Source of the DNA: Nageia nagi
Taxonomy: Eukaryota > Plantae > Pinophyta
DNA length: 64,000 nucleotides
NCBI GenBank assembly: GCA_050084985.1
Contig: JBITNC010000001.1
Coordinates: 49,042,001-49,106,000, forward strand
Reading direction: 5' to 3'
The position numbers and the translations under genes were made by a program. Shown here piece by piece: positions 1-64,000 of this stretch (positions are counted from its first letter, which is position 1; each line of letters opens with the position of its first letter). The notes below the pieces were generated by a model, which was given only the letters and a program-made list of their open reading frames with translations, had not been told where the DNA came from and ran no database searches.

Positions 1-479
1 ATGTTAATGATAATAGAATATAATTTACTTCTTGATCTCTTGATTATAATCTCCTTATCTTTGTTCTTAAATCATTGTGTTATATGCTTGTTTGCACTTC
101 ATGGATTGTGAGAGCTTATCAATAGTTAATCCATATCTACAAAGTGCTTGTATGTTATTATTACTTGGAGTTTCATGTATTATTTGGTGGTTACAAAATC
201 AAACCATTCAAACAACTTGGATTCTATTATAATGGATGCTTATGCTGGTCCAGATTTTTGCTTTTACTTATTTGCACTCACTAACCTAGAATCTTAGATT
301 TGCTTTAGTTTTCAAAGTTTGCTTTCTACAACCTTTTCTTTTGCAATTACTAGTCTAATCCTGATAGAAACCAACCTTCTTTGGAGATACATTTCTAGTA
401 ATAGAAATCACATCATTAGAATTATAATTGTGACTTTGATACATGAGCACATGTAAAAATTACATAATCTTATTCAATA
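1..479 (+). repeat. 5' LTR of element A (3' part only)
   Basis: Colinear with ~15719-16197; 12 mismatches in a 120-nt block counted by eye. Ends ttcaata versus gtcaaca in the 3' LTR. Confidence 0.92.
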
Positions 480-495
480 GTATTATAATTATTTT

Positions 496-513
496 TGGCA
501 TGCTTTGTGGGAT
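496..513 (+). other. Primer-binding site, tRNA-Arg(UCU)-type, degenerate
   Basis: tggcatgctttgtgggat versus expected TGGCACGCCCGGTGGGAC, mostly C>T changes; 16-nt spacer after the LTR end. Confidence 0.7.
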
Positions 514-639
514 GATCTCTTACCATGTATTAAATTATTCATGATCATTATATCTTGATGGTGACTCCACTCAAATGAAACCTATTCTTTATTTGTAAAG
601 TTTGAACCCAAAAAAGTTTTACTTCTTTTTATTTTTGTT

Positions 640-3600
640 GATTATGAGAATAAGGTCATAAATTAATAAAGCTAAAGAATTTTCTATCATTGAAGGTTTC
701 AAGAGATCTATTGAAACCCCAGTTAGGAAATCTAAATCTCTTATAGATCTTACTCATATTTTGAATCTCATTGCATTGAATTCTATTCCACCTTTTAACA
801 AAAGGAACATAATCAATCCACTTGTTCAAATGGCTCAACTTCCTACTACACCTCTTATTTATCCATAATGGAAGGCTTCTGGAGCTCTCTAAATTATAAA
901 TCCCTATGAGATTCCAGTGCAAGCTACCAAAGCTTTGCAGAATTGGGATGGTTATGGAAATAATACTTATGAACATTATCAAGATATTACAAAAATGGAA
1001 AATAAGCATAACATATTCCATGAATATGTGATGCTCATATTGCTTGCCATGTCTCTCTGCAAGAAGGTTTTGGATTAGTATAGAATACTTCCATCCAATT
1101 ATATCACTACATGTGATCCAAAATTTGTACAAAATTTGTATCTATTCAGTGTTCTAGAAGGGTATGTTCAGTGAGTTCACTTTGTTGCTAGCTTTTTGAA
1201 GCCTCTTCTGGATTGCAATTTCAATTTCATATGTGCAAGATATGACTTTTTTAAGTTTGGTGTGATTTTTGGTATTTTTTTCAAATATTTGAAAAGGTTT
1301 AAAAAAATTAATAAAAGTTTGAAAATATAATTGGGCTATAAGATTAATAAAGTTTGGGGACCTTCCAAGCCACCATGGCAATATGGAGGTGATAGGGTGC
1401 TAAAGTAGCCATTTTCCAACATGGATTTGGGAAAATGGGAGGTAAAAGCTAGTTGGGAATTGCATGACGTTGGATAGAGATCTACCTTGGGACTTGATTT
1501 ACTAGCATGGAGTTGAGTAGGGACCTTCTTGATACTACCAATGTGAAGGAATAGATGAATTTTGGGAGCCACAAAGGGTGTTTGAGTTGCTTCTTTAAAG
1601 ACATGGTGGATCCCGAAGTTAAGGGGAGTGGACAAGAAAGGCTTGGTAGCCACCTGACAACCCACTAGCCACCATCTACTAGCCTCTTGATATGGCATGG
1701 AGTGGAGTAGGGTCATTTGGGATAAGCAAAGAAGATTTGAAGGAGTAAGCTATGTGGAAATGAGCTAGCCACTAGGAAGGGATCATGTGGAGCTAGAAGA
1801 AGACTCCATGGGGGTTGCTTGATAAGCTGCTAGCCCACTTTGTTAGCCACCTATAGAATATCACCTACCACTTATTCAATCACCATGGGATTAAATTGAA
1901 TGTGGAGTTTAGTCAAAGATTTGGACCTATTGGTAAAGGGAAATGTGCAATCAGCTAACACCATTGAATTCATCTACTGCTAAGCATTTACACCCCTCCT
2001 TCATTGAACTTTGAATCTCACATCATTTAAGCCACCCACCATTAGTCAAACAAGCTTGAACACTCTTAGTTAAGTAACATGTGGTATATTTATACTTGCT
2101 CCACCCCTTTTAAGTATTTGTATATAAATTGCATGCATGTAAATCTTTTTAAAGGTGTAGTTTTTATTTTGATTGATTGTAAGGCCTAAATTTGAGTTGA
2201 AGGATTATTTTTGAACCTATACAACTAGAGTGCATATATTTTTAGTTTTGAAGATTAATCTAGGGAGCTAAGATCAATGATATGAACACCAAAATTGGAG
2301 ATATTGTTAAAAAAATAAATGGGTATCTTAATACAACATTTTTTGTTAGATAAATAGGTTGTAAAATTTTTTTTTAAGAGAGAAAAATTCTAGAGAGAAG
2401 GTTAATGAGAAATTGAAGGGTTTTACAGAGAGCATACATGATTTTCAAAGACATGAGAAACCTAAGAGCTAGAATAAGATTGCAAAATTGTATTTTTAAG
2501 CCCATAAAGAGTTTGTAAAGAGAGAGGAGTGAGGAGTGAAGAGCCTTAAGAGACCATTTTGTAACACCCATCATTATATTGTAGAGAGCATTTGCAGGAG
2601 TAGTTAGGAATTTTTGAACCTGGGTAAAATTTGTCTCTTATTTGTGTATGGTGTTTATTTTTCCTTAATTTCATTTATTTAATCATTTATTTCCAAGCAC
2701 TTGATTTGAATATTAAGTGTGTAGTTTTGAATTCTTTGAAGAAATTATGGATCAACATGGGCTCAATTTGTAGAACCCCTCATTCTTGAATTTAACAAGT
2801 TTTTATGATCCCTCCTCATTGCTATCATATTTTAATTTTATTCAAAGATATCCTATGGAGAATATTTTTGACTTTAACCTTAGATTTTCAAAATGTTGGG
2901 CTAGAGTGCCTCTTGCTATGATGCCACATCCTTCTGTGGCTTTGATGTTTTATCTTAGAACATTCACTCTAGATCTAGCTTCTAGGATTCAGATGATTGG
3001 AGCATAATAATTTTTAGATATTTATAAGGTTTCTTTATAAGTTGAAGCTTCACTCATTTCAATAAGAAAGCTTCCTACTAGAATATTTGCACCTCTCACA
3101 TTTTCATCCTCTTCTTATATGAAACCTTCAATACAAATTTATCCTCCTCTACCTATAAATCAATCACTTTAGTTACCCCAATTGTAGCTTCCAACATCAC
3201 ATCCTCAACTTGCTTTACCTGCTATGCAATCATAACTTACATTACCATATCGTTTTACACAATTAACACTTCTTGCACCTACTTCTAATAGCAACTTATG
3301 GTAAGAAAATGCCAATCAAATGAAGATTGTTGAATTGGAAACTCTAGTAAGAACATTTTCCAATTAGAGGATAGCTAAACAAAGGGAAACTTAGAGACAA
3401 GGTTATTATGATTAGATGGATGATGGAGGATAATAAAGGAGGTATCCATTTCCTATCAAATATCAATAACAACTACAACAAAGGGATATTATTAGGATAG
3501 ATAGAGTTTATATATATTTAGAGGAATATATTCTTTCTTCTAATTAGGATTGGTGTATAGCTTGTAATGACCCTCATATCCAAAACTCTTATCCTATTTA

Positions 3601-4740
3601 CCAACACCAAAAAAGGTTGGAAGCTAATGATGGAGTTAACACTAAATACTATATGAATGACACAACATCAAAAGCTAATCTTATGAATATATCAAAACCC
3701 TCTAATAGAGTAGTTGAAACTAGGTCTACAGTTAAATAGTTTAAATCCCAAGGTAGATGCAATTTCTCCTAGTTATTTCCACTCAAACATCATCTACTTA
3801 TTACTCCAAGTTACCATCAAAGAGGCCTATTGGTGAATTTATGGCTAGTAACAAAGTTTATTTAAAAAATAAGTTCTAAGAAAACAACCAATCACTCAAT
3901 CTGTTGCTTCTCTTGAAATTCAAGAAAGGGAGAAAGCAACTAAGAGATTTAGATTCCCATCTCTTGCAAGAACTCATAGAGAATAAACAACTTAGTAATA
4001 TAAAAGAAAATATATATAAGAAAATTCTTCTCATATTATTCTATATAATATTATGTATGAATTGAAGAAGATACCATCAAGAGCATCACTATTTGATACC
4101 TTACAAATATCTAGACAAATTGACCTACTAAAGGTAGCACTATTGATACAAACTAAAAGATATGATAGCTAGAATTGCAATCTAGATGCAAATAAAAAAT
4201 TACCAGGTATGGGTAAAAATAGACCTCCTCCTTTTTACATTACCCTTGAATTAGAAGGACATATTATCCATAATTGCATGATAGATTTAGGGGAAACCAT
4301 GATAGTTATTCCTATAAACATATTTGATGTCATTGGATTTACCTACACTAGAGAATCCAATGGAATTATCTAGTTGGATGGAAAAAATGTCAAAACCCTT
4401 GGTGTAGTTAAATATATTCCAATGAAACTTCATAAGTGCTTAGGGATTTCAATCATCCAAGATATCATAGTTGTAGACCTTCCCTCTATTTCTGGTTTAT
4501 GCTTATCTAGAGAATTTACATTCAAAATAAGAGGGTACCTAGCTATGGATTATTACCATATGTCTATTCCTTTCAAGAATAGAATGTTTAATGTTGTCAA
4601 TGAGCCTAATACAAGATTTCTCAATGAGAAACTCCCCCAAGTTAACATGATTAATGAAAAAACCTTACTAACAAATGATATTGAAATGGAATTAAACTTT
4701 GTAGATTTATTTTTTGAACTTATGATCAATCACACTTAGA
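640..4740 (+). pseudogene. gag: gag-protease of element A, split by a solo LTR at 1114-2754; start approximate
   Basis: QATKALQNWDGYGNNTYEHYQDI...LPSNYITT (920-1111) continues in frame as WAQFVEPLILEF (2758) once the insertion is removed. Protease PPPFYITLELEG...HNCMIDLG at ~4225-4290. Confidence 0.85.
1114..2754 (+). mobile_element. Solo LTR (1641 bp) with CRM-like TGAT...ATCA termini
   Basis: Perfect 5-bp TSD ACATG (1109-1113, 2755-2759). Terminal inverted match tgatccaaaattt / aaattatggatca (12/13). Removal restores the gag frame. No coding domains inside; orientation inferred from TATA-like tatataaat at ~2121. Confidence 0.82.
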
Positions 4741-4819
4741 GTAAGGGCATGAGGAATTATGTAATTCTTGAAGATATCATAGATCTTTTAGTTCTTACCA
4801 TTCAAAAACTCAGAGAACA

Positions 4820-5230
4820 AAAATTATGGATAATGCACTATGATGGAGCTAAGTCTAAGAATGGTATTGGTGCTAGGGTTATTTTGAGATGCCCTTATGG
4901 TGAAATAAAAAAATTCTTTCCATTTGAATTTGAGTTGTATAAATAATTAGAAAAGTATGAAGCTCTATGGTTAGGGTTGGAACAAGCTAATAAGTTGAAA
5001 ATAAAGTGTTTAACCATTTTTGGTGATTCAAAATTGGTTATTAATCAGGTAATAGATAAGTGTTGAGCAAAACATTATTATCTCAAAAAATATAGAAATA
5101 GATTATGGGACCTATTAGAGAGTTTCAATGCTCTTAATTTTACTACAATCCTCAAGGATAAAAATAGTGAATATGATGCCTTAGCTCAGAAAGGATCAAG
5201 GTTTGATCCTACACATCACTAGCTAAGAAA
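4820..5230 (+). pseudogene. Additional archaeal-type RNase H (aRH) between protease and RT, element A
   Basis: LWIMHYDGAKSKNGIGARVIL, then YEALWLGLEQA, IFGDSKLVINQV and DALAQKG: RNase HI catalytic motif pattern. Confidence 0.88.
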
Positions 5231-5413
5231 AAAAGGTATTCATTTTATTTTCAAGCCTTCAAAAAATTGACAATAACTATTTTTGGTAAGTTTTTGATGA
5301 TGATAAAGATATTAATACTTTCTTGGGTACACATTTGTTACGTTCAAATAGCCAAGAGTCACTGGTTGAGGCTTTCAAAGATGAAGATGTATTAAAATTA
5401 AAAAATAATATTT

Positions 5414-7732
5414 TGTTAAGATCCTAACAGATCATAACTGGATTATGGCTTATTCCTACAAAAATATACTAATTCTACACTAATGGATCACTTGTGCCAC
5501 TTTGAGGGGGTAACATCCTTGAGAATCACTTCTCACATAAAACTTAACTCATTTTTCTTCCCTTCTCAATAATAGGGAAACACCCTATAAATAACTTTTA
5601 CAACATAAGTAACCCAATGCATAATGCATATGGGACTAAACACAAGTACTATTCCTAATACATGTTATGGGGTCAAAACATTGCCACCCCATTAAGGAAG
5701 CTTTTTCCCTAAATTTTATACACACCACACACTAACAAAACATAATACACACCACACACCTAATCTACTAAGGGGATTCATAAAATTCTTACCCCCTTAG
5801 ATAAGTTTTTTCCTCAAAGCTTGCCCAAAAGTATAAAGTACATATACAATCTATCCATGAATAATAAGGATAAGAGGGAACTAAGGAGTCAAAATTGGCC
5901 ATAGTAGCCAACAATTTGCCAAAGCTAAACATGAGCCCATCCATGAATCAAAATTCTACTCCAAGAAGGATGATGCTAATGTCAAGGAGGGAGAAAAAGA
6001 AGGATCTTGAAGAATCCACCATGCTACTGCTCTAGCATTGAATAGTCCTATGGTGGATGCTTGAAGGAAACATGCAACCTAAGATCATACATAGTAATGT
6101 AAGTGAGAGGAATATCCTCACACTCTATAACCCACTCCACTAGACTTGAACTCTTAGAAGCCACATCATTGGTATGGATACAAGGTGGAGGAAGGGCCTC
6201 ATACTCCTCAATGGGATCCACTAGTGCCACATCATATGTACTTATATAAATTAAAGGAAGGTCATCACACTCTATAATAAGATCCACTGGTTCCACATGG
6301 ATGTCATCATGAATCATAATAGGCTATGGATATGCAAGTATAGCCTCTGCTAGCTTGGCTAGTGAATATGCATCTCTTAGAGTTGGTGGATTATACATGA
6401 ATACATTATTTTTGACTTTTGCCCTTAAGCCATTAGTGAATAAATAAAGAGATAATTTCTCATCCATCACATAGTCATCACAAAAATCCTCAAAATATTC
6501 AATATAATGATACACCTAATTAGTACAAAATGGTAGAGCAATAGTATCCATCATCAACTTATTTTTTAACTAATCCAAATATCCTAAATTAGAGTGTGCA
6601 ATAGTTCTTGTTCATAACCTCAAAGAGGACCTCTTTACAAGAAATCGAAAAAAATGGAAAAAAGGTGCAATATTGGGACATCCCAAAAGGTCACCCCTCC
6701 CAAAAACATGCTACCTATGTCTAGCTTAACTTGGGAGTTTTTGAGATTTCTCAAGCAAGTTTGATTTAATAAAAGAGTTATAAATATATGCAAAATGAGG
6801 AAGGGGGCTTTTTTATTTTTTATTTTCAAAATTTTATGATTTTCCCTTCCTTATCTCATGAAACCTTGTTTAATCTTGCAACCCACACATTTTGGATTTG
6901 ACCCCTTTCCATCCTAACAATAGCTTGAACCATGTCACATCAAAATAATGGACCACATGCTATCCCTTGATTGCATAACTCAATCCACATCCCTAGCCTT
7001 CCTCCCACACTACATCCATTTACCTATTATCACACCCTTGCTATTATCATGATTTCTTTTATGCCACTATACCTCTTAAACCCTCCCTTCTTAGAAATTA
7101 CTAAGACATGATTATGGAGATCATCCATTATGCCATAAATATGAAGTTATCTGCATTCTTGTAAATCAGATCTAGCCACCCTTGCCACTTGCTTCATGGG
7201 ATCTACCTCTAAATGTCCATGCATAACCTTGAATCCTCTTAGGTTATCTTCTACCAACAAAACTGCTACACATGCATTCTTCGTTTGAATTTGCTTTCAC
7301 TCACAAACTTCTATTCTAGATCTCCTTGATTTGTGCAATGTACCTTTAGAACCATTCCATAATAGAAATCCACCCACATAACAAAATAAACCACATCAAA
7401 ATACTAAAAACCACACATACCATAAATCTACCAAAAAGTCAAAATGGGCCTGCACTGCACAAATGCGCCTATACAACCAAAACCACTCAACACACAAAAC
7501 TGCTCATAGATAATAAAAACCACTTGCATCAATAAAAAAACTACTCATAAGAGCCAAAATTAAAGCTTTGATACCATTTGTTGAGATTATGGCTCTGATA
7601 CTACCAGAAGCTCTAATGGCCAACTATAATAATCCCCTGTAAATAGCTTTTACAACATAAGTAACCCAATTCATAGTGCATATAGAAATAAACACAAGTA
7701 CTATTCCTAATACATGTTTTGGGGTCATAACA
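5414..7732 (-). mobile_element. Small non-autonomous gag-only LTR retrotransposon (TR-GAG-like) nested in pol of element A
   Basis: TG...CA ends; TSD tattt/tactt. LTRs 5414-5680 and 7579-7732 share their ~105-bp right ends. tRNA-iMet PBS (rc gctttgatacca, 7565-7576) and PPT (rc ttgccacccc, 5681-5690). Removal restores host pol ...KNNT-LPKG. Confidence 0.88.
6048..6515 (-). pseudogene. Gag-like coding remnant of the small element, followed by a duplicated acidic peptide
   Basis: YIEYFEDF...LYLFTNGLRAKVKNNVFMYNPPTLRDAYSLAKLAE resembles the Gypsy Gag capsid C-terminus; followed by IECDDLPLIYISTYD / IECEDIPLTYITMYD. Confidence 0.7.
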
Positions 7733-10587
7733 TACTTTGCCTAAAGGTATTATTGCATTTGAAGATCTCTTTAACATATACGATCAATTAAGAAAAGGAA
7801 AGATTTTAGCATCTTCCAAGAACTTTAAAGAGTTAGAAATAGCTCCCAACAAAGTTCTCAAGGTTGGTATCAAGAATACATTAGAATATATTTTAGAGAT
7901 AGTTGAAATCATGAAGGAGTTTGTTGGTATCATGGCATGGAGCTATGATGACTTGAAGGTGTTTAATAAAGATGTTATCCAACACACCATAGAGTTGGTG
8001 GGAGGGTTAAATCCTTTTTGATAGAAGCAAAGACTAGTAAATCCTAAAATTGAAGTGGTAATGTAACAAGAAATTCAAAAATTATTTTAGGATAGGATCA
8101 TATATCCCATAAAGCATTCTACCTAGGTAGTTAACTTAGTGTCAGTTAGGAATAAGAATGGAGATATTAGGTTATGTGTAGATTTCTAAAATCTTAACAG
8201 AGCCTCACTTAAAGATAACTATCCTTTGCCTCCTATGAAACATATTATACATACTATTGTAGGATCATAGTACTTTTCCTTTCTTGATAGCTTCTCTAGA
8301 TATAATTAGATCTAGGTGAAAGATGAAGGTCAATATCAAACAACATTCACCACAAAGTAAGGTACATTTGGTTTTCAATGAATGCCTTTTGGCTTTTCCA
8401 ATGCTGAAAAAACCTTTGAATGGGCTATGGACCATACATTTAGTGAGTTGATCAATAAAATAATTTTATTTTACTTAGATGATATCACAATTTTCTCATA
8501 AAAGAAGAAGAATCACTTGTAGCATCTCCAATTTTTTTTCTAAAATGTCTAGAATTTGGAATCTCATTGAATATAAAGAAATCCATAGGTAAAGTTTTTT
8601 GGACATGTCATTTCAAGAGATAGATTCTCAATTGATTTGGAGAGAGTGGAAGCTATCTCCAAATGCACTATTCTATCTAATATTAAGAAGTTGCAAGCAT
8701 TTATGGGTCAAATTAATTTTGTAAGGAGGTTCATCTAATACTTTGCTAGAATTATCATTATAATAACAAAATTACTTAAAGATAAAGTTCCTTTTAATTG
8801 GAAAACATACCAAGTTATGGATTTTGAATAGATAAAATCTACCATTATGTCTAGTCTAATTTTAAAGAATTTTGATTTTTCAAAAGACTTTATCTCGTAT
8901 GCTTATCGAGTGGAAAAAAGCATAACAACAATTTTGATACGAAAAGAAGATAATCATGATGAACACCCTATAGCTTTCTTTAGCTAAACTCTACATGAGG
9001 CTAAGGAAAGGTATGGATTAAAAATAAGTGTTCACTATAATGAAATCCCTTAACAAGTTTAAGCACTATATCTCGTAGAATAAAATTCTAGTGCTTACCA
9101 TTCATCTTGATATTAGAGATTACATTCTACTAGGTGAGATGGATTCTTATAGAGATAGATGGATTACAAAGTTTCTAAAGTATGATGTTTAAATCTATCC
9201 TACTCAAGTGGTTAAGAGGGGAGCTATTTACAAATAGTTGGCTGAAGATTAGAGCTCCAAACATATCATGATTATTGAAGTAGAAAATGAAGATAGAAAG
9301 ATTTTGATAGTTATATAAGAATCAAAAAATTGGATAACATAACTTTGTATATATTTTTATAGTGGTAGAATACCATTTGAACTCAATGCTTCTCCAAAGA
9401 GAACATTCAAATTAAATGCTCTCAATTACTATAATATATATAATGTATTATATATAAAACATCATGATGGTATGTTATTGATATACATTTATCCCATGAA
9501 AGTTATTGAGATTATAAAGGAATTTCATTCAAGATTTTTCAAAGGACAATATTAAAATTACACCACTACTGCAAAAATTTTATAGGTAGGTTTTTATTGG
9601 CCTTCCTTCTACATAGAATCATTTCAAATTACTAAAGAATGTAAAAAATATCATAGATTTATTGAAAGGAGAAGAATGGTAGCCATACCATTACAACCTA
9701 TCACAACAAAAGAGCATTTCTAGCAATAGGGCCTTTATTTTATTAGCATGATTAATTTAGGGTCTTCATCTAGAAATAAATTCATCTTGATAGCCATAGA
9801 ATATTTTACAAGATGGATGGAAGCTTATTCTACTAAATATCAACATCAAGATACAATCATTTCTTTTATGGAGATAATTATTACAAGATTTGGTATCCTA
9901 TAGAATGTTATATCAGATAAGGGTCTAATGTTTTTAGGAGCTAGAGTTTCAAATTTTTCTCTTAAGTATGGTATTTACTGAAAAACCTATTACAATGATT
10001 AACTTCAAGGTAATGGATTAGTTGAGTCGATAAATAAGAATCTATTGAGAATCTTGAAGAGGATAGTGGATGAAAATCAAAGGGATTAGGACAAGAAGCT
10101 TGACCTTGCATTATGGAAAAACCATATCACTTTTAAATATTTCATCAAAAATTCTCCTTATGTTCTAGTTTATGGGGAAAGAGCTATATTACCATCTCAC
10201 ATTGAGTTACCAACATTACAGTTGCTTAATCAATATGAGATGAATGATGTAGACCCATTACAGGTAAGGATGTTTGGTCTTATCTATTTGGATGAGCTTC
10301 AAGAGAATTCATACAGAGAAATTTAGAAGAGAAATAGTCTAATGAAGAAATGGTTTGATAAAAAATATGCATCTAATATTTCTTTCAAGTCTAGTGATTT
10401 AGTTCTCAAATGGGATAAAGATCATGCTAGGCCTAGATGCCATCAGAAGTTTGATTTTTTATGGTCCAAACCATACATCATTGTTAAATAAATTTGAAAT
10501 AATGCATTTGAATTGGAGGGAGTATACGGTCAGATCCTTTCTGTCATAATCAATGACCAACATTTAAAGTTGTATACCACACTTTAA
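7733..10587 (+). pseudogene. pol: RT-RNase H-integrase of element A
   Basis: RLCVDF..LNRASLKDNYPLP, MPFG, YLDD, RNase H HPIAFFS, integrase YFTRWMEA / VISDKG / GNGLVESINK; many C>T-derived stops and frameshifts. Confidence 0.93.
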
Positions 10588-10808
10588 TTGTGTAAGTTGT
10601 ATTATATGTATATATATTTAATTTTAATTTTCCTATGTGAAGTTTTTGAGTTGCATATTTGCATTAATTAGGGTAGTTAGCATTTTTAATTTGTTTTGAC
10701 CCTATTTTGAGTCCATGCCTTAGTCATTTTTACCTTTACAATTTTTGAGAAATTGAGATCCCTAGGGTTTAAACACTTCTAGCTTTCAATTCCAGTTATT
10801 TCTAGCTA

Positions 10809-13800
10809 ATGTCTGCAAATTCCATCAAAATGGGTAAGTTCACAGCATCCCAAAGCATAGTTAATGATAGAAATGAGATTTTTTTGATACAAATATATTG
10901 GAGAGAAATATAGATATGAAAGTTAAATACCTTGAAGCTGTAAAATCCAAAGACAAATATTTATGGGATTTGCTTTATGATTATGAGTTCATTGTCCCAT
11001 TTTTATGGGAGAGGTGTCACCCCTATCCTAGATTGATGGATTCCCTATCTCTAAAACTTGTAATTGAGTCTAAAAATTTTCAAAATAGTGAATGAGCTAT
11101 AATTCTTGATATGATTCATTTTGCTATGCCTAAATCCCTTCATAAGATAAATACCTCAAAAGATTGGGCTAGTGTAAAAGTTACAACAAAAGATTCAAAT
11201 AAATATCCCTTAGAATGTTTGAATCCCTTGTTGTTGAGCCCTATCATAGAAAAGAAAAATTTTTACGGGATATCAAGATTTAAAATTGACTTGGCCTATT
11301 TCCTTATGATGATTATGGTATTATGTGAAGAGGACATATAGATCATACAATCAGAGCATATTACTATGGCTTTATAGATGATGAAGAACTAGGGCAAGTT
11401 TTATCATGAATGGTATGAGATGATTGATGAGAGATTGGCACTAAGATTGGCTAATAAATATAGGTTGAATCATTTCCATTATTGTTCTTTTCTTTGTTTG
11501 ATTCTTCTTGATCAACATCCAAAGGTTTTCCTAGATATACAACTTTCTTAGGTGAATGAAGATGGAACTCCTTGGAGGGTAGATGAGTGGACCCAAGTTT
11601 TGAGTATAAATGGGTTATACTATGATTTTTTAAGATTCTTTCTTTTTCCTACTCTTAATTTTATTTTTGACATAACACTTCCTAGAATTCCAAAGCTAGT
11701 TATATCAAATATAAAAGCAAGATAATTTAAGAAGGGGGACTATTATTTTTTTGATAATTACACAGTCATTTTCTTAAATGGATTATATGATAAACCAATA
11801 AAGATACCATTTTATGTATCCAATTAAATTTTTTCTATGGAGGTGACTAGACAAGAGGACTATGTAGAGACCATGTGGGGAGTCACTAAGGGGAAGAAAA
11901 GCTTGTATACATATTCTTGTAGCTTCTATTCCATTCAAGCCTTGAATAGAAATTATTGGGGATATCTTACCATAAAAATGTAGAAATTGTAGTTAGAATA
12001 GATTGCACTATCATGGCTGTATGATCCATTTGGGGTATTTATAGTGCATTTGAAATTAGTAAATTCAAAGACCCCTAATTTTATCAATGTCAATGGATAA
12101 ATTTGAGAATCACAAAAATAACTTTGATATAGGGCCATTTTTGTTGGATGCTTTATTATAAACTTCATGCATGCCCTTATGGAGGCAAAAATTATGCCAT
12201 AAGAATTGAATATTGTTTTGTCATGGATAAAGAGAAAAACTTACCAAAGTCTATTCAAAAAAGCCTAGACAACTTTGACTGGATGGAGCATAAGAAGAAG
12301 TGTTCTATGCAATACAAGGTTGAAATCAAGTAAAAGTATATGGTATGGATGTATGACCAAGATAAAGCATTTTATGAGACCTATGATAAAAAATATTCCT
12401 TAGAAAAGGGAAAGGATCCCACAAAGAAAAGAGCTCAAATGGTAGATGAGATTTTGGAGGATGTAGAAGGTAAAGGTTAGATGAATACCAAAGAGGAAGC
12501 TTTGTTGAAAAAATAACACAAATAGGGTATCATAAAGCATAACTTACTTTCCACCTCAATAAAGGCTAGTGTTGTAGGTTTAATTGATGAAAGAGTTTAT
12601 TTGAAAAAGATATTATTTACATGAAAGAGCTAGAAAGAAAATTGGCTGAGGATAATGAGAAAAATAGGAAGGAGCAAGAAAAGAAGGATTTTGCCTTAGC
12701 TAAGAAGCTTGAAAAGGAAGAAGCTCCTATAAAAAATAAAATTATCAAAAAAAGGAAGGCCAATTCCATAGAAAAAAATATCCAAGAGAACAAATAAAAG
12801 CCAAAATTTGCCCAAATAGGTTCAACCTATGAAGATGATCCTTTAAAGATATATGATAGAGAGTGATGAACCAACCAAGGATGTTATTATTGTTGAATTT
12901 GATAAGCTTGATGATAATGAAAGTGAAGAAAATAAATCAACTCAGCCCTTTAGAGTTCTTAGGAGGAGTTAGACTAATATATCTTGCCTAAAGAATACAC
13001 CATCTAAAGATGAGAGCCTTACATCACCAAAAAAGAAGAAGAAGATTAATCCAGAGGTTCAAGAAGAGAAAGAGAAAATGTCAGATCTAGTATAAAATGT
13101 TACATCTTCATAAAACACAATTTCAGTGAGCCCATAATAAATGATAATGGTAAGTGATAAATTAAATGATGAAGATGATGTTGTTGTCACTATGGTGCCT
13201 CCTATTTCTATCTGGAAAATAGATACTTCTTCTCAAACTATTGAATATAGCAAAATATAAAAATCAAATCAAGATTAGTTTGAGAAGATGCACAAGGAGA
13301 AAAAATATTTTAGGGAATATACAATTGGATATAGTAGTAAATATTTGAAAATAAGTTTCATATGTTTTAGAAACACAACTTGATCCAAGTTCTAAATAAG
13401 CTTTAGATGCTAAGGGCATATCTTTGTAATTGAGATCTAACAAAATAAGTTGGATGGAAAAAAGGAAGATCATGAAAATTGGTATGACTTTGATGGATGT
13501 AGATGTGATCATACTAGAGAGGAAAGTTGATAAATTAAAAAAGCAACAAGCTGTACCTACTAAAAAAGAAAAGTTCCACTTCACTCAGATTAACTTATTG
13601 AACACAAAAATTCAATAGTTGTAAGAAGCCATTGAGTATTCCAAGTTAGCCAAAGTTATAGAGGAAAGAGAAGAAGAATTAAAATTCAAGGGTATAGAGT
13701 TCACCATGAAGAATGGTCAAATTGAGGCCTTAGAACTAGAGATAGATTGTTTGAAGGCTACATTGAAGAGTATGGAAATAGAACGCAAATATTTAGGAGA

Positions 13801-14666
13801 AGAAAAGAGAAAGCTCCAAGAGATTTTGAAGAATTTGTAGGATGCTTACCTAAAGGCAGTTATAAAGAATTTTGCTAAGGCCAAGGCAAAGTTTGAAGAG
13901 AAGCTGAAGATCAAAGATTAGACTCCAACCTATGATAAAAAGGCACTAGTACAAACATGATTACCAATAGATGTATTAAAGAATATTAATTTTGGATATT
14001 AAGGTAAGGCGATACCTATTTTGGGTTTATTACATTCAATTTAGGAATATGTATTATATTGTGAGAAGAAGATAGATGAGTATAAGGCTATTTTTTGACT
14101 TGAAGAGCAAAATTGTAAACATGTCTAATGAAAATGCAAAAATTATCAAATTAATGAATTGGAAAGATGTATTGGACACATGCACATATAATTCCCATGA
14201 TAGAATTTTGGCAATGTATCAGAAAGTGGTCTAGTTGCATGAGCTAATACTTTTTATGGATAAATGCACAAAGTCACTCATGTTAGAAATTGAAATATTA
14301 AATGGTGTCTTGAATTTTTTTGAAAAAAACAAGATGCCTCCCTTGTATAAGGGGGATAAGACTATGTATATGCTTGATGAGATAAAACCATTTTATGATC
14401 AAGTGCAAAAAATAGATGATAGCTTTGCAGATTGGGCAAAGGATAATTTTGAAGATAAGTCATCAAAGTTTGTCCGTGAGATGATAAAGGTGGAAAAATG
14501 GGTTACAAAATTATTAAGGATCAAACAAAATATCAACTTGAAGATTATCAATCAATTTGTTTCCTTAGCCATGCTCATTTAAGATACAAATATGTTGTAT
14601 GATGAAGAGTGGTCCATAACCTTAGCGATTTTGCCAAAAGTTACATCTAAGGATGTAACAACCTAA
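10809..14666 (+). pseudogene. Extra sense ORF 3' of pol in element A, function unknown (conserved N-terminal domain plus E/K-rich putative coiled coil)
   Basis: Chain of + strand ORF fragments (10898, 11111, 12148, 13430, 14235). Motif GDYYFFDNYTVIFLNG...PIKIPFYVSN*IFSMEVTRQ (~11735-11855) is shared with element B. Confidence 0.75.
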
Positions 14667-15480
14667 GGTATTTTTTTGTACACTTTGATAGTAATTTTTG
14701 TATAGAGCTTATAGTTTTGGTCTTGAGTTTGAGATTTGGTAGCACAAATCTACCAACCAGTTTCTAAAATGTATATCCATTCATACTTTTGGAGATATAA
14801 GAAGAGTTTTGTATGGGTATGCTCTTTTTTCATCCTTTATTGTTTTTTGAATAATTTATACTTAGTTAATTTTAGATATTTTTATGATGTTTGATTTTGC
14901 AAAAATTCGGTAGTGTTGGAGTGCACATAGTTTGCCAAAATGGTAATAGAATTAGTTAGTGTAAGGACTTAGCTAATTTTTGAGCATTTTCTATAGTGTT
15001 CAATTTTGAAAAATATCCAACAGCTTTTTGATGTATGAAATTCATTAGAATAGAAGAAAAATCATTATAGTTTTATACTTAGCTATTTTCTCATGTTTTA
15101 CAAAATATTTGATTTTGGCAAAGATCTGAAAGAGCAGATAAGATCAATTTTTATTAGAACATCAAGAAAATTGTACAAGGCATTTTATATAGTTCTAGCC
15201 CTATTGGAGGTGATTCGATCATGAACCAAGGGGGATTTATATCACATCAATCATCTAAGATGTTTCAATTTTGAAGACCTAAGTTCTAGCTATCCTGATC
15301 TAAGCATGAGTGAAGAAGTCTACCAAAATAGTTCATTTTGTTATGTATTTGATTCCAATGGGTCCATCAAAATAAAAGTACATGTAAATAGTATCATAAC
15401 CTCTATAAAATACATTTTCATTCAAATAAGGTGATTTCAACTTCCAAATTCAAGTTGTAAGTTCCAAACAAGCTGAAGGG

Positions 15481-16197
15481 TGTTAGTGTACATGAAGGAT
15501 TATTTTAGATATTTATAAATTGATATCTAAGTTATAAATTTGATCAAATATCAAATATGATATGTTGTAAATATCTCAATAGTTAGTTACAAATATTATA
15601 TGTGTTAGAGTTTGTTAGGAACTAGTTAAAAGATATTTTACAGAGGAAAACTATAAGTATCATATCTATTATAAGAGAAGGGATCAAATATAGTAGATAT
15701 TTCTCTTATTTTATCCTTATATCAGTGATAATAGAATATAATGTGCTTCTTGATCTCTTGAATTAGATCAAATTATTATTTTTCTTAGATCATTATGTTA
15801 TATGCTTGTTTGCACTTCATGGATTATGAGAGGTTATCAATAATTAATCCATATTTGCAAAGCACTTGTAAGTTATTATTACTTGGAGTGTCATGCATTA
15901 TTTGGTGGCTACAAATTCAAACCATTCGATCAACTTGGATTCTCCTATAATGAATGCTTATGATGGTCTAAATTTTTTCTTTTGCTTATTTGTAGACACT
16001 AACCTAGAATCTTAGATTTACTTTAGTTTTGCAAGTTTGCTTTCTACAACCTTTGCTTTTGCAATTCCCAATTTGATCTTGATAGGAACCAACATTCTTT
16101 AGAGATAGATTTCTAGCAATATAAATCACATCATCAAAATTATAACTATGAATTTGATACACAAGCATGTGTACAAATTACATAATCTTAGTCAACA
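15481..16197 (+). repeat. 3' LTR of element A (717 bp)
   Basis: Starts TGTTAG directly after purine-rich aagctgaaggg, ends CAACA, matches 1-479. Confidence 0.88.
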
Positions 16198-16494
16198 ATA
16201 ACCAACAAGGTCATAAAAGGAAACATCATTGACCATACCCATAAAAATTTCTACACACTTACCATTCTTTGACTATAACATGAAGCTCATTTCAATACAA
16301 TGATATTAAGATCATGTACAAAATAAAAAGAAATGGGAAAAAAGACAAGTTTTCACTTTCTCCATAAAAAATAATTCACAAATAATACAAGCACTAATTT
16401 AGAACTAAACTCAATTCATAGAAACAAAAATCCTTTTATGATGGAAAATATAAATCATAGTAGAAAAATAAATCAAGAAAGTTATTAAGCTTAA

Positions 16495-16970
16495 TTGTAT
16501 AGTGGAAAGAGGCATTTTTGTGTGAATCCATTGATCATTCTTCAATATCTATTATGGCATCAAATTGGTGGCCATGTGATATTCATAATAACCAAGTAGA
16601 TAAAAAATAACTTTATATAATTTATACTTTTCATTGTACTCTACCATCCTTCCCATCCACAAACCATTTTTGTCCCATACCTCCATTGCTTCTCCCACCA
16701 TAAAATCCCTCCTCAAATCTAGCTCAATTGGTTTGAGCTTCACTATTTTGGGATCCTATGCTTCCTACAAGATCTTATTTCATTTTAGTTTCAAAAGATA
16801 ATGTACTACATAATTAAGACATGCTTCAATACCTCATCTATAAATTATGCTTGATACCACACCATAATAACCATCTTTGATGCATAGAACTCCAATATCC
16901 TCTAATATTTTGGAATCCTATTATCTCTTATGGCAATGGGTTTGGAGCTTTTTCCCTCTCATCTACATCA
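16495..16970 (-). pseudogene. Tandem Agenet (plant Tudor-like) domain exon, copy A
   Basis: DFMVGEAMEVWDKNGLWMGRMVEYNEKYKLYKVIFY...HMATNLMP fits the Agenet pattern F.VG..VEV...GWW.G.V...Y.V.F...LRP. Confidence 0.75.
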
Positions 16971-17587
16971 GTTTGGAAATTTTCTCTATATATCTTCTTC
17001 TATATTAAACAAACATGCATATAGAGTTGCAAGGGTAGTTGTGAGGCATTATGGAGAAAGAGTGGTGGTTTTTTATGGGATTTTTCTTCTTGTGGGAGAT
17101 GGTTATTAACTTTTTTTTTTGGTTTGATACAAATTAAAAATCCCAATCCTCCATACCATATTGATATCATAAAAAGGATGGTGGTTTTTTTAAGTGAAAA
17201 TTATTACGAAAGTTTACATGGAATATGGTAGATGATAAGGAGTCACAAACTTAGAGCTAAATCTAGAAGCTTCTTTATCTTAGTTTTAGATAGGTAGATA
17301 GTTCTTAATGTATTTTAATAGTTTGTGACTCCTTATTATCCCCCATATTCTATGTAAACTACCTTAAGAATTTTCACTTGAAAACCATCATTCTTTGCAT
17401 GATATAAATATGGCGATGGAGGATTTGGATCTATAATTAGTGTCATACCAATAAAAATAGATAAGAGCCATCTTTTTCAAGAAATAAAACCTAATAAAAA
17501 TCCAACACTATCATGCACTATTATCCTTGTAACTATATATGCATGTTTTCCTTATTGAGAAAAGATACAAGGAGAATTTCCAATACA

Positions 17588-18067
17588 ATGGTTAAGGTGA
17601 GAGGGAAGAAGCTCCAAACCCATGGTCATAGAAGATAAAAGGATTTAAAAACATTAGATAAGATTGAATTGTTATTCATCAAACATGGCTATTATGGTGT
17701 GTGGTACCAAGCAATATTTATAGATGATATTTTGAAGGATGGATTCATTGTGTAGTAAATTGATGTTTTGGACCTAAAATGGAGTAGGGGCTTGCAAGAG
17801 GTGAGAGATCCCAGAATGGTGAGGCCTAAACCTCAAAATCTAGATTTGAGAAGGGATTTTATGGTGGGAGAAGAAGCAAAGATATGGAACAAATATGGTT
17901 GGTGTATTGGGAGGGTGCTAGAGTACGATGATGATAATAAAGTATATAATGTTATTTTTTATCTGTTTGGTTACTATGAATATCATATGGCTTCCAATTT
18001 GAGGCCATCATAGATATTTAAGAATTATTAATGGATTCACCCAACAATGGCCCTTACCATCATACAA
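17588..18067 (+). pseudogene. Tandem Agenet domain exon, copy B
   Basis: One frame from ATG 17588: KTLDKIELL..HGYYGVWYQAIFI...LQEVRDPRMVRPKP (Agenet 1), then DFMVGEE..WNKYGWCIGRV...YNVIF...NLRPS..W (Agenet 2). Point stops only; ends at CAA|GTAAG donor; TATA-like ctatatat at 17533. Confidence 0.8.
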
Positions 18068-18624
18068 GTAAGCTTTATAGGTTGCATAATTTATTTTTCT
18101 ACTATGATTTATATTTTCCATCATAAATGGATTTTTATTTCACTAAATTTTTGCTATTTGAATCGAGTTTGGTTGTATAGTGATGCTTACATTATTTGTG
18201 AACATATGGATAAATATGGAAAATTTTCTTCTTTATTCCCATTTATTTTTATTTTGTTGCATGATATCAAGCTTAAGGTGTTGAATTGAGCTTCATGTTA
18301 TAGTCAAGAAGTGGTAGATTCTTGGAATTTGCAATGGGTTTGGTTGATGATGTTTCTTTCACTCTTTTTTTGTATGTAAAAAAATATGGTTTCATGCTAT
18401 ACTCTACTTGATTTTTCAATTAACTATAATAATTTTATTCATTATATTCCTTCTCTCTTGGACATGTCAAAATATTTTTCACACATGTACTTGAAAAGAT
18501 AATATGCTAACTAGTAACATCCCTCTTTTATCCTCTAGCTATATGATTATGCTAACTGGAAACATCCCTCTTTCCTCCTATAACTTTTATGAGTTGCATT
18601 TCTTTGTGCTTGTTTACAACAAGT

Positions 18625-19375
18625 TAGATAAGAAACATTCCATGTGAAATTGGTAGGCCTAACAAATTGATTATTAAAGTACCTCTACCTTCAATATAAA
18701 GTGTTATAAATCCAATCCCTTTAGCATTGGGTAATGTTATTCATTGAAGATTTTATTTATAGGGAACAACTTATTGTATAACGATATATTATTTGATTTA
18801 GGAAAATTAAAAATCATGATCATTTAACCCTATATAATGTTTACCTAGAATCTTACAAGATATGTATCTTCTAAACAAGGCACTTATATCAATAATCATG
18901 GTAAGAATTAATATGTGATAAAATAAAAGGGTTATTTCTATGAGTATCAACCTTCCCATTTCCACTCTTTCTTTAAATTTTTGGATACACTATTGATGAA
19001 TTTGAATTTATTTAGAACTATTACAAATTTTATTGAAAAATTTAAAGAGAGAACCTCTTTGAATTTAGATATAAATAACCTGATGAGAAGCATACATCAA
19101 AGTATATGTAACTAGTTTTTTTTTGAGAAAGTATCTCTTGACTCTAATCAATTATTTTGTACAATTCAAAAATCCATAGTAAACCTCCAAAATTTGAAAT
19201 CTTTGTACTTATACTAAAATAATTTGAGACTACAATGAAACATGAAACCTCCAAAAATCAAAGAGATATAATTTTACATTCATTCATTTGTCAAGAGTTA
19301 TCACATAGTATTCCTCAACTTAAGGATCATGATTAGCTTCTTCTCTTTAACAAAAATGTTTTTAGTTGTGTTATT
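18625..19375 (+). pseudogene. Plant extracellular LRR (RLP/RLK-type) gene fragment in the Agenet intron, unit 1
   Basis: IPCEIGRPNKL, IPLALGN, LNLDINNLMRSIHQSICN, KSIVNLQNLKSLYL; homologous to 30845-31625. Confidence 0.65.
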
Positions 19376-20823
19376 GAACTGTTACATTTTTTTAAAAATA
19401 TGAATTGATTGTATAAGTTGATTGAATCAAGTAATGATAGTTGAATTATCAATATGATGAAATAAGACCATGATGTTTTAGCTTAGTTTTTAAAATGAGC
19501 TATAGAATTGTAAAAACAAAAGAAGCAATGATGCTCTAAAGGATACCTATACATTAATTTTTTTCATATTTTACATTTAAAGAAAGGTAAAATGAACATT
19601 AACATCCTTTTATAGATTATTTTGTAAGACCTATCATTAGTTTTAAAATATCATAATTTCATACTTTGAGTCCAATCTTTCCATTGAATTGCAAACTATT
19701 TCCATAGTTTTTTTATAAGTTATTTCTGTATCTATTTTGCATCAAGCTTCTTGCTTGATCTTGGTTTTTCCAAAGGGAATATATTTAGATTTTTATGATC
19801 CCAATTTTACTTTAGAAAAGAGTTTAAGGTTTTTGTAGTCATCAAATCTTCTTTAGCTTTGAATTGAATGTTTGGTACCTTTTTAGTTGTTAGCTATGAG
19901 AAAACCTCACAAGACTTTCAATGTTTTTTTTGCCACTCTAGGGACCTTAACAATATGCTTGTCATAACCTAATTTATAGAACTTCTCAAATACTAAATAT
20001 TTCATAAATTTTATTTCAAGGATCCTTCTATATATTCCATAATAACATTACTCTAAAAATCTAAGCATTAATATTGAAGACTATTAATCTCATCATTATG
20101 CTTACTTAGTAAATCATAGATTAAATTTTCATTGAAAATGACATTGAATTATTTTAAATCTATAAGAAAAAAGTATTTTATGAATCCTACCCTATTAAAG
20201 AGGACTTATCTAAAACTAAAATTTATAAATTTCTAATTTTTACTTAACTTTGTGAAATCCAAAGCCTTTGGCTAGCCCTTTTTGACTTTTCTAATTGCAA
20301 AATTCTATGATGTATTATATTGATCCATATGATATTCTCATTGAAAAAGTGTTCAAAACTATCAAAATGACTAACTTAACACTAAAGTATCTCAAATTTA
20401 AATCTAATAACTTAAATTACTATCTAACTTTGTATATCATTGTATAAAGGTTTCCAAAAAAATGATACCTAAAACTTTGGCCCTTACCTTAGGCAATTCT
20501 GGCATCTAAAAATCTATTTTTTTTACTAAAAATATGATCTATCTGATTGAATTTGAATTTGGAATCAAATCATACTACACTCCACTAAATTCCTAAATTG
20601 AACCAATTAATACTAAATCTGAACCAACTCAAATTACTAATCATGTTGATATGAAAAACTTGCCCCCAATTATCACTTTTTCTTTCTTCATATTTAGAAT
20701 TTCTATTACTACAATTGATATTAATTTCTACTTGGTTAATTTAATGAATTAAATTCATAACTCTAATAATAAAAAAAAAATAAAAAACCTTAGGCTAAAA
20801 ATAAGTAGTTCAAATAATGCGCA

Positions 20824-21266
20824 TTAGATTCTTTTATTTGAGCTTTTCAGAATAAGTTCATTAGAATGTGCATTTATTTTTGAACTCACACTAATGTGAT
20901 TCTCAAAATTACCAAAAGAGACCTTGTTGGGAATTTTAATTTGTATTATCCTAGGTTTCCTATCTATCACATCAACTTTTGAGCTCACACCAACATGATT
21001 CTCATAACTATCAGAAGAGACCATGCTAGGAATTTTAATTTTTATTATCCTATGTGGCTCTTCAACTTTGGTTGAGCTCACTTCACTTATAGACACATGA
21101 TGAGCTTAAAATTTTGAAATCTAAAACTCATCATTACCTTTCTTTGAATTATTTACTTTTTAAGTTCTTTGTATGTTGTATTTTTGCATTATCCAACAAC
21201 AACATATATTCTTCTTTGTGAGACTAGAGTTGAACCATCATTATTCAGTATTTCATCCACTAAATC
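20824..21266 (-). pseudogene. Putative exon 2 of the Agenet gene, copy C
   Basis: Acceptor ttttcttgtag|GAT at 21266 (phase 0, matching the phase-0 donor of exon 1); DLVDEILNND...; ~33-aa repeats RIIKIKIP / RIIQIKIP. Confidence 0.55.
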
Positions 21267-22704
21267 CTACAAGAAAAATCCCCAATTTTCACAAGAAAGG
21301 TATATTAATGATATGAATCCTCATAAGTGGACTTCACATATTAATATTTGGTAATAAACAATATTACATCAGGTAATCAGACCAACACATAAATGAGATT
21401 TATATGGATTTAAAAATAAGATTGTACTAAAAAAATGTTAATAAGTTTTAAATAAACCATATTAATGCTCATTAAACATTTAGTTAAATTTGAGTGGAAA
21501 TCAATAATTAAATTATTTTCAATCATCATTTCATAGTTTAATTCATTTTCCTTATTAGAAATAGAATATATGAATACATTTTTGTCAAACATATTTCAAT
21601 GTTGATTAATCACATGTATAAAATAGTTTTTGATCATACCAAATACATCCAATTTTTATCATTGCTATATTATTAGCTAAACTCACTGCAAGTTATTTAG
21701 TGTGTACTCTAAATATTTTAAAAATAAATGCATCTGACTAATAGTGAGAAAGAATTTATTTTCCATATTTATTTATTTATACCTAGTAAGACCCCCATTG
21801 ATACTATAGAAAGCATCACTCAAAATTAATCATGGTGTTATAAGAATATTTTAATGATGACTTTGGGTAAGTATAAAACAACTAGTGATTATGATATCTT
21901 CTATTGAAGTTAAGTATGAGGAAATAATCAATAGTTTATGTAACACTTTAAAGAAAAAGTGGAAATGGGAAGGATGATACTCATAGAAAACAACCCTTTT
22001 ATTTTTTTAGATATTAATTCTTGTCATGAGAATTGCTAAAATTTTCTTGTTTAAAAGATACATATCTTTTAAGATTCTAGGCATGCATTATATAAGGTTA
22101 AAAGAATAAGATTTTTCATCTTTCTAACTCAAATAGTATATTTTTATATAATAAGTTATTCACTATAAGTTATATTGAAGGTAGGGGCACTCTAATAATA
22201 AATTTTCTTAGGCCTGCCAATTTCACATGGAATGGTCCTTGCCCAATTAGCATAATTGAACAATTATAGGAAGAAAGAGGGATGTTACTATCCAACATGC
22301 TATCTTTCAAGTACATGTGTGACAAAGTAGGGTATAATATGCAAACATATTTTGTTTATATACAAAAAAAGAGTGAAGTCAACAACATATCCAAAAAAGG
22401 TCATAAAAAGAAACATCAACAACCAAACCCATGAAAAATTCTAGGAACCTACCAATCCCTAACTATAACATGAAGCTTAATTCAACACAATGATATTAAG
22501 ATCATACACAAAATAAAAAGAATTAAGAAAAAATGAAGATGAGTTTCCACCTTTCTCCATAAAAATCAATTCACAAATAATGTAAGCACTAATTTACAAC
22601 CAAATTCAATTCAATTAGAAAAAATTCAATTAAACAAAAATCCTTTTATGATGGAAAATATAAATCATAGTAGAAAAATAAATCAAGCAAGCTAGCAAGC
22701 TTAC

Positions 22705-23182
22705 TTGCATGGTGGCAAAGGGCATTATTGGTTGAATCCATTTACCATTCTTCAATATATGAGATGGCCTCAAATTGATGGCCATCTGATATTAATAATA
22801 AATAAGTAGATAAAAAACAACTTTATATACTTTATACTTATCATTATACTTTACCACCCTCCCCATCCACCAACCATATTTTTCCCATGGCTCTATTTAT
22901 TATCCCACCATAAAATCCATCCTAAAATCTAGCTCATGAGGTTTAGGCCTCACTATTTTGGGATCTCACACTTCGTATAAGACCCTATTCCATTTTGGGT
23001 CCAAAAGATCAATGTATTGCATAGTGAATCCATCCTTCAATACCTCATCTATAAATTATGCTTGGTACCACACACCATAATAGCGACCTATGATGCATGG
23101 AAATTTAATATCCTCTAATGTTTTGAAAGCCTATTATCTCATATGGCAATGGGTGTGGAGCTTCTTACATCTCACCTACATT
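22705..23182 (-). pseudogene. Tandem Agenet domain exon, copy C (exon 1 of the only complete two-exon copy in the window)
   Basis: Reverse complement reads YYGVWYQA...DPKIVRPKPHELDFRMDFMVG...WEKYGWWMGRVV...NLRPSHILKNGKW, then CAA|GTAAG donor. Confidence 0.78.
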
Positions 23183-23804
23183 GGATTGGAAAGGATCTCT
23201 ATATATCTTCTTATCTATTAGGCAAACATACATATATAGTTGCAAGGATGGTGGTGGTGCATTACAAAGAAAGTGTAGTGGGTTTTTATGGGGTTTTGCT
23301 TCTTATAGGAGATGGTTATTAGCTAATTTTTTTAGGATGACACAAATTAAAAATACCAATCCTCCAAATCATATTCATATTATGAAAATGATAGTGGTAT
23401 TTTCAAGTGAAAATTCTTGAGGAAGTTTACGTGGAATATGGTAGATGATAAGGATTCACAAACTTAGAGTTAAATCCAAAAGCTTCTTTATCTCAATTTT
23501 AGAGGAGGTAGATAGTTGTTAATGTACTGTAATAGTTTGTGACTCCTTATTATCCACCATATTTTGTGTAAACTACCTCAAGTTTTTTCACTTGAAAAAA
23601 CCATCATTTTTTGCATGATATCAATATGGGTTGGAGGATTGGGATCTGTAATTTGTGTCATCCCAACAAAAATAGCTAAGAGCCATCTTTTGCAAGAAAT
23701 AAAACCTAATAAAAATCCAACATTGGAATACACCACCATCCTTGCAACTATATATGCATGATTGACTTGTAGAGAAAATATATGAAGAGAATTTCTAATC
23801 CAAA

Positions 23805-24271
23805 GGATAGAGTTGAGGGGGAAGAAGCTCCAAACCCATGGTAATAGGAGATAAAAGGCTTTCAAAACATTAAAGGAGATTGAAGTGTTGTGCATAAAAC
23901 ATGTCTATTATGGTGTGTGGTACCAACCAATATTTATAGATGATGTGTTGAAGGATGGAATCATTGAGTAGTACATTGATGTTTTGTACTTGAAATGGAA
24001 TAGGGGCCTACAAGAGGTGCAGGATCCCATAATAGTGAGGCATAAACCTCCCACGCTGTATTTGAGGATGGATTTTATGTTAAGAGAAGAATTAGAGACA
24101 TGGAACAAATATGGTTGGTGTATGGGGAGGGAGGTAGACTATGATGATGATAATAAAGTATATAAAGTTATTTTTGATATGATTAGTTATTATGAAATAT
24201 CACATATGCCATCATAGATATTGAAGAATGATCAATGGATTCACCCAAAAATACCCCTTTCCACCATACAA
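23805..24271 (+). pseudogene. Tandem Agenet domain exon, copy D
   Basis: LQEVQDPIIVRHKPP..DFMLREELETWNKYGWCMGREV..YKVIF; CAA|GTAAG donor at 24272. Confidence 0.78.
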
Positions 24272-24469
24272 GTAAGATTTATAGGTTGCTTGATTTATTT
24301 TTCTACTATGATTTATATTTGCCATCATAAATGGATTTTTATTTCATTGAATTTTTGCTAATTGAATTGATTTAAGCTATAAAGTGGTGCTTGCGTTATT
24401 TGTGAATTGGTTTTTATAGATAAATATGGAAAATTTTCTTCTTCTTTCTCATTTCTTTTTATTTTCTTG

Positions 24470-25205
24470 TGATCCAAATTGGATCATGTTAGGTTGTCTT
24501 TTCAAAAGTAGTACTCAGTCTAGAGGTACCTATGATTGGAGATAGATCGAAAATCAAAATTTGGAGTTGATCAGCATTCAATTTTAGGCTACTAGTGGTA
24601 TGTAAAAATCTAAATCTAGGCTACCACTAGCATACAATTTGATGAGTCAATAGTGGGAGTCGAAGGGATGTTGATGTGTTGGGTAGAGGAACTCTTTTAG
24701 CTTCCATAACTAATGTCAAGAAGGCATTTATAAGGTGATTCAAGGCTTATTAAAGAGCATGCCACCCTCCCTTATTTCTTCAATGAGATTTTTGAGAGTT
24801 TGTAGATTTTGGGATTGTAGGATTTGAAGGAAGGCCAAGAGTCATTCGAGAGTTCCATGGTTCTAAGATTATATTTTTCTTCTTACTATAGGAGATTGCA
24901 TTAATTATAGAAGATTATATTTCTATTATGTTGATGGTATTTCTCTATGCATGTAATATTATAATGTCCATAGATAATTAGAAGAAAAGGCTCCAATTCC
25001 ATGGTAGATTATCTCACATTGGGTAAAGTAGGGTAAATCATTATGTTGATCTTGTTGTGTGTTTGAGATTGATAGTTTGTGATTAAAATTGAGTAAATTT
25101 CAAATTTATATAAAATTTGTATGATTTCATAATGGTTAACTATTTTCTTACAAATCTATAAGTGGGGATGGAAGTATGCTATAAGAATCTGATGATTACG
25201 GATCA
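24470..25205 (+). repeat. 5' LTR of CRM-like element (736 bp)
   Basis: tgatccaaattgg...ttacggatca; matches 29915-30462. Confidence 0.9.
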
Positions 25206-25342
25206 TGTGGTATCATAGCTTATGCTATCAAAACTTGGGGCTAGAATTTTGGGAATTCCATGTAGCCATTGACATGAAATTTGATGTTTAGGAGGAGATA
25301 TAAAAGATCAAAATTGATTCCATAGGATCTTAATATTAGTTG

Positions 25343-28300
25343 ATGGGTAAGAGCAAAAGAAATGGATAATGTGAAGAAATAGTCACCTATATGTACCATG
25401 ATAAGGAGGTTTTTGGAAATGGAGAGTCATTTGGATAGGTTAGCTGAGTTTTTGGTTACTAGAGTAAATGCAAATGTCAATCAAAGATATCATGATGTAG
25501 TTGGGAGACTTGATTCATCATCTTTATCAAATAGAGTTCCTTTTAAGGTAAAGGACAAAGTGGACATTACTACTTTTGGAGGAGACATTGATGAGGAAAA
25601 TATGAATAATTGGTTGAAACAACTAGAGGTTTATTTCCATATTCATGGTGTTGTAAATGATGTTGATAAAATCTTTTTTGCTAGATTAAATATGAGTGGA
25701 CATGATTTAGTTTTATGGGAAAGCCATGTAGAAACTCTTAATCATGAACACTTATTTGAAATATCTTCTTCGAATGAATTTAAGAAGTTCTTAAGAGATC
25801 AATTCTATCCACTAGGATATCATAATAAAAAATTGATGAAATGGTAATTCTTTAGAGAACAAAGAGGATAAAATGTTCAAGAATACACTACAAAATTTAG
25901 GAAATAAGATACTTTGCTTGGGGTTTCACTAAAAGATCCTCAAAATTTAATGAAGTACATTGGAGGTTTACATAGTCATTTGCAAAAGACTATCATGTTG
26001 TTTAATCCTAATTATCTTGATCAAGTGTGTGTGCAAGCACAATACTTAGAGGACGATGGTAAAGGAAGGAGACAATATGATGAATCCAAAAAGGATTCTA
26101 ATTCAAGGGGAGGAAAAGAGAAAGGTAAATCTCAAGATAAAGGAAAAGGTAAGCAAGAAAATTAAACCACTAATATTTCAAAGAAAGAAGATGATAGTAC
26201 ACATTGTATTCATTATGATGAATATGGTCATATTGATGATAAATGTTGAAAATTACATCCAAAATTATGTCCATATAAGCATAAGAATAAAAAGAAAACT
26301 AATGCTATGGTTTTTTGATATGATGATATTGAGGGAAGTTTAGATGTTGATGAGAGAATAAATTATTCATCCATTAAAAAGGTTGAAGAAAATCAAGAAA
26401 TTGAAGAACAAAGGATTAAATTATTCCACCTCAAAATCCAAATTAAGAAAACCAAAGTAGATTTCATTATTGACCTGGGTTCTTAAGCAAATTTGATTTC
26501 AGAAAATATGGTAAGTAATTTGGGATTGGAAACTTTCAACCATCCAAATCCATATCCTTTGGGTTGGGTGCATCATAGTGCTAGTTTGCAATTCACTAAA
26601 TAATGTAAGTTGAAATTTTCTATTTGTACAAAGTACATTGATGAAGTTGTGGTTGATGTTCCTTTATATATTTATGGTGTTATTCTTGGTAACCCTTACA
26701 TGTGAGATAGAGATGTCATTTATTATAGAAGATTGAATAAATTACAACTGGTGAAAGGTGAAAAGATGTTTCTAGCTAGTGCACATGAAAGTAGGAAAAA
26801 GCTACCTTTGGTCACTATTAGTAAGGTAAAATGCCTTGTAAATGCTTCTAAAATTTTTGTTCTAATCATGGTGAAAATAAGAACCTCAAGTGAGGTGAAT
26901 GTCATGCTATTAGCGATGTGCAATACTGATTTGACACTACTAATAACATGCAAAAGAAAGGAATAGATGCAAGATTTGGTTTAAAAGTTTACTACCTTAT
27001 TTGTAGAGCCATAGGGATTACCTCCTATGCAAGATATATAGAATGATACTTAATTGTTACCTAATGCTTTATTTCCCAACATAACTTTGTATAGGCAATC
27101 AATTTTGGAGCAAGGGGAGATAAGGAGGCAAATTCAAGAGTTAGTTGATCAAAGTGTGATCAAACCAAGTATATCTCCATGTGGACCATTTATTGTTTTG
27201 TATACTAAGAAAGATCAAACTTGGACAATGTGCATTGATTATAGAGCACTAAACAAAATCACCATAAAAAATTGCTATCCTTTGCCTCAAATAAATGATC
27301 TTTTGGATTAGTTTCAAGGGGCAATATTCTTCATAAAATTGGACTTGAGGAGTGAATATCACCAAGTTAGAATCAAGGAGGAGGATATTTTAGACATTAA
27401 TTTCAAGACAAGATAAGGTCTATTTGAGTGGCTTATTTTTCCATTTGGTTTGTGTAATGCACTAGTTACTTTCATGAGAGTAATGAATGATGTATTTCAT
27501 CCATTTATTGATTCTTTTGTTGTTGTATACTTGGATGATATTCTTGTTTATAGTTCTACTTGGGAAGAACATGTTGTACATATTAGATAAGTATTTCAAA
27601 CTTTGCATAAGGAGAAGTTGTTATTGAAACATTCAAAATGTGAGTTTGAAAAAGAGTCTTTGGTGTATTTTGGCCATGTTATTGGTCATGGAAAACTTAA
27701 GATAGATCCTAGTAAAGTAAGTGCTATAGTAGATTGGCCAAGACCATATAATGTAACTAAAGTAAGGGGTTTCTTAGAATATGTCTTTGAGAAAGTTTAT
27801 TGTTGATTTTTCTCATAGTTCTTCACATTTACTTGATGTAATCAAAAAGAGGCAAGTTTTCCAATGGAGGAAACAACAACAAAAATCTTTTGATACTTTG
27901 AAGAAAAAGATTATTAGTGCACTTGTGCTAGCACTTCCAAATTTATAGAAACCACTTGAAGTGGAGATAGATGCAAGTGACTATGCCATGGGATCCATTT
28001 TGATGCAAGAAGGTAAACCAATTTGCTATCATTATGAAAAGTTTAGTGGGGTTATTTTGAATTATCCTACTTATGATAAGGAAATGTATGCATTGGTCTA
28101 AGCTATTAAAAAGTGGAAACATTACTTAATGGGGAAGAAATAATAATTCATACTGATCATAAACCCTTAAAATATTTACAAACTCAATCAAAATTGCAAC
28201 AAACTAGACACTATATGTGGATGCTTTTTTTGCAACAATTTCATATAGTGATCAAGTATAAGAAATGAACATAGAATAAAGTTGCTAACATGCTTTCTAG

Positions 28301-29885
28301 GCCACCTGTAACTACATATTCCATGCAATCAATGAGATGTAATGCTATTTTTGGGCTTCTAATGACATGCAAATAGGGTACAGTAAGTTCCCTCTTAGTG
28401 CTAAATTTTTTTCCTTTTTTGTCTAAGTCATTTTCAGAAGCATATGTGTAGGATCTAGAGTTCAAAGAAATATATGAGTAGTTGTTTTCATCTAGATCCA
28501 AGTATGAGGGTTTGGATGAATTTCATTTGCAAATTGGACTTCTTTATCATTTTAATGCATTATGTATCTCTATAGGTGAAAGGATTGGACTGATTAGAGA
28601 AGCACATACTTCAAATATTGTAGGATATTTTAGGGTTGAAAAGATATTGTACAATTTTCAAAGGTATGTATATTGGCAAAAGATGCAAGATCAAGTTGCC
28701 AAGTACATAAGGAGGTATTCTTTGTGTTGCACTAGAAAGCCAAGTAATATGAAATTGAGTTTGTATCAACCACTTCCAGTGCCTTCACATCCATGGGAGT
28801 GTATCTCAATGGATTTTGTGGGAGGATTGCCTATGACTAAGAAGGGTCATGACTATTTATTTTTCATTTTGGATGGATTTAGAAATATGTGTGTTTTGAT
28901 TCCATGTAAAAAGACTATAACATGACAAGATGCTATAAATTTATTCTTTTCTCATGTTTGGGTTCATTTTGGATTGTCTAATTCCATTATTTCAAATATA
29001 TATAGTAGATTTTTGGGCAAGTTTTGGACATATTTATGGGGAAAGATGGACACAAGGTTGAAAAGGAGTATTGCCTTTTATCCTCAAATGGATGGAAAAA
29101 TTGAAGTGGTGTATAGGACAATAGTTCATCTCTTGAGAGGTTATTGTGGCAAACATCCTAAGTCTTGGGATGAACATATTGAATATATCCAACATGCATA
29201 CACCAGGGTAGTTCATTCTTTCATTAATAAGAGTCCTTTTGAGACTTGTTTTGGTTATTTACCACCTTCAGCTTTTGATTATGTATTTGGAAAGCAAAGG
29301 ATGTACAAAATTCACTTGAGAAAGAGGAAAAACAAGCTAAAAAATTTGTTGAAAAGATTAGGCAAATTCATTTTAAATTCCAAGAGAAACTTGAGACAAG
29401 CCAAGCCAAGTACAAGATGAGACATGAAAAACATAGAGTTGATTGTAAGTTTCATGTGGGAGACCTTTTTTGGTAGCATCTTAGTAAGGAGAGGTTGCAA
29501 GAACCAACCAAGAAGTTGAAACCTATAAATTATGGACCATTTGAGATTATGGAGCAAGTAAGTGAGAATGCTTTTAGATTGAATCTACCATAATATATGA
29601 ACATCTATTTAGTTGTGAATGTTGAGCATTTGAAATTGTATAAACCATTTATATTGATTGAATATGAAGCAAGTTTAGATTAAATTTTACCATCTATTGA
29701 TGAATTAGATCCTAAAACTATGGATGAACTCAAGGAGGACACCATATTGTAAAAGATGGTTCCTATTACAAGAAGAGGTGAAATAGAACCATGGTTGGTT
29801 ATATTGAAAGGATGAAAGCCTACTAAAGCTAAGTGGATGAACATGTATATATTTGGGGAGTTGTATCCTCATATATGCATTTGTG
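25343..29885 (+). pseudogene. gag-pol: gag-pol of CRM-like element (gag, CCHC, PR, RT, RH, INT, chromo-like tail)
   Basis: VPFKVKDKVDITTFGGD..NWLKQLEVYF; Zn knuckle ~26200; protease IIDLGS ~26465; [19 protein letters not shown]; YLDD ~27528; PWECISMDFVGGLP. Confidence 0.93.
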
Positions 29886-29914
29886 GGACCAAATGCTTCC
29901 TTATTGGGGAGGTG

Positions 29915-30462
29915 TTATCTAAATTGGATCATGTTAGGTTATATTTTTAGGAGTAGTACATAGTCTAGAGGTACCTATGCTTGGAGATAGATCAAAGATT
30001 GAAATCTAGAGTTGATCGATATTCAATTTTAGGCCATTAGTCATGTGCATAAATATGAGATTAGGCTACCACTAGTGTACAATTTTAAGGTACATGATGT
30101 GTTGGGCAGAGAAACTCTTTCAACTTCCATAACTAATGTCAAGAAGGCATTTCTAAGGCTTATTAAAGAGATTGTATTTCCATTGTGTTGATGCTATTTC
30201 TTTATGCATGTAATATTGTAATTTCCATAGAAAATGAGAAGAGAAGGATCAAATTACATGTTGGATTAGCCCACATTAGATGAACTAGGGTAAATCATTA
30301 TGCTGATCTTATTATGTGTTTAAGATTGTTAGTTTGTGATTCACATTGAGCAAGTTTCAAATTTATAAGCAATTTGTATGATCTTATAATGGTTAACTAT
30401 TTTTGTTTGAATCTATAAGTGAGGATTCGAGTATGCTATAAGCATCCAATGATTACAAATCA
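29915..30462 (+). repeat. 3' LTR of CRM-like element (548 bp, internal deletions)
   Basis: Matches the 5' LTR but lacks about 150 bp (~24760-24910) plus smaller blocks. Confidence 0.9.
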
Positions 30463-30844
30463 TGTTGCATGATATCAAGCTTAGCATGCTGAATTGAGCT
30501 TCAAGTTATTGTCAAGGAGTGGTAGGTGCTTGGAATTTATCATGGGTTTGGTTAATGATGTTTCTTTTTATGACCTTGTTGACAATGCCAATGACTTCAC
30601 TCTTTTTTTGTATGTAAGAAAAATATTTTTCATGCTATACTCTACTCGGTTTATCAATATTTAATTCATTAGATTCCTTATCTCTTAGACATGTAAAAAG
30701 ATTTATCACACATGTACTTGAAAATATAATATGTTAACTTGTAACATCCCTCTTTATTCCTTTAACTATTTGATTATGCTAACTGGAAACATCTGTCTTT
30801 CCTCTTGTAACTTTTTTGAGTCACATTTCTTTGTACTTGTTTAC

Positions 30845-31810
30845 AACAAGTTAGATAAGAAGCATTCCATGTGAAATTGGTAGGCCTAATAAATTGATTA
30901 TTAGAGTACTCTACCTTCAATATAAAATTCTATAAAGCCAAATCCCTTTAGCATTGGGTAATTTTCTTCATTGGAGATACTATTTATAGGGAACAACTTA
31001 TTGTATAACAATATATTATTTAAGTTAGGAAAATTTAAAAAATCATAATCAATTAACCCTATATGATGCCTATGTAGAATCTTACAAGATATATTATCTT
31101 TTGAACAAGGCAATTATATCAATCATCATGGAAAGAATTAATAAGTGAAAAAATAAAAGGGTTATTTTCTATGAGTATCAACCTTCCCATTTCCACCCTT
31201 TCTTTAAATTGTTGGATACACTATTGATGAATTTGAATTTCTTTGGAACCATTATGAAGGGTATTGAAAACCTTAAAAGAGAGAACATATTTGAATTTAG
31301 ATACAAATAACTTGATGAGAAGCATACCTCAAAGTATATGTAACTTTAAAAAATTTGAGAAACTCTTTCTTGAATGTAATAAATTATTTTGTACAACTCC
31401 AAAATCCATAGTAAACCTCCAAAATTTGAAATCCTTGTATTTATAATAAAATAATTTGAGACTACAATGAAATATGAAACCTCCAAATCTCAAAGAGATA
31501 TAGTTTTGCATTCATTCATTTTTCAATTGTTATCACATAGCATTCCTCAACTTAAGGATCATGATTAGCTTCTTCTCTTTAACAATAATTTATTTAGTTA
31601 TGTTCTTGAATTGTTACAATTTTCTCTTATTATAGTATATTTGGATATAATAGATAAAGTCCTTGGAGTAAGCATTATTGAATCTATTGGTAAATTCATT
31701 ATCTTGTTGCATATAGTTGAATTAAGTTCTAGGAATCTATAGTGTGGAAAGAGAGATATGAGTTCTTAAATTGTTTGTGGATTTTGTTGATATTGGATTT
31801 TTTCCATGGT
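30845..31810 (+). pseudogene. LRR receptor-like protein fragment in the Agenet intron, unit 2 (longest copy)
   Basis: SIPCEIGRPNKL, QIPLALGN, YLNLDTNNLMRSIPQSICNFKKFEKLFLECNKLFCTTPKSIVNLQNLKSLYL, LDIIDKVLGVSIIESIGK: plant LxxLxLxxNxLxGxIP consensus. Confidence 0.75.
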
Positions 31811-34002
31811 CCATATCAATTGATGTTCCTCATGGTCATCATGGAGCTCTTCTTGAGTAGCTATATGTGAAATATAATATACTTACATTGAATCCCTTGG
31901 TTATATCCACCCATATTCAATATATATAAATAAATTGACAAAAATTTCATCTAATCCTATTATTTATTAATGATAAAAATTTAATATCTTATACTAATAA
32001 CTTTATATTTTTAAATTTCATCTGTTTCCTTCAACTCTTTTTTAAATGTATCCAAACATTAAGAATTGAATTTTATAAATGCTTTATTGATGATTATCAT
32101 TTAAGGGGGTATATGGTTCTTATTTCTTCAAATAAATTTCCCAAGAACTATATGTACCTATGTTATTTTAAGGACAAATTTTGATTACTTCCTCATACTC
32201 AACTTTTGAAAAAGATATTATAATCATTGGTTGTTTTATACTTGCCCAAAGTCATCATTAAAATATTCTTATAACACCATTATTGATTTTGATTTATGAT
32301 TCATATAATATCAATGGGCTCTTTCAAGGTATAAATAAAAAATATAGAAAAAAATTCATCTTCATTGTTAGTCGAATGCACTTATTTTTAAAATATTTAG
32401 AGCAAACATGAAAGAACTTGTTGAGAGCTTAGATAATAATATAAAAATTATAAAAATTGAATGTATATTATGGAAAACATATGAATATTATCAATGATAC
32501 ATGTTGGTCAAAAACTTCATTAAACATGTTAAATATAAAATGATTATGTAATTTAATATTCCCTCTAGTTTATAGCTATCTTGGATCTATAAAATGTGTA
32601 TTGATTGTCCAAATTGATTGAAGGAAGGAATGATAGTTTAAGTATCAATATGATGAAATATGAACATAATGTTTTAGCCTAGTTTTTAAAGTGAGATATA
32701 GAATTGTAAAAAAAAAAAGAAGCGATGATGCTCTAAAAAATACCTATACATTTATTTTTTCTCATTTTACAATTAAAAAAAAGTAAAATCAACATTAACT
32801 TCCTTTTAATATATTTGTTTGTAATACCTATCATTAGTTTTTAAATATCATAATTTCATACTTTGATTCCAATATTTCCCATTAATTACAAACTATTTCC
32901 ATAGTTTTGTTAGGAGTTATTTCAATACCTATTTTACATCCAACCTTCTTGCTTGATCTTGGTTGTTCCAAAGGAACTACATTTAGAGTTTGATGATCCC
33001 AATTTTACTTTAGAAAATGGTTCAAGGTTTATGTAGTCATAAAATATTCTTCATATTTTAATTGAATGGTTGGTACCTTTTCAGATGTTAGCTATGAGAA
33101 AAACCTCACAAGACTTTTGAATTTTTTTTTTGCCACTCTAGGGACCTTAAAAATAGGCTTTCCATAACCTATTTTTTAAGAATGTCTCAAATATTAAATA
33201 TTTCATGAATTTTATTTGAAGTATCCTTCTATATATTTTAGAATAACTTTATTCTAAAACTCTAAGCATTAATATTGAAGCCTATTAATCTCATCATTAT
33301 GCTTACTAGATCATAGACTAAATTTTCATTGAAAATGACATTAAATTATTATAACTCTACAATAACAAAGGATTTTCTAAATCTTACCCCTATTCAATAG
33401 GACTTATCTAAAGCTAAAATGTCTAAATTTTTGATTTTTACTTAACTTTATGAAAATAAAAGCCTTTGGCTAGCCCTTTTTTACTTTTCTAATTGCAAAA
33501 TTCTATGATGTATTGTATGGTGCCATATGAGATTATCATCAAAATAGTACTCAAAACTATAAAAATGACTAACTTAACATTGAAATATCTCAAATCTAAA
33601 TCTAATACCTTAAATTACTATCTAACTTTGTATATAATTCTACAAAGGTTTCTATAATTTACTAAAACTTTTTCCCTTACCTTAGGTAATTTTGATTTCT
33701 CTAAAATCTAAATTTTTTTATTGAAAATATAATCTACTAGAAAGATTAGAAGATGACCTCAAATCATACTACACTCCACTAAATTGCTAAATTGAACTAG
33801 TTAATACTAAATCTAAAATAACTCAAATTACTAATCATACTAATATGAAAAACTTGCTGCCAATTATCACTTTTTTCTTTCTTAGTATTTAGAATTTCTA
33901 TTACTACAATTGATATTAATTTCTACTTGGCTAATTTTATGAATTAAATTCATAAATCTAATACTATAAACAAATAAAAAACCTTAGGCTAAAAATAAGT
34001 AG

Positions 34003-34463
34003 TTAAAATAATAAGCAGCAACTTCTTTTATTTGAGCTTTTTAGAATAAGTTCACTAGAATGTGCATTTGTTTTTGAATTGACACCAATGTGATTCTCAA
34101 AACTACCAGAAGAGACCTTGTTGGGAATTTTACTTTGTATTATCCTAGGTTTCCTTTCCTATGTAGCACATCAACTTCTAAACTCACACCAACACGATTC
34201 TCATAACTACTTGAAGAGACCATGCTAGGAATTTTAATTCTTATTATCCTATGTGGATCTTCAACTTTGGATGAGCTCACTTCATTTACAAACATATGAT
34301 GAGCTTTAACTTTTGAAATTTGAAACTCATCATTACCTCTTCTATGAATTATTTTCTTTTTAAGTTCTTTGGATTTTGGATTTTTGTACTATGCAACAAC
34401 ATATTTTCTCCTTTTTGAGACTAGAGTTGAATCATCATTATTCAATATTTCATACACCAAATC
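34003..34463 (-). pseudogene. Putative exon 2 of the Agenet gene, copy E (third unit)
   Basis: Acceptor ttttcttgtag|GAT. Reads DLVYEILNNDDSTLVSKRRKYVVA*YKNPKSKELKKKII...DPHRIIRIKIPSMVS for ~100 codons with one stop. Confidence 0.55.
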
Positions 34464-35311
34464 CTACAAGAAAAATCCCAATTTTTCATTAGAAAGGCAT
34501 ATTAAAATATATGAAGCCTCAAAAGTGGACTTCACATATTAATATTTGTTAATAAACAACATTACATTAGGTAATCAAACCAACACATCAATTATATTTA
34601 TATGAATTTAAAAATAAGATTAGCCTCAAAATTAAAAATTCATTAAATTTGAGTGGAAATGAATAATCAAATTATTTGAAATCATCATTTCATAGTCTAA
34701 TTCATTTTCCTTATTAAAAATCGAGATATATGAATACATTTTTATCAAAAAATATTTAAATGTTGATAAATCACATGTATAAAAATAATTTCTGATCATA
34801 CCAATTACATTCAATTTTTACCATTGTTGTATTATTATCTAAACTCTCTATAAGTTATTTAGTATAAAGTCTAAATATTTTAAAAATAAATGCATCTAAC
34901 TATGAGTGAGGAAGAATTTATTTTTCCATATTTTTTATTTATACCTAGCAAGACCCACAACAATATTATATGAAGCATCACTCAAAATTAATCATTATTT
35001 TATAAGAATATTTTAATGATGACTTTGGGTAAGTATAAAACAACTAGTGATTATGATATCTTATGTTGAAGTTGAGTATGAGACAATAATCAATAGTTTA
35101 TCTAGCACTTCAAAGAAAGAGTGGAAATTGGAAGGTTTATACCCATAGAAAACAACCCTTTTATTTTATTAGATATTAATTCTTTTCATAATGATTGTTA
35201 TAATTTTATTGTTTAAAAGATACATATCCTGTAAGATTCTAGGTAGACATTATATAAGGTTGAAAAACCAAGATTTTTAATTTTCCTAACTCATATAGTA
35301 TATTTTTATAC

Positions 35312-36102
35312 TATTAACACCTAAAAGTGGTCTCCTTAGGATGGTCCTACTTAAGTGCAACTTTACATACATGTTTAATCACACATTATCATATTTTAAT
35401 AGTATTTTATCATATTATCATATATTTCTTAGGTTTTGTTCTTATTTTTATCTTAGGTACACCAAAATGACTTCCACCTTCATATAAGGGGTCAAATGGT
35501 GATATCATACCTGATATAAATGTAAGTATGTATAACTTGGGGAAAGCATGTCAAGATTATATCTCGATAGTTGGTACCCTACTCTTGGGTATTTCTAAAT
35601 GCTGCCTTTTGAGATTGGAATCTTGTTATCATTTGAGAAAATATTTGTCATCCCTATTCACGATCATATACTTGGTTTGACTTGTCATCATATCTATATC
35701 ATTGACTCTTATTTGCAAACCTCATTCTTTCGAAATGCTAGCACCTGCACCAAGTTCTTTGAGCCTAGCACCCATGTTGGGATCCTTTTAGTAGTTGGTT
35801 ATGGAGTTCACACAACAAGGTCACCTCTCCTTGAAAAGCCCATCTGACACATTTTTATACTTGATAGAAGTAAGGAAACATAGGTATTTATCTCACACTT
35901 GATTCCATCTCTTTAGTGTGTGCATTCATTTTGTATCTTGACATTAACACAATTTGTAATTATGTTATTTCTTTGTTATATAGTCTTTTTACATTATTCA
36001 TGTATGTTTATTTGAGTAATTAGCTTAGATAATACATAAATATTTATGTGTATTTAGTTCATTTAGGCTAAAACCTTAGGTGTACCAAAATACATATCAA
36101 CA
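35312..36102 (+). repeat. Probable 5' LTR of the Ogre/Retand-type element
   Basis: Starts tattaac (TG>TA) exactly at the host breakpoint and ends atcaaca. Followed by taacacccact, a G>A-decayed match to the tRNA-Lys PBS TGGCGCCCACC. No second LTR to confirm. Confidence 0.6.
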
Positions 36103-39100
36103 TATTAACACCCACTTTTATAGCATTTTATTTCTCTTAAATAGGGTTAGAATAAAAAGTGCTCTGAAACCTACCCATCTCTTTACATCAAGAACCTTTG
36201 GGTTCTTGGTTGCATTTGATCAATGATTTTGTGAGTGTGAAAGAAATGGAAAACATAACTTTTGAAGTCTTGATCAAATTAATGGCAATGCTCAAGTTCA
36301 AAGTTCTAATAATGAAAGTATTAACATCTATATTTTAGGTAGGAAATTATGCCAATGCCAACATGCACATCAACAAGAATGCTATCATCAACACCAACAC
36401 TAAAAGTAGTGCCAATGCTATTAATAATGTATCCAATTTAGGTACCTTCACAAATGAGGAATTTAGACAAATTGAGTCCAAGGTTTATAAGCTTGGGAGC
36501 AAATCTGGAATCGGTTTAGATTAGATAGAGAATAAGGGTAATACTTTAAGCATAAAAATTCATAATACACTCCTTGTTGGTACAAATAAGGATCCTAAAT
36601 TCAAAAAATTTAATGGTGAAACTGATCCTATCATACATCTTCAAGGTTTTGAGTATATTATGGAACTTAAATATGGATTTAATTACCATTTTAAAGCAAA
36701 ATATTTTCCTATGAGTTTAATTAGTGAAGCTTGAAAGTGGTTTCATAGTTTGGAACCAGATTCTATTTCATCATATCAATAATCAAAGGATCATTTCAAG
36801 GCTCATTTTAGATGTAATATCAAGAAGCCAATTAATTTAACAAATTTGATCCATTGCAAGCAAGGAAAAATGGAAAGGTTGGATAAGTTTGTTCCTATGT
36901 TAGTGAAGCTTTGGAGGTCCATTGAAAAAAAGGTGTAAGAATACTTCATTACAAAGATATTCCTTGATAACATTAATTCTATTCTTGGTGAAAAAGGACC
37001 CGACCATGTTATTTATGTATATAGTTTATTTTCTTATTGAAAAAGAAGAGTTCTTAGTAAGATATAATTTGCTCATGTATGCATCCTATTATTACAACAA
37101 AGATAATGGTAGAAAACCTTATAATAAAAAGGGGTAGAACCAACCAATCAATACAAATCCAAAGATAAAAACTAAGCTAAAGAATTATATCTTTTACTTG
37201 TAAACCCTAATCAAATGTTCAAGGATTGTTTAGAAAATGGTCTAATCCAATGATTTCAAGGAAAGGAATATTGAACTAATGATGAAAAACCTATTTGGTA
37301 TAGGGATAATCATTTTTGAAAATATCATTAGGTTAAGAGGCATAATACAATAGGTTGATATGTTATGAGAAAGAAACTAAAACACTTTTTGGATAGTGGA
37401 ACAATATCATATGAAAATGATATCGTTAAAGCCAAATATCAAGACCTACCTTCCATTAACATGGTAAATATGATTGCATATGCTGATAATGGTGAACCAA
37501 TTGAATTTAATGATGTATTCAATGCAAAAGCATATTCAAATGTAGATTCAAATTTGGAACAAACATGTAGTACAACCACAAGATTAAGGAAAGTTATTCC
37601 TAACCTAGTTTCTGCCACACAAGAGGTACCTTCTACATCTTCTTTTAAGAAAAAGAAAAATATAAATGCAAAATAATATTCTATAAAATATAAAGAATAC
37701 CAATGATAAAATCAATTTTCTTGAGTTATTTAAAACATTTGAAGAACATATAATGACATTATTTGAACTCCTTAATGACATTGATGTTGATATTGTATTT
37801 CTACTAACTCATTGGTAGGAATGATTGATTATTTTAATAATGCTATAACATTTATTGAATATGAGATTCCTAATGATGATATCATTGATAAATGCTTTCC
37901 AATTCACATATATGTAAAGATATTAGGTAAGATTATCAAACATGCATTTGTAGATGATGGTGTAGGTTTGAACATTTGTTCTATTGATTTCCTCAAAAAG
38001 TTTGGTGGTAAACTGATGCCTAAGTTTGTATGAAAAAAGTACAAGATTATAGGTTATGAAAGTGATAGCAAAGCATGTGCCAATCAAATCATGTTTAGTT
38101 GGGACCAAATACAATAGAGATTATGACATATGTGTTAGATAAAAAGCTACCATATGCCATTCTTCTCAAGAGACCATGGATAATCTAATGAGTAATGTAC
38201 CATAAACATTACATAGATGAATCAAATTTAACCATAATGGATAAGAATTTGTAGTATAAGTAATAAAGAAAATCCAATCATGATTGCACAAGTTGGGAAC
38301 ACCATATTTCCTTATAGAAATGTTGAAATAAATGAGGATAATAATCATGATAATGATGAAGATGAAGTAGATACAAGTGATAGCATGTAATTGTACAAAT
38401 AAATAGATGTTGGCATATATGTCATTAGTTAGAGGGTCATTGAATATGACATTAGAAACCTTGGAATATGGAAAAAATCAAAGGAAGAACAACATCCATG
38501 ACAGCCTTAGTGATCATGATGCCCTCATTGCTACAAATGTAATTGAGATCAGTCTAAATAAAAAGATGATAATATCAAGATGAAATTGTATAATACAAAC
38601 ACATTAGAATTAGAATTAGAGTTTGATACTAATAATAAGAAGGTAGCAACCTATGCTAAGGTTACTACAAAGGTAAGATAAATTAGATGTCATTCACCAT
38701 TGATACCTCAATACATGGAATCTAGAAAGTACAAGGGTAAAGGAATCAAGCCAATTCAATTAGTGGAATAGGGAATTGAATAATTACATCTAAAAATGTT
38801 TGAATCAAATGAAGGAAGGAATGGAATAGGATCAAAGAAGATAATTCAAAAAAATTTGGTATCTTACAATAATTACGAAGAATTAGAAATAGAATCAAAA
38901 CCACAGTTAGTTAATATGGTTGAGCTAGTACCAATCAATAAGGAAAAATCACCCCAAAAGGTTAGTGTATATGCTAGCTCCAACATTCATGCTAGCCTCA
39001 ACATTGTGATAGGGAAATAAATTGCAATTCCTCTTAACCCATGCTTGAAAAGGTAGTTTCCAAGATTGTTGATGTATTTTAAATAGATGATATGTTTATG

Positions 39101-41877
39101 CACACACTAGGGACAAAATTAGATTTTTCAAGTATTTGATCCTAAGAGGAAAGCCAAGGTTATTTATCATCCTAATGCTTACTTTGGAGAGAATATAGAG
39201 GACATAGTAGGTTCTTCCCTGCTACACTAGCCAACCTTCTTCTTTCATTACATAGGGTTAGGCTAGGTAGCTAGGGTGTGTGTTTGCATATGACATTCTT
39301 TTTCTTATGATATAATAGGATTGGGGGCATTGCCTAACCTTTTTCATTTTGGTAATAAGATACCATGGTTGAATGAGAATCCTATTGAGATCAATATTAG
39401 TACATAAGAAGTGCCATAAATTGTTCATATTGAAACAAGAATCATTGGGGAAGATAAACAAGCATATCAATAGTTCTTAACAAAATTCAAGGACATGTTT
39501 TCTTGGAAATAAAATTACATGACAAGGTTATATCCATTCTTTATGAATCATAACCTAGTAGTACAAGAATATGCCAAACTTGTGCAACAGAAAAGAAGAC
39601 CAATGCACCCAAAGCATTCTTTGTTAGTTAAGAAGGAAATTAAAAAGTATCACAAGGTAAGATTTATTGAACCTATTGATTACTCATCTTGGTTGGCTAA
39701 CATTGTTCCAGATTTGAAACCAAATGGAGAAATCAAATATTGTAAATTTTTTAAGGATTTAAACAAGGCTTTTCCAAAGGATAATTTTCCTTTACCACAC
39801 ATTGATACAATTGTGGATTCAACAACAAGATATGATATATTGTATTTCATGGATGGTTTCTCAAGCTATAATCAAATCAAAATCAAAAAAGAAAATTAGT
39901 ACAAGAAAATATTCACCACACCTTGGGGAATATTCTATTGGGTAGACATACCCTTTGGCCTTAAAAATGCAGGGGAGACATACAAAAGAGCTATGGTATT
40001 ATGTTTCATGATCTCATTCATAAATCAATTGAAGTATATATTTATGATATTCTTGCTAAATCAAGTAAGAAAGAAAATCATTTATATGAATTAAGAGTTA
40101 TTTTTGAAAGAACGAGATAATTTAACTTGAAGGTAAATCCTAAGAAGTGTGTTTTTTGGGTATCTAGTAGCAATTTGCTTGGTTATATTATATCTATAAG
40201 AGGCATATAAATAGACCATAAAATGGTTAAAGCTACAATGGACATGCCTCCACCAAATAATATTAGGAAACTTAGAAGTCTACAAGGAATGTTACAAGCT
40301 ATCAAACAATTCATATATTAGTTAGAAGATAAAAAAGATCTATTATCTTACTTTCTTAGGAAAGGAAACAAGTTTATATGGACCAAAGAGTGTCAAAAGG
40401 CATTTAAGCATATCAAGAGTTATTTGCTTAACCCTCTAGTATTACAACTAATTGATCATAGCAAACCTCTATACTTATAAGTCTCATCTATAAGCAATAC
40501 CATGGGGATAGTTCTTATGCAACTTGAAAGAGAAAATAGGGAAAGGGCTATGTATTATTTATCAAAGACCCTACAAAATGCAGAAGTAAATTACGCACCA
40601 ATTGAAAAATTATATTATGTAGTAGTTTACACAACACAAAAATTGAGGCACTACATGATCACCAACACTACTTTTATTGTATCTCAAGCTAATCCATTGG
40701 GGTACTTGTTATCAAATCTATAGTGACAAGGAAGACTATCCAAGTGCATAATGGACCTACAAAAGTTTGATCTTTTCTATACATGTAAAAATGCCATTAA
40801 GGGACATGTTATAGCATATATGCTTATAACAACACCATGTGATACAAATAATAAAAAATGAACTTGTGGCACTAGTTGAACCATGTGATGATAGAACATG
40901 GACACTATTTTTTGATGGATCTAAATTTTTGCAAGGGGATGGGGCAAGGATTATGTTAGTATATTTCCTGAAGGTGGTATGATTCCTATGGCCTACAAAT
41001 TAAATTTTAAATGTACCAACAACATGGATGAGTATGAAGCTTTAGTATTGGGATTAAATAAAATGATTAATATTGGAATCAATAAGCTAAAAGTTTATGG
41101 TGATTCACAACTCATTATCAATCAAATAAATGATGGTTACAACACCAATGATGAGAAATTATAGCCATATAAGGACTTAGTTTCTTTTATGATTCAAATA
41201 TGCTTCACACAAATTTAATTTGAAAAAATTTCAAGGAACAATAACATATTTGTAGATGCTATGGCTAACATTTCTTCATTAACACCTATTTTAGTTGAAG
41301 ATGTGGAAACTATTATCAAAATCAATAGCCTTAGCTATTGTTAATTTATGGATGATGATGATTACAAAGGGTTGTTCTAAAGATATCAACTAAAGAGTGC
41401 TATTCTTCCACTACATGAATGGTATGTTGATATATACAACTACATAAAGTAAGGAAGGATTTTGGATTCATGTCAGTATAAGTTCCTCAAATGAAGGCTT
41501 AAATGCATTGCTACAAGTTATGTCATTATTGGTGATATTATTTACAAAATATCATTTGATGGTAATTTTATTAGATTCCTAAATTAAACTAAAGCAACTA
41601 AAGCTATGGAACAAATACATGATAGCATAAATGAAGGTCATTTCAATGGTAAAGTTATTTTTCATAAACTTCTAGGATTAGGGTATTATTGGCCATTTTT
41701 GGAAAATGATTGCATTTTACATATTCAAAAATGTGAAAAGTGTCAAAGCATGCTAACTTGAAATAATATACTTCTAGTGAGTTAGCCATAATGACATATC
41801 CTTGTCCTTTTGCTATTTGGGCTTTGGATTTGGTAGGTGTTATAAATCCCAAATCTAGTGAGGGGCACAAATTCATT
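35312..41877 (+). mobile_element. Tat-lineage (Ogre/Retand-type) LTR retrotransposon, truncated within integrase; no 3' LTR in the window
   Basis: Abrupt break of the tandem-unit homology at 35311. Gag PKFKKFNGETDP ~36595; protease FVDDGVGLNIC ~37950; RT 39519-40200; RH ~40450-40820; aRH WTLFFDGS...CTNN.EYEAL..VYGDSQL 40900-41280; INT stops after WALDLVGVINPKSSEGHKFI. Confidence 0.88.
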
Positions 41878-44800
41878 AAGATCTTCTAAAGATCCTTAAA
41901 TTATGAAATTCATGATCAAAAATATTATAGCATTTTACATACATGTGGATAATTATATCTTACCAAAACTTGTGCATGAATAAGTTAAATTTAAGTGTGA
42001 TGTGATTGATGAAATAATTAAGGAGTTGGCCCTTTGGAAGGGTATTATTAGTGATGTAGGTATTCAAGAGTCTAAGATATGTTGAAGATCATAGAGATTA
42101 GTATGTATCTAAATTTTTAGTATGAAAAATATGCATTTTGTGCTTCAACCTCCCTTCTTGAGAGAGGTGAGTGAGAGTAACATTCATATCATTTTGGTGG
42201 GTAAGTGATGAGATTGTATGACTTTGAAAATAAGGGAAATAATAGACCATCACCTATAAAAGAAAAGGAGGTAGAGGTGGTACTATGGCCATATATTTCT
42301 ATTTTTATTTATTCCTCTATCAATATATGATTTTCATTGCAAAATATGAATATGGAGAGGATTTATTTTATGAAATGGTGGAAGTGAGAATTTTTAGGTG
42401 GGGTCCTTTCAAACTTTATACCATCAATCAAGATAGCATAACTGAGTTTCCTTCATAAAAAAATGAAATCCTATGAAGGATATCAACACAAACTTACCCC
42501 TTTTTCTACAAATTCTTGCTTGATCTATTCCTAAAGGATTATCAAGGAATTAAACCTCGAAGTCCCTCCCTAGAGAACTTCGCTCTTGATAGTCTAACCA
42601 AACAAAGGAGACCACCCAAATCCAAAACCAAGAAGGTCAAACAATTCTTGTATAATAATTCATCCCATAAATAATGTAATAATATTGACTCATGATATTA
42701 ATATTTGCAACCCTCATCCATTATATTTGCATGCAAGTAAAACATATACAAAGGTTATACTATTATGGTTAGTTCCAAGTACTTCATTAGATCACATATT
42801 TTGAGGGCATCCTTATGTATTATTACACATTTTAGAGCACTCATAATCACAACATTCAATGAAAAATAATTTTTAGCTAATCTTTAATGAAATTAGTTAA
42901 TGAGATGCATGACACAAAACATAGTTTTATGGTCTGAAATGATTGCAAGATACACACAAAATGTATTTTCAAAAATAATGCAAAAAATACAAGGCACAAA
43001 CATATATGTAGAATGTAGAATGTAAAATCAAATTCATAGTTGTTAAATACTATTAGAAATATGTAGAACATTAATTAAAATACATAGAAAAATATAAAGT
43101 AGTTCATAGCTATTAAATACTATTAGAAAGATGAAAAACCTACTTTGAGTTGTGTAAGTTTAACTTGGCATTCTAAGGAGAGGAAGTTTTAAGATCTAGC
43201 TAGTCATCTTTTATTTTATCTATTTTTTTATAGGGATAATTATAAAATCTTCATTTTAAATCTTAATTTTCTCAAAAATCATGTAAATTATCTTACTATA
43301 ACCACTATCTTTTGATAAATAAGATCTTTTTTTATGAATCATGTTACTTGTTCAAGCAAGCTAAAGACTCCTATCTATGTAAAATTATAAAAGAATCAGT
43401 ACAAAAAAATAATAATATATTACCAAAATAAAAGGGAAGATAAACTTAATCAAAATTCAATATATGATATGGAAAAAGGTTTTATGGAAGGATTAATGCC
43501 TATTGGAGGAGGAGTATTCAAATACTTTGTGACCTTATGAAAAATTGCATAATAATGACACAATAAGTAATTTGTTTGATGCAAAATTATTTTCAACTAC
43601 TCTTTGATGGATTTCATATCTTTTTTTAGAGCTCAAATGGTGGTACATATTATAAGAATGCTTGTAAAAGTTACATAGTTTGATTTTATGTTAGGAACCT
43701 AGAAGATCTAAAAGGGGGTTTTAGCCAAAATAAAAATAAAATATAGAGTAATAACATATTCATAGTTTAATAGAGCATATATAGTTGAGAAGAGATATGC
43801 ATAATGGTGAATATTTGTAAATAAATGAATATAAGGGTTTTAGGTATTTAAGTATTCTAAATATGTGGATCCTAATTAAATTCCAAAAAGACTGAAATTT
43901 ACAAGAGTAAAAAAATTTCATGTCATCTCACCATGATTTTATAAAAATATTTATAAATACAAATGTAAATAGCATCTTATACCCCTAATATTTTTTCAAG
44001 AACTCACATTGAAATGATAAATAAGTTAATGTTTTCCAACATAAATCCTAATTATACCAATAATCTATACTTTATACAATATAGTCAGATACACCTACAT
44101 TCAAGCATTAAAGTCACTTTAGATCGATGAACATTTTAGATTTTAAAGGAAATTTGTAAGGAACCAAAAATCTCAATAAAAAAATATTTTTATCCCTAAC
44201 CATTAAAGCTTTCTCAAACATTAGATAGTATGGTTCATTTATCTTAGACTTAATTCACTTAAAACATAAACATAACTATACATTCATAATGATTGAGACC
44301 AAATAATCATTTATTTTAAAAATGCATTTTCATCAATTATATTATTCACAAAAATTTATAAATAAATTAAGTGAAACAACACATAAATATCCATTCAACA
44401 AAACATTCATATAACACTAGAAGTTTGAGCAAAGCTCTGGAAAAACTCTAGGTGTTTTTGATCTAAGTAAACTCTGTGTAGCAATGCTACCTAATAATAT
44501 TTTATTATCACCACTATAACATATTACAACTCATTATTCAAACAAGCACAAAACTACATCCAATCTAGGTTTACATGACTCTTCATGGATACCCTATTAC
44601 AATCAAATAAAATGATTGGTTTCATATAATATATGATCTTATCCATCACAAGGGCCTCTATGCGCTTCAACAATACATATCTATAGATGCATTAATTTAA
44701 ATTCAAATATCATCCCGCTTTCAATCAAATAAAAAGTTGATAAGAATCATAGCAATAAAATATTTCATAAATCCATCACTAAATGCATCTCCAAGCACTA

Positions 44801-45050
44801 AGGATTCAACATCCAAATGCATCACCATGCACATTATTCATATATGAGAAAGAACATCAACATTAAGTTCTTAAAATATTTTCATAATACTATAATCAAT
44901 AATAGCAAATATCTTCATCTAACCCATAGTAACTATAACTTACTTGCGCTTTTCTCTACTAAAACATGCCACTTTTGCATTGCAAGCATTCCTAGCAAAA
45001 AATACTACCACTATAGTATTGAACAAAAAAAAAAAAAACTATAAGGAATA

Positions 45051-45163
45051 TCATAATCTTAAAAAAATGATAGGAGTTACATTAGGTGTTTTATAAGCAT
45101 CATAATATTAAAAACATGATAGGAGTTACATTAGGTGTTTTATAAGCATCATAATCTTAAAAA
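45051..45163. repeat. 49-bp tandem duplication (~2.3 copies)
   Basis: tcataatcttaaaaaaatgataggagttacattaggtgttttataagca repeated almost perfectly. Confidence 0.9.
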
Positions 45164-46298
45164 TATATTAATGATTAATATTATGCAAAATAAACCAAAC
45201 ACCAATAATAACAATAGTCCTAAGTGATTATAGACTTGAGAGGCATCAACCAAAGGACATCAATATAAAGATATATATCAATTCAAGGATCTACTCAACT
45301 AAATCATCAAATGATCATGACCAAGAACTACGATTAAAGTAAATCTTATTTTATCTAAATGATATCATAGATTTTATAATCATATAAGATATAACATATT
45401 CAAACCATTTAATAGTTGACTAAGGATCTCAATTCCATAATTTAGAAAGTTGATTTAATTTCTTATTTAAGTCTAAGGTATCAACCTAACCTTACTCAAT
45501 CCTACTCTTGCCTCTCATAGATACAATTAAATAAAAAAAGGGTATATAAATTGAAATTTGTCTTATATGTGGTTTAAATAGCATAAACAAATTAAATACA
45601 TACACAAAATTTAAATTACACAACTCCTCTTTACTTAATGAACATTAGTTAGAAATCTTGATAAAGATAAGTTTAGATCTTTGAATATTAAGCTCAAACT
45701 TTGCAAGAACCTTAAAAAACCCCAAATGCATCTAAGTGGAAAGGGGTACCTCCAAACCTAGGTCCTTTGAGGCACCTAGGTGAGCATTAACTAAGTCTCC
45801 TCACTTAAAATGGCATGTGAGCCCCCAAGCCCTCAATTCATTAAGAACAAATGAATTATGTATGCCTATTATGTAAACACTTTAATCTATATGCTCTTTA
45901 GAAAAATTCAATGGTGGATTCAAACCATGGAAGGAACCTTTACATGTTTGGATTACTAAAAACAAGATTTAAGACTTTAAACTTTGAAAACCTTAAAATG
46001 TTTTAAATGCAAAGATCCTTGAATCAATTAGATTCAAGTATACCCATAAGATATAATGAGTGTTCACAATGCATGTTTAAGCTATTATGGATTCAAATAA
46101 CAATTCTAATGGTATAAATGCAAGATATCATGATTTTACACTAAACATCATACTACATGCACACAATTTGGTGGAAGATACAAGAGGTAGGTCTTCCCAA
46201 GCTTCTCCATGGTTGTACCTTCAAACCCTACAAAAAGTTTGAATACATGAAATACATACAATAATACAAAAATTCAACCATAGAAATTACATAGAGAT

Positions 46299-47769
46299 TA
46301 TTTTTTTTCAAAATCACACTCTAGAAGGGGTATAATTACTTATATTCTTTATTATTTCCCTTATTCACTTATTCATTCTTGAATAAAATCCTTCATTTAA
46401 TTTCCACCTATTATTCCCCTTTCTATTATATGTAAATACTTAGGTATATTGAGTCCTTGTTTTAAATATTTAAGTGAAATAGGGCCCACAAAAATCCAAA
46501 GGTGACATCATGCTTATTGATGAAAATCAACGGGATTTAACTCCTTTCATTACCGGGTCATCTAGAAGATCTCAATGGTGGGAGATATTACACTAAGCAC
46601 ATTCATTAGACTCCATTGATTTTAGGTGATGATGTCACATATTTTGAGAAAAATTAGCAAGTGGTAAGACTTGTAAGGTATCCAACAAAACTTTCCAAGG
46701 TAAAATAAGACCTGCTAAGCATAAATGAAGATTGTAAGAAGAAGGAAACACTTGGGTCCACTTAGTAAAGAGTATGTGACCCCTAAGACTCTACCAACAT
46801 GTTGAATATAGCTCATTTATATGTGGTAGTAGCATTTTACCTTCAAGATTTAATGATATATATATATATATATCTTCACCCTTATTATGGTTGCAACCCA
46901 AAGCTACAAAATAAAGACATTTAATGGTTGTGGAGAGTTAGGTGGCCACCACTTATAGAGATAGATTGATTGTACCTATCAGAATGGTGAATCATGCCTC
47001 ATAAATGTAGGATAAATCACAAATTCACCATGTTAAAAGAGAAAAAGTGATGTATTATAGATAATATGTTATGAAAATTAAATACTAAGAATCTCCAAGT
47101 CTTGCTGATAAATTAGGAGCATACTATATAATCAACTACAATTATAAATTACTTTGTACATATTGTATATATTTAAGTTTTCATTGTTCTTAGTCAAAGA
47201 TTTAGTTGTACTTATTAATGGTGGACAACTACCCTTTTTGTAAACTAAGTAGTATAAATAGTGGACTATTAGAAGTCCATAAGGTTGAACATTTTAGTAA
47301 AATTGCTCATTATAAGCTCTATTTTCATATATGATAATGCAATACTATGATATTTTTCCCTCTACATTTTGTGGCTATTATCTTACTTTTTGATTGTTAT
47401 GTATGAAGTTTAGTTCTAAATTATGGTTGTGTATTGCAATTATGAGGCCCTAACAATGAGATAGTTATACTATTCTTAATCTTGGTAATGGATTACTACC
47501 TATGTGGTAATGCTTGAGCTAACTAGTTATAGTTTGCTTTCTATAAAGTAGATTTAGTTTCTTTCCTATTACTCTTAACCTTTTTATCTCTTTCTAGTTA
47601 CTTTTGATCTATTTTATAGATAGGAACTAGTCTATAATCTGGAGATTGAGTAGAAAAATCCCATGAGTGCATTATCCCACCAAATTATATTCTTTCAAGA
47701 ACTCTACTATTGCAAGAAATGGAGAGCTACACTAGACCAAACCATAAGGTTACATTATATTGATCAATA
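46299..47769 (+). repeat. 5' LTR of element B (lacks ~365 bp present in the 3' LTR; expanded AT microsatellite at ~46856)
   Basis: Colinear with 58250-58416 and 58784-60075. Confidence 0.85.
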
Positions 47770-47786
47770 GTAGATAAGTTAATTTT

Positions 47787-47804
47787 TGGCATGCTTGATG
47801 GGAC
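47787..47804 (+). other. Primer-binding site, tRNA-Arg(UCU)-type
   Basis: tggcatgcttgatgggac differs from TGGCACGCCCGGTGGGAC only by transitions; 17-nt spacer after the LTR. Confidence 0.75.
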
Positions 47805-48099
47805 ATGAATAAAAATCCATATTTTGTGGTCATGAATAGGCCAGATAACTATGTATGGTAAGATATAACCTTGTGCTTAAAATATTATAGGGTTTATATA
47901 ACTTTATTAGTGATTTTGATGTTAAAACCAATCAATATTTCAAACCCTAACACCTTTAGAATGTAGATTTACTCAAAGTAGTGCCAAAAATTTCTTAAGA
48001 CAACCTAGATTTTAAGAGCTATAATTTTTTCAAAGGAGGAGTAGACAAAATATTTTTTAGACCTTGTCTCCTTAAATACCTTTAAGGGCTATCCCATTA

Positions 48100-51000
48100 A
48101 CAACTATATTTGAATTTGTCTAGCAAAATCCTTCACCTCATACAAGTGGTCCAACTATGGCTTAACCTACCCTTGTAGATTTCCCTAATTGGAGTAATAG
48201 TCATCCCTTAGTATTCCTTGCTAATTATCTAGCTATTCCCCAAGCCACATTTAAAGTCTTGCCTAAATATGATGGGTCAAAAAAATTCCTTATGAACATT
48301 ATCAAGATGTATCTGTACTAGATCCTAGCTTTGATACTAATGATGAAACTATCATGATGATATTATTGTCACATTATTTTGAAGAAAAAAATATTGAATA
48401 GTTTAGAACTCTCACCTCTTAATCCATAAATACATGGGGAGAGTTTTTTCAATATCTGATCAAGATATTTGCTAAAAATGGTGATTATAGGACTTTTTTG
48501 AGCCTCATAGCATGTATCAAAAGACATTCCCATGAGTCTATATATGATTTTAATTTAATATTTAAAAAAATTGAATTCCAATAAGGATAAAGACAAAAAA
48601 TTCTCAAGACTTGTTATATTATAGAAAATCATTTCTCCTAGACCTTAATGTATTGATTGCTATGTTAAGCAATACTTTTATATATGTCTATCAAATAGCT
48701 AAAACTACTAAACATACCTTGCTATCTTCTAGGAAGATATAGCCTAGATCCACTATACTCTTATTTCTTAATCTACCTCCAAAATATGCTCCATTATAAA
48801 TTCCTCATCTTGGAGTATTAGCCTTTCCACCTCCTCCTCCTAAACCTAGCACTCAAAACCAAGTGCCAATACTACCATCTCTTGCATCTACAAGTACAAA
48901 TACTAGTTCTAACTCATAAGAGGAAGAGAGGATAAGGAAATTGTATATAACTATTAGGAACCTAAAAAAAAACTCACTTTTCAAGATAGGTAGAATAAAG
49001 GATTCAATTATAGGAGATATGATAACTAATATTAGCCAATATTTCAACCCAAAAATAATCCACCAAAATAATCACCTACTCCTAAAGCTATAGAAAATGT
49101 AGCAGTGGTTAGTTTTGCATAAAGTGATTCTCTAGGTATTACAAAATGATATCCTCCTTATGCAACTCCACATTTTCTTGAATCTTGCATGGTATATCAA
49201 CATCAACATTTGGACTTACATTATGATAAAATGATAGAACCTACTTCAAACCATACCATATACCTTAACATGGTTAATTTTTAGGTTCTAGGTTATGCTA
49301 GAAAACAAGCCAACTATGTTCAAACTAGAGCTTCTACTTCAATAGCTCTACAGTAAGCCCAAATTTCTCTACAAAATTAGCAAACCATTCCTACTCAACC
49401 TGATCCAAAAAGAGCTAAAGATCATGTATCTCAAGCATAGAATCAAGTAAACCAACTTCCAAAATGATTGGGTCAAGTTTTGCAAGATGTAGATAATGTT
49501 GCTCCTATTGCAAAAAACCTTTCTCAGACTAGAAATGATATCCTAAAAAAAGAAATACCTACTCCATTAAGATATCCTTTTATAATTGAATGCCATAAAG
49601 AAAAGGCTACTCAATAATTCAAATCTCATCAGTATGTAAAAATAAGTAAGTCAACCTCTTATGTTCCATATAATATTATGAAATAATTGAAAAGAACACC
49701 TCTAAAATGATAATATTTGATGGATTGAGGATTCTAGGTCAAATTGGCCTTTTGCAAGAATCTTTGAAGCTTAAAAATAGCAAAAAAAGAGCTAATGAGG
49801 GAAATGTAGTGGTTGTAATTTATGATGATGTCCCTCCAACTCCTACAGGTATCAAATGACCTCCACCTTTTTATATATCCCTTACATTAGAACGTGGGTA
49901 GTTAACAATTGTATGATTGATATCGATGCTGCTATTACCATTATTCCTAAAGCTGTTGCAAATGATATGAAATTGTATATTACTTGATGCATAGATGGAG
50001 TCATACAACTAGATTATTCCCCTATAGATGTAATTGGTAGTGTTAAAGGAGTATTTATTACCTTAAATGCATTCCCTAACATTTGTGTAATTTAGGATAC
50101 TATTATAGTTTATCTTCCACTTCTATTTGGGATCTTTTTATCTAGAGAATTCACTACCAAGTTGAGAAAATACTTAGCCTTAGATTACACACACCTCCTA
50201 CTTCCTTTTGAGAATAAACAAGTCAAAATCCCAAATGAGGGTACTAAGTGTGTCCATATTGTGAAGATCTCTAAGAAAGCTTACATGAATAGTCTTGAGC
50301 AAGTAGAGGTATTTGAAAGGGATCCACTTAAGGAATCACTACTAACTACAAAAATTCTTTCAGCTAATGACCTCAATTATCTAGTCACTAACATTAGCTT
50401 AGGAAACTACTACTTATATGAAAATGTACAACCAATATTAGTCTCAGCTAAAAAAGAACATGAAGTGTGGATGATGTTATTTGATGAAGCTAGATGTAAA
50501 TATTGATATGGAGCTAGTGTTATCTTCAAATCACTTGAGAGACACATAAGAAGGTTTTCATTCAAATTCACATTGACTTGTACTAATAATGCTACTAAAT
50601 ATGAAGCTCTATGTTTAGAGATATCTAAAGCTATAATTGTTCATGGTGATTTTGAACTAGTCATAAATCAAGTAAAGGATAAGATAAACACAAGGAATCA
50701 CTATATGAAGACTTATAAGAATAGGATATGGGACCTAATGGAATCATTTTTGGCTATCAATTTAATCTCTATCCCTAGAAAGTATAATCAAATTGCTGAT
50801 GCACTTGTTGGAAAAGGAGCACATTTTAACCCTACTTATTATAAAAGAGGTAAGCCAAAGTCCTATGTAGGCCATATATACTTGGCACTACAAATTTTTG
50901 GTAGGTATTTGATTCCAATGAGCATATTGTAAATTTTTTAATAGATGAAGTAGTAGCTCACATATTTATGTAATAGAACTACCTAATTGATTTCAAGAAT

Positions 51001-53825
51001 TAGATGTTATTCAACTAAGAAACAATATTGTATCAAAAGGTTTTCTTTCCTTTGAATGATTATTTGATTTAGAATATGTTCAAAGAGCCAAAACCTTGGC
51101 TATTTAGAAGGAAAGCAACATTTATTTGGAAGTTGGGCTCAAAAAATATATAAAGATTGAATCAAAATGATCTAAAGAAGAAAAAGAGATGCTACTTTAG
51201 ATTTACCATGAGTTCACCAAGGTAATTTCCTAGACTTATGATGATCTAAAAATATATGATAAGAGTGTGATCTAATACACCATTGATCTAGAGCCAAAAG
51301 TCAAGCTATATAGGCAAAAGTAGAGATTGGTAAACCCAAGAATAGAAGAAGCCATGAAATAGGAGTTGCTAGAATTGCTATATGCTAAAATTATAAATCC
51401 TATCTTGGGTATCCAATTTAGTCCTAGTGAAAAAAAGGAAGAAGAAATTAGAATGTGTGTAAATTTTAGAAATCTAAATCAAATGTACCTCAAAGATAAT
51501 TATCCTTTTCACCCCATGGAACAAATCCTACAAATAGTAGCTAGAGCATGTTGCTTTTCAATGATTGATGGATTTTTAAGATTAAACCAAATATAGGTAA
51601 AGGATGATTATCAATATAAGATTGTATTCACTACCAAGTGTGAAACATTTGCATTTTAGATAATGCCTTTTGGTCTCTCCAATGTTGGGGTTACTTTTCA
51701 AAGATCTATGGACCATGCCTTTGGTGACTTGATAAACTAGGTAATTATGGTCTACTTAGATGAAATTACTATGTTTTTTAAAAATATAAAGGACCATATA
51801 CATCACCTTAGTCAATTTTTTGAATAATGTATGTAATTTGCGATTTCCATCAATCCAAAAAAAATCTATTTTTATGGTTAACTAAGAAAAACCACCAGGT
51901 CATATTATCTTAGAACAAGGGTTGGAAATTGATGTAGATAGAGTGAAAGCAATTGAATCATTGCCTCTACCCTACAATAAAAAGGTTTTGCAATATTTAC
52001 TTGGTCAAAATAATTTTGTTAGAAAATTTATCAGTGATTTTTCTCATATTATGTCTCCAATCACAATAATGTTAAAGAAAGATCTATTTTATTGGTTTGA
52101 AGAAGCAAAGCAAGATTTTAATGATATTAAAAAATCTATAATAGAAGCTCCTATTTTAAAAAATCCATATTTTTCAAAGGAATTTACCATATATACATAT
52201 GGAGCAAATAAAAGCATTGCAACTATTCTAGTACATAAAGATGAATAGAAGGAAGAACATTCCATTGCCTTTCAAAGTCAAACACTACACCTACATCAAA
52301 GAAGGTACTCATTTATTGAAAAGCAAGTGTTTTCCATAATGAGAGAAATTAAAAAGTTTAAGCATTATGTATCCCACAACAAAGTTCTTGTATATACCAT
52401 TCACCTAGATGTAAGAAATTATGTCATCTAAGGAAAACTAGGTGAAGGAAAATATGATTGGATCACAAGAATAATGGAGTATAATGTCGAAATTAAACCA
52501 AATAAGTTTATAAGAGGAAGAGCTCTATATGAAAACATAGCACATAATTGCTATAATTGAAGATGAAAAGCATCTCAATCAAGAAATAAATTGGATAAAG
52601 CAATTCATTTTTTATTTTAGAACTAGTAAATGTCTTAAATTTTTGGATAGGTTTCAAAGAAGGAGATTCAGGTTACATGCATTAAAGTTTTTCATGATAT
52701 ATAACCATATTTATAGGAAGAATTTTGATCAAATCTTGTAGAAGTGTGTAACTCAAGATGAAACCCAAATAATTTTACATGAATTCCATTATGGATTCTA
52801 TGGAGGACACTATAGTGGTCCTACTACAACAACAAAAATATTACAAGTAGGCTATTATTAGCCTACTTTGTTTCAAGACTCATTAAAGATAGCTTGAGAG
52901 TGTGATAAAAATAGTAGATATGTGAAAAAAGAAGACAAGATGCAATGCCTCTACCTATGGTTGTAAAATAACCTTTCCAACAATGGGGTTTAAACTTTAT
53001 TGGTGTTATTAATCCAAATTATTCAATAGGCCACAAGTTTATATTGAATGCAACAGACTATTTTACAAGATGGTCAGAAGCCATACCATGTAACAGTGCA
53101 AATCAGAAGGAAATGAATGAGATGGTAAATATATTGATCACTCACTTTGAAATTCCATAGATTATTGTATCAAATAATGGTATTGCATTTATTAGAGTTA
53201 ATTTATCATAATTTATTATTGATTATGGGATTTATTGGTTATTATCTTCAAACTATTACTTGCAAGGAAATTGGTTGGCTAAGTCAATAAATAAAAACTT
53301 AACTTATATCATCAAGAGAACCATTGAAAGAAATCCCAAGTAGTGGAACTCAAAGTTAGAATGTGCATTATGGGTTGATATAATTAGTATCAAATATACT
53401 ATCAAGACATCAACCTATACATTAGTTTATGGTAAGATACCTGTACTACCTATCCACCTTGAGTTACCTACATTAAAAATCTTATGGAAGTTCAAATACT
53501 ATGATTTCAAACCATTACAAATCAAATTTAATCAGTTTATGAAGTTGGAAGAAGATAGAAACAATGCCTATTAGGTCTTCCAACATCATTAAAATATTGT
53601 TAAAAAATAGTTCGATAAAAAGAAATCTTCTCAAGTGAAGTTTGAAGTTGGTGACATCATCCTCAAATGGGATGAAGAAAGAATAAATACCAAGAAGCAT
53701 AAAAAATTTAATTCCTTATAGAGGGGGCCCTATATAATCATGGTAATTCAAACTTTAGAATATTATTAGGTCTTGAGAGCCATCGATACCAGTAAATGGG
53801 ATCCATCTAAAACACTATCAGGTAG
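48100..53825 (+). pseudogene. gag-pol: gag-PR-aRH-RT-RH-INT of element B; start approximate
   Basis: LPKYDG..PYEHYQDV ~48260; PPPFYISL/NCMID ~49860-49920; aRH WMMLFDEA, CTNNATKYEAL, VHGDFELVINQV 50465-50830; RMCVNFRNLN; YLDE ~51754; INT TDYFTRWSEA ~53055. Confidence 0.92.
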
Positions 53826-54353
53826 TAGGGTGATTCCATAACACCCGCCAAACATGTACAATGTAAATACTCCACTATTTTTATTTTTATAATTAAAAAA
53901 AAATTGTTTTGTATATACTTTATTTGTTGTAGCTCCACTTCCCAAGGCATTAACTAGTCATTAAGGTACCATTCGCTAAGCATGGTGGAAGTTAAGTATG
54001 ATGGTTGCAAGATGTCACATCAAAGGATCAACCTCTAAAAGTAGGATTTCCTCTAGAAATTAAATGCTATCCCACTTATCATCCTTAAGACCCCACTCTA
54101 TGTGAACTTTGACATTCCTAATTCATTAATTGCCATTAATAGATAGCACTTGCAAATCCTAGGTGAATAGAACATAGTCCTCAACCTCTTGTTTCCTTAA
54201 TTAGTGAATTTTAGAGCCCAACCTTTCTAGCATTGTAGAGCATACCATTTATAGAGCTTTGTGATCTTAGTGTGAACAAGTATCAGAGCTATATTTTATA
54301 GAGGTTTTATATATTTAATGCTTACTTAAGCTACATAGAGACAACTAAATATA

Positions 54354-57300
54354 ATGGCAAGTACTAAGGAGATTGTGATATCTAAGAAAGAGGGATTGGA
54401 TGCAAACTTGGTAGCAATTTATGAGGAGCATTTGGAGAATAATCTCGATGTCAATTGGATGGAGGTGGGAGTCATGAATCAAATGGATACTTGGCAAGCT
54501 AACCCTGAAAGAATCCTATTGTAACACTAGAGGCTAGAGGTTGTAGGCAAAGGGAATTCATTGATGAGAGGAAATAATATAATGTTGGATCAGGGGTTGG
54601 CATATTATGTGCCTTATGAATCCTTCACTTGTCTAGAGCTCCTCCTTTACATTGCACTTAGGCATATCCTATAGGGTTATTTGGTTAAAGCTTACAAGGA
54701 GCAAATGGGAGAAGTAGAGTCCAATTACCAAATTAATGTATTTTTAGACTACTCCCCAAAAGTAATTGTAAATACATTCATAGTCCCTACTAATTGGAGA
54801 TTCCATATCAAGAAGCAAATTGATCTCAAGAAAGAAAGAACTAATTTTTATCAAAATGAGAATGAGATGCTGGATTAGATTAACAAAATGTATCAAGGAA
54901 GATTCAACAAGCTCATACATAGCTATGATATCACCTCCTTTGAGAAATCTTGGGACAAATAGGTCCTGTAGGCATTAGCTATCATTATTGGAAATAAGAC
55001 CCAGATTAAGGTGGATGAAGCCATGATGAGAATGGTGTATAATGTTATTAAGGCACACATCTAGTATGATTTCCCTACCTTCATCTCAAATAAGGTAAGG
55101 AAAAATATTTTCAATATCAAAAAATCTAATTTTTGGCACTCATCCTATTTATGGTGGCTCATAGTCCATCAAAAACTAGAAGCTCTAGTGGAAGGAGGGA
55201 TCTAGATTGAACTAGCTACTTTGTTTACAACACCCACACCAATTGACTTGAGAGTGCCATTGCTAACAAAGGTCCATGACTCATATTATTAGTTCATGGA
55301 GAAATGTTTTACTCTAGCTATGAGGATTCTTATGGGAATAGTCACCCATAACTGCACCAATCTATCATGGATGAGTTGCAAGGAGGAAATAACATTAGAG
55401 ATTGATATTTTTTGAAGAACCATATAATAATACTATGGTATGGGTATTTTAAATCTCCATTTTTTCTACCTAAATTTGTTACCCTATAGTTATATTCTCT
55501 AGAAATGGATAGACAAATTTGTGCTATAAAAATTAAGTATGAGTCAAGGGGTAATTTCAAACATATTATCAAAATACCTACCCAATCTATAAATTTTACT
55601 CTAATAGAAATAGGTGTATGATCAAATAGCTGATTTTATTGTAAAAAATTTTAAATTAGATACTGTAGATACCCCCTAAGTATATAACCTGGTTGGTGAG
55701 ATGAAAAGGATAATCAAATCAAATAAAAATATGCAAAATTTACCCATGAAGCCCAACTGCATGTATAATATTTTGCAAATCAAATAGAAAAAGAGGTTGA
55801 GACATCCCAAAAGTGGGAATTCAAGATTTTGGACAAGGCATGGATGGCCCTTGAAGGTGTGAAAAAGTATAAAATCTATTTGATATTAGGATTTTGCCTT
55901 GAAACTAGAGGTTGTCACCTAGTTATAGGATAAGTTGGGTTGGGGCCCCAATAAAATAGAGTATTTCATAAAATTTAGGTTTGAATACACCACCAAAGAA
56001 AATCATGTTGAAAAATAACACTTTCATGAGTTTACTTATGATTATTACTATAATTTCCAATACATGTAGGACCCACTACTTGAGATAGAAAAACTAATCC
56101 TAGCCAATTTTCAAGGAAAGGCTACAAGAGATGATCAACCATTAGAAAAGTAGGCATAGAAGCTCTAGAATCCAAGAAAAAGGAGAGAAAAATAAGCCTC
56201 AAATTAATGATATATTCAGAGAAGGAGAATAAAAATGCTAGCTACTTTTGGGGAATCTTCCCTAAAGAAATTTAAAAGAATCATGCTAGCTTCTAAGGAG
56301 AAAGAACCCCAAGAAAAGAAATAAAAATAAATGAAAATAGCTACAACTATTATATAATCCTTTCTCAAAAGGTAAAGGAGAATAAAATTAGTAATAATGA
56401 GGCTAACTCAACAAAAATAGGCCCTAAAAGCAAAATAACCTTCCCAATAGCCACCCATCATTCAACACAACTTGCTCTCATCCCTATTGATACACCAAGG
56501 AGAACCAAAAATAAGCATAGGAAATACACAGTTGTTGGATGCTAAAAATTAGAAACCCCAAAGCACTAACACCATTGTTTATCAAGATGCTCAAGAGGAA
56601 ATGAGGGATGAAGTGAAATACGGGGGAGGAAATGTACTAAGCATGGGTGGTACCATAATAGCAAGAGGTGAAGCGAGTAGATATAGAGATGATGATGATG
56701 ATAATGATTTTAATAAAAAGAAAGAATCTAGTCCAAAAGGTAGGACACCTAAAGAAGAGCCTACTGCATATGATGAAGAAGAGGAGGTACATGTAATACC
56801 CTCAATGGAGATAGCAACACAAATGCCTACCCAAAATACTCCAACATCAACCTCAGGAGTAGCTGTATCTCACCATTCTTTAATTCCTTATTCTACAACA
56901 TTGTAAAAGGAAATAAAAAGTATTTTTTATACTCTTATTAATAAAACTCTTGTGCTCTTGAAGCAATAGGAAAGAATTTTGAGTAAAATGATAGAAATGG
57001 GGAATATTAAAATTGCTTAGATGCCTTTCAAATAAGGGAAATTAGAAAAAACCCTAATGACTATTATAAATGTAAATATGCAAAGTGCTATAACTATAGA
57101 CCAATTTAGGTTTTTGCTAAACACTTCCTTGGTGTTTGGTAAGAGTCTCCAATATATGGAGAACAAAATAGAAAAGCTAAATAAGAAGATTAGCCAATAC
57201 AAAAAGGACTAATCCCAAAAAGATAAGATGATAGTCAAGCTATAAAATCAAAATAAAGAATTAATTGAAAAGTTGGTCATGTAGAAGTCTAAGCATGAAA

Positions 57301-58243
57301 AGAGCCTTCAAGAGGCTAAAGCCAAGCTATAGAATATGAAGAAATAAATTGAATACCTCAAGGCTAAAGCTATTGTAATTGAAAAATAAAAGGCTCAACA
57401 AACTGAAGAGGGATTAAAAAAGATAATAATGAAAAATAAAGTGTTAAATGATGATAAGATCAAGTTGCTAGAAATTATCAAGAATTTCAAAAAAACTTTG
57501 GTCGAAAAAATAGGAGAAAAATTGGTCAACATGTCATAGTTACATCTATTGAAGAATCAAATAGAACAAGCTATCCAACAATATAATGCTTAGACCACAC
57601 TCCAAAAACTAGCCTTATCAATCCCAAGATCAAGAATCAAAGAGATGCAGAATTGGCTTAGAGCCTTAATAGAAAAAGATTTAGTAATAATAACTCCAAG
57701 GCCTAGATAGACCATTTTGAGAAGGTTCAAAGAAATTTTTGATTTGCAAGATTTAGTGTTTGCTATGGAATTAGAAAAAAATCAATTGAAAAAAAATGGA
57801 TTTGTAAATAGATTCTTTCATTCTTTAGTTCAATTAAAAGCTCCTAAATTATGGGAAGAACTAGATGTACAAAGTAGTGCCAATCGATAGGTGGTGAATA
57901 CTAAATAATTTTTGGAATAATCATTTTTTGAAAAATAAATTTCAGACCTACAAGCAACAAGTGACTTGGCCAAGGAAGTAGTAGCAAGATTCTTATATAC
58001 TGGAAGATTGGAAAGCATGTTGATGGGCTTCAGAGAAAATATAGGAAAATTACAAGCATGCCCATTTTATCATAAGTTGATAATGAATATTTAAAGGATC
58101 TATATAAGAAACTTTAGTATCTACTTCATTCAAATTTAATTACATCATTAGACACCTCTCTAAAAGATACATTTGGGCAAGTAAGTGGAAATGGCCAATA
58201 AGGGTCCTATTCATCAACAGGTTGAACACCTTGAGATCTACTA
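54354..58243 (+). pseudogene. Extra sense ORF 3' of pol in element B, homologous to that of element A
   Basis: ATG 54354 MASTKEIVISKKEG; RD*YFLKNHIIILWYG..PFFLPKFVTL*LYSLEMDRQ ~55397-55516; acidic tract DDDDDND/EEEE; K/E-rich C-terminus. Confidence 0.75.
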
Positions 58244-58249
58244 GAAGAC

Positions 58250-60075
58250 TATTATTTTTTCAAAATCACACTTTAGAAGGGGTAAAATTACTTATATTCT
58301 TTATTCTTTCCCTTATTCATTTATTCATTCTTGAATAAAATCCTTCATTTAATTCCCACCTCTTATTTCCCTTTCTCTTATATGTAAATACTCAAGTATA
58401 TTGAGTTCTTGTTTTAAAGAGTCTTGTATATTACCAAGTCATATTTATATCATTAGATCTAGTTAGATAGATTCATTTGAAATCTCCATTTTGTAAGGTG
58501 GATGTTGTTTGCACATAAGTCTATTGTATTCATATTTGGGATCTATATATAAGCTATAGGCTAGAGAATGTCAATCTTGTAAAATTGATTAAGTCTTTTT
58601 TCGATCTTGTTACCGAATATTATTATATATAATCTATTTATGCATCCAAGAGTTAAATATGGACCTTATTTCAAGTCTTTTCACTTAGGTTTCAATCTTA
58701 TTTAATCTAAGGGTTATTACCAAGCATTATTATACCTAGTTGTTAGTACTGGTTAAGTCATATATTGGGTGCTGTCATTAGAGTTAAGTGAAATAGGGCC
58801 CATGAAAATCCAAATATGATGTCATACTTATTGATGAAAATTAATGGGCTTTAACTCCTTTCATTTCTAGATCATATAGAAGATCTCAACGATGGGAGAT
58901 ATTATAATAACAACATTTAGCATACCCCATTGAATTAGGTGATAATATCACATATTTTGTGCAAAATTTGTTGGTGGTAAGACTTCTTAGATATCCAACA
59001 AAACCTGCTAGGGTAAAATAAGATCCATTAAGCATAAATGAAGATTGTAAGAAGAAGGAAACACCTAGGTCCACTTAGTAAAGAGTATGTGACCCTTGGG
59101 ACTCTTCTAATGTGTTGACTACAACTCATTTTCATGTGGCAACATTAGTTTACCTTTATGATTGAATGATATATCTATCTTCACCCTTATAGTGGTTGCA
59201 ACTCGAAGCTACAGAACATAGATATTTAATGGTTGTAAAGAGTTAGGTGGCCATTCATTATAGAGATAGATTAATTATACCTATCAAAATGGCAAACCAT
59301 ACCTCATAAATTTAGGATAAGTCACATATTCATCATGGTCAAAGATAAAAAGTGATGAATTATATTTAGACTAGTATGAAAATTGAATACTACGGATCCC
59401 CAAGTCTTGCTAATAAATCAAGATCATACTATATAATTAACTATAATTGTAAATTACTTTGTACATATTGTATATATTTAAGTTTTCACTGTTCTTAGTC
59501 AAAGAGTTAGTTTTATTTATTAATAGTGGACAAGTATCTTTTTTCATAAATTAAGTAGTATAAATAGTGGACTGTTAGAAGTCCATAAGGTTGAATATTT
59601 TAGCAAAGTTGCTCAGTGTAAGCTCTATTTTGATATATGATAATGCAATACAATGATATTTTTCCCTCTATATTTTTTGGCTATTATCTTACTTTGTAAT
59701 TGTTATGTATGAAGTTTAGTTCTAAATTGTGGTTCTCCATTGCAATTGTGAGGCCCCAAGAGTGAGATATTTGTTCTATTCTTAATCTTGGCAATGGATT
59801 ACTACCTATGTGGTAATGCCTGGGTTAACTAGTTTTAGTTTGCTTTGTATATTGTAGATTCAATTTTTTTCTTGTTACTCTTAATCTTTTTATCTCTTTC
59901 CAGTTACTTTTGATCTATTTCATAGATAGGAACTAACCTATAATCCAAAGATTGAGCAAAAAACCCCCATAAGCATACTATCCCACCACCTTTTGCTCTT
60001 TCAAGAACCCTACTATTGTAGGCAATGGAGAACTACACTAGATCAAACCATAAGGGTACATTATACTAATAAAAA
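58250..60075 (+). repeat. 3' LTR of element B (~1.8 kb)
   Basis: Matches 46299-47769 and is followed by TSD GAGAT; termini decayed. Confidence 0.85.
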
Positions 60076-60704
60076 GAGATATTACCTCATGAATGTGAAC
60101 TCAATCTTTGATGAACTTGATGGAGATTTATGGTGAAAACCTTGAATCCTTCAAAAAATTGTCTCAAACCCTAGCAATGATCTTGGAGAAATAATGTAAG
60201 AGAAAAAATCATAAGAGAGTATAAGAGAAAATGAATTAGGAATGCATTTTCTAATTTCAAATTGAGTTATATATCTCTTGAGTGAACTTAAGGTATTTGG
60301 GCTAGATACCCACTTTTTCTCATATTTGTGTTTTAAGTCATTTTTTTGCTCTAATTTGGTATTTTGAGTATTTTGAATTTGAACAATAAACATAAGAGTA
60401 AATCAAATAATGAGTTACAACATGTCAATGTCATAAAAACATATCTTCTCAAAAGTGTTATTTTTTGGTGTCTACATTTTGCCTCTATTGAACTAGGTAT
60501 TTTGCACAAAGGAATTACTTCAATAAGTATAGATACCTGGATGTAGTTTAGAAAATATTTATAATTTGAACATTATGAAATTTGAACAAAATTTGAAGAA
60601 TTTGGAATTTAAACTTTGGATATTGAACTTTGAACAATTTGAAATAATTTGAACACTTTGAATGAATATGTAAAAACAATATGTTCATGGTGTAAAAAAC
60701 CACA

Positions 60705-61032
60705 AAAGTTTAGAACAAATATGAATAGGGATTCAAATGTAGTATTCGTGAAATTCAAATCCTAAAGAATGTATTCTTGGAGGTTTAAAAAACTAAAAAA
60801 TTGAAAAATTTAGAACAAATATGAAGAGGAATTTGAATATAGTATTCATCAAATTCGAATCTCAAACAATGTGTTCTAGGCAAATTTAGAAAAAATATGG
60901 ATAACAATTTGAATGTACTTTTCAATAATTCAAATCTAACCAATGTGTTCATGGAAAATTTGAAACAAATATGCATAGCAATTTGAATATAGTATTCATA
61001 AAAATTGAATGCTAAGCAATATGTTCTTGTAA
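60705..61032. repeat. Degenerate ~75-bp minisatellite, 4 copies
   Basis: aatttagaacaaatatg...atttgaatatagtattcat.aaatt.aat...caatgtgttc recurs at ~60707, 60807, 60883 and 60957. Confidence 0.75.
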
Positions 61033-63373
61033 GTAGGACTTTAAACAACTTATAGAGTATTTGACAATCAAATGCATCAAACCTATGCATAGCATTCATG
61101 ATGGGCTAAGCACATAGAATTACTAGCAAGCACATAGTCTTGCTTAACAATTTAAAAATTTGAACAATTTGTGTTTTTTAAAAAATTGAAATTAGGTATA
61201 AATTCGATAGCTTTGAACAATTCTACCATTTTGAAAGAAAATTTGAATAATTTTGCAAATTTTGTAATAAAATATATTTATCAAGGTAAATTTTTTGAAT
61301 TTTTGCACTTTTTGTAAAAAAGAATTCAAAAAAATTGAACAATTTGGTGGTTCTACCCCTCGAATGATATTGAATTTATCACACTGATTAGTACAAAATT
61401 GATTGAAAAATAAAGAATTTGTGTGACTTGTGAAATTTTTTGCATATTTAATGTTTTTTATTATTGTTACTCCATTATAATTTTGCAATAAAGTACAGTG
61501 TTAAAAAATACAATTTTGAATAAATTTGCATTAAGTTGGGTCCTCCCATAGGCTAAAAAGTCAAACTTAGAATTAAAAAGTAAAAAATGGTAAATAAGTA
61601 AGCAAATTACCATTTTTCACCTCATTTATTACATTTGGAAGGTGGACTTTTGGTAGAAAGTGAGTAATTGATCAAGATGGCAGCGAATGATGCACCTCCA
61701 CCTTAGATAGTCATTGGTGAACCACACCTAAGACACCAAGTAGACTCAAAAATTCAAATTACCAATTTTTTATGTAATTTTTAAAATATTTAGTGTATTG
61801 TAATTAAAAAATAGTGTAGAGATATGCATCAACTTGTTAAAAATTCAAGTTACCCCAATATGGTCATACAAACACACAATTTGAACAATTAGACTTTAGA
61901 AAATAATCCCTCAAATCAGAATCATCCAAAACAAACTAAATAAAAAAATATTTGAATTCAAAAAGACACCCAATAATAGGGTTTGACATGCATTTTTTCT
62001 CATTGTGCACAAACAGTGGGTCGAATCCAAAATCTATTCGACACCCACCTAGTTTTTTTTCCATGCATAACCTTTCCATGAAACCAAAATCTAAAAAAAC
62101 CTATCGATTTCACTAAAAACATGATTTTTCCCCCCAAAAGACATAAAACAATGATTTTTGAATTTAAATTTTGCAAATATATTCAAATTCAGGCATCAAA
62201 TTGCAAAACATATAGAAACCCACCTAGTTATTTGATCCCAATTAGGTAGCCATGAACTATATTTCATTGAAAATGGATAATTTTTATGATTGTAGCCCAT
62301 TTTTGCACTCCCAAACCTTAGGCAAAGTCTAATTTTGCAACTCAGGCTAGATGCATCGTGCATAGGGCACATGCTCCTAAGCATATTATGCTTAGGCCTA
62401 GGCACACTGCACCTAGCTTATAACCCATTTTGGGCTCTATTTTTGCTCATTTTTCAAAATTTTGACTTCCAAATTGCATGTTTGAGCATTTTTGAAGGGT
62501 TATTTCTTGAATTTAACATTTTGTAAATTGAATTGAACCTTTATTTTCACAATTTCATCAAAGTTTGTAAGGTGAATTATTTTTTTTGTCCAAAACACAT
62601 AATTTTGATTTTTTTTTTTGCAAAAATGTCAAGTTGGCTGTTGTGACTTCAAAATTTTTTTGGTTGGCATCTTAAGACACTGAAAAAATATTAAACACCA
62701 AAAAATTCATATTTCTTATTGAGTTGATGTTATGGTGTAAAATTTAGTAGTTATTCATGTTGGTTGCAAATTTGCTTTTCTTGCAAAAAAAAGTTCATCT
62801 AATGCACAATTTTGCTTAATTGTTGCACTCTTGCTTATTGAATATTGTAAAATTCATAAATTCATGAGGTAAATTTATCTAATAAGATATTAGCATGGTT
62901 TCCACTAAGACAATAATTGGTTGGCATTCTCTTGTAATTTTTGAAATGTACCTCATGTACATTTGTTGAAAAGTTTGCAAATTGTACCATGTAAGCAAGT
63001 GTTTTTAATGTGATGTTAACAATTTTTGGTACGATAATACTAGGTATAAGCTACCCCAATATGAATTGGGACATATGTTACATACACAAACTATAATTTA
63101 GTTTGGAAGTGCTATAATCAAAAATAGGTATTGGAAAAACATTTGGACATGATGAAACTCTTTGTATAGTGGATTCGATATCACAATGAAGATGAATAAC
63201 ATTTTGAAATATTTACAAATACAACTTTGGTATTTAGATAGATTAGGTGGGATGAATGGTAACATGAATGACTTAGTTGGTTTATGGTTTTTTATAGCCA
63301 AAAGAGACACTATATATGTGACATAGGTTTTGCAAGCTATATGTACAACTTCAACATGAGATTCCAGCACCAA

Positions 63374-63900
63374 TCTTATGATCCTAATGGATCATAATTG
63401 GATTATGGCTTAATCCTATTAAAATAAACTAATCTTACACTAATGAATCACTAGCACCACTTCAAGGAGGGCACCTCCTTGAGAATCACTTATCACATAA
63501 AACCAAACTCATTCATACCTTCATAATAATAGGGAAACCCCCTATAAATAGTTTTTATAGCATAAGTAACCCAATGTATAGTGCATATGGAACTAAACAT
63601 AAGTCCTATTCCTAATATCATGTTATGGGGTCATAACATTACCACTTCCTTAAGGGAGATTTATCCTCAAAGCTTCTACACACCACACATTAACAAAATG
63701 TAATACACACCACACACTTAATATAATAAGGGAATTTATAACATTCTTACCCCCTTAGACAAACTTTTTCCTCAAAGCTTTCCCAAAAATACAAAGTACC
63801 TATACAATCTGTTCATGAATAACAAGGACAAGAGAGAACTAAGGAGTCTAACTTGGCCATAGTAGCCAATGGTGCACCAAAGTTGAACATGAGCCCATCT
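63374..63900 (-). mobile_element. Second, partial copy of the gag-only element (3' LTR 63374-63638 plus adjacent internal region)
   Basis: Colinear with 5414-~5940; homology stops at ~63900. Confidence 0.9.
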
Positions 63901-64000
63901 ATAGACACCTAAATATGAATTATTATTTATTAAATAATTAATTTTAGATCCTCAATGATGTATTATATAAAAAGAGGTTAAATAATACCCAAAGCCATGT

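What the first reader, a model, noticed from the sequence alone, without database searches (positions are those of the whole stretch)
16198..35311. Tandem array of head-to-head palindromic Agenet (histone-reader-like) gene units embedded in retrotransposon-dense DNA
Seen: a ~6.2-kb unit, present at least three times, in which a two-exon minus-strand gene faces away from an inverted copy of its promoter, exon 1 and most of intron 1. Only 68-69 nt are unpaired and arms reach ~1.8 kb. Known: Agenet/Tudor tandems read methylated histones (Arabidopsis AGDP1/ADCP1 binds H3K9me2 and aids TE silencing), and inverted gene duplications are a source of hairpin siRNA and new MIRNA loci. Inference: either an amplified divergent-promoter gene pair or a hairpin-RNA locus able to silence Agenet (and LRR) genes; a selfish or TE-carried anti-silencing cassette is a more speculative possibility. 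All copies now carry stop codons.
Basis: partly seen in the sequence, partly recalled or inferred. Interest (0 to 1): 0.78.

Follow-up and report, generated by a model that had tools for sequence, protein, structure and literature searches.

The report
Fossil palindromic Agenet pseudogene array
A plant chromatin-reader gene was copied back-to-back into a 2-kb palindrome and the whole unit was then duplicated in tandem; every copy is broken and has since mutated like non-coding DNA, so this is likely an ordinary, long-silenced relic in a likely conifer genome and not a working gene pair or silencing device.

Summary
The palindrome is real: two head-to-head centres with 68- and 69-nt spacers, arms up to 1.8 kb, unit 6.2 kb. 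The third copy is only exon 2 plus distal intron. Each arm carries a broken tandem-Agenet exon (Pfam E about 1e-5); the closest single-cassette relative is a Taxus protein whose match breaks exactly at the window's splice sites. The inversion is older than the tandem duplication (tree 100/100; arms 78-80% alike, units 83-86%). All four exon-1 copies carry 3-10 stops, pN/pS is 0.88 (CI 0.58-1.44), CG and CHG sites were erased separately in each copy, and LTR retrotransposons cut all three left genes' units. A read-through RNA would still fold, but substitutions do not favour pairing (58 vs 57). The LRR piece lies only in right arms, unpaired. No transposon ends or enzymes were found. The AGDP1 cage tyrosine is missing. 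Verdict: a decayed inverted-plus-tandem duplication, likely silenced early, possibly by its own inverted repeat. Expression could not be tested (no genome held).

The parts
16200..17251 (-). Left arm L1: upstream region, broken tandem-Agenet exon 1 (ends 16495; donor changed from GT to TT; 2-nt and 1-nt deletions; 10 stops), first 300 nt of intron 1; cut on the left by an LTR-like repeat
17252..17319 (.). Unpaired spacer 1, 68 nt, no structure of its own (264 of 300 shuffles fold as well or better)
17320..18997 (+). Right arm R1: inverted copy of upstream region (TATATA about 170 nt before the first W-Y motif), exon 1 (17588/17642-18067, no frameshift, 5 stops, GT donor at 18068) and part of intron 1
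18998..19391 (+). Truncated LRR receptor-like coding fragment inside the right-arm intron; ends at a deletion of about 970 nt relative to unit 2
   Evidence: (LRR_8 E 0.026)
19395..20823 (-). Downstream flank of left gene L2, duplicated with the unit; no family match
20824..21266 (-). Exon 2 of L2: begins at a TTGTAG acceptor in phase with exon 1, first 10 residues match Taxus residues 151-160; holds a 79-nt internal duplication; stops and a frameshift
21267..22704 (-). Intron 1 of L2 (1438 nt)
22705..23464 (-). Left arm L2: exon 1 (no frameshift in the domain, 7 stops; Agenet E 8.5e-6) and upstream region
23465..23533 (.). Unpaired spacer 2, 69 nt, 85.5% identical to spacer 1
23534..24469 (+). 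Right arm R2, first piece: upstream region, exon 1 (to 24271; 1-nt insertion and 13-nt deletion; 3 stops), start of intron
24470..30462 (+). Decayed Ty3/gypsy LTR retrotransposon inserted in the R2 intron: LTRs 24470-25205 and 29914-30462 (83% identical), 5-nt target duplication with one mismatch, capsid, protease, RT, RNase H, integrase and SH3 matches
30463..32466 (+). Right arm R2, second piece: intron 1 copy, including a 957-nt insert (31229-32185) flanked by a 5-nt direct repeat and holding LRR receptor-kinase-like repeats (31258-31473)
   Evidence: LRR_8 E 1.3e-5; MIK2 E 3.9e-28
32591..35310 (-). Third left gene L3: downstream flank, exon 2 (starts 34463) and distal intron 1; cut at about 35311 by unrelated sequence; its exon 1 and palindrome are not in the window

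Best explanation
This is an array of broken two-exon tandem-Agenet genes, made by an old inverted duplication and a later tandem duplication, that was likely methylated and silenced early and has mutated neutrally since. Step 1 (order shown, mechanism inferred): the gene was copied back on itself from a point about 320 nt upstream of the domain, leaving a 68-nt loop, as expected from fold-back or template-switch repair; the new right copy ended inside intron 1 and never had exon 2. Step 2 (inferred): a 957-nt LRR receptor-kinase fragment entered the right intron, or was deleted from the left one, at a 5-nt direct repeat. Step 3 (shown): the 6.2-kb unit was duplicated head to tail, giving at least three left genes; unequal crossing over is the likely route. 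Step 4 (decay shown, cause inferred): CG and CHG sites still present at the duplications were deaminated separately in each copy, stops accumulated at the neutral rate, and LTR retrotransposons inserted into the introns. The inverted repeat is the likely trigger of silencing, since a transcript from the terminator-less right copy would run into the antisense of the next left gene, as at PAI1-PAI4. If the host is a gymnosperm, the inversion is roughly 55-60 and the tandem duplication 30-45 million years old.
For: Tree ((L1,L2),(R1,R2)) 100/100; informative sites 53 vs 13 vs 6, identities L-R 77.6-79.8%, L1-L2 83.2%, R1-R2 85.5%, exon no better conserved than intron within L1/L2 or R1/R2. pN/pS 0.87 on terminal branches, 0.96 on the internal branch, 0.88 overall (CI 0.58-1.44); omega 0.3 rejected at p 0.02 on the internal branch alone. 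Exon 2 omega 1.10 on 144 codons. New stops per terminal branch 2, 4, 2, 0 against 1.77 expected. CG relics (TG in one copy, CA in another) 15 vs 6 control, CHG relics 14 vs 2; CpG o/e 0.07. Substitutions compatible with a plus- or minus-strand hairpin 58 vs 57. Nested gypsy with target duplication. TE-associated duplicated pseudogenes are abundant in gymnosperm genomes (PMC13477047, passages); fold-back leaves a short spacer (PMC3907307, passages); a tail-to-tail gene repeat triggers methylation (PMC3203196, passages).
Against: One of six pairwise omegas is below 1 (L1/R2 0.43, CI 0.24-0.75). Indels are somewhat rarer in the domain (4 of 16, p 0.08), and both indel pairs (L1 -2/-1, R2 +1/-13) restore the frame. 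Sites shared by the two arms of one palindrome outnumber the control pattern 13 to 6 (p 0.08), plus 3 to 0 in an intron block, a hint of arm-to-arm conversion. A read-through RNA would still pair at 80-84% with runs of 21-41 nt. CG/CHG depletion covers the whole window, so it does not show that the palindrome caused the silencing. The spacer shows no fold-back stem today. The gypsy LTRs (K 0.196) look as old as or older than the tandem duplication (K 0.12-0.19), so the clock is rough. The host is not identified.
Confidence: 0.78

Rival explanations
1. The array is a living endogenous inverted-repeat (hairpin RNA) locus: a transcript across a centre, or from the terminator-less right copy into the antisense of the next left gene, is diced into siRNAs that silence an intact Agenet donor gene in trans.
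For: Predicted hairpin of -533 kcal/mol over 1171 nt; 80-84% paired, 2-5 runs of 21 nt or more per comparison; a TATATA box survives in all four arms; slight excess of within-palindrome shared sites; an 86%-identical inverted repeat is a methylated locus in Arabidopsis (PMC3203196, passage).
Against: No bias towards pairing-compatible changes on terminal branches (58 vs 57; internal 22 vs 12, p 0.12); within-palindrome identity (77.6, 79.8%) equals cross identity (78.2, 78.9%); no short stem is conserved beyond its surroundings; a 6-kb element was tolerated in arm R2; head-to-head genes transcribe away from the centre; each arm has moved 8-11% from its node, which erodes targeting of any donor; the nearest intact relatives found are 23-38% identical in protein.
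Confidence: 0.1
2. The unit was for a time a functional, amplified divergent gene pair or dosage array, and died only after the tandem duplication.
For: Agenet motifs are retained; CG and CHG sites were still present at the duplications, so the gene was probably alive shortly before; shared stops at CHG positions can arise in parallel; indel pairs restore the frame; head-to-head tandem duplicates with palindromic intergenic DNA exist as live genes in Arabidopsis IAN genes (PMC12845241, passages).
Against: The right copy lacks exon 2; the branch between inversion and tandem duplication has 4 synonymous and 17 non-synonymous changes (pN/pS 0.96, wide CI 0.31-3.91); an in-frame TAA just before the domain is shared by all four copies.
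Confidence: 0.07
3. The unit is a non-autonomous DNA transposon (Pack-MULE, foldback or Helitron type) that captured Agenet and LRR fragments, perhaps as an anti-silencing cargo.
For: Fragments of two unrelated genes lie in one repeated unit; long inverted arms resemble foldback termini; gene capture by TEs is very common in conifers (PMC13477047, passages); a 53-nt weak similarity links the centre to 20204-20256 in inverted orientation (0 of 300 shuffles reach it).
Against: Arms consist of the gene itself, not of terminal repeats; copies are tandem, not dispersed, within the window; no transposase or helicase match in the unit; the 53-nt similarity appears in 1 of 4 pairings and has E 16 and 4.1 with bias-aware profiles; the cargo evolved neutrally.
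Confidence: 0.05

Closest known systems
Taxus chinensis KI387_009435 (KAH9305031.1; P0017), single tandem-Agenet cassette protein
   Same: Best single-stretch hit (38% by phmmer; 34% over 148 aa, E 7e-18 pairwise); match ends at the window's donor (residue 150) and resumes at its acceptor (residue 151); same WW-M-G-R-V and N-L-R-P motifs and same D at the cage position.
   Different: Intact and rich in G/A/R/P (0.32 vs 0.18); tail after residue 160 not recognisably similar; its genomic arrangement was not seen.
Arabidopsis AGDP1/ADCP1 and AGDP3 tandem Agenet cassettes (PDB 6IE4-7, 5ZWX, 5ZWZ, 7YTA)
   Same: Best solved-structure matches (E 2e-6); same two-Agenet cassette with Pro-rich linker.
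   Different: One cassette, not three; cage Tyr122 absent, Trp127 is Cys in both right arms, Glu45 is Lys or Ile; pseudogenes.
PAI1-PAI4 inverted repeat and endogenous inverted repeats (IR71, MuKiller; proto-MIRNA model)
   Same: Inverted gene duplication in which one transcript could contain both arms; methylation follows (PMC3203196, PMC10827316, passages).
   Different: Core is head-to-head with a 68-nt spacer, tandemly repeated, 20-22% diverged; no transcript or siRNA shown.
Head-to-head tandem duplicates of Arabidopsis IAN (AIG1-like) genes
   Same: Head-to-head paralogues with reverse-complement intergenic DNA inside tandem arrays (PMC12845241, passages).
   Different: Those are whole annotated genes; here the second copy is partial and all copies are dead.
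Fold-back inverted duplications (human inv-dup-del)
   Same: Two inverted copies separated by a short single-copy spacer (PMC3907307, passages).
   Different: Spacer 68 nt against 766-70,466 nt, arm 1.8 kb against large chromosomal duplications, interstitial; junction microhomology cannot be read without the ancestral allele.

Membership tests
Agenet domain family (PF05641) | Pfam Agenet match | tested here: met
   R1 E 2.2e-5 (25.2 bits) and L2 E 8.5e-6 (26.6 bits), just under the curated cut-off of 27; R2 and the L1 fragment gave none (2 of 4). 50 proteins at E <= 0.001 in the representative library; the named ones looked up are Agenet/DUF724/ENT proteins.
Agenet domain family (PF05641) | Tandem cassette: G-x-W-Y strand, R-P linker, G-W-W second domain, closing L-R-P | tested here: met
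   Alignment with Taxus, Cryptomeria and Welwitschia proteins; PDB hits.
AGDP1/ADCP1-type H3K9me2 reader | Aromatic cage Tyr122/Trp127/Phe144 in the second Agenet | tested here: not met
   Residues from PMC6208443 mapped through the 5ZWX alignment: Tyr is D, E, N, N; Trp kept in L1, L2, Cys in R1, R2; Phe kept in all four.
AGDP1/ADCP1-type H3K9me2 reader | Three cassettes in one protein | tested here: not met
   One cassette per gene; no Agenet in exon 2.
AGDP1/ADCP1-type H3K9me2 reader | Binding to H3K9me2 peptide | not testable with these tools
   Needs a binding assay on an intact orthologue.
Duplicated (unprocessed) pseudogene | Intron retained, disabling mutations, omega near 1 | tested here: met
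Endogenous inverted repeat (hairpin siRNA locus) | Long inverted arms able to pair in one RNA | tested here: met
Endogenous inverted repeat (hairpin siRNA locus) | A transcript holding both arms and DCL-made siRNAs | not testable with these tools
Endogenous inverted repeat (hairpin siRNA locus) | Selection or conversion keeping arms paired | tested here: inconclusive
   No G:U bias (58 vs 57) and equal within/cross identity; weak excess of within-palindrome shared sites (13 vs 6, and 3 vs 0).
MIRNA gene | Known family match or one conserved short stem | tested here: not met
   0 Rfam matches at gathering score in the window; arm identity flat in 100-column bins.
Pack-MULE / Helitron / foldback transposon | Terminal inverted repeats or Helitron ends with target duplication around the unit | tested here: not met
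   No significant terminal repeats other than the gene arms; unit junctions inspected by eye show no target duplication.
Pack-MULE / Helitron / foldback transposon | Dispersed copies elsewhere in the genome | not testable with these tools
   No genome is held for this window; none elsewhere in the 64 kb.

The most novel reading that the evidence does not exclude
The array is a natural epigenetic knockout of a conifer chromatin-reader subfamily: the terminator-less right copy reads into the antisense of the next unit, and this tandem of palindromes, tens of millions of years old, still makes siRNAs that hold down an intact Agenet paralogue.
Probability: 0.08. Interest if true: 0.6.

Novelty: new member of a known kind. 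Interest (0 to 1): 0.2.

Why it matters
As it stands it is a clear fossil of how a gene dies in a giant methylated plant genome: inversion, tandem duplication, CG/CHG erasure, retrotransposon insertion, with the order of events readable from four arms. It also shows that a 2-kb palindrome with a 68-nt spacer can persist for a very long time with little arm-to-arm homogenisation. If siRNAs from it regulated a live chromatin reader it would be an unusually old hairpin locus and a feedback on the silencing machinery, but nothing found here points to that.

Tried and rejected
No whole genome is held, so dispersed copies and an intact donor could not be sought. The one search for sequencing runs (16198-24469) listed none (no RNA holder listed; no evidence either way), so no reads were laid. 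Word-index protein search with R1 found 0 of 3 candidates, with the Taxus protein only itself among 610 at E <= 1e-10 (lengths 114-364 only). A search with the gypsy integrase frame gave 14 hits without organism names and did not help place the host. The Atlas gave no usable hit for exon 2. A KRR1 hit in the downstream flank (E 0.083) was not supported by Pfam on 21 shorter frames: rejected. LRR-like text in the minus-strand flank seen by eye gave no LRR hit: rejected. A possible terminal inverted repeat linking the centre to 20204-20256 passed a shuffle test chosen after seeing it but failed profile searches: rejected. An apparent excess of plus-strand G:U pairs between arms vanished when changes were counted once per branch. 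The idea that CHG loss is special to the palindromes failed: several 2.1-kb tiles elsewhere are as low. The shared TAA before the domain was not taken as proof of death before the inversion, because a CAG codon can decay to TAA in parallel. No structure was predicted; sequence hits were sufficient. Nine literature searches listed no paper on a palindromic Agenet array or TE-borne Agenet genes; the library lacks most subscription journals, and no supplements were read.
Full report
Observation. Self-comparison of the window shows two large inverted repeats, 16217-18359 and 22500-24474, and direct repeats that define a unit of about 6.2 kb (centre to centre 6213 nt). The arm tips lie at 17251|17320 and 23464|23534, leaving spacers of 68 and 69 nt. 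The right arm of unit 2 is split by a Ty3/gypsy element (24470-30462; capsid, protease, RT, RNase H, integrase and SH3 matches; LTRs and 5-nt target duplication) and then continues to 32466, which matches left-arm position 21643, 1822 nt from the tip. A DNA profile of the arms finds exactly four arms and a protein profile four Agenet exons in the 64 kb. The 'third unit' is a third left gene of which only exon 2, the flank and the distal intron are present (32591-35310). The leftmost gene is cut at about 16199 by the end of a 470-nt direct repeat shared with 8-477 (86%), which I read as the LTR of a large retroelement (inference; a primer-site-like motif follows the first copy, recalled).

The gene. 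With X at stops, R1 and L2 match Pfam Agenet at E 2.2e-5 and 8.5e-6, just below the curated cut-off; R2 and the L1 fragment did not match. The best solved relatives are the ADCP1/AGDP1 and AGDP3 cassettes. Of 50 hits in the representative library, the best single-stretch hit is P0017 (38%), which is Taxus chinensis KI387_009435; of 10 hits looked up, three others are Taxus or Cryptomeria, one Welwitschia, two angiosperm and three unnamed. The Taxus match ends at residue 150, exactly at the window's GTAAG donor, and the best hit of its tail (residues 151-160, 7 of 10 identical, E 0.72 alone) starts exactly at the TTGTAG acceptor at 21266. That supports the two-exon model and a conifer-type host, together with CpG o/e 0.07 and CHG o/e 0.20; the host itself is not identified. 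Mapping the binding residues of RsAGDP1 (PMC6208443, passages; same cage in PMC6318295, passages) through the 5ZWX alignment and one search shows the cage tyrosine replaced by D, E, N, N in the four arms and by D in Taxus. H3K9me2 reading cannot be assumed even for the living ancestor.

Order of events. Left arms group with left and right with right (100/100; 53 informative sites against 13 and 6). K2P distances are 0.236-0.267 between left and right, 0.191 and 0.162 within, and 0.122-0.139 for the distal, AT-richer parts of the units. So the inversion came first and the tandem duplication second. [quoted passage not shown] The right arms carry a 957-nt insert flanked by a 5-nt direct repeat that is single in both left introns; its first part encodes LRR receptor-kinase-like repeats (LRR_8 E 1.3e-5; MIK2 E 3.9e-28). 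Insertion in the right arm and deletion from the left cannot be told apart. Unit 1 later lost about 970 nt there.

Selection. On 133 codons with resolvable nodes, synonymous/non-synonymous changes were 10/23, 2.5/26.5, 3/19 and 7/18 on the four terminal branches and 4/17 on the internal branch: pN/pS 0.87, 0.96 and 0.88 overall (CI 0.58-1.44), with omega 0.3 rejected. Exon 2 gives 1.10 on 144 codons. New stops per terminal branch (2, 4, 2, 0) match 1.77 expected. Against this: one of six pairwise values is low (L1/R2 0.43, CI 0.24-0.75) while its mirror L2/R1 is 1.46; indels are a little rarer in the domain (4 of 16, p 0.08) and both indel pairs restore the frame. Columns with TG in one copy and CA in another number 15 against 6 controls, and CHG relics 14 against 2, also within L1/L2 and R1/R2. 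CG and CHG sites therefore survived until the duplications and were erased separately, which suggests a gene alive until about the inversion and methylated afterwards. The depletion is window-wide, so the cause is not shown.

Hairpin. A read-through RNA would fold (z -15.5 to -20.0 for the central 300 nt; -533 kcal/mol over 1171 nt), with 80-84% of columns paired and a few runs of 21-41 nt. The genes face away from the centre, so their own transcripts do not cross it. The more natural route is the right copy, which has no exon 2 or 3' end and would read into the antisense of the next left gene, a tail-to-tail arrangement like PAI1-PAI4 (PMC3203196, passages) with a loop of about 2.9 kb. There is no sign that pairing was maintained: branch-specific transitions compatible with a plus- or minus-strand hairpin are 58 and 57, and within-palindrome identity equals cross identity. 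The one hint is 13 against 6 within-palindrome shared sites (p 0.08) and 3 against 0 in an intron block, which low-level DNA conversion would explain without function. The LRR fragment has no partner arm, so primary siRNAs against LRR genes are not expected. Rfam gave 0 matches. Perfect inverted repeats methylate and silence themselves in plants and mismatches relieve this (PMC9263138, abstract only), which fits early self-silencing but also leaves room for later leaky transcription.

Transposon. Thirty six-frame chunks (24 over the non-Agenet parts of the unit, 6 over the gypsy) and 21 shorter frames gave only the LRR and gypsy domains. No terminal repeats other than the gene arms passed a bias-aware test. 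Gene capture is common in conifers (PMC13477047, passages), so the LRR insert may well have arrived that way, but the unit as a whole shows no transposon anatomy. Dispersed copies could not be sought.

Comparison and verdict. It works like nothing today, most likely; it arose like a fold-back inverted duplication (PMC3907307, passages) followed by ordinary tandem duplication, with precedent for head-to-head duplicates in plant tandem arrays (PMC12845241, passages) and for endogenous inverted repeats as siRNA sources and MIRNA starting points (PMC10827316, passages). Agenet genes are known from gymnosperms (PMC4634149, passages). It is a member of the Agenet family and of the class of duplicated pseudogenes, not of the AGDP1 type, and not shown to be a hairpin-RNA locus. 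New member of a known kind; interest 0.2.

Noticed in passing
window 8-477 and 15726-16195: 470-nt direct repeat, 86% identical (K 0.157), bracketing about 16 kb with RT-like decayed frames (8151-9122 resembles 51432-52421); likely the LTR ends of a large retroelement inserted in the L1 intron, so the array probably continues left of the window.
   Followed up: partly
window 24470-25205: The 5' LTR of the nested gypsy holds about 160 nt and two short stretches absent from the 3' LTR.
   Followed up: no
window 35311-42000 and 50000-53600: Two decayed retroelement bodies with an extra RNase H (RVT_3 E 7e-8 at 40925-41161 and 1e-7 at 50507-50929); in the second it lies before the RT, in the first after RNase H. 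The clade names (Tat/Ogre-like) would be from recall.
   Followed up: no
window 5416-5944 and 63376-63902; 46295-47776 and 58246-60081: Further direct repeats of 84-92% identity, probably LTR pairs or solo LTRs of other elements.
   Followed up: no
window 20878-21055 and 34072-34254: 79-nt internal duplication in exon 2, older than the tandem duplication.
   Followed up: partly
window 17243-17295 against 20204-20256: 53-nt inverted similarity (75%) between the palindrome centre and the downstream flank; significant against shuffles in 1 of 4 pairings, not with profiles. Probably chance in AT-rich DNA.
   Followed up: yes
P0037 cluster (Cryptomeria SUGI_0835740-0835770): Consecutive locus tags in one 90% cluster suggest a tandem array of another Agenet (ENT-type) gene in Cryptomeria.
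   Followed up: no
window 60805-61003 and 45050-45163: Short tandem arrays with periods 74 and 49 nt.
   Followed up: no
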